Source of the DNA: a virus | Taxonomy: Duplodnaviria; Caudoviricetes | Reading direction: 5' to 3' (one strand) | IMG/VR virus record: IMGVR_UViG_3300030330_001659 | Span: 1 to 55,997 of that record | Length of the DNA stretch: 55,997 bases | Shown here: one piece after another, positions 1 to 55,997 of the stretch | Position numbering within the stretch: the stretch's first letter is position 1 | Layout: the number at the start of each line of letters is the position of its first letter | Position numbers and translations under genes: made by a program | Notes under the pieces: generated by a model | Databases searched by the model: none | Told to the model about the DNA's origin: nothing | What the model saw: only the letters and a program-made list of their open reading frames with translations

Positions 1-98
1 CAACTGGTGGTGGTCATGGTGCTAGACAAGCAAATCGAAAGAGAATATCAAACACTGTTAATCCAAATGGTAGTGGAGGAAAGGGTGGTGGAGATGAT
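1..98 (+). repeat. Terminal direct repeat, left copy (assembly circular overlap)
   Basis: 1-98 is identical to 55899-55996; base 99 (g) differs from 55997 (a). Confidence 0.95.
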
Positions 99-599
99 GG
101 TGGCTCTGGTGGAGGTGGACAGTCTGGTGGTTATAACCCTGATAGATGGAACGCTGCAGGTAGTGGGATATCTGGACAAGGTAATAGAGGAGGGCATGGT
201 TCTAGATCTAGTGGCCCGGGTTTTTCATCCTACCACGGAGGAGGTGGTGGCGGTGGCGGCGCAGGAAGTGTAGGCGAAGGTCACATATTTAATTTAACTA
301 ATGATGTTAGAGATGGTGGTTCTGGCTCATCATCAGGAAATGCAAACTACAATGGAGCTACAAGAGCTGGTGGAGGTGGTGGTGGTACAGATGAAAACTT
401 AACTGCAGGTGGCTCTGGTCAGGCAGGAGGTGGCGCAGGTGGTGCAAGACATGGTTCAGGCTCTTACTACAATGGCTCATCAGCATCAGGTAACACAGGT
501 AGTGGTGGTGGAGGTGCAGGAGGCACATACTCTGGTTCAGCAAGTGGTGGCTCTGGTGGTTCTGGAATAGTAGTATTGCGATATCAATATCAAGGATAG
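3..599 (+). CDS. 3' part of a glycine-rich tail-tip/adhesin-like protein (continues from 55394 across the join; ~367 aa total)
   Basis: The frame starting at base 3 is open to TAG 597-599, with GGGG tracts ending GGSGGSGIVVLRYQYQG; it is in frame with the ORF starting at 55394. Confidence 0.85.
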   Translation, partial: TGGGHGARQANRKRISNTVNPNGSGGKGGGDDGGSGGGGQSGGYNPDRWNAAGSGISGQGNRGGHGSRSSGPGFSSYHGGGGGGGGAGSVGEGHIFNLTNDVRDGGSGSSSGNANYNGATRAGGGGGGTDENLTAGGSGQAGGGAGGARHGSGSYYNGSSASGNTGSGGGGAGGTYSGSASGGSGGSGIVVLRYQYQG

Positions 600-604
600 T
601 TAAT

Positions 605-1036
605 ATGGGACATTGGGCAAAAATAGATAATAACAATATTGTTAAAGAAGTTATTGTTATTAAAGAATCTGAATTGGATACTGGCAACTGGGGTGATAAA
701 TCCAAGTGGATAAAGACTAGTTATAATACTTTTGAAGGCAAACATTATGTACCTAAAGACCATCAAGATTGGTCTGAAGAAAGTGCTGACCAAAGCAAAG
801 CATTACGATTTAGATATGCTGGTATTGGTATGTATTATGATGCAACAAATGATGTTTTTTATGAACAGAAACCTTTTGCAAGTTGGACATTAAATAAAAC
901 AGCATGGATATGGGAAGCTCCTATTGCTTATCCAGCTTTGACGCAAGAACAAATAGATGCAAGAAACTATTACACTTGGGATGAAGATGCTTATCAAGCT
1001 GATAACACACAAGGGTGGGTACTAACAAATGGATAA
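605..1036 (+). CDS. Tail-associated conserved phage protein (possible tail fibre assembly factor)
   Basis: 143 aa; the MGHWAKIDNNNIV...WIKTSYN...RYAGIG...WEAP pattern typically follows Gly-rich tail genes in aquatic phages. Confidence 0.65.
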   Translation: MGHWAKIDNNNIVKEVIVIKESELDTGNWGDKSKWIKTSYNTFEGKHYVPKDHQDWSEESADQSKALRFRYAGIGMYYDATNDVFYEQKPFASWTLNKTAWIWEAPIAYPALTQEQIDARNYYTWDEDAYQADNTQGWVLTNG

Positions 1037-1193
1037 CAATCAAGTACAACAAGTATTAACAGATATGGCTGTTATGCACACACGCATGCAGTCTTTAGAA
1101 AAACGTTTACATAGATTAGAAATGATATTAATCGCTTTAATAGGTGGTTATGTCGCATTTACAATAAGTATATTCACACAAATAATGCAATAA
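1029..1193 (+). CDS. Small coiled-coil plus C-terminal TM protein (XhlA/holin-like), 54 aa
   Basis: Hand-translated: MDNNQVQQVLTDMAVMHTRMQSLEKRLHRLEMILIALIGGYVAFTISIFTQIMQ; overlaps the upstream stop. Confidence 0.6.
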   Translation: MDNNQVQQVLTDMAVMHTRMQSLEKRLHRLEMILIALIGGYVAFTISIFTQIMQ

Positions 1194-1205
1194 GAAAGGA
1201 CCGAG

Positions 1206-1448
1206 ATGGAGTCAATAGCAGTATTTATTATTTATGCAGTTATAAACTTTGGAGATGTAATTATTACGCAAGAATTTAAACCTATACAGTTTAAAGATAA
1301 AGCAAAATGCGAAGCGTATTTACATCTCAATGCTGAAGCTATTAACATGAGTTTAATAGATCACTTTGAAACTTTAGGAAGACCTAAGTCTACAGTATTA
1401 GAAGTTGGCTGCTTGGATAAAACCCGTTTTGTATGGGAAGAAACCTAA
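1206..1448 (+). CDS. Hypothetical protein
   Basis: 80 aa, AAGGA RBS, hydrophobic N-terminus, two Cys. Confidence 0.7.
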   Translation: MESIAVFIIYAVINFGDVIITQEFKPIQFKDKAKCEAYLHLNAEAINMSLIDHFETLGRPKSTVLEVGCLDKTRFVWEET

Positions 1449-1460
1449 AGGAAAACAAGC

Positions 1461-1961
1461 ATGGATCCAGTAACGATTAGCGCAGCAATAGGCGTAGCAA
1501 GTACAGCATTTAATGGAATTAAAAGAGCCTTTGCGGCAGGTCGTGATTTAGAAGCTATGAGTCAAGATCTGTCTAGATGGATGGGTGCAGTATCAGATGT
1601 AGATGCAGCACATAAGGCTGCTAAGAATCCTACAATGTTTCGTAAAGTATTAGGTGGTGGATCCATAGAACAAGAAGCAATAGAAGCTTTTACAGCTAAA
1701 AAGAAATTAGAAGAACAACGCTACGAACTACAGCAGTTTATAAAGTTTACGCATGGTACGGCAGCTTGGGACGACTTATTAAGAATGGAAGGACAGATAC
1801 GTAAACGCAGACAAAAAGAAATTTACGATAAAAAAATATTTAGAGAAAAGGTTATTGGATATGTCGCGCTTACAGTGGTTATTATTGTTGGTATTTGTGC
1901 TTTGGTGCTGTTTACTACTACCCTTGTGGGGGTCGACAGAGGATGGTGGATATCGAACTAG
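1461..1961 (+). CDS. Conserved phage membrane protein
   Basis: 166 aa, MDPVT start, coiled coil, C-terminal TM helix, RBS present. Confidence 0.75.
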   Translation: MDPVTISAAIGVASTAFNGIKRAFAAGRDLEAMSQDLSRWMGAVSDVDAAHKAAKNPTMFRKVLGGGSIEQEAIEAFTAKKKLEEQRYELQQFIKFTHGTAAWDDLLRMEGQIRKRRQKEIYDKKIFREKVIGYVALTVVIIVGICALVLFTTTLVGVDRGWWISN

Positions 1962-2346
1962 AGATAAATGTGTACGTAAACAAGGTGGACAAGAAACTTT
2001 TGAGTGGCTTTGCACCAACGGTAAGGTTATATACATAGCACAATCAGATAACATTAAACAGTGTTTTACTTGCTTTCTTAAAAAGTTTAGTGACTGGACA
2101 TGGGAACAAGAAAAACGTTTAGGTATACGAGAAGATCCTAAATACATTACCTGTCGTAGATATAAGAGAAAGCAAGCTAAAAATGGACAGCAAGTTTGTT
2201 TATACAAAGGTGCTAATGATACGTATACATTAGTTGTTGAGGGTCAGTGTCCTACAGAATACAGATGCAAGTATGATCCTAACGGAAAAGAGCCTAATAT
2301 AGATAGCGTAGTTGATTCATTAAACGATAGTTTTAAGAGAAAGTAA
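1855..2346 (+). CDS. Cys-rich putative exported protein (start uncertain)
   Basis: Signal-peptide-like N-terminus and multiple Cys; overlaps the 3' end of the previous gene. Confidence 0.55.
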   Translation: MDMSRLQWLLLLVFVLWCCLLLPLWGSTEDGGYRTRDKCVRKQGGQETFEWLCTNGKVIYIAQSDNIKQCFTCFLKKFSDWTWEQEKRLGIREDPKYITCRRYKRKQAKNGQQVCLYKGANDTYTLVVEGQCPTEYRCKYDPNGKEPNIDSVVDSLNDSFKRK

Positions 2347-2347
2347 T

Positions 2348-2746
2348 ATGGTATTAAATAATTTAATAGGACCTGTAACTGGGTTGTTAGATAAGTTTAT
2401 AGAAGATAAAGATCAGAAAGCAGCATTAGCACATGAGATAGCTACAATGGGCGCAAAGCATGCACAAGAGTTAGCTATATCACAAATAGAAGTTAACAAA
2501 GCTGAAGCAGCTAGCGGATCGTTTTTTAAAGGTGGTTGGCGTCCTTTTATAGGATGGGTATGTGGATTAGCTTTTGCATATCATTTTATATTACAACCTT
2601 TGTTAGTGTTTATATTAGCTACATTTAGTATAGCATTACCTGATTTACCTGAGTTTGATATGGGTACATTGTTACCTATATTAGGTGGCATGTTAGGTAT
2701 AGGTGGTTTACGTACATATGAAAAACAAAAAGGATTAACTAAATGA
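2348..2746 (+). CDS. Holin, GTA 3TM holin family
   Basis: GWRPFIGWVCG and GMLGIGGLRTYEK motifs; TM helices. Confidence 0.85.
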   Translation: MVLNNLIGPVTGLLDKFIEDKDQKAALAHEIATMGAKHAQELAISQIEVNKAEAASGSFFKGGWRPFIGWVCGLAFAYHFILQPLLVFILATFSIALPDLPEFDMGTLLPILGGMLGIGGLRTYEKQKGLTK

Positions 2747-2877
2747 AAAAAGGATTATGGGCTAATATACATGCTAAGCGTAAGCGTGGTGAAAAGATGC
2801 GTAAGAAAGGTGCAAAAGGTGCACCTACAGCTGCAGCAATGGCAACTGCACAGCGTAGTAAAAAGAAGAAGAAGTAG
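2743..2877 (+). CDS. Small highly basic protein, 44 aa
   Basis: Hand-translated MKKGLWANIHAKRKRGEKMRKKGAKGAPT...KKKKK; overlaps the holin stop. Confidence 0.75.
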   Translation: MKKGLWANIHAKRKRGEKMRKKGAKGAPTAAAMATAQRSKKKKK

Positions 2878-2893
2878 TGTCTCCTATTAGAGA
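2878..2893 (+). promoter_or_regulatory. Candidate phage-RNAP promoter (linear class) upstream of nrdJ and the tail/ejection module
   Basis: TGTCTCCTATTAGAGA; one of 4 intergenic copies of TGYCYCCTATTAGAGA, all oriented with the downstream genes. Confidence 0.8.
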
Positions 2894-2920
2894 TAAATAA
2901 TATACTATTAGGAGATAAAA

Positions 2921-4657
2921 ATGCAGCCGTATCAAGGACCTACAAAGCCAATATCTATAGAAATAGATAAGATGAAATACTGCCAGACTGACGAAACATT
3001 TGATGAAAAGGTTTCTAGAATAGCCAGAACTTTAGCAGATGATAAAGGGCATAAAGATAATCTAAAAGATATATTAGGCAATATGAGGTTCTTACCTGCT
3101 GGTAGAGTACAGTCTGCAATAGGAAGCAGTCGAATAACTACAGCTTACAACTGCTTTGTATCAGGAACTATAGAAGATAGTATGAATACAATAATGGAGA
3201 AAGCAAGTGAAGCAGCTGAAACAATGCGCAGAGGTGGTGGGATTGGCTACGACTTCTCAAAGATCAGGCCCAGAGGCGATAAGATTAAATCGCTCGATAG
3301 CCAAGCTAGTGGTCCAGTATCCTTTATGGGCATCTTTGATTCTATCTGTCAGACCATCGCTAGTTCGGGACACAGACGCGGGGCGCAGATGGGTGTCCTC
3401 AGGGTCGACCATCCGGACATTGAGGAATTCGTTAGTGCTAAACGTAATTCTGATCGTCTTACTGGTTTTAATATTAGTGTAGGTATAACTGATAAGTTTA
3501 TGGAAGCTCTTACTAACCCTAACGATAATTCTTTTGATTTAGTGTTTGAGCATAAAGTATATAAAACCATATGCGCTAAAAAGCTATGGGATCAGATTAT
3601 GGAATCTACATGGGACTGGGCAGAGCCTGGTGTGTTGTTTGTAGATCGTATAGCTGAAATGAATAACCTACACTATTGTGAAGAAATAGTAGCAACAAAT
3701 CCTTGTGGTGAACAACCTTTGCCACCATATGGAGCTTGCTTGTTAGGTAGCTTTAACTTAACAAAGTATGTTGTTGAAAGTGAAATAAATATGTTTGACT
3801 TTGATCAGTTTAAAAAGGATATACCTAATGTTGTAAGAGCTATGGATAATGTTATCGATAGAACTATATATCCATTAAAGCAACAATCTGATGAAGCAAA
3901 GGATAAGAGGCGTATGGGGTTAGGCGTGACCGGTCTCGCTAACGCAGGCGAAATGCTTGGGTTACCCTATGCGTCCGAAGGATTTATGGCATGGGCAGAA
4001 AAAGTATTTGCTTGCCTTAGAGATAACTGCTATAAAGCTTCTGCATTATTAGCTAAAGAAAAAGGACCTTTCCCTTTATACAGAGAGGAATATTTAAAGT
4101 CAAACTTTATAAGAAGTTTACCACAATCAGTAAAGAAGTTGATAAGAGAACATGGGATTAGAAACTCGCACCTTACTTCTATCGCTCCTACTGGCACTAT
4201 TAGCTTGGTCGCTGACAATGTGTCAGGAGGGATTGAGCCGGTATTTAGCCACTACTACGATAGAACAATACAAACATTCGAAGGACCTAAAGTTGAACGT
4301 GTAGAAGATTATGCATACGCTAAAGGCGTAGAAGGTAAAACAGCTAACGAAACAACAGTACAAGAGCACTTATCTGTTTTACTATTAGCTCAGCATTATG
4401 TAGATAGTGCTTGTTCTAAAACTTGTAATGTAGGAGACGATGTTGGGTACGAGGAGTTTAAGCAAGTTTACGTGGATGCCTGGAAGGGTGGGGCGAAAGG
4501 ATGTACAACGTTCCGACTCAGTGGTAAACGATACGGAGTACTTACGACCGTGGAAGAGGAAAAGAAAGATACGGCTGAGATTCAATCAATTCAAGAAGAA
4601 GATAAAGTCGAAGCGTGCTTTGTGGATCCGCAGACTGGGATTCGCGAATGCGCTTAA
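2921..4657 (+). CDS. nrdJ: Class II (adenosylcobalamin-dependent) ribonucleotide reductase
   Basis: FLPAGR, NCFV, RRGAQMG, TNPCGEQ and TSIAPTGT motifs; 578 aa without an ATP cone; no NrdB beta subunit in the genome. Confidence 0.9.
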   Translation: MQPYQGPTKPISIEIDKMKYCQTDETFDEKVSRIARTLADDKGHKDNLKDILGNMRFLPAGRVQSAIGSSRITTAYNCFVSGTIEDSMNTIMEKASEAAETMRRGGGIGYDFSKIRPRGDKIKSLDSQASGPVSFMGIFDSICQTIASSGHRRGAQMGVLRVDHPDIEEFVSAKRNSDRLTGFNISVGITDKFMEALTNPNDNSFDLVFEHKVYKTICAKKLWDQIMESTWDWAEPGVLFVDRIAEMNNLHYCEEIVATNPCGEQPLPPYGACLLGSFNLTKYVVESEINMFDFDQFKKDIPNVVRAMDNVIDRTIYPLKQQSDEAKDKRRMGLGVTGLANAGEMLGLPYASEGFMAWAEKVFACLRDNCYKASALLAKEKGPFPLYREEYLKSNFIRSLPQSVKKLIREHGIRNSHLTSIAPTGTISLVADNVSGGIEPVFSHYYDRTIQTFEGPKVERVEDYAYAKGVEGKTANETTVQEHLSVLLLAQHYVDSACSKTCNVGDDVGYEEFKQVYVDAWKGGAKGCTTFRLSGKRYGVLTTVEEEKKDTAEIQSIQEEDKVEACFVDPQTGIRECA

Positions 4658-4669
4658 TAGGAGATAACT

Positions 4670-7600
4670 ATGGCAGAAGATCTAAACATTGTCGATATAG
4701 CCAGTAAAGGTGTTGTTAAAGATACTCCGCCTATCGCTTTAGCACCTAATATATTTACTGACGTACGTAATGTTAGATTTAAAGATGGTGCCATAAGAAA
4801 AATGGAAGGAGAGCTGCTACTCAATAATATTGCAGATGAGTTAACAGGTTCATTGTCACATGGTAAGGTTAGATACTTTGCTGTGTGGCAAGATCCGAAC
4901 CTGCAACCTACTGGCTGCTATTATATATTTGTAGTAGACTTACTTAACAACAACATTATTGTAGGCCAAAAGGTTTACATACAGGATCATTTAGGAAATA
5001 AAAGAGACATAACTCCCTCTACTTTAAACAGTGGTAATGGTTTTACATTTAGCACTGATGGATGGATGCATACGTTATTCAATGGTGGTTTTACGTTTAT
5101 TATAAACAATGGGATAGAAAAGCCACATTATATAAAGGATACGCCAGGTAATACAAACATTAATAACATAGTATTAGCTGAGCTACCTGGTTGGGATAGT
5201 TATAACGTAGCACAAACAACTCACTCAGATACATTTTCTACAGGAGATAGTAATGTATTTGATTTAGGACAGAAAGTAGACTTTGCAGCTAATAGCATTA
5301 GTGTAACAGGGACGACTACAAAGAATGCACAGACAGGTAGTCCGGCTGGTAGTGGTACAGTAAATGGTACTAACTTTGTACCAGGAGCTTTGCCAGGATC
5401 TACACCATCTGTAACTGGTGACAACTTTCAAATATACACAGACGCATCTACTAATACTACTGTTATTGTAATAGGTAATTTAAGTAATGGCAATACAGTA
5501 ACAGTTAATGTTAACTCACGTAATCCTGTAAATGTACGATGTGGTGTACTAGAAGCGTTTGGTAACTTACTTGTTGCAGGTGATTTAACTGAAATAGATA
5601 CAAGTGGTAATACAATACGTAGACTATCAGGTGTTGTTAGAACCTCTGATGTTGCTGCGCCGGGTGCATTACCTATTAACTGGAATCCTTTTGAAGCTGG
5701 TGCTAGTACTGCTGACGAGTTTACATTATCTGAAACAAGTCAAATACAAGACATGAAGCCATTACAAGGTAACATGTACATATATGCTACAGACTCTATA
5801 CACGCTATGCGTCTTACAGGTAACGTAAATGTGCCTGTTAGTTTTGCACCTGTTACTGATGAGTATGGTGCTCTTACAAAAGGAGCGGTAAAAGAATATG
5901 ATGGTAAGCACTTTGTAGTAGGACGTAATGATATATACGTATTTCAAGGTAACCCATCTAACATACAAACATTATCAGGTGGTAGAGTACAAACATACTT
6001 CTTTGATAACTTAAACCCGATACACGAAAACCAATTGATGCTAATGCAAAATCATTTGGAAAATGAAATATGGGTTTGTTATCCTACACTAGATTCACTT
6101 GCTGGTGAACTGGATGAAGTATTAATATGGAACTATAGAGATAATACATGGACTATAAGAGACTTAAACGGTGTTATGTCAGGGGATATGGGACCTGTAA
6201 AAGGTGGTGGAGTACCTTCTGCTACCGTTGCGCTAACTGGCAACAGTGGTTCTTTTGGCTACACTAACAGAGGTAAAAAAGAAAGTGTTGCAGTAACAAT
6301 AAACGGTAAAACGCCTAGACGTACTGTAGGTACTAAAGCTAAAAAGACTATAGCTGTAGCTTCTTTTACTACGTTTCAAACAAACATAAGAGAAGTTATA
6401 GACCTTGCAATAACAGGAGATACAGGACCTAATGTTGTTAATCAAATAACTACATTAACTTTTCCTTCATCTGCTACTTTTACATATGATAGAACTCAAA
6501 GCAATCACCTTGATGGTGGAGCTAGTGCTGTTATAAAAGGTAGCGCTTCACATGGTATAGGTGATGTTAGTTTTCCAGCTGTTGTTATACTAGGTAATAA
6601 TCACAATAATGGCGCAACTATTAACATGACTACATTTGTTGCTGCTATAAGAGACTACATTAATGGTAACAACGCGTTATCAGATTTTACTGCAACAGCT
6701 AGCACAAACGTGTTAACCCTAACTTCAGACGTACCAGGACCAAGAACATTTAATACTAGTACATTTGCTATAAGTGGTGGTTCTACAAGTAACCTTACAA
6801 CTAACGTTACAACTACTGGTGTAGGTGTGTATGGTGTTGCTGCTAACATAAGTCCTGCTATATCTATGAGGCTACAGTCTTCTGAAGCTTCAGGTATACA
6901 TGCAGCTATAGATCAAACAATCATATTAGCTAAAAACAAAACTGCGGCAGCAGATATAAGAGACGACATAATAACTAAATTACAAGCATTGAGTCAATTT
7001 AATGGAAACAGTAGTTCTATTTATAGTGTTTCAGCTAGTGGTAATAACGTTAGACTTACCTCTAGGATAGGAGCAAATCATAATCCTATAACAGTTACGT
7101 TCTTAACATCCTCCGGTGGTACAAACTATTCTGAAACAGATTTTGGTGGTAACTTAAATAGTAGTGTAACAGTTAGTACTGCTGGAGTAGATAACAGTCA
7201 GAAAGTTATAACACTTACTGTGACGTTTCCAGATGGCAGTACACAAAGTAAGGTATTAGATGGACAGTTTACAAGAGCTAATATTGTTACTGAAGTTGCG
7301 GGACTTATAACTTCAGGTTCAGGGTTTACAACAGCTACAGCTACTGGTTTAGTTACAGCTACATCTACAAGCGTAGGTATAATCTCAAACAACTTTAGTG
7401 TGGCTCTAACATGCGCTGGGTCATTACCGGCAGGCTTTAGTAATAGTACGTTCACAGCAGCTCAAACGCGCGCTGGTGTGGCCGCTGCAAGCACTACAGA
7501 TACTGTTACATTAACACCACCTTTAGGTAATGCTATAACAGTTAACTTTAATGATTTGTCTGCTTATCCTGCTTTTGATCCTGATGGATCACAAACTACA

Positions 7601-8920
7601 GCTGAAGTAACTGCTATACAAATTGCTACAGCTTTACAAGCAGCACATACAGATACTACACATTTTACAGTCACAAGAAATAATGCTGTACTAACATTTT
7701 TAGCTACAAGTAGAAAAGCTATATCTGGTAACTTTGCATATACTATTACTGAAGGTGCTTCAAGAACAGGTACATTACTAACTGGACTAATAACTAATTC
7801 TACAGGTAGTGATATAGCCACAACAGAAGGGGTAGATATTGCCTATGCTAGAGGGACCCGCGTTACTCTTAGTGCAAATACTGCTAGCGGCAGTAGCGTG
7901 CTATTTGATAAGCATTATGGTGAAGGGCCTGGACGACTCTTAGATCCTTCATTTACAAAAGCAGCAAATGATAATGATTATGGTGAAACAAGTCATAGTA
8001 GTAATTCAGCTTACTTAGCTGCTTATTATAACACTGATGCAACTCAAAATAGTACAGAACTTGCTAAACCTAATGGTGGTGTACAGGCTATGCAGCAGGC
8101 ACTATTAGATATATTAACTGCTTTAACTAACAACGCGTTATTATCTTTAACACCTGACAGTTCTAGTAGTCCTACTAACATAGTTATTAGTCCTAGTCAA
8201 TTTAGTTCTACTGCTAATTTTATTACAGCTTTTGCGCCAGTAACAGAGGTTGTAGCTAGTAGAGTAGCACCAACAACTACAAATCTTACTAATGCTGCAG
8301 AAGGTACTGCTGTTTCTGATTCTGCTCCTACGTTTAGTACAAGTGGTACAAGTATAAGTACAACTTTTGATATTATAAGACCATGGGAGTCAACTAAAAT
8401 AAATGCCACTAAAATATATCCTATACTTTTACAATCTGAAACTGCTTCTAATGGTGATATTACTAATAGGATACGCGTTGCAGATTTAGGATTTACTTTT
8501 GCTGGCACTAATTATGTATCTTACTTTGAAAGAATAGAGCTATCTATTAGTCCTACATTTGATACTGAGCAAGTAAACAGCATGGCACTATGGGCTGATG
8601 GTGGTAGTATTGAAACTGTAGGTGGTGAGCCTGTAAGAGCTACATTACGTATAAGAGCTAGAGCTACTAATAACCCAGGTCAGCTATCGTACTTAACTGT
8701 AGCAGAAGATAATACTCAAAGTAATGCTAAAGCTAATAAGCTTGTTATTAACGATTTTGGTGTTGCTAGTAATTATAAATCAGATATGCGAGTATTTGGT
8801 CGATTAATTAATTATAGAATCGATGATGCACAAGCATCAAATGCTAACACAGCTGCTAATAACAAAGCTTGGAACGTATCTGGTTTACAACTAGATGTTA
8901 AGAAAGGAGGTAAGCGCTAA
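4670..8920 (+). CDS. Tail nozzle/tubular protein B-like (stabilisation protein) with a large Ser/Thr-rich insertion
   Basis: 1416 aa; N-terminal NVRF, beta-propeller-like EIWVCYP...LIWNYRDNTW segment and C-terminal GR..NYRI; sits before the ejection genes. Confidence 0.7.
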   Translation: MAEDLNIVDIASKGVVKDTPPIALAPNIFTDVRNVRFKDGAIRKMEGELLLNNIADELTGSLSHGKVRYFAVWQDPNLQPTGCYYIFVVDLLNNNIIVGQKVYIQDHLGNKRDITPSTLNSGNGFTFSTDGWMHTLFNGGFTFIINNGIEKPHYIKDTPGNTNINNIVLAELPGWDSYNVAQTTHSDTFSTGDSNVFDLGQKVDFAANSISVTGTTTKNAQTGSPAGSGTVNGTNFVPGALPGSTPSVTGDNFQIYTDASTNTTVIVIGNLSNGNTVTVNVNSRNPVNVRCGVLEAFGNLLVAGDLTEIDTSGNTIRRLSGVVRTSDVAAPGALPINWNPFEAGASTADEFTLSETSQIQDMKPLQGNMYIYATDSIHAMRLTGNVNVPVSFAPVTDEYGALTKGAVKEYDGKHFVVGRNDIYVFQGNPSNIQTLSGGRVQTYFFDNLNPIHENQLMLMQNHLENEIWVCYPTLDSLAGELDEVLIWNYRDNTWTIRDLNGVMSGDMGPVKGGGVPSATVALTGNSGSFGYTNRGKKESVAVTINGKTPRRTVGTKAKKTIAVASFTTFQTNIREVIDLAITGDTGPNVVNQITTLTFPSSATFTYDRTQSNHLDGGASAVIKGSASHGIGDVSFPAVVILGNNHNNGATINMTTFVAAIRDYINGNNALSDFTATASTNVLTLTSDVPGPRTFNTSTFAISGGSTSNLTTNVTTTGVGVYGVAANISPAISMRLQSSEASGIHAAIDQTIILAKNKTAAADIRDDIITKLQALSQFNGNSSSIYSVSASGNNVRLTSRIGANHNPITVTFLTSSGGTNYSETDFGGNLNSSVTVSTAGVDNSQKVITLTVTFPDGSTQSKVLDGQFTRANIVTEVAGLITSGSGFTTATATGLVTATSTSVGIISNNFSVALTCAGSLPAGFSNSTFTAAQTRAGVAAASTTDTVTLTPPLGNAITVNFNDLSAYPAFDPDGSQTTAEVTAIQIATALQAAHTDTTHFTVTRNNAVLTFLATSRKAISGNFAYTITEGASRTGTLLTGLITNSTGSDIATTEGVDIAYARGTRVTLSANTASGSSVLFDKHYGEGPGRLLDPSFTKAANDNDYGETSHSSNSAYLAAYYNTDATQNSTELAKPNGGVQAMQQALLDILTALTNNALLSLTPDSSSSPTNIVISPSQFSSTANFITAFAPVTEVVASRVAPTTTNLTNAAEGTAVSDSAPTFSTSGTSISTTFDIIRPWESTKINATKIYPILLQSETASNGDITNRIRVADLGFTFAGTNYVSYFERIELSISPTFDTEQVNSMALWADGGSIETVGGEPVRATLRIRARATNNPGQLSYLTVAEDNTQSNAKANKLVINDFGVASNYKSDMRVFGRLINYRIDDAQASNANTAANNKAWNVSGLQLDVKKGGKR

Positions 8921-9087
8921 TGAGTATTAGTAATCCTCCTAGCACAGGAGATGCTAACTTAGACTTTACATTATTAGAGTTAATTAGAGCACTTAACGAA
9001 AGGCAAGAAGAACATTTAAAGCTATTGGCAGACATTAGAGCTGCCAGTAGTCTTGCAGACCTTAAGGAAAGGATAGACGAAAAATGA
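8920..9087 (+). CDS. Small hypothetical protein, 55 aa
   Basis: Hand-translated MSISNPPSTGDANLDFTLLELIRAL...; strong AGGAGG RBS; start and stop overlap both neighbours. Confidence 0.75.
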   Translation: MSISNPPSTGDANLDFTLLELIRALNERQEEHLKLLADIRAASSLADLKERIDEK

Positions 9088-9554
9088 TAAGAGCTATAGG
9101 CCAAAATGATGTTTTGGAAGCCATATTATTAATGAATAAATCTAATGAACAAAATGACTATAAAGGTATTGAGCGTAACCAAAATACCTGGATACGTTTC
9201 TTTTGTAATTTAGTAGATAAGCAAAGTAAAAAAGATCCTAATGCTTTAGTACTAGGATATTATGATAACGATTTAAAAGGGTTTTTAGCTGCATCAACAT
9301 ACGTAAACTACTATAACAACAAAGCAGTTATGGATGTTAATGATTGTATTGTAGATAAAAACTATAGGTTAAATGGTAAAGTAGTACATGAGTTATTTAC
9401 TCATATGATAGACCATACTAAAGAACATGGTGGTAAGTACTGGCGAGCAGACTCAGTACAACCATATGACGATGCTTTACGTTATGGTAAATTTTTAAAA
9501 AAACGTTTTAATGGTAATTTATATATTTCTGTTAGAGGAAAAATAGGAGATTAA
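9084..9554 (+). CDS. GNAT-fold acetyltransferase-like virion assembly protein
   Basis: MIRAI..ND start and IVDKNYRLNGK motif-A-like segment; usual position before podovirus ejection genes. Confidence 0.6.
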   Translation: MIRAIGQNDVLEAILLMNKSNEQNDYKGIERNQNTWIRFFCNLVDKQSKKDPNALVLGYYDNDLKGFLAASTYVNYYNNKAVMDVNDCIVDKNYRLNGKVVHELFTHMIDHTKEHGGKYWRADSVQPYDDALRYGKFLKKRFNGNLYISVRGKIGD

Positions 9555-9555
9555 T

Positions 9556-10113
9556 ATGGGAAGTGGAGGCGGAGGCACTACTACTCAGGTAGCAAACTCA
9601 GGGATAGCTGATCAATTTGCGCCATACGTAGAAAGAGTTTTATCAGACGTTACTGATATGTATGAGGCTGATAGATTAAAAGGCCCTGAATCTGTTGTAG
9701 CAGATCTTACTCAAGAGCAAAAAGATGCGCTTACTGCACAAAAAGGTTTTGCTCAAGATATGATGGCAGGTACAGGTATTTTTGATACTGCTGCAGCTAG
9801 AGAAGCAGACTTAAAAGGTATATTAGGTAGTAGTATGGGACAAGCAGCTACTGGTGGTATGCTAGGTTCTGCTAGATCTCAGGCTGCTATGAATCAAGCA
9901 TTAGCTGATAGATCTTTAGAGTTTGCAAAAGACAGACAGCAAACCGCCTTGGGTGGGTCAGACTTGTTAGGAGACGTAGGTAGCGTACAGCAAGCTTACA
10001 AACAACAGCTATTAGATGCTGATGATACTATGGCTACTAGATACTTTGGCTATTTAGGATCACAAGCAGTGCCTCGATCAACTACTACTACACAAACAGG
10101 AGGCGGCAAATGA
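9556..10113 (+). CDS. Internal virion (ejection/pilot) protein
   Basis: MGSGGGGTTTQ start, Ala/Gln-rich helices, GGMLGSAR motif. Confidence 0.7.
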   Translation: MGSGGGGTTTQVANSGIADQFAPYVERVLSDVTDMYEADRLKGPESVVADLTQEQKDALTAQKGFAQDMMAGTGIFDTAAAREADLKGILGSSMGQAATGGMLGSARSQAAMNQALADRSLEFAKDRQQTALGGSDLLGDVGSVQQAYKQQLLDADDTMATRYFGYLGSQAVPRSTTTTQTGGGK

Positions 10114-10790
10114 TAAGTCTAGCACAACCTATGATAGGTATGGCTCCTATGCAAGCAAGAAGAGAAGACCCACAAGTACCTATGCTTCAACGTAAACAAT
10201 CACCACTAGGTATGGCTACTGATATAGCAGAAACTAAAGCTATAGATTATGCATTAGGACAAGTAGGAAAAGAAGGAGCAAAGAAAGCGCTTTCTGCTGC
10301 AGGTGGTGCAATGATGGGACCTATGGGTGCAATAGGTGGAGAAGTTGTAGGTGAAATGCTAGCACCGTTCTTAAAAAGTTTATTCTTTGCAAGAGGTGGT
10401 TATGCAGGACCATTAGCTTTAGCACCAGGTGGAGAAGTAACTAATGGTGTACCTAAAAAATATAAAGGGTTTTCTAAACTACCTGAAGCCGTACAGCAAA
10501 AGATAGATCCAGAGTTAGCTAGAAAATATAATGAAGGAGCTTTTGTAATGCCAAAGTCTGGTGAAGAACTAATGTTTGGTAATATGGGTATGTCACCTAC
10601 TTCTGTTGATAGTGTGTTTCAAAACTTTTTGCGATCAGGTAAAATGCCATTAGGCGCAGGATATAGTATTAAACCTGATATGGGTAAGGGTAGCGGAAGC
10701 TTAACGTTAGAGTACGAAATATCTAAAGACCCTTCTAGAAATATGATGACCGGCATAAAGAATATGTTTAATAATTTTAGAGGACGTTGA
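10110..10790 (+). CDS. Putative internal virion protein
   Basis: Gly/Met-rich amphipathic segment and KGFSKLPEAVQQKI motif; within the ejection cluster. Confidence 0.6.
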   Translation: MISLAQPMIGMAPMQARREDPQVPMLQRKQSPLGMATDIAETKAIDYALGQVGKEGAKKALSAAGGAMMGPMGAIGGEVVGEMLAPFLKSLFFARGGYAGPLALAPGGEVTNGVPKKYKGFSKLPEAVQQKIDPELARKYNEGAFVMPKSGEELMFGNMGMSPTSVDSVFQNFLRSGKMPLGAGYSIKPDMGKGSGSLTLEYEISKDPSRNMMTGIKNMFNNFRGR

Positions 10791-10791
10791 T

Positions 10792-11517
10792 ATGGCAGTA
10801 GGTTTTAGAGGCAGTTCTTCATTAGGAGGATCAACAGGTATAGATTTTGATAGTGATTATTTTGATATTCCAGTTACTCCGTTAAATAAAATAGTACCAA
10901 GAACAGACTACTCAGCTCCAGTAACGGGTGGTAATGAAGTAGCGTTAGGCAATACTTTTGATTCTGCTGCTTTTAATCAAAGCTATGATGTACCAGTAAT
11001 AGATCCTGCTATGTATGGTAGTTCTATAATGGACCGTAGCGAAGGACCTCCCATGTTATCCGAACCCGATTATTTTACCAAGGGTAAAGTTTTAACGGAG
11101 CAAGATATACAAAATTATTTAAATGATACTGAAGGTTTTGTATATAATCCAAGCACAAATAACTTTGAAGGTGCCGGAGATTATACATACCCACTAAGTA
11201 AAATAGCTCCCGGTTATTCTGATACACAAGAAAAGCTTATGTTAGGTATAAAGCCAGGTGTAACAACTGGTGATCAGCTAAGAGATATAGAGTTAAATAG
11301 ATTAAATACACAAAAGCTAGCATTTGAAGTTCCTATGGGTGAAGGTGTGGATATGTTTGATAATTATAATGAAGCCTATACAGGATTTGACAGCTCAGGA
11401 AATTTTACAGGAGCTCCATTGGATCTTGGTACGCAAGCTATGAATGATATACCTGACTACAGTCAACCTACACAAAGTGTATTTGATGAAGGTGGAGCTT
11501 TTGGAGGAAAACAATAA
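10792..11517 (+). CDS. Acidic hypothetical virion-module protein
   Basis: 241 aa Asp-rich ORF tightly packed in the operon. Confidence 0.65.
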   Translation: MAVGFRGSSSLGGSTGIDFDSDYFDIPVTPLNKIVPRTDYSAPVTGGNEVALGNTFDSAAFNQSYDVPVIDPAMYGSSIMDRSEGPPMLSEPDYFTKGKVLTEQDIQNYLNDTEGFVYNPSTNNFEGAGDYTYPLSKIAPGYSDTQEKLMLGIKPGVTTGDQLRDIELNRLNTQKLAFEVPMGEGVDMFDNYNEAYTGFDSSGNFTGAPLDLGTQAMNDIPDYSQPTQSVFDEGGAFGGKQ

Positions 11518-14489
11518 TGCAGCTTAAAAAGTTTACAAGAAAAGACCGACATGGGAATATGATGTCTTTTGAATTTGACGTACCGCAAGCTAATGTACCT
11601 GCTATGCAATCAATTCCTATGTATGACCATCCAGGCGAACCTAAAGGTACAGATACCGTGCCAGCTTGGCTTACACCCGGTGAGTTTGTAGTAAACAAAG
11701 AAGCCACAGAAATGTTTGGTCCTACAATAAAAAAGATGAACGATATAGGTAGGCAAAAACAAAATCAAAACAAAGCTATGTACGCACAAACAGGTACAGA
11801 AGTACTATCTCGTGGCTTATTAGATGAAGATGAAGCATTCCAAACTCAGCTTAATAAAATGCTAGACAAGTACGAAGGATCAGAGTTTACTAAAGATAAG
11901 CTATATAACATTATAGATGGAGAAAGTAGCTTTGACCCTACTGTTAAGAACAAAGAAAGCAGTGCTACTGGTTTATTTCAGTTTACTGATACTGCTATAA
12001 ACGATTTAAAAGATCAGGGTAAGATAGATAAAGACTTTACTACATCCGATGTTGCAAGTATGAGTCCCACTGATCAATTAAAACTGTATGAAACATACTT
12101 AGACAGATGGAAGTATGGTGGAGATGCGCATTTAGGAATTATGCAAGCAGCTCCTGGTAAATATTTTGAAAAATTTAGAAGTGGTGATAACAAAGGAGAC
12201 TTAAATCAAGAGGTTTTTGCTAAAGGTAGTGACAGCTATGAACGAAATAAAGTTTGGGCAGGCGATGATGGCAAAATGACTTTTGCTAGTATCTCAAATT
12301 ACTATGATAGTAGAGCTAAAGATAAAATACCTGGTGTTACTGTGGCAAAACTTCAACCAGATACGTCTGCTAGCCCTACACAGGTGGCCGCTGACGCGTC
12401 TTCAGTACCTTCTATGAATATAGGTATACCGCCAAGGGACATGTCCTCTATGGAGCCGATTGCAGGGCCAAGTTCTGGTAGAATTGCTAGAGTTATGGGT
12501 AATAGACAGCCATCTAATGAGTATACTAACTTCCTTAGAAACTTAAATATAAACAAAGGGGTTATGCCTAACAGAAATGTTACGCTAGATACAAGACAAA
12601 TACCTGGTGTAAACCCAATGTTAGACATAAATAAACCAGCTGGCGTACCGATACCTACAGGAGTAGTTGATGGTAAGCGTGTAGCGTTAACACCTGAATA
12701 TTTAGATGCAATGCAAGATAATGATATGGGTGGATTAGGGGCAGACTCGCAAGTATTTAAAGATTTTGTTGGTAGTAGGTTAAGAGTGCCTGTAACTAAA
12801 GCGCCTCCTAGTCAAGTTATACCTAAAGTTTCAGAGATTGCTGATATACCAGGTGTTGCAACTGTACCAGATGAGCAAAAGAGAGGTCAAACGCGTCAAC
12901 GATATGATCTATACGAAGGTACAGACAGACCAACAAGTCAACAAGAACTTGATCGAAGAGCTATGGAAAACTTTAATCCTCCAGAACTAGATAGACTTGT
13001 TGATAGTATGCAAGCAGATATTAATAAACAAAATGCACCACAGTTTTTAAGTGATGACGAAATAAAAAGATCTGAAGGTCTTGGTAAAGAGATTCAAGCT
13101 ATTGATGATTTTGCTAGAAGAGCTGGTAAATATTTAGTTAGCCCTAAAGAGTTTAAAAACGAAAGAGGTCTTACAGGTAAACAAGAAGAAAAGGCACAAG
13201 CAGATTTAGCAAAGATGGAAAAGCTAGAGCCTATTGAGAAAGGCTACGATCAAAAACAAAGAGTTGCTACAGAAATAGAGAAACAAAACAAAAATCAAAC
13301 AGGGCCTGGGCCAGATCAGCCAGGTAATAATGCTGATCCTGATACTGTTAAGAACACAGGGTCTAATGCTCCTGCTGCAGAACAAAATAAAACAACTAGT
13401 TTTCTAAAAGGTTTGTTTGGTAGCTTGTTTGACACTGATGAACTAAAGCGTATGGCTGTAATGTATCTTGGTTCTAGATTAATGGGCTATAGTCATGGTG
13501 GTAGTTTAAGTTTTTCTGTTAAAAACTACTTACAAAGAGTTGATGCTAAAGAAAAGGCTGCTGTAAAGTTTGCAACAAGCGCGGGTGCAGCTAAAGCTTA
13601 TACTGCTAAGTCACTAGCTAAGTATGCAAAGAGTGGTAACATAACAGATTTAATTCCGTTACCTAGACAGCTCATATCTACAGGAAATGCTACTACTTTC
13701 TATGGTAATAAAAACGGCAAAGACTTTAAAATACAAGTTATGGAGTATAAAGCTGGTGCAGGAGATAACGCTCCTAGAGTATTTTTAGATAAGTTTGGTA
13801 ACGAGCATAACCCTCTTGACTATGACTTAGATCCTATATATAATAAAAACAGCCCTAAACATAGAGATGCTTTAGACTCATACACAAAAACTTTTGCAGA
13901 TGTTATGACTTCTGTTAGAGAAAAAGTTAGTCTTTTAAGTATAGATAAAGGAAAGAAAACGTATGTAGACGATGTAATTCCTGCAACAGATGCTGGAGCT
14001 GTAGCATCTTGGGCATTAGATAATAAAGTAGAACTACCTAGAATGCCTCAGTTAATTGAGTTAGCTTACAGAGATATGGTAGAAGATGCAGGTAGAGGAT
14101 ACAAAGCTACTAGTATTGTTGGCTATTTAGATTCTCTTAAAATTAGAGAAACTATTTTAGATGGTACAGAAGCAGATAGACTATTTAGATTAGAGCCTGA
14201 TACAGAGCAAGAAAAAGCTAGAGGTTTTGGTAAGCCTGTTGACGCTAAAGAGTTTACAAGGTTACGAGATAACGCAGTTAGATGGTTAAGAATTACTAAG
14301 CCTGAGCTATCTGGAATACCAAATCAAGAAGTAGCTATAGGAGCTTTTCAAGAGCTAGTAAGTCAATGGAATACTTTAACTGATGAGCAACAAGCTCAAT
14401 GGAATAAGAAGGCTTCTAAAACAACAACTGGTTTTATGGAATGGTCTAAAGCATCTATAAACAATGTACTTAGCACAATGGTGGATTAA
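11517..14489 (+). CDS. Large ejection protein with a lytic transglycosylase (SLT-like) domain
   Basis: IDGESSFDP...SATGLFQF SLT signature; N-terminal GTDTVPAWLTPGEFVVN motif. Confidence 0.75.
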   Translation: MQLKKFTRKDRHGNMMSFEFDVPQANVPAMQSIPMYDHPGEPKGTDTVPAWLTPGEFVVNKEATEMFGPTIKKMNDIGRQKQNQNKAMYAQTGTEVLSRGLLDEDEAFQTQLNKMLDKYEGSEFTKDKLYNIIDGESSFDPTVKNKESSATGLFQFTDTAINDLKDQGKIDKDFTTSDVASMSPTDQLKLYETYLDRWKYGGDAHLGIMQAAPGKYFEKFRSGDNKGDLNQEVFAKGSDSYERNKVWAGDDGKMTFASISNYYDSRAKDKIPGVTVAKLQPDTSASPTQVAADASSVPSMNIGIPPRDMSSMEPIAGPSSGRIARVMGNRQPSNEYTNFLRNLNINKGVMPNRNVTLDTRQIPGVNPMLDINKPAGVPIPTGVVDGKRVALTPEYLDAMQDNDMGGLGADSQVFKDFVGSRLRVPVTKAPPSQVIPKVSEIADIPGVATVPDEQKRGQTRQRYDLYEGTDRPTSQQELDRRAMENFNPPELDRLVDSMQADINKQNAPQFLSDDEIKRSEGLGKEIQAIDDFARRAGKYLVSPKEFKNERGLTGKQEEKAQADLAKMEKLEPIEKGYDQKQRVATEIEKQNKNQTGPGPDQPGNNADPDTVKNTGSNAPAAEQNKTTSFLKGLFGSLFDTDELKRMAVMYLGSRLMGYSHGGSLSFSVKNYLQRVDAKEKAAVKFATSAGAAKAYTAKSLAKYAKSGNITDLIPLPRQLISTGNATTFYGNKNGKDFKIQVMEYKAGAGDNAPRVFLDKFGNEHNPLDYDLDPIYNKNSPKHRDALDSYTKTFADVMTSVREKVSLLSIDKGKKTYVDDVIPATDAGAVASWALDNKVELPRMPQLIELAYRDMVEDAGRGYKATSIVGYLDSLKIRETILDGTEADRLFRLEPDTEQEKARGFGKPVDAKEFTRLRDNAVRWLRITKPELSGIPNQEVAIGAFQELVSQWNTLTDEQQAQWNKKASKTTTGFMEWSKASINNVLSTMVD

Positions 14490-17400
14490 TGGCAATATCA
14501 GCTGATAGAGTAGCAGAAAGGTTATTAGGTAAAGATCTTAATGACGATTATGCTTTTATTGACGGAGATACTCTGGCTTCTACTAGTGAAGTAGATCAAT
14601 ATGGTAATCCATTAAAGTTTAGAATGAAAGGCATAGATGCGCCGGAAGTTACAAAAGTATTTGGTGCTGATAACGTTGCATTAGGAACTGCAGGATCTGA
14701 AAAAGCTAATGAAGCGCTAATGCAGTTAGCAAAGAAAGAAGGTTTTACTAACGTATTTCGTACAGGTAAGTTTGATCCTAATGGTCGTGAGCTAATAGAT
14801 TTACAGGATGACAAAGGTAGAAGTTGGGAACAAACGTTAGTAAGAACTGGTGTATTAAATCCTACTAGATATTCTTCTGAAGGTGCAATAAGATCCTATA
14901 AAGCAGCTCAAGCACTAGGCACTGACGGTCTAGGAGAAAACTACGACTTAGCAAGAAACGTTATTGCAGAAGCTATAGCTGATGAAACAAAGTATGAGCA
15001 AAGATTTAGACAAAAAGCTATAGATGAAACACAGCTTGCATATACTGGTGGCCTATACGCTTCTAATAACGTTATGTTTAGAGATCGATCGAGAGATTTT
15101 GAAAACAAAGCTATGAGTCCTTTTTCTACAGCTTGGGATATAGGTCTTACTGGCGCTATAGAAGGATTATATGGTGCTGTCGAGCTTATAGGAGAAACTT
15201 CTGGTTGGGACTGGGCTAAAAACGTAGGTGAAGCTGGTATATATAGAGCTAGAGAAAAGCTACAAAAGAATCCTGAAGTAGTTACTAGTTATAAAGATAT
15301 TGATGGGTTCTTTGGTAAAGAAGGATTCTTGCAATATGTTGCTAACAACGGTGCTATATCTTTACCTTATATGGCAGCTACTATAACTGGTGCAGTTGCT
15401 GCTCCTTATGTAGGGGCTAGTGCGTTAGGTGTTGCAGCCACAGGTGCTGTGTTATCTCCTGTTGCTTTATATACAGGTACAATATGGAACGACCAAGAAG
15501 GTGATAATAAAAATGCTTACTTAGCTGTAGCCGGTGGTGTATCGCAATCTGTATTAGATAGATTAGGTCTTAGGTTTTTGAATCCAGCTGCATTGTTAAC
15601 TAAAGAAGGCAGACAACAAGCTATTACAGCCATGACAAATAATGCTGATGACGTAGCAGGTAGAGCGATGCAAGCTAGAAATAGAGCTTTATTTGGTAGA
15701 ACTATTACTAGCGAAGAAGATGCTAGAAAAGCGTTGCTAACATTATCAAGACAAGAAGTAGCTAAATACGCTGATGATGCTGCAAGATTTGCTAAGAATC
15801 AAATTACTGCTAGAAACGTGGCTAGAAATCAATTAACTCGTATTGCTAAAGCAGGTGCTGGTGAAGGTATAACAGAAGCTTTACAAGAAGCTATTGGTTA
15901 TACTGCTGCACATACTGCTAATGGTTTTAGAGACTGGGATGCTAATGAGTTTAAAGATAGACTTATAGATGCTACTATTGCTGGTACATCTCTTGGTGGT
16001 GCTATATCAATACCAGGTGGTGTATACGATTATGGTGCATGGGTAGATGTAGCATACAGAACTGGGCCAGATACAGGTCGACAAACGTCTGATATGGGTA
16101 GATTAGCACAACAAGATATAGAGGCTAATGGTCAACAGTATAATGTACAACAAGAAAATGCAAGAGTAAAAGCTGCTACAGATAATATTAATCAAAGAGT
16201 AGAAGCACTACAACAAAGATTATCAAATAGACGATTAAACAGAAGAGAAAGACAACAAGCAGAATCTGAGTTAGCAGAGCTAGGTGGCGTAGATCTTAAC
16301 GATAGAGCTGATGCACACGTAGCGGCTAAACAAGACAGAGCTGTAGGTCAAATTGCTAAAGACTGGTGGAAAGGTATACCTGGTTTATGGCGAGGTATGA
16401 CTAGATTTATGTTTGATAACCAAGGTGGTATACAACAAGACTCTGTAACTGCTAGAATACTAGGTGAATCTGTAGGATCTAACTTACAACGATCTGTTTC
16501 TGGTGAAACATATGAAAACAGAAAACATAACTTAATTTCTGAGATTAAATACAGACTAGGAGATGTGTCAGATTTACTTGCTGCGTTTGGTAGAACTGAT
16601 AAACGTAAATCTAGATTAGAATTTAGTGAGCAATACTATGAAGTATTTGAAGCTGCAAGATCTAGAGCAGCCAGAGAAAATAGAGATATAAACTGGGATA
16701 TAGACTTACCTGAAAACTTACAACCTTTTGCTAATGCTTTTAGAAATTTTCATAATAAACTTATAGAAACAGGTGACAGACTACATAACATGCAAGCAGT
16801 TCATAATCCTGAACTAGGTTATGTAAATGATTATTTATCTAGGTATAAGTCATTAGATAAACTAGCTATAGAAAACAATAGAGCTGAGTTTGAATTAGCA
16901 CTTACTAACATTATTAATGACGAAGGTCAACAAGTACTTACACCACAAGCAGCTAAAGAACTTACAGATCAAATACTACAAATAGATGGAGCTGATGTTC
17001 CTTCTAACTTTACACTTGATGGTGGGTTTTCTGTTACTGACAGATCTACGTTTAGACCACAGTCGCATAGAGGTAGAACATTAAACCTTTCTGATAGAGC
17101 AGAGTTTAAGCAGTTTATGGAAAGAGATATATTTACTAACGTATCTAATGCTGCTAAGTCTGCTGTAAGATATACAGTATTAGAAGAGTATGTAGGTAGT
17201 AACAATGCTAAGCTTAATTATAGATTAAATAAAATAGAAGAAGAGCTTATAGAGTCTGGTAAGTATACTGTTGATGAAGCAAGAGCTAGAGTTAATAAAC
17301 TTGCGTTTGATCTTAAAAACTACTTTGATGCTGAGTCAGGTAACTACAAGAGAAACATACCACCTATACTTAGGCATGCACAAAAGAACATATTATTTGT

Positions 17401-18583
17401 AACTACTATTACTGGTTTGCCACTAGCTACACTATCTAATTTTGTTGAGCTAGGTTTGACTAGTGTTGGGCTAACACAAAAACAAATTTTTGGTGAGAAA
17501 GGTAGTATTAACTCTATAGCTAGATCGTTTGCAGATGAGTTTGGAAATACTGCTAATAGATTGTATGGTACTATAGCTAACCAACCAGCACCACATAAAA
17601 GAGGTAGGTTTGGTCATGCTATATTAAAGAAGCTAGGTTTCTTTGATTGGGAAGTTGGTGCTGCTCATACAACAGGTGTTAGTGAAACAGGTAGATGGCA
17701 CCAAAGAATACTTGATATGTACTTTAAGACTATCTTATTACAACAATGGACTAACGCTGCACGTGCTGCAAGAGCTGCTATAGCTTTAGATTACATTAGT
17801 GATAAGGTAGCTATAATGGTAGCTGCAAGACAAGCAGATATAACAACTAACGAGTCTCGAGAAGCAGAAGAGGGGCTAAGAAACTTAGGATTAGACACAC
17901 AGTTTTTACTTAGATACCATACTGGTTTTGTTAGAGACGAGCAAACAGTATTACCTAATCAAGATGTAAGACAGCAGTGGGAAAGAATGATTAATGATGC
18001 TACATTTAACTTTATAAATGAAGCTGTTGCATTACCACAGTCTGCAAACAGACCTTTGATATTTCAAGATCCAAGGTTTGCTTTGTTTACACAGTTTCAA
18101 GGTTTTATAGCTACGTTTACTGCTAACCATATACCTAAAATGTATACTCAGTTAGCTAAACGTGGTACTCCAGCAATGAAATACAACATATTTGCTACAG
18201 TATCTACAATGATACTATTAGGATTTGTATCTCAACACCTAAAAGATTTATTAAAGTACGGAGAAACTACACCTTACTTTAAAGGTATGGAGTATATTAG
18301 AAGAGGGGTAGGAGCTAGTGGACTACTAGGTACAAGTGAAAGAGTTATTGACTTTGTTTTCCCAATGTATGACAAAAGATATGGCTCAAATGTAGAATGG
18401 TTCTTTGGTACAATAGCTAGTGAATCAGCTGGTGTAAGTAAAGCACTTAGAATAGGTGATATAACCGCTGATGTCATAACAGGAGAAAAGCCACCAGAAA
18501 CTATAGTTAAAGTTACACCGATAGCACAAGTTGCTTATCAACAAATAGATAAACAAGCTTATAAATGGGGTTTTGGAGAATAA
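14489..18583 (+). CDS. Large ejection protein with an N-terminal staphylococcal-nuclease (thermonuclease)-like domain
   Basis: IDGDTL, RMKGIDAPE and DPNGREL motifs in the first ~120 aa; the rest is helical, with a hydrophobic Ala/Gly-rich segment. Confidence 0.75.
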   Translation: MAISADRVAERLLGKDLNDDYAFIDGDTLASTSEVDQYGNPLKFRMKGIDAPEVTKVFGADNVALGTAGSEKANEALMQLAKKEGFTNVFRTGKFDPNGRELIDLQDDKGRSWEQTLVRTGVLNPTRYSSEGAIRSYKAAQALGTDGLGENYDLARNVIAEAIADETKYEQRFRQKAIDETQLAYTGGLYASNNVMFRDRSRDFENKAMSPFSTAWDIGLTGAIEGLYGAVELIGETSGWDWAKNVGEAGIYRAREKLQKNPEVVTSYKDIDGFFGKEGFLQYVANNGAISLPYMAATITGAVAAPYVGASALGVAATGAVLSPVALYTGTIWNDQEGDNKNAYLAVAGGVSQSVLDRLGLRFLNPAALLTKEGRQQAITAMTNNADDVAGRAMQARNRALFGRTITSEEDARKALLTLSRQEVAKYADDAARFAKNQITARNVARNQLTRIAKAGAGEGITEALQEAIGYTAAHTANGFRDWDANEFKDRLIDATIAGTSLGGAISIPGGVYDYGAWVDVAYRTGPDTGRQTSDMGRLAQQDIEANGQQYNVQQENARVKAATDNINQRVEALQQRLSNRRLNRRERQQAESELAELGGVDLNDRADAHVAAKQDRAVGQIAKDWWKGIPGLWRGMTRFMFDNQGGIQQDSVTARILGESVGSNLQRSVSGETYENRKHNLISEIKYRLGDVSDLLAAFGRTDKRKSRLEFSEQYYEVFEAARSRAARENRDINWDIDLPENLQPFANAFRNFHNKLIETGDRLHNMQAVHNPELGYVNDYLSRYKSLDKLAIENNRAEFELALTNIINDEGQQVLTPQAAKELTDQILQIDGADVPSNFTLDGGFSVTDRSTFRPQSHRGRTLNLSDRAEFKQFMERDIFTNVSNAAKSAVRYTVLEEYVGSNNAKLNYRLNKIEEELIESGKYTVDEARARVNKLAFDLKNYFDAESGNYKRNIPPILRHAQKNILFVTTITGLPLATLSNFVELGLTSVGLTQKQIFGEKGSINSIARSFADEFGNTANRLYGTIANQPAPHKRGRFGHAILKKLGFFDWEVGAAHTTGVSETGRWHQRILDMYFKTILLQQWTNAARAARAAIALDYISDKVAIMVAARQADITTNESREAEEGLRNLGLDTQFLLRYHTGFVRDEQTVLPNQDVRQQWERMINDATFNFINEAVALPQSANRPLIFQDPRFALFTQFQGFIATFTANHIPKMYTQLAKRGTPAMKYNIFATVSTMILLGFVSQHLKDLLKYGETTPYFKGMEYIRRGVGASGLLGTSERVIDFVFPMYDKRYGSNVEWFFGTIASESAGVSKALRIGDITADVITGEKPPETIVKVTPIAQVAYQQIDKQAYKWGFGE

Positions 18584-18584
18584 C

Positions 18585-21500
18585 ATGGCAACAAGGATAA
18601 ATCCACAAAGTGGTTTAATGGAATTTGTAAAAGAACGAGAAGCTACGGGGGCTGTTTTAGATGAAAGACTTAGAAACAAAACACCCGTAGAGTCTTTACA
18701 ACAAGAAGGCCCTGCAACTTTAGCCGTAAAACCACAACCTATACGTCCTACACCAGCACCTTTTGTTTTACCTGAAGAACAAAAAGGTAGAGTAGATCAG
18801 ACAGCAGCTAGAGATAGGTTTGCACAACAAATAGCACAACAAGATGCTGCTAGACTTGCTCAAACGGCTGAGCTACAAAGAGAAGCTGAAAGAGTAAAGC
18901 CTATTAGTGAAATAGAGCCTGATGTTAAAGAGTTTGATGCTTACGAAAATGATGGTTTTGGCGAAGCTATTACGAGATCTAATAAATACATTCAGCTACT
19001 TTATGATAAGCTAGAATCTGGTGCTACAGTTACAGGAGCTTACTTATCACCAGCTCAAGGACTACCTATAGCTGCAGGCTTATCTCCTGTAGAAGCCGGA
19101 GAAGCTTCTGGTCAGTCAATAAACGTTAACTCTACAAAAGGTATACTGTTTGATCCTAAAGGATTTAATGCAGGTAAAATAAGAGGTGATGATGTAACTC
19201 AAGTAGATCCGTTGTTTGCTAGAGTTATGTCTATTATGACTGAAAGGTTTATATATCAAAATCAGTACAACGCTAAACCTGATCAGCAAACAGATAATAC
19301 AGATGATTTTACTGAAGCGACTTTACGTGAAACAGATCAAGTAAAACTAACAGATGAAGGTAAATTAAGACGTGGTTTAGGTAACCAACAGTTAGGTAGA
19401 GAAATATATAGAGCTTGGAAACGTGAACAAAACATAGCTCAAGGCAGACCTTCTGATGAGTACACTATGAAAGGTGTAACCGGAGATCAGTTTGAAACAA
19501 TAGGTACGCTTGCAAAAGAAATGTATCATGCTGCTAATCCTGAATTATATAATAGAATATCAGATTCTTTTAACAGAACAGTAGAATATGAGCTTACTAC
19601 TACCGGTGCTGCTGCTATGGAGGCTGCTGAAAAAGCTTCTCCTGCTATATTTACTGGTTATGAAATAAAACCTTCATCTGCTCCTAGATCTAAGTTAGCA
19701 CTTACTGAATCTGGGTTAGGAGAAGGAGCTAAGTATAGAAAAACTAAAACTACTTCTGTTGTAGATCGTAAAATGGCAGAGATAGAGGAAGCTGCAGAGA
19801 ATATGCATAGCGTTGCTCATGGTGTAGATCCTCTTAGAAGAAAGCTTTATATACAAATAGCCGTACAAGTTCTTACTGGTATGAAAGATAGAACTAGGCC
19901 ACCTGAACTAGGCGACTTACTTAAGATAGGTCCAGCTAAGTTTATAGCATTTAAAGGTGAGTATGCTAAAAAGCAACAAGACGATCCTAATCCTGATTAT
20001 AATCCTGCATTTGAAATGGAAAAGCAAGTTACTAGGTTTATAGAAAGTTTAAACACTATTGGCACTTATAGTAATAAAGCTAATCATTTAGATTTTGCCG
20101 TGCAAGAACTACAAAGTCGTATGCATGCTACACAAACAAGATTTAATCCTCAACTAGTTCCGTGGATTAGGTTTGTAACAGGAGGTATTAGACCTCCTAC
20201 TGTAAATCCTAATGCTAATACTCCTGCAACAGTAATGTTTAAAGAGTTAATGGCAAAACATTTTTTACCAGGTGCGGATAAGTTACTTCCTGAAAATAGA
20301 GTTGCTGCATTTGATACTGAATGGAACAGCCCTAACCATGGCGCTTTTGCTAATATTGTTGCTGATGGAAAAGGTATAGCAGATAGTTTACTAACGCCTG
20401 AACAAGATCAAGATGCTATAACAAAGCTAAAACAAATAAAGTTAACAGAAAAAGGAGTTACTGTACCTCCTGAGTTAGCTAATATACCAAGACTAACAAT
20501 TGGAGATTCATTAAAGAGTAAAGCTATTGGTGAAGAACTAGAAGGCTTAAACTTAATTGAAGCTGCTCATGAGCTATATCAGTTTGATAAAGCACAAAAG
20601 AACAACACAACGTTTAAGAGCAATATATCTGTAGAACTAGATGGTAAAACTCATGGACCAGCTAGTAACCTAATGCAATTAGGATCTATGAAGGCTGCAT
20701 TTAGAGCTGGTGTTTTGAGAAGAGAAGGAGCTACTAAAAACTTAGATACTATACCTATAAAAGAATTGTATCAAGGAGCACAAACAGACGACGAGTTAGC
20801 TGCTGGTGATATTAGAGATGGTATGAAGTATTTCATGGAAGAGAATGGTGACAAACATGCTCAAAACTATTTACCTAATAACGCAGCTTCTGCTCACTTA
20901 GTTAGTATACTTAAGTTAGCTTTAAAAGATAGGGACAACTTTCTTAAAAAGCCACCTATGACGCTTGCTTATGGTCAGTTACTTAAAAACTTAGATGCTG
21001 CTATATATGAAACAGTATTTACTGGTCCTCAGTCTGTAGCAATAAGAAACATTATAAACGGCAACTCAGATTTACCTTCTATATTAGATAAAAAGATACA
21101 ACAAAAGATGGATGCAGAAGGTGGAATGCTGATACCGTCTAGAGAAGATATGGTAGTTGAGTTCTTACACGATATATTAGCAGACTCTATTGATGCTGAG
21201 TTAGATCCAGGTGTCGTACAAGTAGGACAACTACTAAGAGCAAACAATGTTGTTGCTATGTTATCTGATGAGGTTATAAAAGTTAAGAATGCTATAGGTA
21301 TTGACAACTACATTGGTGCTAAAAGCTCTGTTATGAAAGATGTAGAAGGAAATATTGGTGTAGTATTCGGAGATACTTCTAATGTAAAGAGAGCAGGTAA
21401 CGTACCGTTGTATAGAAGTATGCCTTCAGGTAGTGCTATAAGAGAAGGTAAGCCCGGTGGCTGGGGTAGAGGTAGAATTATACCTGCTGTTATCCAAGGT

Positions 21501-22160
21501 ATAGATGGTGCCTGGATGAATAGAATGTTTACTGGTAAATCGTTTGCGCAGTTAAAGCGTAACTACATGCTACCTATTATGGATGCTGTTAAGACAGATC
21601 TAGATGGAGCAGCAAAAGTACGTGATCTTGCTAATAAAAATTGGTGGGATGTTATCAACGAGTATTCTTATGTCGACAGTATTATGGGAGACTGGACACC
21701 CGGAGCTATAGAAAGGTTTAGAACCAAGCTCAAAAATATCGGGGATACTAAGGTTGAAATAAGTATGGATAATGAATATAGAGGATTTTTCTTTCTATTA
21801 CATGATCTTGAAAAAACACCTCCTATTTTTGATTCGGGTAATCTTATAAAAACTTTGTATGATACTATGGAGCACCCTCCTAGAAAACAAGGAGTAGCCG
21901 TTGGAAAATACGAAGCGTTTAAAAAATCTAGAGCAGCAAAAGCTGCAGATAAATTACTTCCTAATGCTGCAAGAGCACAAGGAAGAACGTTAAATGAACT
22001 AACTGGTGATCAAATGTTAAGATTGTTTGACAATATTATAGGACCTAATGGCTTAAACCTTGAGTCGCGCAATCGTCAAACAATGAAAGATGTCGGTGAA
22101 GCTAAAAATAAACTTACGAGAGCCGCTAAGGGCTCCCGTATATTGCAAATAGATATGTAA
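18585..22160 (+). CDS. N4-like virion RNA polymerase (stand-alone, mini-vRNAP-sized, ~1190 aa)
   Basis: Ordered motifs SRMH..RFNPQ, VELDGKTHGP (A), RDNFLKKPPMTLAYG (B), IPAVIQGIDG and LPIMDAV (C); last gene of the ejection cluster; ATG 18585 has a GGAG RBS (the ORF track starts at TTG 18573). Confidence 0.8.
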   Translation: MATRINPQSGLMEFVKEREATGAVLDERLRNKTPVESLQQEGPATLAVKPQPIRPTPAPFVLPEEQKGRVDQTAARDRFAQQIAQQDAARLAQTAELQREAERVKPISEIEPDVKEFDAYENDGFGEAITRSNKYIQLLYDKLESGATVTGAYLSPAQGLPIAAGLSPVEAGEASGQSINVNSTKGILFDPKGFNAGKIRGDDVTQVDPLFARVMSIMTERFIYQNQYNAKPDQQTDNTDDFTEATLRETDQVKLTDEGKLRRGLGNQQLGREIYRAWKREQNIAQGRPSDEYTMKGVTGDQFETIGTLAKEMYHAANPELYNRISDSFNRTVEYELTTTGAAAMEAAEKASPAIFTGYEIKPSSAPRSKLALTESGLGEGAKYRKTKTTSVVDRKMAEIEEAAENMHSVAHGVDPLRRKLYIQIAVQVLTGMKDRTRPPELGDLLKIGPAKFIAFKGEYAKKQQDDPNPDYNPAFEMEKQVTRFIESLNTIGTYSNKANHLDFAVQELQSRMHATQTRFNPQLVPWIRFVTGGIRPPTVNPNANTPATVMFKELMAKHFLPGADKLLPENRVAAFDTEWNSPNHGAFANIVADGKGIADSLLTPEQDQDAITKLKQIKLTEKGVTVPPELANIPRLTIGDSLKSKAIGEELEGLNLIEAAHELYQFDKAQKNNTTFKSNISVELDGKTHGPASNLMQLGSMKAAFRAGVLRREGATKNLDTIPIKELYQGAQTDDELAAGDIRDGMKYFMEENGDKHAQNYLPNNAASAHLVSILKLALKDRDNFLKKPPMTLAYGQLLKNLDAAIYETVFTGPQSVAIRNIINGNSDLPSILDKKIQQKMDAEGGMLIPSREDMVVEFLHDILADSIDAELDPGVVQVGQLLRANNVVAMLSDEVIKVKNAIGIDNYIGAKSSVMKDVEGNIGVVFGDTSNVKRAGNVPLYRSMPSGSAIREGKPGGWGRGRIIPAVIQGIDGAWMNRMFTGKSFAQLKRNYMLPIMDAVKTDLDGAAKVRDLANKNWWDVINEYSYVDSIMGDWTPGAIERFRTKLKNIGDTKVEISMDNEYRGFFFLLHDLEKTPPIFDSGNLIKTLYDTMEHPPRKQGVAVGKYEAFKKSRAAKAADKLLPNAARAQGRTLNELTGDQMLRLFDNIIGPNGLNLESRNRQTMKDVGEAKNKLTRAAKGSRILQIDM
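22104..22140 (-). terminator. Possible intrinsic terminator of the minus arm, inside the 3' end of the vRNAP gene
   Basis: 10-bp stem at 22115-22140 with one G-U pair on the minus strand, followed by AGTTTATTTTT. Confidence 0.35.
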
Positions 22161-22340
22161 CTAACCACATATATCAGAGTGGTATAGGTGATATAAGTCA
22201 TTTTGCTCTACGTATTTCTTTATAAAGCTTTGAGTATAATGTATCTCACTGCCATTAAGAAACACAATGCCATATTTATATATGAAAGCAATGTCTTCTT
22301 CATCTATACCTATTTGCCCATTGTTTTTTATCTTAATCAT
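22161..22340 (-). CDS. Hypothetical protein, 59 aa
   Basis: Hand-translated MIKIKNNGQIGIDEED...; starts 2 nt after the RNAP stop and fills the gap exactly up to the vRNAP stop. Confidence 0.55.
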   Translation of the reverse strand: MIKIKNNGQIGIDEEDIAFIYKYGIVFLNGSEIHYTQSFIKKYVEQNDLYHLYHSDICG

Positions 22341-22342
22341 GA

Positions 22343-24706
22343 TTATGAAAAGAAGTAGTCGCTATCTTGTATAGCTTCTACATCTAACTCCCCTAGTTTA
22401 TAGTTGTAATTAAAGTTTTCAGGTTCTAGCAATAGCATTTCTGCTATATCCTTATAGAAATCCTTATGATTGTACATTTTAATGAACACTTCTTTAGTTA
22501 AACTTAATAAGCTAGCTACATCACAAGCGTGAGTAGAAAATGAATCATGAATTGCAGCAAAGTCACCGTCCCAATGATGGATAATAAGTGCCATATGAGC
22601 TGCGTCCATACTATGTATGAAGTTAGGGCTTATACCTGATGCAAAGCCACCAGGACTAGGTATCTTTTTACCATACACTAGCCTATGTTCTTTGCCTACG
22701 TGTTGTATCCTCATATCAGAGATCCAGCTTTTCCACTTTACGTCTTCCATTACGTAGTTTTCATAACGTACTGGGAAGCCGGAAGGCGTAGTCCATTCGA
22801 CAACTGGCTCTTTCAAGTCAGATATTATGTGATTTGCTATTGCCTGTAGGTAACTCATAGTCTCGAGTGGACCTGGACACACCTCATCTATAGCTTTTAT
22901 TAAGTTATATGACAAGTCGGTACAGTCACTCATAGTAATATCGTACTTACTATGGAATCCTTCGGCATAACAATCAGCATACATGTTCAAAGCTATGGCT
23001 AAGTGGCCCGCAGAGTACGCTCTAGTCATCGCTCCGCGTTTCGATATACCTTTCCTTATGTGTTTCATAGGCATGTCTCTCTGCGCGAACCAGTCAGGTA
23101 CGCGAGATATCAATGCTTTAGCTGTTTGCACATAAAAGTCCTTAGGTATATCAGTTTTTACTAAACCTACTAGCTCACCTGCCTTTTTATCCTTAGATAT
23201 AGCAGCAAGGTGTTGCCAACCATTATTAGAACCATCAATAGGAATAGGTAGGCTTAAGTAATACACGCCACTTTCCTCTTTTTGATCCCATAAACCACAC
23301 CACGCTTTACAACAAGCAAGAAAGCTTACGCCTTTTTCTGCTTTGTCGTGTATAGTACGGTTATTCCAGGTGTTTCTAATGAAATCCTCATTATGAATTA
23401 CCCATTTTACCCTATCATCGATAGTCATTTTGTCGACTGATATGTCTGTAAGTCCTTCATCTTCAAGATGTGACTTGTAATCAGCTTCACACCAGTCAGG
23501 TATGTTATCGATAGTATAAGATTGGTTGTACGTACAAGCCGTATGTACAGCAAAATAGTATAAACCCTCTTCAGTCATCGGTTTTGCATTAGCAAATTTG
23601 AGTAGACCACGTTCCATATCTTTACCTTGATAGTTTAAATATGACTCACGGTAGTATAGCCTGCCACGATAGTCTGCATCTACATACTGAAAGAAGACTT
23701 TATCCTTTAATGCTTCGGCTTTCTGTATAGTCATGTTGTATGCATCAAACTTACTACGGTTTTTAAGTAATACTAACTTAGCATTCCAGTGAGTAGCAGC
23801 TTCATCATACTTAGCCTGAGCTTTTTCCAATAGCTTTTTGTTAGGCTTATTACGTAGCTTGTTAGTTAAACGTCGTAACTCGCTGTAATATTTCTTTTCC
23901 AAAGACTTATTGCCTAACTCTGGTTTAAAGACGGTATTATTCCAGTATAAGTCTTTGCCTTGTAACTCATCGTTGTTACCAAAAATGCAGTAACGGTAGT
24001 TCTTACCGGTCTCATCTGATACCTTTAAGGTTTCAGTTACAAACTTACGTTTGTTTTTCTTTACTGCTTCCAAGATGTCGTTATCAATAGTCCATGCTGT
24101 TCGTTGCAGCTTGTTTATTGCATTAACAAATGGTTGATCTAACAGATCCTTGAAATCTTGGTCCTTATCATATCCCCAATGCTTAATAACAGGATGTCCG
24201 TTTTCCTGAAACAAATGATGGACACGATTAATTTTAGTAAATGAGGTATTTTGTATTAGTTCATTGACTACATCAGACGGTAATGATCCTATTTGTAACC
24301 ACTTATCTGATGTTTCAATCATGTACGGTGCCCGGCTAAATGGCTTTTTACCTACCGGGTTTTTCTCCCATTCAACTTGCGCTTCAGTAGGAGCTCTAAA
24401 TATTTTTATGTAACCACATTCATAAAAACCTTCTAGAACTAGGTCGCCGACTGTTACGTCGGCTCTAAATCCTAGCTCTACACCTTGTCTTAATAATACG
24501 TTTTTGCCTATTGCAACTGAAGCTGCAGTAAGTTTACACGTAGCTGACTCAGATGTAGACGTTTTTCTAAAGTGATATTGTAGTATAGTTAATGCATCAT
24601 ACACCAGCTGTTTAGGCTGTAACTCATGTTCGAGTACTAGCTTCACTGCCCATCGTTGAGGCGTGCTGAGTATCTTCTGCTCTAGATAATCTATTATATT
24701 CTGCAT
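22343..24706 (-). CDS. T7/T3-type single-subunit DNA-directed RNA polymerase
   Basis: DYRGRLY, IDGSNNGWQH (A), KRGAMTRAY (B), PNFIHSMDAAH and IHDSF (C); 787 aa in a single chain. Confidence 0.95.
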   Translation of the reverse strand: MQNIIDYLEQKILSTPQRWAVKLVLEHELQPKQLVYDALTILQYHFRKTSTSESATCKLTAASVAIGKNVLLRQGVELGFRADVTVGDLVLEGFYECGYIKIFRAPTEAQVEWEKNPVGKKPFSRAPYMIETSDKWLQIGSLPSDVVNELIQNTSFTKINRVHHLFQENGHPVIKHWGYDKDQDFKDLLDQPFVNAINKLQRTAWTIDNDILEAVKKNKRKFVTETLKVSDETGKNYRYCIFGNNDELQGKDLYWNNTVFKPELGNKSLEKKYYSELRRLTNKLRNKPNKKLLEKAQAKYDEAATHWNAKLVLLKNRSKFDAYNMTIQKAEALKDKVFFQYVDADYRGRLYYRESYLNYQGKDMERGLLKFANAKPMTEEGLYYFAVHTACTYNQSYTIDNIPDWCEADYKSHLEDEGLTDISVDKMTIDDRVKWVIHNEDFIRNTWNNRTIHDKAEKGVSFLACCKAWCGLWDQKEESGVYYLSLPIPIDGSNNGWQHLAAISKDKKAGELVGLVKTDIPKDFYVQTAKALISRVPDWFAQRDMPMKHIRKGISKRGAMTRAYSAGHLAIALNMYADCYAEGFHSKYDITMSDCTDLSYNLIKAIDEVCPGPLETMSYLQAIANHIISDLKEPVVEWTTPSGFPVRYENYVMEDVKWKSWISDMRIQHVGKEHRLVYGKKIPSPGGFASGISPNFIHSMDAAHMALIIHHWDGDFAAIHDSFSTHACDVASLLSLTKEVFIKMYNHKDFYKDIAEMLLLEPENFNYNYKLGELDVEAIQDSDYFFS

Positions 24707-25055
24707 TCATTCTCCTTGTTTTGCGAAAAGGATTCTGAGCTACATTAAGTAAGTCAGATCCCTTTCTTAGGCAACATTTTATCTCATGAGCTTCTACAAT
24801 AGTAGCTTCTTTGTCGGTCATTTGACCGCCTTTTATCTTAACAATATCTTGTATCTTGTAGTTATCAAGCTTATCTAGTAACCACACATGATGGTCATAA
24901 CTGCGGTTTGTAATCTGATAAGCTCGATGTAATGTACCTTTACCTACGTAAATTACTTCATCAGTCTCTGGGTCTTGATGGAAGTAAACACAATACATAT
25001 CTTCAGGATACCTAATAACTTCATTAGTGTTTTCTCTTATTTCAATGTTTCGCAT
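24624..25055 (-). CDS. GIY-YIG family endonuclease-like protein
   Basis: YCVYFH...IYVGKG..RAY, EA...E and LLN motifs. Confidence 0.7.
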   Translation of the reverse strand: MRNIEIRENTNEVIRYPEDMYCVYFHQDPETDEVIYVGKGTLHRAYQITNRSYDHHVWLLDKLDNYKIQDIVKIKGGQMTDKEATIVEAHEIKCCLRKGSDLLNVAQNPFRKTRRMNAEYNRLSRAEDTQHASTMGSEASTRT

Positions 25056-25489
25056 TCATGCACCTCCACACCATTATCTAATAAAAACTTTAATGCTTCT
25101 AACTCAGGTACTCGTTTACCGTTCTTATTAGATTTATACATTTCAGCATATATCATTCGCTTTATGCCTGCTTGTAATATAAGTTTAGTGCAGTCTTTAC
25201 AAGGTGAATGTGTTAAGTATAGCGTAGCATCTTCAGAAGAAGAAGTCGAAGCTGCTAGTTTAGTTATTGCATTTGTTTCTGCATGTACTAATTCCCATTT
25301 AGTATTACCATTAGCATCTCTTGTAGCGTTGTCCATACCATGAGGTGTACCATTCCAGCCATAGCTAAGGATCTTATTACCCCTAGCTATTACTGCACCT
25401 ACCTTGAAATGTTCATCACGAGATCTAAGAGCTACAACTCTAGCAATGTTCATGTACATCGCATCGTCCTTAGATAATTTCAAAGCCAT
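25037..25489 (-). CDS. dCMP deaminase
   Basis: KVGAVI, GWNG, HAETNAI and PCKDC zinc motifs. Confidence 0.93.
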   Translation of the reverse strand: MALKLSKDDAMYMNIARVVALRSRDEHFKVGAVIARGNKILSYGWNGTPHGMDNATRDANGNTKWELVHAETNAITKLAASTSSSEDATLYLTHSPCKDCTKLILQAGIKRMIYAEMYKSNKNGKRVPELEALKFLLDNGVEVHECETLK

Positions 25490-27095
25490 CTCCTTTCTCT
25501 AGTCTACCAGTATGTTGGTTGTATTTGCTGTTGCCAGCTGGTCCTGTTAAGCCGGTATACCTAGATTTAAGAACTGAAAACTGAATCTTATTACGATCAG
25601 ATTCGTTTACAGCTACTAGGTTTCTTGAAAAAGCAATAATATCAAATGATATTTGTTTAATACTACCGCTGCCTTTGATGTCGTCGATAGAAGCCATGTT
25701 GCCTTCTTCGAATGCACCGCCGCCTGACTTACGTAGGTGGCTTACAATACCCAGCCATACGTTATGCTTCTTTACTACCTTTAGTAAATCACTCATAACT
25801 TTATCTACTGCTTCATTACCTGATAGTCCTTCACTACCTTCTGATACTGCAATAGTAATATGGTCTAGAAATAAATACTTGCATCCCATAAGAGCCATGT
25901 ACTCTATCTTATCTATTAAAGAGCTATCATCAACAGAGCCTTGATGGTCTAGTAATATAAGTCGTTCATCACTAAACACAGATTCAAAGCCAATGCGTAG
26001 TTCTTCTGCAGTAATAGGTATATCACCACCAACACGTTTATTAAGAGGCATACCAATAAACTTTTCAGCTGTGTCACCTACGCTTTCTTCCAAAGATATA
26101 AGACCAATACGATCTACTTGAGTTGTACGAAGTAAATGCCATACAATCTCTTTGATGACGGTAGATTTACCTGAGCCTGTGCCACTAGTAAATAAAGTAA
26201 TTTCACCTTGCCTCATACCTTTAAGCTTTTCGTTAAGACCATTTAGGCAAGGAGGATAAGGTATTGACTCAGTGTTTTGCCTTTCTATAAACTTATCCCA
26301 TATAGGTTCACCACTAAGTATGCCAGCTGGATTATACTTTTGTGCATTCCATATTACGTTAGTAACTTCTTTTGCACCATGTTTCATGTATAAATCACTA
26401 GCATCTTTCTGGTCTGATGATACTACTTTTACTTTATCAAAGCCAATAATTTTACTAGCTTCAGTTATAGCTTTGATACCAGCTTTGTCATTATCAAACC
26501 ATAGTATAACAGATTCAAATCGTCTAATCCATTCACGTTGTTCTAACAATACTTGTAGCTGGTTAGCAGACGGTATAGATACAACAGGATATATTCTCTT
26601 GTTAAAATCTAAGCAAGCTTGTGCTACTGTTAGTGCATCTATTTCGCCTTCGGTAATGACTAGCATTCTGCCGCCTGTAAATTTATCTTGACCAAAAAGC
26701 TTTTTAGCTTTGCCAATCATTCTAAACTCTTTAGGTAGTATACGTATCTTGTAGCAATCATCTCCATATGGATAGAAATGTGCTGGCTTATCATCGTATT
26801 GATGTGTCTTAACACCAAAGTATTTAGCTACATCTTCCGAAATATTTCTGCTAGGCATACCAAAACAAGGATACTTATGAATATCGAGGACGTCCAGTTG
26901 TCCATTATTATTTGTATCGGCATTGGGTCCATTACTAGTTACTCCTTTTACTTTTGTAAATATTTTCGCATCTTCATTACGATACGTCCCACATGCGAAG
27001 CAATATGTGTGATTGTCGGTAGAGTCAAACATCACACCATCAGAGCTTCCACAATCTTCGCAAGGATAGCGCTTATTGTCTACATAGTTGTTCAA
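25470..27095 (-). CDS. T7 gp4-like primase-helicase
   Basis: CEDC..CFAC zinc finger; TOPRIM EGEIDA and FDND; Walker A GTGSGKS; LDHI; IKGSGSIKQ. Confidence 0.95.
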   Translation of the reverse strand: MNNYVDNKRYPCEDCGSSDGVMFDSTDNHTYCFACGTYRNEDAKIFTKVKGVTSNGPNADTNNNGQLDVLDIHKYPCFGMPSRNISEDVAKYFGVKTHQYDDKPAHFYPYGDDCYKIRILPKEFRMIGKAKKLFGQDKFTGGRMLVITEGEIDALTVAQACLDFNKRIYPVVSIPSANQLQVLLEQREWIRRFESVILWFDNDKAGIKAITEASKIIGFDKVKVVSSDQKDASDLYMKHGAKEVTNVIWNAQKYNPAGILSGEPIWDKFIERQNTESIPYPPCLNGLNEKLKGMRQGEITLFTSGTGSGKSTVIKEIVWHLLRTTQVDRIGLISLEESVGDTAEKFIGMPLNKRVGGDIPITAEELRIGFESVFSDERLILLDHQGSVDDSSLIDKIEYMALMGCKYLFLDHITIAVSEGSEGLSGNEAVDKVMSDLLKVVKKHNVWLGIVSHLRKSGGGAFEEGNMASIDDIKGSGSIKQISFDIIAFSRNLVAVNESDRNKIQFSVLKSRYTGLTGPAGNSKYNQHTGRLEKGDGFEII

Positions 27096-27453
27096 TATTT
27101 ATCTCCAGTTTCTCCTCGCCTCTTTTGACAAGGTGTTTATGTGCTTCTATTTCATAACAATATCTGTCGTTCCACTCAAATACTTTTTGCAACGCATCTA
27201 AAGACGGTTTAAGTACGTTATCTAGGTCTGACGCTCTGTTACTAAAGAAAGCGTTAAATACTATCTTAATGTCGGCAGCCCTTTCGAACTGCCAACTTTG
27301 ATCTTCAGTAGCTTCTTTGAATCGTTCAAGAAACTCCTTGTACTCTTTGGTCGGGTACGTCTGCGTGAAGTTCCTTCCGTCCTTCGTTCGTATCGCTCGT
27401 ATCCCTTCCATTCGGTTTGCGCTCATTGGCTTTCCCGGTATAACGATCTTCAT
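27073..27453 (-). CDS. rusA: RusA-like Holliday junction resolvase
   Basis: PMSAN and DLDNVLKPSLDAL..ND motifs; ATG start at 27453 (the ORF track extends to 27468). Confidence 0.8.
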   Translation of the reverse strand: MKIVIPGKPMSANRMEGIRAIRTKDGRNFTQTYPTKEYKEFLERFKEATEDQSWQFERAADIKIVFNAFFSNRASDLDNVLKPSLDALQKVFEWNDRYCYEIEAHKHLVKRGEEKLEINIEQLCRQ

Positions 27454-28144
27454 AATTCCACTCCTCAAGATCCCATGTACGTTTCATGTAAATTAAGTTA
27501 CCAACCATATTAAGCTGCTTTTCCCAGCCTTTACCATATAGTCGTTGCCATATATCTACTACAGTATCCATACGATTATCATATGTAGTTTCAGCAAGAG
27601 CTTTCTGTGCTGTCTTGATACCATAACCTTTCTTTACTTTAGGTATATCATCGCCGTTGTCACCTATAAGTAGTTGTGTACAGAAGTTCATGTCAGCTGT
27701 ATCATCATCTACAAAGTAAATCTGTTTAGAGTTGTAGTTGTAATGGTTACCTGCAACTTGATTTATGTCTTTATCAATGTGTGCAATTACAAAGTCTTGT
27801 TCTGCTTCTCTAGCTTCATGAGCCCATATGCAAACTACATCATCAGCTTCCATACCATCTGCTTGTACGGCAGACCAGTCTTTAAGTAGATAAGCATGAG
27901 CATCATTAAGACGCTCTTTTAGTTTCTCTTCTAGTTCGGTATTTTTACGAGAAGATTTGTAGTCAGAGTAAACATCATATCTAAAGTTACCCTTACCTTT
28001 TACAGTAATGTAGACTTCATCAGCAAAACAATCTGCTATAGAGTCTTCAATTATTTTACGAGTAACAACTCGTGTTTCATGTTTACTGCTTTGAGTACAA
28101 GCAGCTTTAAACATAATACTATCGGCATCAATAAATAATTTCAT
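27326..28144 (-). CDS. 5'-3' exonuclease (T7 gp6/RNase H-like)
   Basis: IDADS, NFR...YKSSR, EADD, DKD and GDNGDDIP motifs. Confidence 0.9.
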   Translation of the reverse strand: MKLFIDADSIMFKAACTQSSKHETRVVTRKIIEDSIADCFADEVYITVKGKGNFRYDVYSDYKSSRKNTELEEKLKERLNDAHAYLLKDWSAVQADGMEADDVVCIWAHEAREAEQDFVIAHIDKDINQVAGNHYNYNSKQIYFVDDDTADMNFCTQLLIGDNGDDIPKVKKGYGIKTAQKALAETTYDNRMDTVVDIWQRLYGKGWEKQLNMVGNLIYMKRTWDLEEWNYEDRYTGKANERKPNGRDTSDTNEGRKELHADVPDQRVQGVS

Positions 28145-28290
28145 GTAATGTCCTTATATTTATCGCGTTTACGGTTATACTTTTTCTTATCAGGTATAAC
28201 CTGTTTAGCTTTCCTTTCACGCAGCATTGCTTTTGCTACTGGGTTTATTAATGGAAGCTTTATTTTTATTGGAACTCTTGGAACTCTCAT
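28141..28290 (-). CDS. Small basic conserved phage protein, 49 aa
   Basis: Hand-translated ...INPVAKAMLRERKAKQVIPDKKKYNRKRDK...; its stop overlaps the exonuclease start (ATGA). Confidence 0.65.
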   Translation of the reverse strand: MRVPRVPIKIKLPLINPVAKAMLRERKAKQVIPDKKKYNRKRDKYKDIT

Positions 28291-28678
28291 AATAAATCTC
28301 CGGTTTAGGCCAACAATTATTTAAGTAAACCACGTCAGCCTCATATACTGCATCACCTGTATCTACATCTACAAATGTAGAAAAGTAATACGGGTTGTAC
28401 ATTGCTTGTTGTGCATGAAGCATTCTATGGTTAGTATGAGTGCTATCAGCAGCAAGATCATACTTATTACCTAATACGAACCCTCTTATAAAAGCATGTA
28501 CGTTTTTCTTCTTTTCTTTAAGAACCCTTGCTCGACCAGCAGGTTGTACTGCAAACTTACAGTTATGTAAGGTTAGTAGGTTAGTATGAAACCATACTCT
28601 ACCTGCGTGTCTTACTGAAAAGGTTTTCTTATGTAGGTTATAATATACTTCAACCCACGTGTTATATCCTAAGCTCAT
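28217..28678 (-). CDS. Conserved hypothetical phage protein
   Basis: VYYNLHKKTFSV and GRARVLKEKKKNVHAF motifs. Confidence 0.75.
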   Translation of the reverse strand: MSLGYNTWVEVYYNLHKKTFSVRHAGRVWFHTNLLTLHNCKFAVQPAGRARVLKEKKKNVHAFIRGFVLGNKYDLAADSTHTNHRMLHAQQAMYNPYYFSTFVDVDTGDAVYEADVVYLNNCWPKPEIYYESSKSSNKNKASINKPSSKSNAA

Positions 28679-30519
28679 TAGTGTACCTCCGCATATGAGT
28701 TGCCTATTACATAGTTACCACCATCCATGCATTCAACACCAAACCATTTAGGTGCTTCACGAAAAGATTCTTGTAGTATTTCACCTACACGTTTAGAATC
28801 TTTATCACTTGCAATCCATGCTTGCTCGTCATGATAGAATATAGCAGGATAAGCATCAAGCTTTTCCTCTTTAATTTTATTCATAGCATAACTCAAAGCT
28901 GCTTTACAAGTAATACCTTCGGTAGTTTGTAATAGATAATTAAGTACTTGGTAATCAGATCTAGCAAAGATCTTACGACCATCTAGTCCTGGTATACAAC
29001 CATACTGATTAAATACACCACGTAGTTTATTAACTAGCTGCTCAAACCCAGGTAAGTTATTCATAAACTTTTGTCTGGCCTCTTTACCTTTAGGTGCACT
29101 GCTTACTCCTGTAAGAGTTTGGCCAAGCTTTGCATCACCTGCACCAAATAGAATAGCGTAGAGAAAAGACTTAGCCACGCTCCTATTACAACCAAGAACA
29201 TCAGCATTTCGTGTATGTTGATCCCCATTGACCACCAAGTCTGTGTAGGATTTATCTCCCACGTAATGGCATAAACCACGCAGCTGATTCCCAGCGGAAT
29301 CCGCACCAACAACTCGATAACCTGGCTCAGCAATGAATAGTTCCCTAAGCATTCTACCATACGCTGCATCTACTGCTGGTAAGTTAACGATAACTTCGTG
29401 ACGGCATCTAAAGCTAGGAGTACCAATAGTAAACATCCTACCATGAAGACGATAGTTTCCTGTGTTATCTTTCTGAATCCTTTCTAGCCATGATTCGATA
29501 GTAGCTTTGCGGTTCTTAATAGTATAGTACCTATCAATTAGTTTACCTTGTCTACCTAGCTTTGCTAGTGAGGTTGATGTAAGCTTAGGTCCTGTACGTA
29601 TCCAGTCACCTCTGTGACCTCGCTTTACGTTCCAGTCATCTGGTTTCCAGCCAATAGTTAGTAGCCATTGTTTAACTAATTCCATATTACTCAATGTTAC
29701 TTTTTCTATTTTGCTTCTTTGAAACTCCTGACCAGGTTTTATTGGAGGATTATCTGATAAAGCATCTTCACCTATTACATTGTTACCTAAATACTCAGAC
29801 AGTATTCTAGCTGTAGTAGCTGTATACAATCCTTTCTTAGTATACTTAGCAGTTTTAGGTGCTTTATCTATAAATACTTTAGTTGTACCTAGCTTTGGCT
29901 CAATGATAGACTCAATCTTATTCATGTGTCTTGTCATAAGTCGTAGGTTTTCCTGAGCTTTACTCAAGTCAAACAGCCAGCCAGTCTTACGTACTACAGC
30001 TTCGAACTCAGCTACATCATGCTCGACTCTCAAGCCTTTCTTGATTAAGTCATTGATTTGTATAGCTTTTTCTAACTCAGCAAGCAGTACTTCGTAAACT
30101 TTAGTATTTAGTTTTACGTCTTGAATACAGTAATCTATCATTCGAGGATCGTATGTCTTAAATCCATCGGCTGCCCATTCACTGTTATCCATTTTCTTAA
30201 AGCCAAGGTAACCACCCCAGCCTGCCAAGCCATGCTTATGTTGTCGGTTAAACTGCAATGTCTGGCTCATGATCCATGTATCGATCAAGACGGTTTTAGA
30301 AGACGGTTTCCATCCATAAAGTTTGTCCAATGCCATTAAATCAAAACCAATAATGTTATGACCAATCAGTGCATCAGCATTCTTCATGAAGTCTAAGCCA
30401 TTTTGGATGTCGGTAAACGTATAAATCTTTTTACTTACAACGTCTTGACAGACAAGTACATGGCACTTCGTCATATCTTCTAAAAATCCGTCAGTTTCTA
30501 TGTCAAATACTAACTGCAT
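28678..30519 (-). CDS. DNA polymerase, family A (T7-like, with 3'-5' exonuclease)
   Basis: FDIETDG, GHNIIGFD and YCIQDV exonuclease motifs; DSAGNQLR (A), AKSFLYAILFG (B), HDE (C). Confidence 0.95.
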   Translation of the reverse strand: MQLVFDIETDGFLEDMTKCHVLVCQDVVSKKIYTFTDIQNGLDFMKNADALIGHNIIGFDLMALDKLYGWKPSSKTVLIDTWIMSQTLQFNRQHKHGLAGWGGYLGFKKMDNSEWAADGFKTYDPRMIDYCIQDVKLNTKVYEVLLAELEKAIQINDLIKKGLRVEHDVAEFEAVVRKTGWLFDLSKAQENLRLMTRHMNKIESIIEPKLGTTKVFIDKAPKTAKYTKKGLYTATTARILSEYLGNNVIGEDALSDNPPIKPGQEFQRSKIEKVTLSNMELVKQWLLTIGWKPDDWNVKRGHRGDWIRTGPKLTSTSLAKLGRQGKLIDRYYTIKNRKATIESWLERIQKDNTGNYRLHGRMFTIGTPSFRCRHEVIVNLPAVDAAYGRMLRELFIAEPGYRVVGADSAGNQLRGLCHYVGDKSYTDLVVNGDQHTRNADVLGCNRSVAKSFLYAILFGAGDAKLGQTLTGVSSAPKGKEARQKFMNNLPGFEQLVNKLRGVFNQYGCIPGLDGRKIFARSDYQVLNYLLQTTEGITCKAALSYAMNKIKEEKLDAYPAIFYHDEQAWIASDKDSKRVGEILQESFREAPKWFGVECMDGGNYVIGNSYAEVH

Positions 30520-30547
30520 ATTTTTCCTTTCTAATATACTTTTAGTA

Positions 30548-30566
30548 GCGCGGGTTTATCCCGCGC
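30548..30566 (-). promoter_or_regulatory. Hairpin element (candidate vRNAP promoter) upstream of the polA-to-RNAP operon
   Basis: + strand GCGCGGG-TTTAT-CCCGCGC with flank ATACTTTTAGTAG matching the family consensus; ~29 nt before the polA start. Confidence 0.6.
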
Positions 30567-30762
30567 CTTTAAGTTCTTCTTCATACTTTTCTATTCGATT
30601 CTTTAAAACGATTATAGTTGTGTCAAACACTAGTATTGCGTCAAGCTTTTTATCACGCACTCTTGCATTTTGAATGTCGGTTAATGCTTTAACTTCTATC
30701 CTTAAGTGATTGATATGATTCATTAATTTACTTCTGCTCATAGTCTGGTTCGTCATCAACAT
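30556..30762 (-). CDS. Hypothetical coiled-coil protein
   Basis: 68 aa ORF packed in the operon. Confidence 0.6.
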   Translation of the reverse strand: MLMTNQTMSRSKLMNHINHLRIEVKALTDIQNARVRDKKLDAILVFDTTIIVLKNRIEKYEEELKGAG

Positions 30763-31276
30763 AATCCTTTCTTAAAAAGTAATGAGTGATTCCTGTGTTA
30801 TTTGTATGGTCTGGGTCAACCCACTCTTCAGGCTTTATCATGTCAGGTAAACCTAAAGTATTAGGTCTAGACTCTTTTTGACCTACCTTTTTACTCATAT
30901 TAGCACGATGTACTCTATGCCAAGCAGTATGAGCATCAACTTGTAATATGTCTAATGTACCTATTGCGATAACACATAAGTCAATCAAACCGTCTACAAT
31001 ATCATCCGCATGTCGGTACTTTACTGCTTCTTTAGTCTCATGTAGTTCCTCATCAAGGAATCTTAAACGAAACTGTAGAAATTCGTGTAAAGAATAATAA
31101 TCTTTTTCTTGTAGTTTTCTTTTAACCCAATCATGCACCCCGAATTTGAGGTGCATGTCTCTAATATTTTTAGGCCAGTCAGTATCGCTACTTACCTTAG
31201 ACCATTTAGCATTCATATCTTTCTCCTGTTTTAATTTCCATAACATCCAGTCATAGTATCTTTCTGGTTCACGCAT
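30728..31276 (-). CDS. MazG-like/all-alpha NTP pyrophosphohydrolase
   Basis: FLDEELHE..EA, IVDGLIDL and VHRANMSK motifs. Confidence 0.8.
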   Translation of the reverse strand: MREPERYYDWMLWKLKQEKDMNAKWSKVSSDTDWPKNIRDMHLKFGVHDWVKRKLQEKDYYSLHEFLQFRLRFLDEELHETKEAVKYRHADDIVDGLIDLCVIAIGTLDILQVDAHTAWHRVHRANMSKKVGQKESRPNTLGLPDMIKPEEWVDPDHTNNTGITHYFLRKDYVDDEPDYEQK

Positions 31277-32108
31277 ATCTTAAGTCATTGGCTTTTTCAG
31301 AAGATCCTAATCTACCACCTATCTCTTTAATAGGCGGAAACCTTTTATTAAAGTCTTTGCTTTGTGTATTAATGCATTTCCATAACACGTTTCTTGACAT
31401 GCTAGGATACAACGGTGCAAAGATAGTTGCAAGGTAGTTTGTATCGTAGTACTCACTAAGCTTTGTATACAGGTACTTTGTGTTACCGTCAAGCTCATGC
31501 TTGTAGTCTTTTTGTGAAGCAAACGTACCATAATGATCTATTATTTGAAAGCCTTTTGCTTCTAACAAAGCACCAAACGCTCGGTAAGTCATTTCATTTA
31601 CGTGGTTCTTAGCTGCTCCTACCTTTTCATCATAACACGGTGTTGAGAAGTAACATGTACCACCTTGTACTACTACATCAGCTAGCTTATCTAAAATTGC
31701 TATTGCCTTTGTCGGTTCAACATGCTCAAGCACTTCAAGACAAACACTAACATTAAAGCTATCTTCCATAATGTCGGTTTGTGTAAAGTCTACGTTGTCT
31801 ATTAGATGTGGCTGAAACGTAGTGTTATCAAACATATGTGGCATTTCCATTTTGTTGTACTCAATACCTACATAGCTTCTTGGTGCCATACGGTTTGTCA
31901 TTAGCATTCTAGCTAACGGCATATCTTTACCACAACCTACATCTATTATGTCGGCTTCTTTATACTTACCACCAAGGTTTAGATCCTTAGCTATCTTGGT
32001 CCATCGTAAGCAGTGGGCTATATAGTCTCTATGTATAAAGCCTCTAGCTTCTGCTTGGTCTATACTTAAATGCGTATTATCTATTTCTTTTCCTCTAGCG
32101 TTAGCCAT
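31269..32108 (-). CDS. Class I SAM-dependent methyltransferase
   Basis: IIDVGCG motif I, YVGIE, CLEVLEHV, FSTP and HVNE; no DNA-MTase DPPY or PC motif. Confidence 0.85.
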   Translation of the reverse strand: MANARGKEIDNTHLSIDQAEARGFIHRDYIAHCLRWTKIAKDLNLGGKYKEADIIDVGCGKDMPLARMLMTNRMAPRSYVGIEYNKMEMPHMFDNTTFQPHLIDNVDFTQTDIMEDSFNVSVCLEVLEHVEPTKAIAILDKLADVVVQGGTCYFSTPCYDEKVGAAKNHVNEMTYRAFGALLEAKGFQIIDHYGTFASQKDYKHELDGNTKYLYTKLSEYYDTNYLATIFAPLYPSMSRNVLWKCINTQSKDFNKRFPPIKEIGGRLGSSEKANDLRYA

Positions 32109-32117
32109 GTTATCTCC

Positions 32118-32210
32118 TTAAAATATTATTCCGTGTATTACTGCGTTAAGTGCTAGTGTCATAGCTATTATTAAACCTAAAATTAGTAACAGTGCTTCTC
32201 CTTCATTCAT
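32118..32210 (-). CDS. Small hydrophobic peptide, 30 aa
   Basis: MNEGEALLLILGLIIAMTLALNAVIHGIIF; overlaps the upstream stop and fills the gap. Confidence 0.6.
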   Translation of the reverse strand: MNEGEALLLILGLIIAMTLALNAVIHGIIF

Positions 32211-32430
32211 GACAAAAATTCCTAAAAAATTTACATTGATTATTATCTCGACAAACTCTTTCGTGCTTGGCGGTTTCCCAACAGTCAGACTTCCATGGGT
32301 CTGTATATTTCTTTACTAGTCTATCCCATGTATCGTCTATAGTCATTAGTCCTGCAAGTGGTAACACTAGCATTAGCATTACCACCCAGAAAAAAGCCCA
32401 ACCAAATCCTTCGTTATGATATGGTTTCAT
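32203..32430 (-). CDS. Small membrane protein with Cys-rich C-terminus
   Basis: 75 aa, one TM helix. Confidence 0.65.
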   Translation of the reverse strand: MKPYHNEGFGWAFFWVVMLMLVLPLAGLMTIDDTWDRLVKKYTDPWKSDCWETAKHERVCRDNNQCKFFRNFCHE

Positions 32431-32924
32431 ACATCAATACCTTTCTCTTCATAGTATTTACTTACATGATAAGCAGCAGCTTCATATAGTTCAGTTAAGT
32501 TTTCATTTAACGTTTCTTTAGAAACTTTAGTTTCTTTCAATTTATTTATTAAGTCGGTTGCAAGATCAGTACATGCTGCATCATATCTTCTATCAACTAG
32601 GTTTCTAGTTTTTTCAGCTTGTTCTTTTAATAGTATATGTCTTTCAGTTAGTACTTTATCCATTGCATCTACAATTTGTTTTTGTAGTTTAGATTCACCT
32701 AAGTTTTCAGCTTGCTTTATACCTTCACGTACTAAACTAAATGCAGTTCTGTAAGCGTCAGCTACTTCGTTATTATTAATCTTAAATGCTTCCTGAGCTA
32801 GGTTATCTAACGCATCGGTTGTTTGTTTAAAAGCCATTCTTATAGATGGGAATTTTAGTAAGTTATTAGTCATCATATGCTCCCATTTCGTAATCAACTG
32901 GTACTGAGTAATGATAATCATCAA
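32427..32924 (-). CDS. Hypothetical helical protein (true start probably ~32876)
   Basis: ORF track; GGAG RBS before MMTNNLLKFP. Confidence 0.65.
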   Translation of the reverse strand: MMIIITQYQLITKWEHMMTNNLLKFPSIRMAFKQTTDALDNLAQEAFKINNNEVADAYRTAFSLVREGIKQAENLGESKLQKQIVDAMDKVLTERHILLKEQAEKTRNLVDRRYDAACTDLATDLINKLKETKVSKETLNENLTELYEAAAYHVSKYYEEKGIDV

Positions 32925-33567
32925 TCAAATGAAAATGTCTGGGATACACATGTAAGCTTTGTGCTTGCCATACAATCTGACCTTCTTCGTATCCAAGATC
33001 TTTACACAATCTACGCAAGACGGTACGTTGCCAGAATAAATCGTTTATATAACCAAACACAGCATCATTAGATCTCATCTGTACTACAGCATGTATCAAT
33101 TTATTTTTGATGTAATACGTTACTGCATTAGTACAAACAAAATCGTTCTTACCGTGTTCTCTGTACTGAGTGTGCATACCCGGATTAGTATACACCATTG
33201 TAGCTCTACGTGATTTAGGGTTTTGTTTTAGCTCTTGAAGTACATATTCATATTGAGTTCCGTTAAGAGCGCTATACACGAGATAGCCATAATTAGAATT
33301 AATGTCGCCTTTACTATTCGCCGCATGCTCTTTCCAAATGACTGGTACTTTTCCATATTCTTTCTTTAACTCCCTAAGATTTAAGCTAAGTGTATCATAC
33401 CACCTGACCTCAGCTTCTTGATATTCACGATTCGGTTTACCAAATATTGTCGGTTCAGTTGCTAAAAAGCTAGCACCTATGATTTCAAGATTACCATCAG
33501 GCTGTATCTCTTTGTCCCGATACATATCAATAAATGTTGTGCGTATATCTTTTACTGTGTCAGTCAT
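32866..33567 (-). CDS. Thymidylate-synthase-family dCMP hydroxymethylase (T4 gp42-like)
   Basis: NSNYG, SRRA, DFVCTN, MRSNDAVFGYIND (Asp at the position of ThyA Asn177) and SLHVYPRHF. Confidence 0.85.
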   Translation of the reverse strand: MTDTVKDIRTTFIDMYRDKEIQPDGNLEIIGASFLATEPTIFGKPNREYQEAEVRWYDTLSLNLRELKKEYGKVPVIWKEHAANSKGDINSNYGYLVYSALNGTQYEYVLQELKQNPKSRRATMVYTNPGMHTQYREHGKNDFVCTNAVTYYIKNKLIHAVVQMRSNDAVFGYINDLFWQRTVLRRLCKDLGYEEGQIVWQAQSLHVYPRHFHLIDDYHYSVPVDYEMGAYDD

Positions 33568-33874
33568 TATCTATCCTTTTGTTACCAGCATAGTTTCTTT
33601 CCATCCATACAATACAACGTGCTGCATAGTTAATCAGATCTCTAAGACAATCATCTGCTGTATCGTAGTTTATATCGCCTTTTTGTTCCATAACAGATCT
33701 AAAGCGTAACACTTTAGTTGTTAGCATAGTATCAAATGACTGCCATCCATGCGGGTAATAGTCATCGTCACACACAGAACCGCCTTGATAGTCCTTACCT
33801 TTCTTTTCCATTAAGGCTGCGCACTCTTTCAGTACGGTTATTGCGTCATGTAAATAAGTTTCTCCATATGTCAA
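33560..33874 (-). CDS. Nucleotide-modification-associated domain protein (DUF1599/Nmad1-like)
   Basis: KKGKDY...KVLR...DCLRDLINYA pattern. Confidence 0.7.
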   Translation of the reverse strand: MTYGETYLHDAITVLKECAALMEKKGKDYQGGSVCDDDYYPHGWQSFDTMLTTKVLRFRSVMEQKGDINYDTADDCLRDLINYAARCIVWMERNYAGNKRIDND

Positions 33875-34095
33875 TGTAATGTCTCCTTTACTACGTTTTC
33901 CGATATAACACTTTGTTTAACACATTCAGATAATAGTGTGCCAATAGTATCCCATTCCATTTCCTCAGATCGGTATACAAAAATAGCAATGGCGAGCAAA
34001 CAGCCCGCCACCGCAAATGGATCATGTTCTTCTTCTGTTAACTCTACTACGGTCTGCATAATGCGTTCATGTATTTTTATGGTTGGGTTTGTCAT
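33871..34095 (-). CDS. Hypothetical protein
   Basis: 74 aa, ATGA-coupled to both neighbours. Confidence 0.7.
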   Translation of the reverse strand: MTNPTIKIHERIMQTVVELTEEEHDPFAVAGCLLAIAIFVYRSEEMEWDTIGTLLSECVKQSVISENVVKETLH

Positions 34096-34373
34096 ACTGC
34101 CGTGATCTCCTCTATATCTGCACGGTAGTTTTCAATTACATACTGACAAACTTTATCCCATGTGTTATACTTTTCGCCTTCGATATCTACTGCCACTCCA
34201 TCGAACTCCTCATCATCACAGCATAATTGGAAATTACTATCCCATTCTATGCTACCATAGCAGTGAATCTCTCCGCCGTCAGGCTTAACGAATACATACT
34301 TATCATTTTCTTGTGTCGTTGTATTGTCTACACTCATAACATTCTCCATTGTAAACTCGTCTGATCGCCACAT
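34092..34373 (-). CDS. Acidic hypothetical protein
   Basis: 93 aa ORF; start uncertain. Confidence 0.65.
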   Translation of the reverse strand: MWRSDEFTMENVMSVDNTTTQENDKYVFVKPDGGEIHCYGSIEWDSNFQLCCDDEEFDGVAVDIEGEKYNTWDKVCQYVIENYRADIEEITAV

Positions 34374-34465
34374 CAGATAAACCCTAAAGTATCTTACTAC
34401 TTATGTCACGTTATACATTAAGTCCTCTCGTGCTAAGAAGGCGTAGTACTGGGCGAGTATTCTGT

Positions 34466-34546
34466 TTAATAATATTCTGCTAGATACCAGACGATGTAGG
34501 CCAATGCTGCACCGCCTCCGAAACTATATAGTATAAGCTCAAGCAT
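34466..34546 (-). CDS. Small hydrophobic peptide, 26 aa
   Basis: MLELILYSFGGGAALAYIVWYLAEYY; start overlaps the upstream stop. Confidence 0.5.
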   Translation of the reverse strand: MLELILYSFGGGAALAYIVWYLAEYY

Positions 34547-34847
34547 TATAATACTTTGGTATGTCGTTAACATAAACGTCATAATGCGTAGCCTTATCTA
34601 ATGGTAGGTAGCAGTCATAAGCTCTTGGGTGTAATCCTTCTAATCTAGCCCATGAGGTTCTTGGACCACGACCCATTAGTCTTACTCTCATTTTGGTTCC
34701 CCAGCCTCTCTCGCTGTTCATAGTTTTTACGTTCTTCTTTAATTCTATGATAGCAGGATCATTTCGGTTTGTTACAGTAAACTTATAACCGCTCATTGGG
34801 AATCGTTCTTTAGTTACTCTATGTATTGCTGTTGTTGCTTTCTTCAT
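34539..34847 (-). CDS. Basic hypothetical protein
   Basis: 102 aa, AGGAG RBS, RLMGRGPR motif. Confidence 0.75.
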   Translation of the reverse strand: MKKATTAIHRVTKERFPMSGYKFTVTNRNDPAIIELKKNVKTMNSERGWGTKMRVRLMGRGPRTSWARLEGLHPRAYDCYLPLDKATHYDVYVNDIPKYYNA

Positions 34848-34856
34848 GCTATTCTC

Positions 34857-35069
34857 CTAATTAGCTAATTCAAAATCTTCTTGCAGTTTCTCTTCTCGCT
34901 TATTGTTCATCCATTCTTGTAAGCAAGCTACTGCATCTTTCTTATCGAGGTTAAAGTCGTCTACTAGATACGTACATGCACCGAACATATTACATTCGCC
35001 GCTTTCCCTGAGGCTGTCAAGGAACTTAAAACATTCTTTCTTGTAAGTTTTTGTGAGGTTTCTAGGCAT
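34857..35069 (-). CDS. Conserved hypothetical phage protein
   Basis: FLDSLRESGECNMFGA..YL motif. Confidence 0.75.
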   Translation of the reverse strand: MPRNLTKTYKKECFKFLDSLRESGECNMFGACTYLVDDFNLDKKDAVACLQEWMNNKREEKLQEDFELAN

Positions 35070-35253
35070 GATGTCTATCTATCCTTTCTTGATCTTTTTC
35101 GCTTAATTCTTGATATCTTACATACTTAGCTACTGGTACATCTGCTAGACTATATAATCCGCCTAGTCTACCCCATTCGTCTACTGGGTATGTCATTGCT
35201 TTATACGGAACTTGTTGAGTTTGGGAATCGTTTTGTTCCATGCTTACCTCCAT
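35062..35253 (-). CDS. Hypothetical protein
   Basis: 63 aa; YPVDEWGRLGG; GGAGG RBS before the internal MEQ start. Confidence 0.6.
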   Translation of the reverse strand: MEVSMEQNDSQTQQVPYKAMTYPVDEWGRLGGLYSLADVPVAKYVRYQELSEKDQERIDRHHA

Positions 35254-35440
35254 CTTCTGATATGCAATTAGTTTCTGCTACTTTATATTTAGGTAGGACT
35301 CGCAAAGCATCTCGCTGCATTTCGTCGGTTCTGTTAATGCAATGCTCAATAGCATTATACGGTCCTCTGTTATCGGATAGTAATATGCAATCAGGTAAAC
35401 CCATTGCTAATTTACATACGATTATGGTTGCATAAATCAT
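35201..35440 (-). CDS. Hypothetical protein with hydrophobic N-terminus and spaced Cys
   Basis: 79 aa; C..C..GPY...C pattern. Confidence 0.65.
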   Translation of the reverse strand: MIYATIIVCKLAMGLPDCILLSDNRGPYNAIEHCINRTDEMQRDALRVLPKYKVAETNCISEDGGKHGTKRFPNSTSSV

Positions 35441-35441
35441 T

Positions 35442-35729
35442 TCAACAACCTCGGTGAACTGGCTCTTCTTCTTCTGTAGCTAACCTTTTTTGCTCGTCAA
35501 CGATTAGCTCCTTGAGATACCACTCTGCTTTCTTAAGATCATTTATTGCTTGACCTTTGGCGCGATAACGCCAAATGTATTTCATGATGTTACCTTGCAA
35601 GTACCCTTGATACCCTTCACCAGTGGCTGCTTTGATTGCTTCAATGCACTCAACGTCGCCTTGTTTGTAATGTGGTGGACTATTGACAATGAGCTCGTCA
35701 ATGGTCATGAAGTCTTTTGCTAGTTTCAT
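35442..35729 (-). CDS. DUF3310 (SaV-like) protein
   Basis: VNSPPHY, ECIEAI, GNIMKYIWRY and DLKKAEWYL motifs. Confidence 0.88.
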   Translation of the reverse strand: MKLAKDFMTIDELIVNSPPHYKQGDVECIEAIKAATGEGYQGYLQGNIMKYIWRYRAKGQAINDLKKAEWYLKELIVDEQKRLATEEEEPVHRGC

Positions 35730-35760
35730 TGTGACTCTTTCTAATGGTTAGTTCAGGCAG

Positions 35761-35777
35761 CGCGAGCTTGTCTCGCG
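35761..35777 (-). promoter_or_regulatory. Hairpin element (candidate vRNAP promoter)
   Basis: + strand CGCGAG-CTTGT-CTCGCG, flank TTAGTTCAGGCAG; 32 nt before the DUF3310 start. Confidence 0.7.
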
Positions 35778-35833
35778 GTAAAAGGGAACTGCGTGACGCC
35801 CTGAACCCCGTTGTCGGTTATGTAAAATTTACC

Positions 35834-35902
35834 CTTGCCCCCATAGGCCGCCCGTTGGCACGCTTAGTATAAGCGCACGCCAACGAGGACTATGAGGACA
35901 AG
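35834..35902 (-). other. Long imperfect RNA hairpin (~28 bp)
   Basis: Arms pair 35834-35866 with 35870-35902; four C.A mismatches on + become G-U pairs on the minus (sense) strand. Confidence 0.65.
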
Positions 35903-35929
35903 CAGTAGGAGGATTGATATGGTAAACAT
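35864..35929 (-). CDS. Small hydrophobic peptide, 21 aa
   Basis: MFTISILLLLVLIVLVGVRLY; TAATG coupling to the upstream peptide. Confidence 0.6.
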   Translation of the reverse strand: MFTISILLLLVLIVLVGVRLY

Positions 35930-36000
35930 TAATGCCTTTCCTGAAGTACAATGAGGCCGAATATAACGACCCCAAGGACTATAAAGAACGACACAGACAT
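35929..36000 (-). CDS. Small hydrophobic peptide, 23 aa
   Basis: MSVSFFIVLGVVIFGLIVLQERH; TGATG coupling to the SSB stop. Confidence 0.6.
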   Translation of the reverse strand: MSVSFFIVLGVVIFGLIVLQERH

Positions 36001-36500
36001 CAGAATGGCAACTGCTTTTCTGACGGCTCAGACGTAGCTACACTAGGTGCAGACTCGATAGCTTCGAAGCCTGCTGTAGGCGTGTACTCTACGAGGTCTA
36101 CAACTTGAACTGCAGTAAGCGAAGTAGCAACACCTTTACGACCTGGTGCTTCGTACTCATACTGCCACAAGTTGACATTAACCTTGGAACCGTTGCCGAT
36201 ATTAGTGCCATCAAGAGACTGTAGCTTAGAATCTACGATCTTGACAGGCGCATTCGGATTGCCATCGGCTTTGATACCTTTACGCTTTAGGTTAACATTA
36301 AAGGTCTTATCGTCATCTTTATCTTGCTTGACATTAAGACCATAATCTTTGAGCTCTTGAACTTTAGCAGCATCAGAGGTCTGTATCACCATTTCCCATT
36401 GCTTAGAACCGAATGGGTTAACGGGTGCGTCAGTACCTGAGATACGACAAAACTTAGCTGTAAGATCTTTTATGATTATAGAACGAGGATATGTACTCAC
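36000..36500 (-). CDS. Phage single-stranded DNA-binding protein (gp2.5-like OB fold)
   Basis: IGNGSKVNV and LTAVQVVDLVEY motifs; low-complexity tail ending LPF; GTG start with AAGGAG. Confidence 0.8.
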   Translation of the reverse strand: MSTYPRSIIIKDLTAKFCRISGTDAPVNPFGSKQWEMVIQTSDAAKVQELKDYGLNVKQDKDDDKTFNVNLKRKGIKADGNPNAPVKIVDSKLQSLDGTNIGNGSKVNVNLWQYEYEAPGRKGVATSLTAVQVVDLVEYTPTAGFEAIESAPSVATSEPSEKQLPF

Positions 36501-36545
36501 GACTTTACTCCTTTATAGTTTAGATTAAAAGATTAGTATATGCAA

Positions 36546-36562
36546 CGCGAGCTTGTCTCGCG
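36546..36562 (-). promoter_or_regulatory. Hairpin element (candidate vRNAP promoter)
   Basis: Identical 17-mer to 35761-35777, flank TTAGTATATGCAA; 46 nt before the SSB start. Confidence 0.7.
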
Positions 36563-36571
36563 CTACAAGGG

Positions 36572-36703
36572 TTAACTAGGATACTTGTTACTAATAAAGT
36601 GATCGACATTGAGATTATTAGAAACGATATGGATAATCTCGTCGACACCTAGCGCCACATTATACACTGCAAGCGCATAGTCAAAGATTTCTTGATGTGT
36701 CAT
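36572..36703 (-). CDS. Small hypothetical protein, 43 aa
   Basis: MTHQEIFDYALAVY...; AAGGGAG RBS. Confidence 0.6.
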   Translation of the reverse strand: MTHQEIFDYALAVYNVALGVDEIIHIVSNNLNVDHFISNKYPS

Positions 36704-36735
36704 AACAACTCCCTTATAAGAAATACTACGAGCAA

Positions 36736-36752
36736 TGCCAGCTTGTCTGGCA
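36736..36752 (-). promoter_or_regulatory. Hairpin element (candidate vRNAP promoter)
   Basis: + strand TGCCAG-CTTGT-CTGGCA, flank ATACTACGAGCAA; 33 nt before the next start. Confidence 0.7.
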
Positions 36753-36865
36753 CATACAATACCCCTAGCCAGGTGGCCATTGAGAGACACATGACTATCT
36801 CGAAAATCACCCTATTATTATACTCTTAGAGGTATAAGGGTAACTTAACCGGCCCCACAACCCCC

Positions 36866-36881
36866 TCTCTAATAGGGGACA
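36866..36881 (-). promoter_or_regulatory. Candidate phage-RNAP promoter (linear class) facing the replication arm
   Basis: Reverse complement TGTCCCCTATTAGAGA is identical to the copy at 41037. Confidence 0.8.
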
Positions 36882-36915
36882 GGCACATTTTCAGCAAATC
36901 ACTTCCTACCAGAAA

Positions 36916-36932
36916 CATGCGCTTGTCGGACA
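36916..36932 (-). promoter_or_regulatory. Degenerate copy of the hairpin element
   Basis: G-CTTGT-C core and flank TTCCTACCAGAAA are retained, but the stem is mostly broken. Confidence 0.35.
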
Positions 36933-36978
36933 TACGGGTAAATATATCGGTGTCGGTACTTGAAACACCGGTCAGGCT

Positions 36979-37006
36979 AAAAAAGAAGGCTCCCTTGAGA
37001 GCCTCC
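36979..37006 (-). terminator. Intrinsic terminator ending the earliest region
   Basis: Minus strand GGAGGCTC-TCAAGG-GAGCCTTC followed by TTTTTT, just after the stop at 37017. Confidence 0.8.
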
Positions 37007-37016
37007 TTTCCAAACC

Positions 37017-37223
37017 TCACCGATAGTGAAGGTTCCATATATATTCTTCCCATTTCCAGTGGGCATCCACCATAGCCATAGCTATAGACTGACCACCTTT
37101 CCTGGCCTCCTTATACGCGTTTACAAACCGTGGGATTTCTCCAGCACCATCTGCCTCGCATAGTAAGTAGTCGAATGTTTCCCGATCCGTCTTAGATGGG
37201 ATATCAAATTTGTAATTACTCAT
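37017..37223 (-). CDS. Early hypothetical protein, 68 aa
   Basis: MSNYKFDIP start with AAAGGAGGT RBS (the ORF track extends to 37280). Confidence 0.75.
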   Translation of the reverse strand: MSNYKFDIPSKTDRETFDYLLCEADGAGEIPRFVNAYKEARKGGQSIAMAMVDAHWKWEEYIWNLHYR

Positions 37224-37248
37224 ATCAACCTCCTTTGTAATTACGTTG

Positions 37249-37320
37249 AGAAAGAAGATAGGAGATACATTGCACTTCACTGAGAGAGGAAATTATCTCG
37301 GCAGTCTCTATCTTCTTTCT
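37249..37320 (-). other. 5' leader stem-loop
   Basis: Perfect 13-bp inverted repeat AGAAAGAAGATAG (37249-37261) / CTATCTTCTTTCT (37308-37320). Confidence 0.65.
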
Positions 37321-37327
37321 ATGAGAA

Positions 37328-37346
37328 AGCCCAGCTTGTCTGGGCT
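37328..37346 (-). promoter_or_regulatory. Hairpin element (candidate vRNAP promoter)
   Basis: + strand AGCCCAG-CTTGT-CTGGGCT, flank TTTCTATGAGAAA. Confidence 0.7.
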
Positions 37347-37359
37347 CCCTCTTGTAAAC

Positions 37360-37707
37360 CTAGCAATCCTCCTGATAGTCGTCCGGATCAAAGCTAGGAC
37401 CTGGGTTAAATACTGGATCCATTTCTGGTGGATTCATATCCCTATCCAGCCTGTTCCAGTGATCCGTAAACCAGTCGTAGTAGCACCACACCACACTCCT
37501 TAGTTTCTGTGGATCCATCTCCGGCACCAGCCTCTCGATCTTCCGAGCCACCTTAGCCTTTGACCTAACCTTACTCCGATCCAGCACGTTGTAGACCCGA
37601 CAATCGTCCGCCGCGTCCTTACCAACCATAGCCTGAAAGACCAGAGCCTTGACAATATCCGACAAGATATCGCCCTCCATTTTAACGTCCTTAATGTTTA
37701 ACCTCAT
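37360..37707 (-). CDS. Early hypothetical protein, 115 aa
   Basis: MRLNIKDVK start with AAAGGAGGT RBS; acidic C-terminus. Confidence 0.75.
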   Translation of the reverse strand: MRLNIKDVKMEGDILSDIVKALVFQAMVGKDAADDCRVYNVLDRSKVRSKAKVARKIERLVPEMDPQKLRSVVWCYYDWFTDHWNRLDRDMNPPEMDPVFNPGPSFDPDDYQEDC

Positions 37708-37749
37708 ATTAACCTCCTTTGTTTTAATGAGATCCATTGATACCAGCCA

Positions 37750-37842
37750 TCACTTAAATCCGCCTGATAGCCAGTAACAATACCATACCACGATGCCACA
37801 GCCAACCGCCATGGCACCATGTATTATTAATATCTCCACCAT
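37750..37842 (-). CDS. Small hydrophobic peptide, 30 aa
   Basis: MVEILIIHGAMAVGCGIVVWYCYWLSGGFK; AAGGAGGT RBS. Confidence 0.7.
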   Translation of the reverse strand: MVEILIIHGAMAVGCGIVVWYCYWLSGGFK

Positions 37843-37844
37843 GG

Positions 37845-37940
37845 TTACCTCCTTTCCTTGTAGTTAAACCATACGTGTAGTAGACCCATCCATATGAAAG
37901 GCCAACCAACCAGCAATACCGCTGCCACCAAGTCCCCCAT
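37845..37940 (-). CDS. Small hydrophobic peptide, 31 aa
   Basis: MGDLVAAVLLVGWPFIWMGLLHVWFNYKERR; TAATG coupling. Confidence 0.65.
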   Translation of the reverse strand: MGDLVAAVLLVGWPFIWMGLLHVWFNYKERR

Positions 37941-38014
37941 TATGATACCATAAGTAGGATAATGATAGCAGCAAATATGCAAGTCACTCCGAAGATGTCC
38001 TCACCGTTTACCAT
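37940..38014 (-). CDS. Small hydrophobic peptide, 24 aa
   Basis: MVNGEDIFGVTCIFAAIIILLMVS; AAAGGAG RBS. Confidence 0.7.
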   Translation of the reverse strand: MVNGEDIFGVTCIFAAIIILLMVS

Positions 38015-38027
38015 ATTGTACTCCTTT

Positions 38028-38396
38028 CTAAATTCCAAACCTAGCTGTCTTGGCCTTCATCTCAGCCTTAGCAGCCTTTACGTTCCTAGGCGAAACATAC
38101 CTAGCTCTCTCCACGTCAGCTCCTACCTCCTGAGCCCACGTGTCTTTAGCCATAACCTTGCATGGCCACTCCTTAAGAACCGTATCGTTCTCCAGTCCAA
38201 GAGCCACCACAAACGCCACAGCCTCCTGAGCCGTCTTACAGTCCTTAACCACAAACACCTTACTGTGTTTAAACTTCCAGTTAGCCGTACCACTTGACCA
38301 GGTACCATCGTTATTAGCCGCACCTTCGTTTAGTAGACCAGTTAACTCCACCGCATACTCGATGTTATTAACTACCGCTGATTCACATGTTTCCAT
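38028..38396 (-). CDS. First early gene, hypothetical
   Basis: 122 aa, AAGGAG RBS; first ORF of the minus arm. Confidence 0.8.
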   Translation of the reverse strand: METCESAVVNNIEYAVELTGLLNEGAANNDGTWSSGTANWKFKHSKVFVVKDCKTAQEAVAFVVALGLENDTVLKEWPCKVMAKDTWAQEVGADVERARYVSPRNVKAAKAEMKAKTARFGI

Positions 38397-38399
38397 TTT

Positions 38400-38576
38400 T
38401 ATACTCCTTTTTAAAATTGATCTCTTCCGGTCGACAATGTTGGATGTAGGAAGAGAAAGTTAATAGTTTAAGAAATTATATTTTATATATAATTTATGGA
38501 TGAAGAAAGGGGGGCGTAGAATATAAGGTGTATGTATATATATACTATTATTTTTCCTAAGTCTCTTTTAAGGAAG
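38400..38576. other. AT-rich divergence region between the two arms (likely location of the physical termini)
   Basis: Non-coding; inverted repeats TCTCTTCC/GGAAGAGA (38421-38456) and AAATTATAT/ATATAATTT; TATAAT on both strands. Confidence 0.5.
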
Positions 38577-38592
38577 TGCCTCCTATTAGAGA
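38577..38592 (+). promoter_or_regulatory. Candidate phage-RNAP promoter (linear class) heading the late arm
   Basis: TGCCTCCTATTAGAGA. Confidence 0.8.
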
Positions 38593-38695
38593 TAACAATT
38601 GGTTAAATCTTAACCAGGAGGTATAATGATTCTCTACAATGATCCCTGCGATGATGTAGGAGTGAGTGTTAGTGATTGGATAAAAAGGAATAATA

Positions 38696-38788
38696 ATGAA
38701 CAAGAAACAAACCAAACAAGACCTGATAGTGCTAGGAGTAATAGGAATAATCGTCTTGCTAGCTATTGGGGTTCATTATGGACAATAG
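38696..38788 (+). CDS. Small hydrophobic peptide, 30 aa
   Basis: MNKKQTKQDLIVLGVIGIIVLLAIGVHYGQ; AAGGA RBS. Confidence 0.55.
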   Translation: MNKKQTKQDLIVLGVIGIIVLLAIGVHYGQ

Positions 38789-40421
38789 AAGAAAACTCGA
38801 ACTTGTTAAGGAAGCAACGAAGCGAAAGCTCCTAACTGAATACAAGACAAACTTTGAACAGTTTGCAAAACAACAAATCAAAATAATTACTAAAGATGCT
38901 AGTAAAGGATTTGTGCCATTTATATTTAACGAAGCTCAGCAAAAAGTAAATGAAGCATTAGAGCAGCAGTTGAAGGAAAAAGGCAGGGTTAGAGCTTTAA
39001 TATTAAAAGCTAGACAACAAGGCATATCTACGTTCTGTACTGCACGTACAGCTTGGAAAAGCTTTTTTACCCCTAATGCCCGATCAGTAGTTATGGCTCA
39101 TGATAGTGCTACTTCTGATGCTTTGTTTGCTATGAGTAAAAACTTGTTTGACCGTATGGCAGATGAGTTTAGACCTAAGTTGCTAGCTTCAAACGCAAAG
39201 GAGATTAAATTTGAGCATAACAATGCGGGATATAGACTATATACGGCGGGTAGTCCTGAAGCAGGTCGAGGCACTACCCCTACAATCGCCCATCTTAGCG
39301 AGGTGGCCTTTTGGACTTTTGACGAAAAAATTCTTGCCGGACTTTTCCAAGGTATCTCTCAAGCTGAGGGTACCGAAGTTATATTGGAATCGACGGCCAA
39401 CGGTGCTAAAGGAGAATTTTATAGGCTTTGGAAACAAGCTGAAAGAGATTATGAGAAAGGTGGTACTGAGTATGTACCTATCTTTTTACCTTGGTATATC
39501 ACTGCTGAATATAGGAGAGAAGCTCCAGAAAGCTTTGAGCCTACTGAAGAAGAGTCTAAACTTATGGATAAACATGGACTGGACTTTGATCAGCTATATT
39601 GGAGGCGTCTCAAGATTGCTGAGTCGGGTGAAAGAAAGTTTCTGCAAGAATATCCGACGACTGCTGAAGAAGCGTTCTTAGTAAGTGGTAACAGCGTTTT
39701 TGATGCTGGTAAGCTAGCTGAACTAGAGCCAGTACCTTATTTAAAGAAGATGAAGCTTGACCTTGATTCTAAGTTTTTTGAAACTACAAATGAAGGTGAT
39801 ATAGAAATATACGATTACCCAGACCACGATATGGGTTATGTTATTGGTGCTGACGTAGCACTAGGCGTAGGTAAAGATTATTCTGCTGCTGTAGTTATAG
39901 ATGAGAATAGAAACATAGTAGCAGCTTATAGAAACAATAGAATAGACCCTAGTAAGTTTGGTGACTTCTTATTCTATCTAGGTAGGTATTATAATAATGC
40001 TTTGCTTGCTGTTGAGTCTAACTCAATGGGTATAGCAACACTACAGAAACTAGATGATATGGCATATGTAAACTTATATAGGCAAACTAAAATATCTAAT
40101 ATATCTAACCAGGAGGGCGATAGGCTAGGTTTTAGAACAACTACAGCGACTAGGAGTACAATAATAGGTAATCTTAAAAATGCACTTGAGAACGATGATG
40201 TGTATGTACCTAGTGCCGATATTATACAAGAACTAAAAGATTATATCGTAAACGATCAAGGTAAGGCAGAAGCAGCAGCCGGTTGTCATGATGATTATGT
40301 CATGTCTTTTGCTATAGCACTGGAAGTGCTGCGCTCACATTACGATCGTATAACAACCAATAAAGTTCCTTGGAATCAGAAGTTTACTGATATAGAACAA
40401 GATGACACGAGGTGGATATGA
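38778..40421 (+). CDS. terL: Terminase large subunit
   Basis: LKARQQGIS (Walker A), HLSEVAFW (Walker B), ESTANG, GADVALG and HDDYVM nuclease motifs. Confidence 0.95.
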   Translation: MDNRRKLELVKEATKRKLLTEYKTNFEQFAKQQIKIITKDASKGFVPFIFNEAQQKVNEALEQQLKEKGRVRALILKARQQGISTFCTARTAWKSFFTPNARSVVMAHDSATSDALFAMSKNLFDRMADEFRPKLLASNAKEIKFEHNNAGYRLYTAGSPEAGRGTTPTIAHLSEVAFWTFDEKILAGLFQGISQAEGTEVILESTANGAKGEFYRLWKQAERDYEKGGTEYVPIFLPWYITAEYRREAPESFEPTEEESKLMDKHGLDFDQLYWRRLKIAESGERKFLQEYPTTAEEAFLVSGNSVFDAGKLAELEPVPYLKKMKLDLDSKFFETTNEGDIEIYDYPDHDMGYVIGADVALGVGKDYSAAVVIDENRNIVAAYRNNRIDPSKFGDFLFYLGRYYNNALLAVESNSMGIATLQKLDDMAYVNLYRQTKISNISNQEGDRLGFRTTTATRSTIIGNLKNALENDDVYVPSADIIQELKDYIVNDQGKAEAAAGCHDDYVMSFAIALEVLRSHYDRITTNKVPWNQKFTDIEQDDTRWI

Positions 40422-40843
40422 TATTAGAAACAGCACTAATGTGCATGGCAGCAAACATATATCATGAGGCAAAGAATCAGTCTATGCTAGGACAGTTTGC
40501 AGTAGCACAAGTAGTAATGAATCGAGTAGAAGATAACAGATACCCTGATACAGTATGTGAAGTAGTTAAGCAAGGACTAACTTATAGAAACGGTAAAGTA
40601 GTTATAGGTAAATGCCAGTTTAGCTGGTACTGTGATGGTAAGTCTGATGAACCTAATAGAGATAGTAAAGCTTGGAGTAATGCTATAAGACACGCATCTA
40701 TAATAATGACTGAAAGTATTAACATAGATGTAACCGATGGAGCTACTCACTATCATGCAAGCTACGTTAGACCTGCATGGGCTAAGACTAAAAAGCGTAC
40801 AACCAGAATAGATAAACATATATTTTATAGATGGGAAAAATAA
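40418..40843 (+). CDS. SleB-like cell wall hydrolase (Hydrolase_2)
   Basis: NIYHEAK, VAQVVMNRV, CQFSWYCDGK, GATHYHA and HIFY motifs. Confidence 0.9.
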   Translation: MILETALMCMAANIYHEAKNQSMLGQFAVAQVVMNRVEDNRYPDTVCEVVKQGLTYRNGKVVIGKCQFSWYCDGKSDEPNRDSKAWSNAIRHASIIMTESINIDVTDGATHYHASYVRPAWAKTKKRTTRIDKHIFYRWEK

Positions 40844-41034
40844 TGATACATGGATGGATATTAATAATGATAACGTTGTTTCCAGATGGAACTATAGAAG
40901 GAGAAGGTATTAATTACTTTCATGAGTATCAACCTTGCTTTGAGCAAATGGTACAATTATCAATGACAGGTATGGGTAAAACTTATGCATGTTTAGATGA
41001 CTATATAGGAGAAGATCATACACACATAGACTAA
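40831..41034 (+). CDS. Hypothetical protein
   Basis: 67 aa, hydrophobic N-terminus, two Cys. Confidence 0.6.
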   Translation: MGKIMIHGWILIMITLFPDGTIEGEGINYFHEYQPCFEQMVQLSMTGMGKTYACLDDYIGEDHTHID

Positions 41035-41036
41035 CC

Positions 41037-41052
41037 TGTCCCCTATTAGAGA
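41037..41052 (+). promoter_or_regulatory. Candidate phage-RNAP promoter (linear class) upstream of the head module
   Basis: TGTCCCCTATTAGAGA directly after a stop codon and before an AGGAG RBS. Confidence 0.8.
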
Positions 41053-41076
41053 ATTTTATAAAGTAGGAGTTATCAC

Positions 41077-41160
41077 ATGTATAGATACTTTAAAAGACTA
41101 ATCTGTGCGATACTAAATCGTAAATGCAATGATGACTGTACTTGCACTGAAAATGTCTAG
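41077..41160 (+). CDS. Small Cys-rich peptide, 27 aa
   Basis: MYRYFKRLICAILNRKCNDDCTCTENV; AGGAG RBS. Confidence 0.6.
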   Translation: MYRYFKRLICAILNRKCNDDCTCTENV

Positions 41161-41368
41161 TAAAAAGAAGCCAGAGTCTTTTGCTGCTCAATATAAAAGA
41201 CGCGTAGTAAAGACTAAAAAGCCAGAGCATATTGCAAAAGGTTTTAAATGGCGAATAAAAGGCAAACAAAGACCTGAAGTAACTGTAAAGTTATTTAAAT
41301 CTAAACCCACTCAAGCACAGTTTAATGCACAAATACGTAGAGTAGCAGGTCATCAATTTGGAGATTAA
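41153..41368 (+). CDS. Small basic protein
   Basis: Lys/Arg-rich; ATG at 41153 (the ORF track starts at 41129). Confidence 0.7.
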   Translation: MSSKKKPESFAAQYKRRVVKTKKPEHIAKGFKWRIKGKQRPEVTVKLFKSKPTQAQFNAQIRRVAGHQFGD

Positions 41369-41370
41369 CA

Positions 41371-41610
41371 ATGGTAAATCTATCTGTAGGTAGGGGAGAA
41401 AAGTTACCTACTAAAAAAGGAGCTGGATTAACCGCAAAAGGAGTAGCAAAATATAGACGCGCTAATCCTGGATCTAAACTAAAAACCGCTGTAACCGGTA
41501 AAGTAAAGCCTGGAAGTAAAGCTGCAAAACGTAGAAAGTCTTTTTGCGCTAGATCTAAAGGTTGGACAAGCGAACGAGGTAAAGCAGCTAGAAGAAGGTG
41601 GAAGTGTTAA
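41371..41610 (+). CDS. Small basic conserved phage protein
   Basis: GLTAKG..KYR..NPGSKL...RRKSFCAR...RRWKC pattern. Confidence 0.8.
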   Translation: MVNLSVGRGEKLPTKKGAGLTAKGVAKYRRANPGSKLKTAVTGKVKPGSKAAKRRKSFCARSKGWTSERGKAARRRWKC

Positions 41611-41611
41611 C

Positions 41612-41914
41612 ATGGTAAAACTTACAAAAAAGAAATTTCCTAAAAGCAAAGGTACTGGTAAGAGTACTAAGAAAACTGGTATAGCTGCTAAAGCTGCAGA
41701 ATCAGGAATACCTGCAAGTATACTAAGCGCAGTATATAGAAGAGGTATAGGAGCTGCTAAGACTACAGGTACAAGACCTGGAGTTAAGTCACCACAACAA
41801 TGGGCTATGGCTAGAGTAAACTCATTTATCGCTAAGAAGCCGGGTACATGGGGAGGAGCTGATAAAGACTTAGCTGCTAAAGCTAGAGGTTCTAAAAAGA
41901 AGAAGAAATCATGA
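41612..41914 (+). CDS. Small basic conserved phage protein
   Basis: VYRRGIGA...RPG...QQWAMARVNSF pattern. Confidence 0.8.
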   Translation: MVKLTKKKFPKSKGTGKSTKKTGIAAKAAESGIPASILSAVYRRGIGAAKTTGTRPGVKSPQQWAMARVNSFIAKKPGTWGGADKDLAAKARGSKKKKKS

Positions 41915-42318
41915 GCAAAGTACACCCTAACTCACTAAAGAATCTGCGCCCCTTCTCTAAAGAAGGTGCGCGCGCCGGCCAAAAGAACTCTGTTATAGCG
42001 CGTAAAGCTAATAAGGAGGCGCGAGAAGCATTGAAACTTACATTAAACGACTGGAAAGCTTTAAAAGAAGAAATTAAAGATGATGCTCCTGCGGCTTTAG
42101 ATGTATTAAAAATAGCTATGACAAAAGCTTTATCTGTAGAAGATATGGACGAAGCTACACGGTTAGCAACAGTATTAGCAGAGTTTGAAGCGCCTAAACT
42201 ACAAAGACAAGATATAAATCAAGTAACTAAAACTGCTGACTTGACTGATGAAGAACTACAAGAAGCACTAGATGATATTGAAATACAATTTGGTGTAGAA
42301 CCTAAAAATCTTAACTGA
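41911..42318 (+). CDS. Putative terminase small subunit
   Basis: HPNSLKNLRP N-terminus, helical body, DLTDEEL C-terminal motif. Confidence 0.55.
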   Translation: MSKVHPNSLKNLRPFSKEGARAGQKNSVIARKANKEAREALKLTLNDWKALKEEIKDDAPAALDVLKIAMTKALSVEDMDEATRLATVLAEFEAPKLQRQDINQVTKTADLTDEELQEALDDIEIQFGVEPKNLN

Positions 42319-42328
42319 GGTAATAAAT

Positions 42329-42646
42329 GTGGAAGATACGAAATCCTTACAAAAAGGTAGCAAGTACAATGAGTATGACGAGGACGGGGATGGAGTCGTC
42401 ACAGATGAAGAATTGCGGCATGTCAAAGAAATTAAAGAAGTCGAGCATAATTTACGGAAACAGCGTGCACAAAGACGAATGGCCACTTGGACACTTATCG
42501 GAATGGGTGCGTTCACGGTGGTAATGTTTATTGTACCTTTGGATAGAGTAACTGCATTATCAGATATTAGTAACTTATTTTATATTAGTGGCGCGGGTAT
42601 AGTAGGCGCATATATGGGCACAACAGCTTATATGAGTAAGAAATAG
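42329..42646 (+). CDS. Two-TM holin-like protein with an EF-hand-like loop
   Basis: DEDGDGVVTDEE, RRMA and two TM helices; directly before the endolysin. Confidence 0.6.
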   Translation: MEDTKSLQKGSKYNEYDEDGDGVVTDEELRHVKEIKEVEHNLRKQRAQRRMATWTLIGMGAFTVVMFIVPLDRVTALSDISNLFYISGAGIVGAYMGTTAYMSKK

Positions 42647-42657
42647 AAAGGAAAGTT

Positions 42658-43131
42658 ATGGCTTTTAAATTATCACAAAAATCATTTCAGAAATTAGTTG
42701 GTGTACATCCATATTTAAATTCTGTTGTAAGAGATGCCATTGAGCTAACTAAGATAGACTTTGGTGTTATATATGGTGTAAGAACTGTAGAAGAACAAGA
42801 AAAGCTAGTAGCTGCTGGCAGATCACAAACAATGAAAAGCAAGCATTTAAAACAAGAAGACGGGTTTTGTCATGCTGTAGATTTAATGGCATATGTTGAT
42901 GGAGAACCTTGCTGGGAAATAAACGTATACGATGATATATGTGATGCAATGAAAGAAGCTGCTAAGAAAAATAATACAGCTGTTAAGTGGGGAGCTGCCT
43001 GGTCTGAAGGTGATATTAGAGATTACCCAGGCACTGCTGAAGAAGCTATGAATAAATACGTTGATTTAAGGAGATCACAAGGTAGACGGCCATTTATCGA
43101 TGGTCCTCACTTTGAATTAATGTTTAATTGA
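42658..43131 (+). CDS. Endolysin, peptidase M15 (L-Ala-D-Glu) family
   Basis: GVRT..EQ, SKHL, HAVDL, WG..W and DGPHFEL motifs. Confidence 0.9.
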   Translation: MAFKLSQKSFQKLVGVHPYLNSVVRDAIELTKIDFGVIYGVRTVEEQEKLVAAGRSQTMKSKHLKQEDGFCHAVDLMAYVDGEPCWEINVYDDICDAMKEAAKKNNTAVKWGAAWSEGDIRDYPGTAEEAMNKYVDLRRSQGRRPFIDGPHFELMFN

Positions 43132-43154
43132 TTGAATGAACCCGGGAGCGGATC

Positions 43155-43313
43155 ATGACTAGATATATACAAGATGCTGTAATTCAGCAACAGAAAAAAG
43201 AAAAGACGACTAAAGAGGTATTAGACAAGCCTCTTCCTAAACCTAAAGAATATACAGCTGTTGAACTAGAAAAGGCAGCAAGAACTTATTTAAAAATAGG
43301 AGGTAAGTATTAA
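43155..43313 (+). CDS. Small hypothetical protein, 52 aa
   Basis: Hand-translated MTRYIQDAVIQQQK...; GGAG RBS; TAATG coupling to the portal gene. Confidence 0.6.
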   Translation: MTRYIQDAVIQQQKKEKTTKEVLDKPLPKPKEYTAVELEKAARTYLKIGGKY

Positions 43314-45469
43314 TGAAACGGTATGGTTATAAAGAACCAGTTACCGACGAGCAACTCATTAATCTTATCGAAATGGGAGTTCAAAACAGTACTGGTGACT
43401 TTCTTAATAGTTCTGACTTAGCTAGAGAAAGATTAAAAGCAACTTATGAATACGCTGGAGTTCCGTCAGATCATCTATCACCACAAGGAGTTTCCGCTAT
43501 TGTTGATACTTCTACTACTGAAGTCATAGAAGCATATACTGCTATTTTATCTGATTTGTTTTTAAATAATCATAAACTAGCTAGGTTTATGCCTTATGAT
43601 GATAGTCCAGCAGCATTTAAGTCTGCAAAAGACGCTAGTGATGTAGTTAACTATTGTATGTTTAAACAAAACAATGGTTGGGAGTTTATGTCACAATGGA
43701 TTAAAGCTGCTTTACTATGGAAAAACTCTGTATGTAGATGGGACTTTGTAGAAGATTACGATTATGTGTTTGAAGATTATGAAGAAATAACACAGGTAAA
43801 ACTAGATGAAATATTAGCCGATGACAATGTAGAGGTCGTTGGAGAATTAGAGTTTGAAAACAGACCTGTTAAGTCTGAAATAACGCAAGAAGATGAACTA
43901 GAATTAGTTTATGTTGATGTTAGAGTTAGAAAGAAAATAGATAAGTCTAAAGTAAAACTAGAACTAATACCACCAGAAAATTTTAGAATATCACGAGAGT
44001 CTACATGTATATCTGATGCTCAGTTTGTAGGAATACAGACACAAATGTCAAGATCTGAAATACGAAAGTATTACCCAGAAGTATCTGATGATATAGATTT
44101 TGATAGTATGCATGATACTTCATGGTTAGGTTCTGCTAAATACTCACAAGATGTTGCAGCTAGAAAGCATGTAACAGGGCAAGAGTATTGGCAAGGATCT
44201 GCTGAATCATATGAAGTACCATTAGAAGCAAATATAAATGTAAACGTTACAGAATGCTGGATAAGAGTAGATAGAGATGGAGATGGTATTGCTGAGCTAA
44301 AACACATCATGACTATTGGTAATCATATTATATATGAAAATGATGTTGATGAAATACCACTAGCTTCTATAGTTCCTTTTGATATACCGTTTGAGTTTTA
44401 TGGTTTGTCAATGGCAGACTTTACAAGAAGCTCTACATTAGCAAACACAGCAATATTAAGAGGTTTTGTAGAAAATACTTACTTAACTAACTATGCTCCA
44501 AAGCTTGCTGATCCAAATGTAGTAGATTTTTCTGCTTTACAAAATATGAAACCAAAGCAGATTATACCTACAAATGGTAATCCTCAAGGATCAGTAACAA
44601 CTCTACCACCTGAAACTATATCTACAGGTACAGTTCCTTTATTAAACCATTTACAGACAATAAAAGAACAAGCTACAGGTATGAGTAAAACAGTACAAGG
44701 TCTTAACGATACTTTGTACGTATCAGGTAACTCTGAGCAAAAATTTGCCGCTGTTCAATCAGCAGCCCAGAAGCGTATATCTCATATTGCGCGGAGATTT
44801 GCTGAAACAGGATTTAAGCGGTTAATTGCTGGGGTCTATACGACTATGCATAAAAATATGAAAAGAAAACTTTCTTTTAATATGAATAATGTATACAAAA
44901 CTATAGATATGAACGCACTACCAAGTAAGATGGAAGTTGAAATTCTTCTTGATATAGGAGAAAATAGTAACAGCACTCGACTAAACAAGTTGAGACAAAT
45001 AGGTGCAGAAGTTCTCCCGGCTTTAAATAAACAAGGAGCAGGTATGGCTATAAAGCCAGAAGCTCCTGCGGTATTAGCTACTAAAATAATAGAAGCTATG
45101 AATTTAGATAGTAACGATTTCTTAGAAGATTATAATAAAGACGAGTTTAGGCAAAAAGCTATGAAAGCAATACAGTTGCAATCGCAAGCCGCTAAAACAA
45201 CTAGAGAGGCGGCTATGCAAAAAGCAATGAGTGATGTTAAGTTACAAGAAGCTAATGTTGCCTATACAAACGCTCAAGCTAAAAATACTATGGACGATAA
45301 TGCTAGACAACTAGCTGTTGCTATAGATAAACATTTTCAGCAATGGGCAGAACTTAGTGTTAAAGCTCAGAAGGAAGGGGCACAAATACCACCTCATCCG
45401 AGCTATGACGAAATATTAATGATGGCAAGTAGCATTTTAGGAGGAAAAAATGGGAACAGTAACAATTAA
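43313..45469 (+). CDS. Portal protein
   Basis: 718 aa; IPPENFRI, DRDGDGIAEL and FYGLS motifs; long C-terminal Gln/Ala helix; precedes scaffold and capsid. Confidence 0.9.
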   Translation: MKRYGYKEPVTDEQLINLIEMGVQNSTGDFLNSSDLARERLKATYEYAGVPSDHLSPQGVSAIVDTSTTEVIEAYTAILSDLFLNNHKLARFMPYDDSPAAFKSAKDASDVVNYCMFKQNNGWEFMSQWIKAALLWKNSVCRWDFVEDYDYVFEDYEEITQVKLDEILADDNVEVVGELEFENRPVKSEITQEDELELVYVDVRVRKKIDKSKVKLELIPPENFRISRESTCISDAQFVGIQTQMSRSEIRKYYPEVSDDIDFDSMHDTSWLGSAKYSQDVAARKHVTGQEYWQGSAESYEVPLEANINVNVTECWIRVDRDGDGIAELKHIMTIGNHIIYENDVDEIPLASIVPFDIPFEFYGLSMADFTRSSTLANTAILRGFVENTYLTNYAPKLADPNVVDFSALQNMKPKQIIPTNGNPQGSVTTLPPETISTGTVPLLNHLQTIKEQATGMSKTVQGLNDTLYVSGNSEQKFAAVQSAAQKRISHIARRFAETGFKRLIAGVYTTMHKNMKRKLSFNMNNVYKTIDMNALPSKMEVEILLDIGENSNSTRLNKLRQIGAEVLPALNKQGAGMAIKPEAPAVLATKIIEAMNLDSNDFLEDYNKDEFRQKAMKAIQLQSQAAKTTREAAMQKAMSDVKLQEANVAYTNAQAKNTMDDNARQLAVAIDKHFQQWAELSVKAQKEGAQIPPHPSYDEILMMASSILGGKNGNSNN

Positions 45470-45746
45470 TGCTTCAGGAGTTGGAGGCACACAATCAGGT
45501 ACAGTAACGACTGCTGCTGGCTCAGGAGCTGGAAGTATAATGGTTACTAATGACTCTGATGCTAGAATTACGTTTAATGTAGCTACAGGCGGAACAGACG
45601 TACAGACAGGATTAACTTGTGCTGAAAAGTCTTTTCTTATAGTTACAGGGCTAGATAATGGAGCCCAAACATTAACTAGTTTAAAAACAGCGCATGGTAC
45701 ATCTGCACAAAATGGTGAGATTGTATATAACACGCTGATTGCATAA
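45450..45746 (+). CDS. Small beta-rich structural protein
   Basis: 98 aa, Thr/Gly-rich; AGGAGG RBS. Confidence 0.65.
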   Translation: MGTVTINASGVGGTQSGTVTTAAGSGAGSIMVTNDSDARITFNVATGGTDVQTGLTCAEKSFLIVTGLDNGAQTLTSLKTAHGTSAQNGEIVYNTLIA

Positions 45747-45824
45747 ATGAATAAACAAGCTTTGATAACGCATATTATTATGGTTATCTTAGGTGTTTTA
45801 TGCATTTATTATCTTGCTTTTTAA
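45747..45824 (+). CDS. Small hydrophobic peptide, 25 aa
   Basis: MNKQALITHIIMVILGVLCIYYLAF; abuts the upstream stop. Confidence 0.5.
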   Translation: MNKQALITHIIMVILGVLCIYYLAF

Positions 45825-45834
45825 GGAGAAACAA

Positions 45835-46251
45835 ATGAGACATTTAGAAATAATTGATTGGTTCAATAATTATACACCCTACACTATTGGTTTTGATAGA
45901 TTAGTAGAAAGGTTAGCAGAAAATACAAATACGGATACTTATCCTCCGTTTAATATTGTAAAGGAGGATGCAGAAAAATTTAAGATAGAGATGGCAGTAG
46001 CTGGCTTTGACAAGTCTGAAATAGAAGTTACAGTAGCTGATGGCATGCTATCTATTAAATCTGTAAAAGAAAATAAAGATGATAACGATAAAATTTATCG
46101 AGGTATTTCTTACAGAAAGTTTCATAAAAAGTTTACACTAGCTGAAGATGTAGTTGTAAAAGACGCATCTTTGCTTTGTGGTTTACTTACTATTAAATTA
46201 GAAAAGATACTTCCTGAAGAGAAGAAACCTAGAACGATTAAAATAAAATAA
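45835..46251 (+). CDS. Small heat-shock protein (Hsp20/IbpA-like)
   Basis: IGFDRL, YPPFNI, IEMAVAGF, YRGIS.R.F...FTL and PEEKKPRTIKI motifs. Confidence 0.93.
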   Translation: MRHLEIIDWFNNYTPYTIGFDRLVERLAENTNTDTYPPFNIVKEDAEKFKIEMAVAGFDKSEIEVTVADGMLSIKSVKENKDDNDKIYRGISYRKFHKKFTLAEDVVVKDASLLCGLLTIKLEKILPEEKKPRTIKIK

Positions 46252-46258
46252 GGACAAA

Positions 46259-46597
46259 ATGGATAAGTATAAAGCGACGGCTGAGAAGAGGCTAAGTAAT
46301 ACTAAATCCTATGGTAATCATAAGATACACCCGGAAGAACTAGCTAGGCGAGCTCACGTACAAGGTAAGTTCGCAGCTAGAGAACGGGATGAGTTTTTTG
46401 ATGAAGCATATGGTGATATACTAGTAGATCTGTTTTTACAATGGTTAAAGACCGAGCCTCACGAAACTAAGTCTCGAGAGTTTTTATACGCAACTGCAAT
46501 GGCACTTGGTAGTGTCAAAGAGAAGATGATAAATATTGAGACTTATGGAAAAAATGTACCTATAATGAAGGAGAACGAGAGTGAGGGAAATAAATAA
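46259..46597 (+). CDS. Head-module hypothetical protein
   Basis: 112 aa; WLKT....REFLY pattern seen between portal and scaffold genes. Confidence 0.7.
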   Translation: MDKYKATAEKRLSNTKSYGNHKIHPEELARRAHVQGKFAARERDEFFDEAYGDILVDLFLQWLKTEPHETKSREFLYATAMALGSVKEKMINIETYGKNVPIMKENESEGNK

Positions 46598-46781
46598 AAC
46601 CGAACTACTATATAATATAGACACAATGATAAATACTTTAGAGTATGACTCTATGAGATCTGCAGGTAAAACAAAAGTTAACTGTGGTTTGTTAGTAAGT
46701 CTGTATACTTTAAAAGATATATATAAAAAGGAATTAAAGAATTCTAAGGCAGCCCCGGTAAAGGAGGTAGCTAATGGATAA
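46581..46781 (+). CDS. Hypothetical protein
   Basis: 66 aa, GTG start with RBS. Confidence 0.55.
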   Translation: MREINKTELLYNIDTMINTLEYDSMRSAGKTKVNCGLLVSLYTLKDIYKKELKNSKAAPVKEVANG

Positions 46782-47874
46782 TAATACAGAAGCACAAGTG
46801 GACTCTACCCAACAGGATGACTCCCAAGCCAATGTAGGTCGAACAGAAGATCAGTTGCTGGCTGACATTGTGAAAAGCTCGCCTTTTACACAATCTCTAC
46901 CCGAAGAGCAAGTGCCTGAGTTAGACCCGGAAGAATCAGATTCAGAGACCCAAGAGTCTGAGGAACCCGTTAGCGAAGAAGTTGAAGAAGAGGTCCAAGA
47001 AGAAAGTGAAGAAGCGCCAGTTGAGGATGCCGCTGAAGAAGCCGCTACCCAAGAAACTGAAACTTATTCTCAAGAAGACTTAGACTTAGATGCTAAAGTA
47101 TCCGTTAAAATCGACGGTACAGATACTGAAGTATCTTTTGGTGATCTTATTAAAGGTTACTCTACTGAACAATCTCTTTCTAAGAAGGGTCGAGAGCTTG
47201 GAGATGCTAGGAAAGAACTTGAAAAAGAATACCAAGATAAATTAGCACAACTTGACGGTATGTCAAAAGCTAGTTTAACAGTATTGTATTCAAGTGAAAA
47301 AGACTTAGCGGAACAATACCATAAACTCGAGGAAAAAATTACAGAAGCACGTAAGGATAATGATTCATACAACTTAAGTGAATTAAAAGACGAGCGTGAA
47401 CAAGTGCAAAAAGAGTATTGGACTGCTCGTAACAAGCGAGAGCAATTAACAGCTGCTGTGCAAAAACAAGCACAGGAGGAAACTCAGAAAGCTTGGAATG
47501 AGCAAATAAAGCATTTTAACGATACTATTCCTACTATGATACCTGGTTACGACGAGAGTAGAGCTAAACTTATACGTGAGTTTGCTCTAGCAGAAGGAAT
47601 AAAAGAGGATGTTTTAAATACTGTTACTGATCCTAGTATAGTAAAGTTTGTAGATGACTACAGACAACTAAAACAAGGCATCAAGCAAGGTTCTGTAAAG
47701 CGTAAAGCCTTACCAGTTAAAAAGGCACCAGTGAGGAAAGCTAAAACTGTTTCTAAACAGAAACAAGATGCTGACCAGGTACTGCGTGCAAAAGTACTAG
47801 CTGGGAAAGGTGAAGGCAACGAAGATATGGATTTCCTAAAGTCAATAGCCCAAAAGTCTCTGAGTAACGTTTAA
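46774..47874 (+). CDS. Capsid scaffolding protein
   Basis: Very acidic N-terminus, VKIDG..EV...L..GY motif and coiled coil; directly before the capsid gene. Confidence 0.85.
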   Translation: MDNNTEAQVDSTQQDDSQANVGRTEDQLLADIVKSSPFTQSLPEEQVPELDPEESDSETQESEEPVSEEVEEEVQEESEEAPVEDAAEEAATQETETYSQEDLDLDAKVSVKIDGTDTEVSFGDLIKGYSTEQSLSKKGRELGDARKELEKEYQDKLAQLDGMSKASLTVLYSSEKDLAEQYHKLEEKITEARKDNDSYNLSELKDEREQVQKEYWTARNKREQLTAAVQKQAQEETQKAWNEQIKHFNDTIPTMIPGYDESRAKLIREFALAEGIKEDVLNTVTDPSIVKFVDDYRQLKQGIKQGSVKRKALPVKKAPVRKAKTVSKQKQDADQVLRAKVLAGKGEGNEDMDFLKSIAQKSLSNV

Positions 47875-47903
47875 CTTAACTCAGTCTTTGGAGGTAATTA
47901 CAA

Positions 47904-49046
47904 ATGACTAATGTACTTGGTGTACGTGGTGTAGGTGGACCAGCAGGTCCGGCTAGATCCACAGGCAAGGACGTTTCCCAAAGGGAAGACCTTGCTGATT
48001 TTATTACGATGATTACAAGGGACGAAACTCCTTTTATATCATCTATCGGTAAAGCGAAAGCTTCTGCAATCTATCACGAATGGCAGACTGACGAACTAGA
48101 AACTCCTGGTGACTCAAGGATCGGTGAGGGTACCGATTACATTGAGCCTGTATCAGGTGGTGGTGCGACTGCAACTCCTGCAGTTGGTGCTAAGTTTGCA
48201 ACTGATGGACCTAACCGAACACGACTAGGTAACTACACACAGATCAATGGTAAAACTATTGCTGTGTCAGGAACTAGACGAGCTGTTGATCAAGCTGGTG
48301 TAGCTGATGAGTATGCTTACCAACTTAAAAAGCGCGGAACTGAAATGAAGCGTGACGTCGAGCACGACATGATTCACTCACACAACGTTTCTGCTGCTGT
48401 TGGTAACCAAAATGCTAACGCCAGAAGTGCTGGTGGATACCAGTCCTTCATTAACTCTACTGACACTTGCGTATACGTAGGTGGGTATGGTGCTCCTGCA
48501 ACAACTGCAGATGGTACTGGTAGAATTAGAAGTGCTGCTACTTCTGGAACTTCTCAGCCTTCTACAGGTTCTCTAGCATTAACAGACATCGACTCTGTTA
48601 TGCAGAAAATCTATGAGCAGGGTGGAACCGCTACTAGCATAATGGTATCACCAAAACTAAGGAGAGACTTCTCTGACTTAATGGTATCTGATACCGGTGT
48701 TAAGCGAGAAATCGGTTCCTCAGGACAGCTACGTCAATCTGTCGACGTATACATGTCTGATTTTGGTGACTTAATGGTAGTACCTAACTACATCATGGGT
48801 CTAACGAATGCCGTACAGCTAACAAACTCTGCTGGATCACCTGGTAACCTAGGTGCTACAACTAACATGGCAGACAAGTCAGCGTTAATTTACGATCCTA
48901 TGTATTTCGCTATTGCGAATCTACGACCTCTACAAGAGGTGGACGTAGGGCAAAAGGGTGACTCAACTGTTGGAATGATGGTTGAAGAGCTTACACTTGA
49001 AGTACGTAATCCTAAGGGTTGCGGAGCTATCTACGGTCTTGCATAA
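47904..49046 (+). CDS. Major capsid protein
   Basis: REDL.D.I...ETPF, HEWQTDEL, NYTQI and VDVYMSDFG motifs (DUF5309-type); followed by a terminator. Confidence 0.92.
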   Translation: MTNVLGVRGVGGPAGPARSTGKDVSQREDLADFITMITRDETPFISSIGKAKASAIYHEWQTDELETPGDSRIGEGTDYIEPVSGGGATATPAVGAKFATDGPNRTRLGNYTQINGKTIAVSGTRRAVDQAGVADEYAYQLKKRGTEMKRDVEHDMIHSHNVSAAVGNQNANARSAGGYQSFINSTDTCVYVGGYGAPATTADGTGRIRSAATSGTSQPSTGSLALTDIDSVMQKIYEQGGTATSIMVSPKLRRDFSDLMVSDTGVKREIGSSGQLRQSVDVYMSDFGDLMVVPNYIMGLTNAVQLTNSAGSPGNLGATTNMADKSALIYDPMYFAIANLRPLQEVDVGQKGDSTVGMMVEELTLEVRNPKGCGAIYGLA

Positions 49047-49052
49047 GACTTT

Positions 49053-49082
49053 TGGGGAGGTTTAATCGCCTCCCCATTTTTT
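49053..49082 (+). terminator. Intrinsic terminator after the capsid gene
   Basis: TGGGGAGG-8 nt-CCTCCCCA followed by TTTTTT. Confidence 0.85.
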
Positions 49083-49100
49083 AAATTAAGGGAGAGATAA

Positions 49101-49313
49101 ATGCCAGGTCATTACGGAAAAGATAAGAAAATGATGCACGGTGGTAAAGTACACTATAAGCCGGGCGGAGGAATGGTAATGGACGATATGAACAAAGTTA
49201 TGCAGATGATGCATGGTGGTAGAGTTCATGACGCTAAATACTATAAACATGGTGCTAAAGTAGCGGGTTGTGGACCAGCTAGGAATAAGCCTAACATGAC
49301 TAAAAAAGCATAA
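49101..49313 (+). CDS. Small basic protein with repeated (M/Y)xxGGxV motifs
   Basis: MMHGGKV, YKPGGGMV, MMHGGRV, YKHGAKV. Confidence 0.7.
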   Translation: MPGHYGKDKKMMHGGKVHYKPGGGMVMDDMNKVMQMMHGGRVHDAKYYKHGAKVAGCGPARNKPNMTKKA

Positions 49314-49606
49314 TGCCAGATCCTAAAAAGGGTACTGGTAAAAAGCCTAAAGGTTCTGGCCGCAGACTTTATACAGACGAAAACCCTAAGGATACAGTAA
49401 GTATAAAGTTTGCTACGCCAGCTGATGCTAGGGCAACGGTAGCTAAAGTAAAAAGAATTAATAAGCCTTATGCTAGAAAGATACAAATACTTACTGTTGG
49501 AGAACAACGAGCTAGAGTTATGGGTAAGTCACAAGTATCTAGTATATTTAAAAAAGGTAAACAAGCAATAAGAAAAGCACACGGGAAAGATAAAAATGGC
49601 AAATAA
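49313..49606 (+). CDS. Small basic conserved phage protein
   Basis: GSGRRLYTDENPKDTV.IKF pattern. Confidence 0.8.
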   Translation: MPDPKKGTGKKPKGSGRRLYTDENPKDTVSIKFATPADARATVAKVKRINKPYARKIQILTVGEQRARVMGKSQVSSIFKKGKQAIRKAHGKDKNGK

Positions 49607-49781
49607 ATCTGTACAAGCGCCTGAAGGGTTTCATTGGATGAAAAGTGGTAAAGGTTTTAAACTAATGAAAAATCCTGCAGGTGGATATAAACCACACAAG
49701 GGAGCAAGTTTAAAAGCTTCTTTCGAAATACAAACAGTGCATAAGGGAGGGAAAGCCAATGTACGTAATAAGAGCAGCTAA
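49596..49781 (+). CDS. Small basic protein
   Basis: APEGFHWM...KLMK..GYKPH pattern. Confidence 0.7.
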   Translation: MANKSVQAPEGFHWMKSGKGFKLMKNPAGGYKPHKGASLKASFEIQTVHKGGKANVRNKSS

Positions 49782-49980
49782 TGGAAATATATATCCAGTA
49801 GACCGATCAGTATTTAGAATCGCTGAAGTAACTAGTGGTGGATATAAGCTAACACATTTTACGCCTAACGCAGGTTCAGTAGCAACTAACGCAGCACCTG
49901 CAGCCGCAACTGCTGGTGATGAGCTAGGTTATATAGGCAAGTCAGGAAGATTTGTTGCTATAACAGAGGCTGCTACATAA
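49759..49980 (+). CDS. Hypothetical protein
   Basis: 73 aa with GGAGG RBS. Confidence 0.65.
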   Translation: MYVIRAANGNIYPVDRSVFRIAEVTSGGYKLTHFTPNAGSVATNAAPAAATAGDELGYIGKSGRFVAITEAAT

Positions 49981-50321
49981 TGGGAAGGCAATATGAATTT
50001 AATTTTTCTAGTGCCACCGTTGATCCTAAAAAGTCTATAAAGGCTGGATATGATTTAGAAACCAACAATTGGCAAGCTACACAAGATGTAACACATTTTA
50101 TTGAATCAGTAAAGCGAGATAGGGATAGAGAGGCTTACTTTGGTAAAAGCAAAATGGGTTATCGTAAAATGGCTACTATACCTGATATAGTCGCTATAAA
50201 AATAAAAGAGGATTATGGTATTGATTTACATGATCCTGCCTTTATGCACGATAAGGACAAGCTTAAAAAGTTAAAAGTTATATTAAAAATGGAATATCCT
50301 CATCTGCTTGTAAATACATAG
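49980..50321 (+). CDS. Conserved hypothetical phage protein
   Basis: QDV and RKMATIP..V...I...GID motifs. Confidence 0.7.
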   Translation: MGRQYEFNFSSATVDPKKSIKAGYDLETNNWQATQDVTHFIESVKRDRDREAYFGKSKMGYRKMATIPDIVAIKIKEDYGIDLHDPAFMHDKDKLKKLKVILKMEYPHLLVNT

Positions 50322-50330
50322 GAGGGTATT

Positions 50331-51197
50331 ATGACTTATACTGAACTCGTAGCTTTAGTACGCAATTGGTCTAACAGAGACGAAGAAGTTGTTAGTGATA
50401 ACATTATTAAAGATTCTTTGAGATACGCAGCTGATAAGGCCTATAGAAATCTTAGAGTTCCTCCTTTAGAAAACGTTGCAACTTATAATAAAACAACTTT
50501 GGAAGCAGCTACAACTAATAACACTCAACTACAATCTAGCAAAACTGAGATAAAGGTTCCATTTGATTTAATTGAAATAATACAAATAAAAGAGTTAGAT
50601 TCTGCTGGTGGTGCAACTAGAGTATTTAATGAAAAGTTAGATGTTAGAACGTTTAACGATCCTACAGCAGAAAAGTACTTAGCTAATAACTACTTTACTA
50701 GAGAACGTAACTTAATATTTTTAACACCTGGCTTTGGTGAAAATGCTTTTGGTAATACAGCAGACAGTATTGAGTTACTATATTATAGAAGATTACCTGC
50801 ATTAGATGCTAAATATGCCGTAACAGTATTAAACTTTACAGCGGGATTTTTAACTACCTCTGGTGGTACAACTCCGTTATTTTTTGTAAATGGTAATACA
50901 ACTACTGCATATGCAACTCAATCAGAAGCTACAGCTGCTGATACAGGAAGCGCAGGTACAAACTCAGTTAATTATATAGGTACAGAAGTACCAAACTGGT
51001 TAAGAGACCAAAATGAACGCATACTACTATATGGGGCATTAGTAGAAGTTTTTGCATTTGTGCAAGATGATCAACAAGCTGCTAAGTATAAACTAATGTT
51101 TGATAACGAAATTAATGAACTTAATAACGAAGACAGGAAAAGAAATGCTTCTGGTGGTAATGTACAAATAAACTTTAACGGAAGAGGGTTGATATAA
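50331..51197 (+). CDS. Head-tail adaptor / tail tubular protein A-like
   Basis: MTYTEL...V.NW.NR start, LYYRRLPAL and NWL......LLYGAL.E motifs. Confidence 0.75.
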   Translation: MTYTELVALVRNWSNRDEEVVSDNIIKDSLRYAADKAYRNLRVPPLENVATYNKTTLEAATTNNTQLQSSKTEIKVPFDLIEIIQIKELDSAGGATRVFNEKLDVRTFNDPTAEKYLANNYFTRERNLIFLTPGFGENAFGNTADSIELLYYRRLPALDAKYAVTVLNFTAGFLTTSGGTTPLFFVNGNTTTAYATQSEATAADTGSAGTNSVNYIGTEVPNWLRDQNERILLYGALVEVFAFVQDDQQAAKYKLMFDNEINELNNEDRKRNASGGNVQINFNGRGLI

Positions 51198-53686
51198 TGA
51201 CAACACCAGCACGACCAGGTCAGTTTACAGGAGCGACAGACAATGAAGCTAACGGTGGTTTATTTACTGACTCAAAAATTGATGGTATACCCGATCTTGT
51301 TGCAGCAGACGTTGCATCTGCGCAAACTTCTGCAACTAATGCAGCCGCTTCTGCTACTACAGCTGCCACACAGGCAACAACAGCAACAACAAAAGCTACA
51401 GAAGCGTCAACTTCTGCAACCGCAGCAGCTAGTTCTGCAACTGCAGCAGCTACAAGCGCCACAAACGCAGCCAGTAGCGCCACAACAGCTAGCAATGCTG
51501 TGTCTTCTGTTAGCACAAACGCGACAAACGCTGCTACAAGTGAGACAAATGCAGCAACTAGTGCAACAAACGCAGCAGCTTCAGCGTCTACAGCATCAAC
51601 TCAGGCCACAAACGCCACAACACAAGCCAACTCTGCGCTTTCGAGCGCGTCTGCGGCGGCTACTAGTGCCACAAATGCTGCAAATAGCTTCGATAGTTTT
51701 GATGATAGGTATTTAGGAGCTAAAAGTAGTGATCCGTCAACTGATAATGATGGAGATGCGCTAGCTACAGGTGCGTTATACTTTAAAACTGGCGATGGTA
51801 TGCAAGTTTATACCGGATCTGCATGGGAAGATGTAAAACCAACTAGCTCTGAACAAACAAATATTAATACAGTAGCAGCAGCTAACTCAAATATTACTGC
51901 AGTAGCAGGAAATGCTACAAATATTAATACAGTAGGTGGTATTAGCTCTAATGTAACTAGTGTTGCAAACATAGCTAGTGACGTCACATCTCTTGCTAAC
52001 AGTTTAGAAAAGACTTATACAGTAACTGTTGTAAATCCTGGAAGTGGTAATTTCTTTTATCTTGATGGTGCTGCTTATCCAGCAATAGAGATGTTTAGAG
52101 GTAATACTTATATATTTAATCAAACAGACTCAAGTAACGATGGGCATCCACTAGTTTTTAAGAACGGTAGTTCTGAGTATGATGTTGGTGTTTCTTATTT
52201 CTTAAACGGATCATCAGCAACAAAATCAAACTATGTTAATGTAACTACTTTTAATGCTGGTAGAGCTTCGGGAGCACGTAAGATTCAAATAGAGGTGGCC
52301 TCTAACGCGCCTAGCAGTGGTTTAAGATACTATTGTTACGTTCATGGTAACGGTATGGGTAATACTATTACTGTTAAGGATAGTAATATATCACTAGTTG
52401 CTGGGTCTATAGCTAACGTAAACACAACGGCAGGATCAATAGCAAATGTAAATGCAGTTGCTGGAAACGCAACTAATATTAATGCTGTAGCAGGTAACAA
52501 CAGTAACATTACTTCAGCAGCAGGCAATGAAACAAACATTAATGCTGCAGTGAGTAACGCAAGTAATATTAATGCTGCTGTAAGTAACGCAAGTAACATC
52601 ACTGCTGTTGCTGGAAATAGTTCTAATATTAATACAGTAGCAGGAAATAATGCTAATATTAACACGGTAGCTGGTATAAGTTCAAATGTAACTTCAGTAG
52701 CAGGAATAGCTTCAAACGTAACAACCGTTGCAAATAATGTTTCTGGTATAAATGATTTTGCAGATAGATATAGAGTTCAGGCAGGAACACCTACTAGTAA
52801 TAACGATATTGGTGATTTAGTTTTTGATACTTCATCAAACACAATGAAAGTTTTTGGATCGAGTGGATTTCAAAACGCAGGGTCATCTGTAAACGGAACA
52901 TCCGCACGATTTACCTATAACATTAGTGGAACTCCAACATCTGTTACAGGATCTGATGCAAACGGAAATAGTTTAAATTATGATGCTGGTTTTGTTGATG
53001 TTTATCTTAATGGTGTAAAGCAAGTTAATGGTACAGACGTAACTGTTACAAGTGGTGACACAGTTACTTTTGCTTCTGCTCTTGCAAACGGTGATGTAGT
53101 AGACATAGTTGGGTTTGGTACGTTTAACGTTGCATCAATTAACGCATCAAACATAAATGCTGGCACAGTTCCTATAGCAAGACTTGGAACTTCTGGAACA
53201 AAAGATACTACTACATTTTTACGAGGAGATAATACTTTTGCTGTTGTTGATACAACAAATGCATCTAACCTATCTACAGGAACATTACCAAACGCTAGAC
53301 TAAGCTCAGTTCCTAACTCAGCATTAGCTAACTCAGCAATAACTATTAATGGATCATCAGTTGCTTTAGGTGGTTCTGTTACGTTACAAGAAGATTTTGT
53401 TTGGGAAATTAAAACAAGTGCATTTAACGCAGCAGCTAGTCGTGGATACTTTGTTGATACTTCAGGTGGTGCTGTAACAGCTACTTTACCTAGCTCTGCA
53501 GCATTAGGAGATACTATACGTTTTGTAGATCATACAGGGTCCTTTGATAGTAACAACTTAACTATTGCTAGAAACAGCCACAAGATACAAGGAGATGCAA
53601 GTGATATGACAGTAGCAACTGATAGAGCAGGTCTTGCATTAGTTTACGTAAATGCAGCCCAAGGTTGGGTATTACAGGAGAAATAA
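51197..53686 (+). CDS. Tail fibre protein
   Basis: Ala/Thr/Ser repeats, FDDRYLGAK..P..DNDG motif, NINTVAGN repeats, VDVYLNGV and YFVDTSGGAVTATLP domains. Confidence 0.85.
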   Translation: MTTPARPGQFTGATDNEANGGLFTDSKIDGIPDLVAADVASAQTSATNAAASATTAATQATTATTKATEASTSATAAASSATAAATSATNAASSATTASNAVSSVSTNATNAATSETNAATSATNAAASASTASTQATNATTQANSALSSASAAATSATNAANSFDSFDDRYLGAKSSDPSTDNDGDALATGALYFKTGDGMQVYTGSAWEDVKPTSSEQTNINTVAAANSNITAVAGNATNINTVGGISSNVTSVANIASDVTSLANSLEKTYTVTVVNPGSGNFFYLDGAAYPAIEMFRGNTYIFNQTDSSNDGHPLVFKNGSSEYDVGVSYFLNGSSATKSNYVNVTTFNAGRASGARKIQIEVASNAPSSGLRYYCYVHGNGMGNTITVKDSNISLVAGSIANVNTTAGSIANVNAVAGNATNINAVAGNNSNITSAAGNETNINAAVSNASNINAAVSNASNITAVAGNSSNINTVAGNNANINTVAGISSNVTSVAGIASNVTTVANNVSGINDFADRYRVQAGTPTSNNDIGDLVFDTSSNTMKVFGSSGFQNAGSSVNGTSARFTYNISGTPTSVTGSDANGNSLNYDAGFVDVYLNGVKQVNGTDVTVTSGDTVTFASALANGDVVDIVGFGTFNVASINASNINAGTVPIARLGTSGTKDTTTFLRGDNTFAVVDTTNASNLSTGTLPNARLSSVPNSALANSAITINGSSVALGGSVTLQEDFVWEIKTSAFNAAASRGYFVDTSGGAVTATLPSSAALGDTIRFVDHTGSFDSNNLTIARNSHKIQGDASDMTVATDRAGLALVYVNAAQGWVLQEK
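51320..51690 (+). repeat. Coding repeats (SATNAA-type) in the tail fibre
   Basis: Recurrent SAT(N/T/A)AA units. Confidence 0.7.
52400..52750 (+). repeat. 30-bp/10-aa tandem coding repeats (NIN.VAGN..)
   Basis: For example aatgctgcagtgagtaacgcaagtaatatt followed by aatgctgctgtaagtaacgcaagtaacatc. Confidence 0.75.
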
Positions 53687-53688
53687 TA

Positions 53689-54444
53689 ATGAGTACGTAT
53701 GAAGCACTAAGATACAACTTTTCAGGTTCTGCTATTACAGCTTTGAATGGTTCTAATATTGCGAGTGGTACAGTCGCAGAAGCTAGATTAGCAGATTTAG
53801 CAGCATCAAAGATTACCTCTGGAACTTTTGCTGATGCTAGGTTTGCGTCATCTAATATCACACAACATGTTGACCTTACAAATCTTAACGCAAGTAATCT
53901 TACATCTGGTTCTATACCAAGTGCAAGAGTGCCAAGCGGTGCTGTTACTCAACACGTTAGTGCAGTCACGCAAGCAACTGGAACTTGGTCTCCAAATATA
54001 ACAGTAGCTGGTGTACATAATACAAATGCAACCTATTCTAGGACTGGAAATATTGTTACTTGCGTTGCTAATGGTCAATGGGCTAGCCGACCGCACCATA
54101 GTGTCCATACTTATGTAGACATAACTGGATTACCGATTACATCAAGAAGCGGAAGTTTTAGAAGTGTTGGTATGGGATTTTTTGGGTCGTATTACTCTAG
54201 TGGTGCATATGGACTGGTAGTTGTTCAACCCGGCTCAACAACCGCAAGAATATATTCTTCAAATGCAAATATAGGTACATCAAGAGCATGGACTACTGGT
54301 GGTTCTTCTGAGACTTTATCTGGTTTTGTAAGTGTTGGGTCAAGCTCACATTGGTATCAAGGGTATAGGCTTATTGCAAGAAATCTCCATCAAGTTGCTT
54401 ACTATGATGCTTACTGGAATTTTCATTTTACATATCAAGTTTAA
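53689..54444 (+). CDS. Tail fibre/receptor-binding protein
   Basis: ASxITSGT...AR repeats followed by a GTWSP..YSRTGNIVT..ITGLP fibre-tip domain. Confidence 0.75.
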   Translation: MSTYEALRYNFSGSAITALNGSNIASGTVAEARLADLAASKITSGTFADARFASSNITQHVDLTNLNASNLTSGSIPSARVPSGAVTQHVSAVTQATGTWSPNITVAGVHNTNATYSRTGNIVTCVANGQWASRPHHSVHTYVDITGLPITSRSGSFRSVGMGFFGSYYSSGAYGLVVVQPGSTTARIYSSNANIGTSRAWTTGGSSETLSGFVSVGSSSHWYQGYRLIARNLHQVAYYDAYWNFHFTYQV

Positions 54445-54461
54445 AAACGGAGAATAAATAA

Positions 54462-54803
54462 ATGAGTAAATACACAACAACAAAACATCAATTTTCAATG
54501 GATGTAGTTCGCACCTCTGATAATCATGCGTGTGGTTTTATGTGTTCAAATGTCTGGGAAGATGGTGGTGAATACACTTACTATGAAGCAGATGATGAAG
54601 AAGTAAAATCAGGTGCAAAAAAAGAGGGTGATGTAAAAGAAGAAATACGAAAGCCAGAAGGTTGGAAACAAGAAGACTGGGACTGGGATACAGAACTACA
54701 AAATGTTTTTGGTGAAGTTGACGCTGACCTTAAGAAAGAGCTAACAGATTATTTTACTGCAGATATGAAAGCAAAGTATTTAGCAAATCAAAAAGGTGAG
54801 TAA
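54462..54803 (+). CDS. Acidic hypothetical protein (possible fibre chaperone)
   Basis: 113 aa between tail fibre genes; RBS present. Confidence 0.6.
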   Translation: MSKYTTTKHQFSMDVVRTSDNHACGFMCSNVWEDGGEYTYYEADDEEVKSGAKKEGDVKEEIRKPEGWKQEDWDWDTELQNVFGEVDADLKKELTDYFTADMKAKYLANQKGE

Positions 54804-55394
54804 ATGACAAAGGCAAGAGATTTAGCAAACATAATTACTGGTGGATTTACAGCCGATGACATTCCAGATTTACCAGCGTCTAAAATAACATCAGGAACAA
54901 TAGATAACGCAAGAATAGCATTAGATGCTGCTGAAATTCCAGCGTTACCAGCATCGAAGATTACATCTGGAACAATAGCATCAGCTAGGCTTTCTTTAGC
55001 TGCATCCGATATTCCAAATCTTGACACTGCAAAAATAACAACAGGTACATTCGCTGATGCTAGGCTTTCTTCTAGTTCTGTTACTCAACATGCAGATTTA
55101 ACTGCATTATCAGCAAGCAATCTAACGTCTGGTACAGTTCCATCTGCTCGTTTATCGGACAGTGATACAGATTTGTCTGCTGATAGTTCTCCACAGTTAG
55201 CTGGTGATTTAGATGTAAACAGTAACGATATACTGATGGGGAGCCAATCTGTAAAATTTGGTACGAGTAAATGGGAAATTGTATTGGATGGTAACGATTT
55301 AGATTTTAAATATAATGGTTCAACAGTATTTAAACTTGCATCAAATGGTGCGGTTACTTCAGCAAACAACATAACAGCTTTCGGATCACCATAA
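54804..55394 (+). CDS. Tail fibre-like protein
   Basis: MTKARDLA start, ASKITSGT..AR repeats, SPQLAGDLDVN motif. Confidence 0.75.
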   Translation: MTKARDLANIITGGFTADDIPDLPASKITSGTIDNARIALDAAEIPALPASKITSGTIASARLSLAASDIPNLDTAKITTGTFADARLSSSSVTQHADLTALSASNLTSGTVPSARLSDSDTDLSADSSPQLAGDLDVNSNDILMGSQSVKFGTSKWEIVLDGNDLDFKYNGSTVFKLASNGAVTSANNITAFGSP

Positions 55395-55997
55395 TGGCAC
55401 TACAAACAAGCGGAGCAATAAGCTTAGACGATATTCATGTCGAGCTTGATGCAACTTCTGGCACAACAGTTTCTATCAATGACAGTGACGTTAGAGGTTT
55501 AATTGGTAAATCAGCTAACGCACAAAGTGCCTTTAATGAGTTTTATGGTGCATCAAATGTCACTCATATGGTAGCAACTGGTGGTACTATTTCTACATCT
55601 GGCAATTACAAGTTTCACAGATTTACATCTTCTGGCACTTTTGGTGTTACTACTGTTGGTGTAGGGGGTTCACAATATACTACTGTAGATTATTTAATTA
55701 TTGCTGGTGGTGGTTCTGGTGGTGGACTGAATTATACTTTTTCTGCTTCTGGAGGAGGAGGTGCTGGTGGATATCGAACTGGAACTGTTACTATATCATC
55801 TACTGGCAATAATACTATAACTGTAGGTGGAGGTGGCTCTGGAAGTACAAATCCAGGTGCCGCTAATGGTTCTAATTCTTCTGCTTTAGGTATAACCTCA
55901 ACTGGTGGTGGTCATGGTGCTAGACAAGCAAATCGAAAGAGAATATCAAACACTGTTAATCCAAATGGTAGTGGAGGAAAGGGTGGTGGAGATGATA
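55394..55997 (+). CDS. 5' part of the glycine-rich tail-tip/adhesin-like protein (continues at 3-599)
   Basis: MALQTSGAISLDDI.., ATGG...GNYKFHRFTSSGTF and VDYLIIAGGGSGG..GGGGAGG; open to the window end. Confidence 0.85.
   Translation, partial: MALQTSGAISLDDIHVELDATSGTTVSINDSDVRGLIGKSANAQSAFNEFYGASNVTHMVATGGTISTSGNYKFHRFTSSGTFGVTTVGVGGSQYTTVDYLIIAGGGSGGGLNYTFSASGGGGAGGYRTGTVTISSTGNNTITVGGGGSGSTNPGAANGSNSSALGITSTGGGHGARQANRKRISNTVNPNGSGGKGGGDD
55899..55996 (+). repeat. Terminal direct repeat, right copy
   Basis: Identical to 1-98. Confidence 0.95.

Follow-up and report, generated by a model that had tools for sequence, protein, structure and literature searches.

We provide evidence that the virus record IMGVR_UViG_3300030330_001659 (a marine phage; 55,997 nucleotides, analysed at full length and called the window below) encodes two RNA polymerases (RNAPs) of its own. 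A 1191-aa open reading frame (ORF) at 18585..22160 on the plus strand is predicted to fold as a single-subunit RNAP related to the virion RNAP (vRNAP) of phage N4, and an intact single-chain T7-type RNAP of 787 aa is found at 22343..24706 on the minus strand. We put the probability at roughly 0.7 that the 1191-aa protein is an active mini-vRNAP, packaged and injected to transcribe the early genes, and that the T7-type enzyme then takes over.

The window is a whole virus record, with ends that overlap by 98 nt. The 56-kb genome is organised in two opposed arms and does not follow the one-direction, T7-like order of the Autographiviridae; the two polymerase genes are convergent, with 182 nt between their stops. 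The capsid is not T7-type: among the 40 of 305 matches listed it resembles those of Roseobacter phage CRP-7, pCB2047-C and LUZ24-type Pseudomonas phages, and no N4-like phage appears among these 40. Schitoviridae genomes measure about 70 kb (against 56 kb here), and the window has a capsid other than the N4 type and no heterodimeric RNAPII. Since the head genes are not N4-like, this phage is no shrunken N4-like phage; it belongs to a lineage of its own, represented in culture by CRP-7.

The initial annotation described five N4-like motifs in the 1191-aa ORF, and all were recovered at the expected places: SRMH (20115) with NPQ (20145), ELDGKTHGP (20634), KKPPMTLAYG (20946), IPAVIQGIDG (21480) and PIMDA (21573). 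The N4 motifs that it quoted do exist in N4 gp50, and they line up with those of the window in a profile-profile alignment. In a joint alignment of 44 polymerases, R512, D686 (motif A), K788 and Y796 (motif B), D1000 (motif C) and also D974 fall in the same columns of N4 vRNAP and T7 RNAP; in those enzymes the Asp, Lys and Tyr of motifs A to C and the upstream Arg have catalytic roles. The claim that the catalytic residues are kept holds far beyond the window: R512, D686, K788, Y796 and D1000 are present in 125/125 aligned relatives. Over these 125 proteins mean column identity is 14% and only 11 columns are invariant, including all five catalytic-site residues. The motif-B Arg position, four residues before the Lys, is occupied by Asp784 in the window protein and by Arg or Lys in 84/125 relatives.

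The predicted model of the 1191-aa protein (pLDDT 83.9) shows a right-hand polymerase fold across most of the chain (residues ~80-1190, Z 20-24 among the top matches), preceded by a low-confidence and probably disordered part (residues 1-71). A Foldseek comparison, suggested together with the motifs, gave the N4 vRNAP domain 9pnq as top PDB match (E 1.2e-13), and all PDB matches listed are single-subunit RNAPs. Against N4 mini-vRNAP (3c46) VIA-align yields Z 22.2 (rmsd 7.8, 775 residues aligned), against T7 RNAP Z 23.9 (rmsd 10.1, 627 aligned) and against mitochondrial RNAP Z 21.9; judged by Z-score, the three tie as nearest to the model. Identity to known RNAPs in the structural alignments is 12-14%. 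No polymerase was matched when the PDB was searched by sequence or by profile, the PHROG vRNAP match is weak (E 5e-6 over 45 residues) and a search of the ESM Atlas returned nothing scoring 0.8 or more. A weak fold match to KSY1 gp033 was also observed.

Profile comparisons place the family nearer to the Schitoviridae vRNAPs than to the T7-type enzymes, in line with the tie originally claimed: hhalign gives 99.1% (E 4.6e-19, 710 columns) against 12 Schitoviridae vRNAP cores and 91.9% (E 6.8e-7) against 87 T7-type enzymes. A phylogeny, also proposed at the outset, joins the Schitoviridae vRNAPs with both compact families, that of the window and that of CRP-7 (SH-aLRT 95.2, FastTree 0.954); the grouping of the window family with Schitoviridae alone has lower support (83.5 / 0.527). 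The tree is based on 425 columns from very distant proteins, and long branches may distort it. Among phage isolates, tblastn matched only 12 records, each at the vRNAP-type gene of an N4-like phage, and repeating it with the distant relative P0069 and with CRP-7 gp33 added no further isolate.

Clustered at 50% identity, the family falls into at least 351 groups, and its members are free-standing proteins of about 1,100-1,700 aa. The compact size was thus rightly regarded as natural, as the best 150 of the 351 clusters do not exceed 1681 aa; a search for a giant version among proteins of 2252-5000 aa gave a single weak match (3516 aa). A frameshifted or truncated giant vRNAP was ruled out because the ORF ends are conserved and, across the loci, the 1364-aa ORF upstream stands apart from the polymerase ORF. 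Nor does the protein stem from a recent duplication of the T7-type gene next to it, since the two polymerases sit on separate tree branches.

The 1191-aa protein has no cysteine, which at the 1.3% rate of nine other genes has a chance of about 1e-7, and 117/125 relatives are cysteine-free as well (the other 8 have one). The five preceding ORFs, which probably form an ejection block, also lack cysteine, and the 1191-aa gene is the last of this block. It begins with three small ORFs (185, 226 and 241 aa; 9556..11517, plus strand) that were unmatched in a PHROG search, followed by probable ejection proteins of 990 aa (11517..14489, plus strand; weak transglycosylase-type match at residues ~105-208) and, directly upstream of the polymerase gene, 1364 aa (14489..18583, plus strand). 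The latter is a relative of CRP-7 gp34 and matches PHROG 6958, a virion structural protein. It is also weakly similar to proteins of KPP25 and JB8, with no vRNAP-like gene following in the stretches of those phages that were examined. In the accessible parts of two reports, the Schitoviridae ejection operon is marked by cysteine loss (PMC11445570) and the vRNAP is likewise its final gene (PMC13434306). By analogy, cysteine loss and block position indirectly support packaging and injection of the 1191-aa protein, which is probably carried in the particle to start infection.

The 787-aa enzyme (12 cysteines) is encoded by the last large gene of the replication (minus) arm. It was described as an intact single chain, and indeed this full-length protein matches PHROG 414 RNA polymerase (E 1e-102) and keeps the T7 catalytic columns. 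A survey of co-occurrence, another suggestion of the initial annotation, found a T7-type RNAP tail-to-tail with the vRNAP-like gene in 89/93 related loci, the other four being truncated; one ORF encodes it in the window, as in 84 of these 89. The same pairing occurs in 9/9 CRP-7-type loci.

A T7-like box of 17 bases with putative promoter function was found at four sites: ahead of the terminase, where the late arm starts (38576..38592, plus strand), within the late arm (41036..41052, plus strand), upstream of ribonucleotide reductase as the nearest before the tail and ejection genes (2877..2893, plus strand) and directed into the replication arm (36866..36882, minus strand). The window holds four exact 11-mers of this box against 0.04 expected. 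Clade-specific boxes in the same layout are seen in four relatives (G001, G008, G009 and G010); in 7/11 relatives (three of them partial) none surfaced by a crude 10-mer test. The boxes fit, and indirectly support, late transcription by the T7-type enzyme, and since one of them points into the minus arm, this enzyme probably drives that arm too. A terminator-like hairpin with T-run (22115..22140, minus strand; consensus match only) is located about 200 nt past the stop of the T7-type gene, within the 3'-terminal part of the vRNAP-like ORF.

Five pentaloop hairpins lie in the early arm: at 37328..37346 (7-bp stem; a candidate promoter or RNA leader element), 36736..36752 (6-bp stem), 36546..36562 (before the ssDNA-binding protein gene), 35761..35777 (6-bp stem) and 30548..30566 (29 nt ahead of the start of the DNA polymerase gene). 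Their loops have five bases instead of the three of N4, and no N4-type promoter with a three-base loop was found in the window. In a related strain, the hairpin at 36546..36562 carries changes at 36550 and 36558, two bases that pair with each other in the stem. When G-T pairs are allowed, the coding strand gains 33 extra pairs over 15 sites (18 in the swap control); as the stems are thus extended on the coding strand, these hairpins, though real, resemble RNA elements no less than N4-style promoters, and the extra pairs favour RNA. Such hairpins occur in early-arm gaps of only 4/12 genomes, and the late strand of the window holds three as well. Taken alone, the exact 9-mer core is a weak signal (4 sites, 0.9 expected, reached in 1/100 shuffles) and not general among relatives, G001 having no such hairpin. 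The RNA-library material consisted of contigs from three runs.

In the favoured scenario, a natural mini-vRNAP would be made late and enter the particle along with the ejection proteins. On infection it would cross the host envelope as an unfolded chain, refold in the cytoplasm and there transcribe the minus arm's first genes. The T7-type enzyme, whose gene lies at the distal end of this arm, would take over at its own boxes, one boosting the replication arm and three driving the late arm, including the polymerase for the next virion. It might instead be argued that the injected protein is mainly a motor that pulls in the genome, or a maker of primers and short RNAs, with early mRNA supplied by host RNAP and the hairpins serving as RNA leaders. 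The coding-strand G-T(U) pairs would suit this reading, as would the Arg that replaces the motif-B Lys in the CRP-7 family and the pulling role put forward for the DEV vRNAP (PMC11445570, in the part available). Nonetheless, we regard it as unlikely: the full catalytic set is invariant, sigma70-type matches in 21500-39500 do not exceed chance (50 against 57 +/- 6), and pulling driven by transcription would itself yield early RNA.

Somewhat less likely still is an active non-virion polymerase, made late and transcribing genes that are expressed late or very late. The gene does lie in the late arm, and the NTD and CTD of the giant N4-type polyprotein (about 2,800-3,800 aa), with the encapsidation and ejection domains, are absent; moreover, the accessible text of PMC12361551 describes two non-virion T7-type RNAPs per phage in the marine Autographiviridae AG-10.1 and AG-14. 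Against this, the family-wide cysteine loss is common to the ejection block and not to a cytoplasmic polymerase (at least seven cysteines in 87/87 T7-type enzymes), T7-like boxes already serve as candidate signals in the late arm, and no third repeated box was found there. A catalytically dead fold, retained as a structural ejection protein, would agree with the very low identity to known RNAPs and with D784 in place of the expected Arg; it is however highly improbable, because the invariant residues are the catalytic ones, and a purely structural protein could do without these.

N4-type virion polymerases are regarded as a giant hallmark of one family. The free-standing family would extend the virion-polymerase strategy to an unrelated lineage, raises the question of what allows packing and ejection of a polymerase that lacks the flanking domains of N4, bears on the origin of vRNAP and could be mined for new compact RNA polymerases. 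More tentatively, we speculate about a widespread but overlooked aquatic podophage lineage, with CRP-7 in culture, in which the whole genome is transcribed without host RNAP, by an injected natural mini-vRNAP acting on five-base-loop hairpin promoters and a single-chain T7-type enzyme, a state that might be ancestral to the N4 polyprotein, which would have arisen by fusion with ejection domains.

CRP-7 (MK613349), available in culture, makes these ideas testable now. It has the same two-arm layout, a 52% identical capsid, a T7-type RNAP (gp30) that is the best isolate match of the 787-aa enzyme (33% identity) and likewise three large cysteine-free ORFs. The predicted structure of a relative 83% identical to gp33 is that of a single-subunit RNAP (Z 20.9, rmsd 4.7, 503 aligned), which suggests that gp33 is a second such enzyme; it is annotated as hypothetical and, in the accessible part of the isolation paper, ORF30 alone is named as RNAP. 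The protein is very distant from that of the window (profile 55.8%, E 1.1e-4): gp33 gave no significant match to the window family, either by BLASTP or when its single sequence was compared with a profile.

As initially claimed, the combination of polymerases appears undescribed: our literature search found no account of it, though supplements may hold unremarked annotations. A metagenomic vRNAP survey dropped homologues below 2,500 aa (PMC10654107), and the available part of the report on HTVC103P-type pelagiphages lists no RNAP. The extra RNAP of AG-10.1 and AG-14, with about 650 aa, can be recognised as T7-like and, in the text at hand, is not reported in an ejection block. Alteromonas phage AD45, with a vRNAP across two ORFs of 1404 and 2481 aa (PMC3821669), is another natural case in which the vRNAP is not one protein of 3,500 aa, but there the polymerase part belongs to the 2481-aa protein, which has two cysteines, and a second RNAP was not found. 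N4 gp50 resembles the window protein in fold, in the five catalytic-site residues in register, in the absence of cysteine and as final gene of a cysteine-free ejection block (preceded by two such ORFs in N4, five in the window). Schitoviridae polyproteins span 2,842-3,820 aa (PMC10654107), and the window protein is about one third of the enzyme injected by N4, close in size to the trypsin-defined mini-vRNAP of 1106 aa (PMC4496689, in its accessible part; residues 998-2103, PDB 2PO4/3C46/9PNQ). Both phages have a T7-family polymerase alongside the virion enzyme, a gp15/gp16 heterodimer (RNAPII) in N4 and one 787-aa chain in the window; according to a 2015 review, the heterodimer is found in all vRNAP-bearing species except two, in which it is split further. 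Finally, N4 leaves its late genes to the host RNAP, whereas the T7-like boxes of the window face both arms.

By every test applied, the 1191-aa protein encoded at window positions 18585-22160(+) is predicted to work like the vRNAP of coliphage N4 (gp50; Schitoviridae), and it lies outside the size and domain definition of that family. It is nearly undetectable by sequence search: we obtained a single weak vRNAP match in PHROG, 12 matches among phage records (E 3e-3 to 8e-3, all in vRNAP-type genes) and no match to the PDB by sequence or profile search. The motif positions listed in the initial annotation were all confirmed. As anticipated there, the AlphaFold2 model (31-sequence alignment; pLDDT 83.9, residues 1-71 low) has the predicted fold of a single-subunit RNA polymerase. 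Foldseek ranked the N4 vRNAP domain first, with only T7, N4 and mitochondrial polymerases among the matches listed, and in the viral library the top matches were vRNAP-type proteins of N4-like phages. With VIA-align the Z scores were tied between T7 (23.9; rmsd 10.1, 627 residues), N4 mini-vRNAP (22.2; rmsd 7.8, 775 residues) and yeast mitochondrial RNAP (21.9; rmsd 5.9, 726 residues), the aligned length being greatest for N4. The polymerase model was also matched weakly by the unnamed gp033 of Lactococcus phage KSY1 (820 aa; E 9e-5, rank 46).

The parallel with N4 that had been drawn from motifs holds in profile-profile comparison: the window family (the 1191-aa protein and its relatives) scores 99.1% (E 4.6e-19) with 12 Schitoviridae cores, against 91.9% (E 6.8e-7) with 87 T7-type enzymes. 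In a tree of 44 polymerases (425 columns) one branch (SH-aLRT 95.2, FastTree 0.954) unites 12 members of the window family with 5 of the CRP-7 family and 12 Schitoviridae vRNAPs, apart from the T7-type enzymes of the lineage itself (8; 100). The order inside the joint branch is weak (83.5, 0.527), and long-branch effects may distort the tree. Judged by sequence, the protein is nearer to N4 vRNAP than to the neighbouring T7-type RNAP. The family profile recovered 351 clusters at E <= 0.001, the best 150 of which do not exceed 1681 aa; relatives of 1500-1690 aa (L010, L018, L020 and L022) reach this length via long insertions or N-terminal extensions. Searching proteins of 2252-5000 aa gave one weak match (3516 aa), which weakly suggests that fused vRNAP-like forms are not common.

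The convergent neighbour (787 aa, 22343-24706, minus strand) is a full-length T7-type polymerase as initially described (PHROG 414, E 1e-102; also PDB matches). Among isolates, gp30 of the cultured Roseobacter phage CRP-7 (33%) alone matches it over 80% of the length. The pairing is fixed. Among 93 IMG/VR loci from three sets (80 of 101 stretches being kept in the last; many are near-duplicates), a convergent T7-type gene lies 182-2377 nt from the vRNAP-like gene in 89, and in the remaining four the sequence ends within 774 nt. The gene is a single ORF of 694-807 aa in 84 of the 89, truncated by the locus end in one and in two pieces in four. In L052 (13975-14304) and L054 (13974-14303) an insert of ~330 nt, possibly a self-splicing intron, occupies an identical site just past motif A, and the reading frame resumes in register. 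The gene is split by a frame change in L017 (3188-3207) and by one in-frame stop in L029 (4058-4128), each on a single contig and possibly through assembly error.

CRP-7 has the same gene order as the window, with the 1235-aa hypothetical protein gp33 (L004:17859-21566) facing gp30; the accessible part of the CRP-7 paper names ORF30 alone as RNAP. Polymerase motifs are present in gp33, which aligns with the window family over 806 columns (55.8%, E 1.1e-4), and a relative 83% identical to it is modelled as a single-subunit RNAP (pLDDT 73.6, Foldseek E 6e-8, Z 20.9). The T7-type partner is present at 9/9 CRP-7-type loci.

The window is a complete 56-kb virus record whose ends overlap by 98 nt, with two opposed arms (functions from PHROG). 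The minus arm runs from ~38400 to 22343, with small genes followed by ssDNA-binding protein, thymidylate synthase, DNA polymerase and exonuclease, and also holds resolvase, primase/helicase, dCMP deaminase and RNA polymerase. The plus arm leads from terminase (38766) over portal, capsid and tail fibres across the join to 22160. The capsid is 52% identical to that of CRP-7 and ~31% to those of pCB2047-C and phages that we take to be LUZ24-type; no N4-like phage is found in the best 40 of 305 matches. The phage is neither a member of Schitoviridae nor of Autographiviridae. Genes for Hsp20 (45793-46251, between portal and scaffold), ribonucleotide reductase (2921-4657, late arm), a methyltransferase-like protein (31269-32108), thymidylate synthase (32866-33567) and nucleotide pyrophosphohydrolase (30728-31276) form a possible base-modification cluster. 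Two endolysin-type genes (40412-40843 and 42658-43131) are distant from the holin (2348-2746).

The reading to which we give roughly 70% is that virions carry the compact enzyme and that it acts in early transcription. It would be injected from the virion and transcribe the start of the minus arm, after which the T7-type enzyme would amplify that arm and transcribe the late arm. An injected motor or primer maker, with early genes driven by the host, is unlikely. A dead structural fold can be given very little credence: R512, D686, K788, Y796, D974 and D1000 are invariant in a 125-sequence alignment, made up of the window protein and 124 relatives chosen among the longer ones, so that the catalytic Asp and motif-B Lys/Tyr are kept as first claimed, and the invariant residues align with N4 R424, D559, K670, Y678 and D951. 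At the motif-B Arg position the window protein has Asp (Arg/Lys in 84/125). In the CRP-7 family the motif-B Lys is Arg throughout, and Ala-Arg replaces Gly-Lys after the motif A Asp. That the protein is a late cytoplasmic polymerase seems quite improbable. It has no cysteine (nor do 117 of 125 relatives, the other eight having one), and the five ORFs upstream, CRP-7 gp33-35 and N4 gp50-52 are cysteine-free too; each of 87 T7-type enzymes has at least seven. In the accessible texts, loss of cysteine is described as a conserved feature of ejection operons in Schitoviridae (PMC11445570, PMC3821669) and N4 vRNAP as the last protein ejected (PMC13434306). N4 vRNAP has an NTD and a CTD, whereas the 1191-aa protein has a counterpart of neither; large proteins encoded upstream may supply them. 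The 990-aa ORF among these (11517-14489, plus strand) has a weak transglycosylase match in PHROG. The 1364-aa ejection-protein candidate carries an N-terminal DGDT...GIDAPE pattern (14489-14900, plus strand), which we take to resemble staphylococcal-nuclease-type domains.

In the window, early-arm genes are preceded by five hairpins whose loop has five bases and whose stem varies, at 6-7 bp. Counted over 12 genomes, hairpins (including some terminators) are found 32 times in early-arm gaps (45 kb), 7 times in late-arm gaps (33 kb) and 31 times in coding sequence (540 kb). Early-arm pentaloop hairpins occur in 4/12 genomes (window 5, G004 7, G008 2, G003 1; 0.05-0.33 per strand expected by chance), at 14 of 15 sites position +12 from the loop centre is C and position +17 is A, and both partners of one stem pair are altered in a related strain (two contigs, one study). 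The pentaloop hairpins are real. Stems of N4 promoters vary too, at a fixed distance to the start, according to the accessible text of PMC4496689. When G-T counts as a pair, 33 pairs are added to the stems on the coding strand, where two controls give 18 and 10 (the sites not being independent), and none on the template strand, which disfavours a vRNAP promoter; overall we give about even odds to RNA leader and vRNAP promoter. In G002 three identical hairpins with T-runs (C1:17613, 19952 and 23392), 29-76 nt before early-arm starts, occupy the places of the window's pentaloop hairpins. An 11-mer, part of a 17-base box that we take to resemble T7 promoters, has four copies in the window (0.04 expected), all intergenic; three boxes are oriented along the late arm and one into the minus arm. 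Five copies of this box are present in G001, and each of G008, G009 and G010 carries boxes of its own, similarly laid out; a crude test detected no repeated boxes in 7/11 relatives.

In the full-text literature searched (main texts, with few subscription papers) we found no description of the vRNAP-like family or of its T7-type pairing. The accessible text of a 2015 review has vRNAP almost always accompanied by a heterodimeric RNAP (PMC4496689), and that of a 2023 survey reports that homologues < 2,500 aa were discarded (PMC10654107). As far as the available parts of the sources describe them, the two-RNAP Autographiviridae (PMC12361551) are a case distinct from the pairing seen here, and the compact enzyme differs likewise from the split vRNAP of AD45 (PMC3821669), from the 2,083-aa vRNAP of R22Y, and from the proteins of StenR_269 and Zobellviridae, for which the vRNAP assignment is an unsupported guess based on size.

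Follow-up and report, generated by a model that had tools for sequence, protein, structure and literature searches.

Background

The cytosine pathway of phage T4 comprises the dCTPase/dUTPase gp56, gp42, the dNMP kinase gp1, the dCMP deaminase Cd and the alpha- and beta-glucosyltransferases. The DNA studied here, hereafter the window, is an entire virus record of 55,997 bp (IMGVR_UViG_3300030330_001659, CheckV 100%). It represents a complete marine phage genome built on the chassis of a T7-like/SU10-like 56-kb podophage, whereas T4 is a T4-like myovirus. Both genomes encode an enzyme of the gp42 type with the same active-site signature, along with a dCMP deaminase, an NTP pyrophosphohydrolase and a polymerase of their own. 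The pyrophosphohydrolase of the window is nevertheless of the MazG/PRA-PH type and not detectably gp56-like. A SAM methyltransferase is present, and Pfam reveals no P-loop dNMP kinase, phage thymidylate synthase (TS) or glucosyltransferase.

A module reported from metaviromes (MetaGPA, eLife 2021) associates a TS homologue, a PRA-PH protein and a dCMP deaminase with a carbamoyltransferase, according to the sections of the article used here (PMC8670742). In these sections, activity of the TobZ-like O-carbamoyltransferase is proven on 5hmC, whose hydroxyl it carbamoylates both in DNA and in 5hmdCTP. The window displays the same core set together with one group-transfer enzyme, which is a predicted SAM methyltransferase instead of the carbamoyltransferase. 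In that study, Methyltransf_23 as a whole was not significantly enriched (27 versus 1436 contigs, corrected p = 1). This Pfam family is far broader than the subfamily to which the methyltransferase of the window belongs.

Among cultured phages, a related methyltransferase is encoded by Stenotrophomonas phage AXL3 (30.6% identity over 79% of the query, E 3e-24). Its neighbours are a MazG-like protein, a dCMP deaminase and a TS homologue that shows the Asp/Asp/Asp signature seen in the window. In both AXL3 and Pseudoxanthomonas phage PW916, gp27-gp31 consist of dCMP deaminase, TS homologue, kinase, NTP-PPase and methyltransferase. Unlike the window, these phages are siphoviruses of 63% GC whose module includes a 327-aa P-loop kinase and which also carry ThyX. 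The available part of the AXL3 paper (PMC7504290) describes DNA resistant to 35 of 37 restriction enzymes: all 35 tested enzymes with G/C in their site fail, and the 2 with A/T-only sites cut. Plain 5hmC or 5mC would also fit this pattern. There, the genes are interpreted as a route to dTMP, and no identity is assigned to the modification. AXL3, with its homologous module and resistant DNA, was nevertheless sequenced from a Nextera XT library (PMC7504290, same part), which contradicts the suggestion of the first-pass annotation that successful sequencing points to a small or partial modification. The PW916 paper gives no data on restriction or modification.

CmoX, CmoA and CmoY form the 5-carboxymethylcytosine system of Synechococcus phage S-B43, as set out in a section of PMC12783734 (Nat Commun 2025). 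No homologue of the three proteins is present in the window, and the link to this system is limited to a branch of the methyltransferase family that is 30-34% identical to the window's enzyme.

Organization of the gene cluster

The genes are listed in Table 1. The cluster runs on the minus strand from 33874 to 30728, in the order DUF1599-like gene, TS homologue, two small ORFs, methyltransferase and MazG/PRA-PH pyrophosphatase, and is followed by polA. All the genes that the first-pass annotation had grouped upstream of polA are real minus-strand ORFs at the positions given. The dCMP deaminase gene was absent from its list. Gene content, as well as the active-site signatures and synteny described below, was read directly from the sequences. 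Adjoining genes of the cluster overlap by 4-8 nt, which points to an operon. The start of the MazG-like gene overlaps the methyltransferase stop by 8 nt, and the two genes are predicted to be translationally coupled.

Table 1. Features of the nucleotide-modification locus and associated genes in the window
Feature	Position	Strand	Support
DUF1599-like protein ('nucleotide modification associated domain 1')	33560..33874	-	PF07659 sub-cut-off, phrog_18404
TS homologue, predicted dCMP hydroxymethylase of T4 gp42 type	32866..33567	-	PF00303, PDB 1b49
165-aa ORF	32427..32924	-	no Pfam or PHROG match
75-aa ORF, N-terminal stretch hydrophobic	32203..32430	-	no Pfam or PHROG match
Class I SAM methyltransferase, 279 aa	31269..32108	-	PF13489
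MazG/PRA-PH-type all-alpha NTP pyrophosphohydrolase	30728..31276	-	PF01503, phrog_671
68-aa ORF, between MazG-like gene and polA	30556..30762	-	no Pfam or PHROG match
Family A DNA polymerase, polA	28678..30519	-	PF00476 57.6 bits; phrog_17 1.3e-90
dCMP deaminase	25037..25489	-	PF00383 87 bits; phrog_174 1.9e-43
DUF3310 protein	35442..35729	-	PF11753 73.8 bits; phrog_236 'nucleotide kinase' 2.4e-25

Pfam scans covered 72 ORFs of the window with a length of 45 aa or more. No glycosyltransferase, ThyX or DNA-methylase family was detected among them and the complete record holds a single PF00303 match, in line with the earlier observation that glycosyltransferase, ThyA and ThyX are missing. An unrecognised transferase is possible in the window because many small ORFs lack a family match.

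The TS homologue

The PF00303 match of the TS homologue scores 54.2 bits (cut-off 24.3). The protein is far closer to T4 dCMP hydroxymethylase (PDB 1b49, E 4.9e-58) than to ThyA (E 3.4e-11) and shares 46.5% identity over 92% of the query with PP01 gp42, compared with only about 26% for the RB69 gp48-type enzymes. The RSND..FG..ND motif noted previously is found as MRSND (164-168) and FGYIND (171-176), and the catalytic Cys lies in NDFVC (141-145). The key residues are E53, D142, C145, D168 and D176. D142 is an Asp at Cys-3 (the L143 position of E. coli), D168 is the retained E. coli D169 and D176 corresponds to N177D. According to the portion of PMC13326640 drawn upon here, Asp at Cys-3 is diagnostic of a hydroxymethyl product and N177D of dCMP as substrate, the rule for hydroxymethyl versus methyl products at L143 being a correlation, and all tested 5-hydroxy-dCMP synthases have Asn at the D169 position. 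The enzyme should not be a 5-hydroxy-dCMP synthase because Asp168 is kept. These features identify it as a predicted dCMP hydroxymethylase of the T4 gp42 type, expected to convert dCMP, methylene-THF and water to 5-hydroxymethyl-dCMP, and support the gp42-like cytosine specificity proposed in the first-pass annotation. That annotation had left the choice between 5-hydroxymethyl- and 5-methyl-dC. The former is favoured over both 5-methyl- and 5-hydroxy-dC by the Asp at the L143 position, the retained Asp169 and the 46% identity to gp42.

The methyltransferase and its family

PF13489 matches the methyltransferase with 39.7 bits (cut-off 27). Its AF2 model (pLDDT 85) displays a class I fold whose best structural match is 4htf (Z 17.8), a score tied with those of many class I enzymes methylating O, N, C or S, and the modelled fold thus appears generic. 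The earlier remark that DNA-methyltransferase motifs are lacking was borne out: neither (D/N/S)PP(Y/F/W) nor PCQ occurs in the protein, which has no Pfam DNA-methylase match. The nearest relatives of known chemistry appear to be hydroxyl O-methyltransferases, namely UbiG (TIGR01983 HMM 1.3e-7; PDB 4kdr 8.9e-5) and Hen1 (hhalign, 87% probability, E 3.8e-6, 133 columns); the Hen1 NCBIfam model gives no match at E<=0.01. Hen1/HENMT1, which are RNA 3'-terminal 2'-O-methyltransferases, and UbiG act on a hydroxyl acceptor. They share with the window's enzyme the class I fold, D-x-G-C-G as motif I, E-V-(I/L)-E-H after strand 4 and (S/T)TP after strand 5. The family-invariant EVLEH aligns with EVIEH of Hen1, so that the E-x-x-E-H metal motif is conserved; EVIEH supplies 3 of the 4 Mg ligands of Hen1 (PMC10781085, in part). 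The fourth ligand is aligned solely in a non-significant segment, with a score reached by 230 of 500 shuffles. Unlike Hen1, the enzyme lacks the RNA-binding N-terminal domain (279 aa versus 466 aa for the Hen1 encoded in L111), and its family differs from both Hen1 and UbiG in an invariant segment at the N-terminus (HRDYIAHCLRW) and in its C-terminal motifs (GTFAS, FAPLYP, SRN..W).

The family is large and restricted to viruses. The searches returned 1310 homologues at E<=1e-5 and 314 clusters (50% identity) at E<=1e-30, and the closest Atlas clusters are 95-100% viral. A search of 185,579 species genomes gave only 3 full-length relatives. Each lies on a MAG contig no longer than 42 kb, and the one with enough flanking sequence carries the entire module.

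The gene-neighbourhood survey put forward as a check in the first-pass annotation was based on 82 loci of the family (80 from IMG/VR, MW202510 and AXL3). A MazG-like gene adjoins the methyltransferase in 68 of them and a dCMP deaminase lies beside the module in 62, this gene being part of the conserved module. A TS homologue is located nearby in 67 loci; Asp at Cys-3, Asp169 and N177D are present in 66/66 of those covering the site, the remaining one being cut before 177. Among the 15 loci without a nearby TS homologue, 12 end near the methyltransferase gene, and in the 3 others, which are complete records, the TS homologue lies at the opposite end of the contig. Five of these seemingly negative loci could be tested (the 3 complete records and 2 fragments of 61-75%). 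The methyltransferase is tied to a hydroxymethylase-type TS homologue in every testable locus, in varied gene orders and phage types, which is the pattern expected of an enzyme tailoring the hydroxymethyl base. The TS homologue of pelagiphage HTVC200P shows the same signature, but the phage has no methyltransferase, which fits methylation as an optional downstream step.

Fusions are observed in the family. A C5-cytosine DNA transferase domain is fused in 7 of 8 longer homologues, distant members whose methyltransferase is only 30-34% identical to that of the window. The best PDB match of this domain is the carboxymethyltransferase SpCmoX (8YF3, E 1.1e-19; M.HaeIII, 7.6e-17), and an invariant Arg occupies the position of the Cx-SAM-contacting Arg350 of SpCmoX, where ordinary methylases have Asn. 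These fusion proteins have NPPC, not the SPPC that defines CmoX (PMC12783734, same section). Such partners hint that some family members may act on a carboxymethyl rather than a hydroxymethyl group. L087, the sole fusion locus examined, also has the module of PRA-PH protein, TS homologue and deaminase, and no CmoX-like gene occurs within 7 kb in the window and the 82 loci. In one form (P0251), the methyltransferase is fused to the MazG-like protein.

Proposed pathway and alternatives

We infer every enzymatic step of the scheme below, along with the methyl acceptor atom and the stage of methylation (mononucleotide, triphosphate or DNA). The MazG-like pyrophosphohydrolase would convert dCTP to dCMP, keeping C out of phage DNA and feeding the TS homologue, which would produce 5-hydroxymethyl-dCMP. 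Surplus dCMP would be turned into dUMP by the deaminase for host thymidylate synthesis. Phosphorylation of the modified nucleotide to the triphosphate would fall to a host kinase or possibly to the DUF3310 protein, and the family A polymerase of the phage would incorporate the product. The methyltransferase, virus-only and related to metal-assisted hydroxyl O-methyltransferases, would use SAM to methylate the 5-hydroxymethyl oxygen, and the resulting 5-methoxymethylcytosine would replace the sugar or carbamoyl added by other phages. Its likely purpose would be to blunt both classical restriction and hydroxymethylcytosine-targeting nucleases. This reading, a pre-replicative cytosine-replacement pathway completed by O-methylation of the hydroxymethyl group, is proposed tentatively, with a probability of roughly 0.45. 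If it is true, cytosine in the phage DNA may become a base not yet described; literature searches returned no report of O-methylation at the hydroxymethyl group of 5-hydroxymethylcytosine.

The synteny is equally valid as an argument if the methyl is placed on another atom of hydroxymethylcytosine, such as N4 or N3, to give an N-methylated base. The structural neighbours do include phosphoethanolamine N-methyltransferases, the toxoflavin N1-methyltransferase and NodS, and fusion to a cytosine-flipping C5-transferase domain suits any cytosine atom. This is nonetheless unlikely given the O-methyltransferase chemistry of UbiG and Hen1, the invariance of E-x-x-E-H and the lack of the amino-methyltransferase motif. 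The similarity to Hen1 can also be taken to mean that the enzyme works outside base modification, on RNA (3'-end 2'-O-methylation), a protein or a metabolite, and shares only early expression with its neighbours. A protein lysine methyltransferase gives the top PDB sequence match (E 4.2e-7), the fold is generic and the standalone enzymes are acidic (median pI 5.9). Such a role appears doubtful, however, as the Hen1 RNA-binding region is missing, the link to the hydroxymethylase-type TS persists across phage architectures and gene orders, and the family includes fusions with a cytosine C5-transferase domain and with a MazG-like protein. Moreover, a TS-bearing relative without the methyltransferase exists and the converse was not seen.

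The CmoX-like fusions and the Arg at the Arg350 position raise the prospect that the family methyl-esterifies a carboxyl on the C5 substituent of cytosine (5-carboxymethylcytosine or a derivative), in the manner of CmoM/Trm9 on tRNA uridines; the tRNA cmo5U methyltransferase (8k5l, Z 15.6) and Trm9 (Z 15.5) are structural neighbours. We consider this very unlikely for the window, where a CmoX-like gene is lacking, as it is within 7 kb in the surveyed loci; the fused branch is distant, departs from the CmoX-defining motif and, in L087, coexists with the usual module. The chance is slimmer still that the TS homologue makes 5-methyl- or 5-hydroxy-dCMP, or uses dUMP, and that the methyltransferase has some other role. 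The correlative nature of the L143 rule and the chemistry unexpectedly uncovered in TS homologues in recent work (flavin-dependent hydroxylation) speak for it. The close match to gp42, the low identity to RB69 gp48-type enzymes, Asp168 and the presence of Asp176 where dUMP enzymes have Asn all speak against it.

MazG-like protein and accessory genes

The MazG-like protein belongs to PF01503 (30.9 bits, cut-off 21.3) and phrog_671 (6.6e-22). Its acidic motif is intact, E77, E80, D95 and D99 being invariant in 20 homologues, and BLASTP detects no similarity to T4 gp56. It remains a plausible dCTPase, which would eliminate dCTP and provide dCMP, dCTP specificity being assumed. The DUF1599-like protein matches PF07659 below the 25-bit cut-off (18.4 bits, E 0.0027) and phrog_18404 (4.8e-13); its orthologue in L019 passes the Pfam cut-off with 25.5 bits. 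The AF2 model (pLDDT 80) is small and all-helical with three long helices. Foldseek returns only weak PDB matches (best E 0.53), which include iMazG, PRA-PH and dCTPase, and the protein is possibly a degenerate MazG-like subunit. The DUF3310 protein is a weak candidate for the 5-hydroxymethyl-dCMP kinase, the PHROG label being the sole basis; in L070, the DUF3310 gene lies directly upstream of the TS homologue. The 165-aa ORF is lineage-specific, occurring in only 9 of the 82 loci, all close relatives of the window. Given a 59-nt overlap with the TS gene, its real start probably lies further downstream. The 75-aa ORF, also lineage-specific, is found in 6 of the 82 loci and the 68-aa ORF in 11.

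Genomic organization of the module

The gene module analyzed here is read as a variation on the T4-type cytosine-replacement pathway that differs from the known systems. It is carried by a linear IMG/VR virus record of 55,997 bp, which the window covers in full, with a CheckV completeness of 100%, and the runs containing this stretch are labeled as marine or seawater metagenomes. A T7-like replication and transcription module is found on the minus strand (single-subunit RNA polymerase, primase-helicase, 5'-3' exonuclease, family A polymerase and gp2.5-like SSB), and the record also displays an SU10-like structural module (portal, major capsid and adaptor proteins), a ribonucleotide reductase, Hsp20 and lysis genes. 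The clustering noticed in the first-pass annotation was borne out, the ORFs being encoded in order on the minus strand at the coordinates given there. Neighboring genes of the cluster overlap by 4-8 nt, which indicates a single operon, and the methyltransferase and MazG-like genes are translationally coupled. No glycosyltransferase or ThyX was detected in Pfam scans of 72 ORFs of the window, as had been claimed, and the thymidylate-synthase-family protein (TS homologue) is itself predicted not to be a ThyA; a second TS and a DNA methylase were equally absent from these scans. Comparison of the cluster DNA to 50,697 phage records using megablast returned no match. Sigma-70 promoter-like sites are not enriched between 28 and 38.5 kb (29 versus 32 ± 5.3 in shuffles) and no tRNA genes were found.

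Features of the window and of related contigs
Feature	Location	Strand	Remarks
DUF1599-like protein	33560-33874	-	
TS homologue	32866-33567	-	
Two small lineage-specific ORFs	between TS homologue and methyltransferase	-	
Class I SAM methyltransferase	31269-32108	-	
MazG/PRA-PH-type pyrophosphohydrolase	30728-31276	-	
68-aa ORF, then polA	after MazG-like gene	-	
dCMP deaminase	25037-25489	-	5 kb further along the strand of the cluster
DUF3310 protein	35442-35729	-	PHROG label 'nucleotide kinase'; L070:8901-9161 in a related contig
T7-like RNA polymerase	22343-24706	-	
Series of very large ORFs	4670-22160	+	1416, 990, 1364 and 1195 aa
Hsp20/alpha-crystallin	45793-46251	+	PF00011 68.8 bits; phrog_432 1.3e-40
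GC-rich segment	34001-38000		GC 0.41-0.445
CmoX-like/methyltransferase fusions	P0121-P0125, P0127, P0128, P0264 (proteins); L087:10001-12460 (IMG/VR contig)		696-821 aa
HTVC200P (MH598801) TS homologue	L109:4974-5792		annotated 'thymidylate synthase'; DVPC, RSSD, G..YD

Prediction of a dCMP hydroxymethylase

Membership of the TS homologue in the thymidylate synthase family is supported by PF00303 (54.2 bits, cut-off 24.3) and phrog_160 (4.4e-41). Its residues 26-218 match the T4 dCMP hydroxymethylase structure 1b49 with an E-value of 4.9e-58, versus 3.4e-11 for the best ThyA, and 92% of the protein aligns with gp42 of the T4-like phage PP01 at an identity of 46.5%. E. coli ThyA, PP01 gp42 and an RB69 gp48-like protein were used as controls in the alignments. 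The catalytic Cys145 (NDFVCTN) aligns with the T4 motif FMCTN (C148 in T4, C146 in E. coli) and the conserved Glu53 with T4 E60. Asp176 (FGYIND) aligns with T4 D179, that is, with the Asp replacing E. coli Asn177. Asp142 lies three residues before the cysteine, as does T4 D145, and occupies the position of E. coli Leu143 when counted without gaps from the cysteine, the MAFFT column being instead that of E. coli A142. Asp168 (MRSND) is retained where the 5-hydroxy-dCMP synthases of the RB69 gp48 or DLP3 gp80 type have Asn; the RB69 gp48-like control, from phiR1-RT, displays this Asn at the E. coli Asp169 column of the same alignment. The hallmarks of ThyA (Asn177 and a hydrophobic residue 143), for which the E. 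coli enzyme served as control, are both replaced by Asp.

In a 2026 NAR paper (PMC13326640), the replacement of Asn177 by Asp is the mark of a dCMP substrate, an acidic residue at Leu143, which admits water, correlates with a hydroxymethyl product, and the recently discovered 5-hydroxy-dCMP synthases are recognized by Asn instead of Asp169. On these residue rules, the TS homologue is predicted to be a 5-hydroxymethyl-dCMP synthase, as opposed to an enzyme making dTMP, 5-methyl-dCMP or 5-hydroxy-dCMP. The dCMP specificity proposed in the first-pass annotation from the Asp at ThyA position 177 is consistent with the pairing of Asp176 and T4 D179. The same annotation had proposed 5-hydroxymethyl- or 5-methyl-dC as product: the hydroxymethyl half of this proposal is retained as the predicted one, and 5-methyl-dC (Xp12-type) was rejected as a probable product on account of the Asp at the Leu143 position and of the closeness to gp42. 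It is highly probable that the phage makes 5-hydroxymethyl-dC nucleotides.

Putative ancillary enzymes of the nucleotide pool

The MazG-like protein is recognized by PF01503 (30.9 bits versus a cut-off of 21.3). Its acidic metal-binding motifs (E-E-x-x-E and D-x-x-x-D) are well preserved among 20 homologues, with E77, E80, D95 and D99 invariant and E76 nearly so. No significant similarity to PP01 gp56 was seen with BLASTP, the alignment covering 31 residues at E 0.032. By analogy with T4, this protein is considered as a putative dCTP hydrolase that would fill the role of gp56. The DUF1599-like protein scores 18.4 bits against PF07659 (cut-off 25), its orthologue in contig L019 reaches 25.5 bits, and the two are connected by phmmer with an E-value of 3.2e-16. 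Nothing significant was obtained with BLASTP between the DUF1599-like protein and either gp56 or the MazG-like protein. Its model has no PDB match at E<=0.001; iMazG, PRA-PH and dCTPase are among the weaker matches, helical bundles being readily matched in such searches. The DUF3310 protein is encoded just upstream of the TS homologue in contig L070 and is the sole kinase candidate of the window, since no P-loop dNMP kinase is present.

Fold and likely chemistry of the methyltransferase

The methyltransferase matches PF13489 (39.7 bits versus a cut-off of 27) and displays motif I (DVGCG) at residue 56, together with a Rossmann-like fold and the acidic residue that closes strand 2. Many residues are invariant across the family, including D56, G58 and G60. 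The AF2 model (pLDDT 85.3) adopts a generic class I fold. The structural search ranks E. coli 4htf first (Z 17.8 over 208 aligned residues, rmsd 4.2), which ties within 1 Z unit with many small-molecule and tRNA methyltransferases. As the top matches are tied, the substrate is unreadable from the structural search. The absence of DNA-methyltransferase catalytic motifs was confirmed: neither (D/N/S)PP(Y/F/W) nor PC(Q) with ENV occurs in the 279 aa, and no Pfam DNA-methylase family is matched at E<=0.01. At the same threshold, the sole NCBIfam match is UbiG (1.3e-7, 31.2 bits, far under its own cut-off) and the curated Hen1 model is unmatched. In the PDB, the profile matches a protein lysine methyltransferase from Rickettsia at 4.2e-7, UbiG at 8.9e-5 and Hen1 at 0.02-0.04.

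The family profile was then compared to a bona fide bacterial Hen1 (TIGR04074, 705 bits) using hhalign, with a probability of 87% and an E-value of 3.8e-6 over 133 columns. The invariant EVLEHVEP is paired with EVIEHLDP of Hen1, and STP with TTP. E125, E128 and H129, which form an E-x-x-E-H motif after strand 4, are invariant and match the metal ligands of Hen1. They correspond to Glu796, Glu799 and His800 of plant HEN1, which together with His860 hold the Mg2+ activating the ribose hydroxyl, according to PMC10781085. The invariant NH169VNEMT, whose His is a candidate for the fourth ligand, aligns with DHRFEWT, the motif after strand 5 of Hen1, in a Smith-Waterman comparison, this segment alone being not significant (its score is reached by 230 of 500 shuffles). 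The N-terminal RNA-binding region of Hen1 (residues 1-255) is without counterpart in the 279-aa methyltransferase. Judging from these motifs, the family looks like a divergent offshoot of the metal-assisted hydroxyl O-methyltransferases. A Hen1/UbiG-like origin of this kind favors, but does not prove, the hydroxymethyl oxygen as methyl acceptor. The median pI of the standalone methyltransferases is 5.9, and this acidity tips the balance slightly in favor of a nucleotide as substrate. The N-terminal residues 1-24 (MANARGK..IDNTHLSIDQAE.RGF) are almost invariant in 21 homologues down to 49% identity and are modeled at pLDDT <50; they may constitute a lid or a partner-binding tail.

Distribution and gene company of the family

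A total of 1310 homologues of the methyltransferase, mostly from marine metagenomes, were retrieved at E<=1e-5 from a collection of 5.8 billion proteins, and a full HMM search at E<=1e-30 yielded 314 clusters at 50% identity. The family is represented in phages of marine, freshwater and soil origin, including the cultured AXL3 and PW916. A pattern scan of 185,579 prokaryote species, with one genome per species, revealed no more than 3 relatives of full length. Each of these lies on a MAG contig of at most 42 kb, and the sole one with enough flanking sequence shows the phage module. In the nearest Atlas clusters, 95-100% of the members are viral. The family is virus-restricted.

The gene company was analyzed at 82 loci encoding the family (80 from IMG/VR, MW202510 and AXL3). 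Of these, 68 carry the MazG-like gene, 62 the dCMP deaminase and, by HMM search, 67 the TS homologue. All 66 TS homologues covering the diagnostic sites combine Asp three residues before the cysteine, Asp169 and N177D, one further homologue being truncated. Each of the 15 loci devoid of TS homologue ends near the methyltransferase. When the whole records were searched for five of these, the three complete ones were all found to carry a TS homologue at the opposite end of the contig, and the remaining two are fragments (61% and 75% completeness). The arrangements include methyltransferase, MazG, P-loop kinase, TS and deaminase; TS, MazG, methyltransferase and polA; and, in a UvsX-encoding phage, TS, methyltransferase and deaminase. 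As the association recurs with the genes ordered differently and in more than one type of phage, it is not explained by common ancestry of one operon. In IMG/VR contig L014 of a UvsX/DnaB-encoding phage (1-4752; L015-L017 are similar), the trio of TS, methyltransferase and deaminase genes is flanked by genes for two cupins and for cytidylyltransferase-like, UDP-glucose dehydrogenase-like and NAD epimerase/dehydratase proteins, which suggests a sugar-nucleotide branch beside the methyltransferase.

Comparison with cultured phages and known modules

In the MetaGPA study (PMC8670742), a core made of TS homologue, PRA-PH and dCMP deaminase is described on cytosine-modified phage contigs together with a carbamoyltransferase, which was proved to carbamoylate the 5hmC hydroxyl both in DNA and in 5hmdCTP. 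The core is the same in the window, whose module has the methyltransferase where the MetaGPA module has the carbamoyltransferase. A homologous five-gene module is carried by the cultured Stenotrophomonas phage AXL3. The AXL3 report (PMC7504290) indicates that its DNA is cut by 2 of 37 restriction enzymes, both with A/T-only sites, that the genome was sequenced from a Nextera XT library and that the modification was not identified by its authors. This restriction pattern fits a global cytosine modification. The earlier argument that successful sequencing implies a small or partial modification therefore fails, AXL3 DNA having been sequenced despite its resistance to 35 enzymes. The PW916 paper contains no restriction or modification data. 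The cultured pelagiphage HTVC200P encodes a TS homologue with the dCMP-hydroxymethylase signature, adjoined by no methyltransferase, MazG-like gene or deaminase, and its DNA may contain 5hmC. A TS homologue devoid of methyltransferase is what would be seen if the methyltransferase were optional and worked on the TS product at a later step.

Fused family members and proposed methyl acceptor

Seven of the eight longer homologues are composed of an N-terminal C5-cytosine DNA methylase domain, a linker in which a small helical stretch is conserved, and a C-terminal domain of the methyltransferase family, which is 30-34% identical to the window protein and retains all hallmark motifs. Among PDB entries, SpCmoX is the one closest to the N-terminal domain (8YF3, E 1.1e-19, versus 7.6e-17 for M.HaeIII). 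In PMC12783734, SpCmoX is a phage DNA cytosine C5-carboxymethyltransferase whose Arg350 contacts Cx-SAM. All seven fusions have Arg at this position, where ordinary methylases have Asn, and carry NPPC in place of SPPC, the motif by which CmoX is defined. On L087, the sole fusion contig examined, PRA-PH, a signature-bearing TS homologue, a dCMP deaminase and polA are encoded 4-7 kb downstream of the fusion; a C5-transferase domain is encoded there in a phage in which C5 is predicted to be already substituted. A different arrangement is displayed by P0251 (496 aa, representative of one metagenome cluster), in which a methyltransferase (103-352) is followed by a MazG-like domain (370-486) related to the MazG family of the window (hhalign 99.3%); this protein may be genuinely fused or may be an artefact of assembly or gene calling. 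The C-terminal extensions of P0184 and P0274 were considered as further MazG fusions and rejected, as they are not MazG-like.

The fusions connect the methyltransferase family with C5 chemistry on DNA cytosine as well as with an enzyme of the nucleotide pool; methylation may be pre- or post-replicative. The CmoX-like partner also keeps alive the alternative that the acceptor in some family members is a carboxymethyl group, which they would esterify, instead of the hydroxymethyl oxygen. The window itself is without such a partner, and CmoX-like genes were not found at any of the 82 loci. For the window, methylation of the hydroxymethyl oxygen is the preferred reading. In the proposed mechanism, a virus-only, Hen1/UbiG-like and metal-assisted O-methyltransferase would act on 5-hydroxymethyl-dC nucleotides or DNA. 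The probability that the methyltransferase tailors the 5-hydroxymethyl base in some way is estimated at roughly 60%. The odds for 5-methoxymethylcytosine as the specific product are a little short of even. Slightly more tentative still is its replacement of every cytosine in this marine podophage lineage and in the several hundred phage clusters bearing the methyltransferase.

Significance

To our knowledge, the caps described on the 5hmC hydroxyl are sugars and the carbamoyl group. A methyl ether would, if the proposal is true, be the third, next to sugars and carbamate, and would constitute both a new natural DNA base and a minimal, chemically stable cap. A literature search, light on subscription journals, returned no report of 5-methoxymethylcytosine as a phage base or of such an enzyme. 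The success of restriction, type IV and CRISPR defences against a phage depends on the hypermodifications of its DNA, and such modifications have been a source of reagents for epigenetic sequencing; the enzyme proposed here would be able to mark 5hmC selectively. In phages bearing the module, the labels 'thymidylate synthase' and 'methyltransferase' hide a probable cytosine-replacement module. As it is carried by cultured phages (AXL3 and PW916), the question is directly testable.

Additional features of the window

The Hsp20/alpha-crystallin gene is located between the portal and scaffold genes. In the series of very large plus-strand ORFs, the 990-aa member contains an SLT lytic transglycosylase domain and the 1195-aa member has a faint match to a virion RNA polymerase PHROG (E 5.2e-6), the T7-like RNA polymerase being encoded in the window as well. 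The GC-rich segment, compared with 0.35-0.38 over most of the genome, comprises small early ORFs and the SSB gene and lies near the coding-strand switch at about 38.5 kb.
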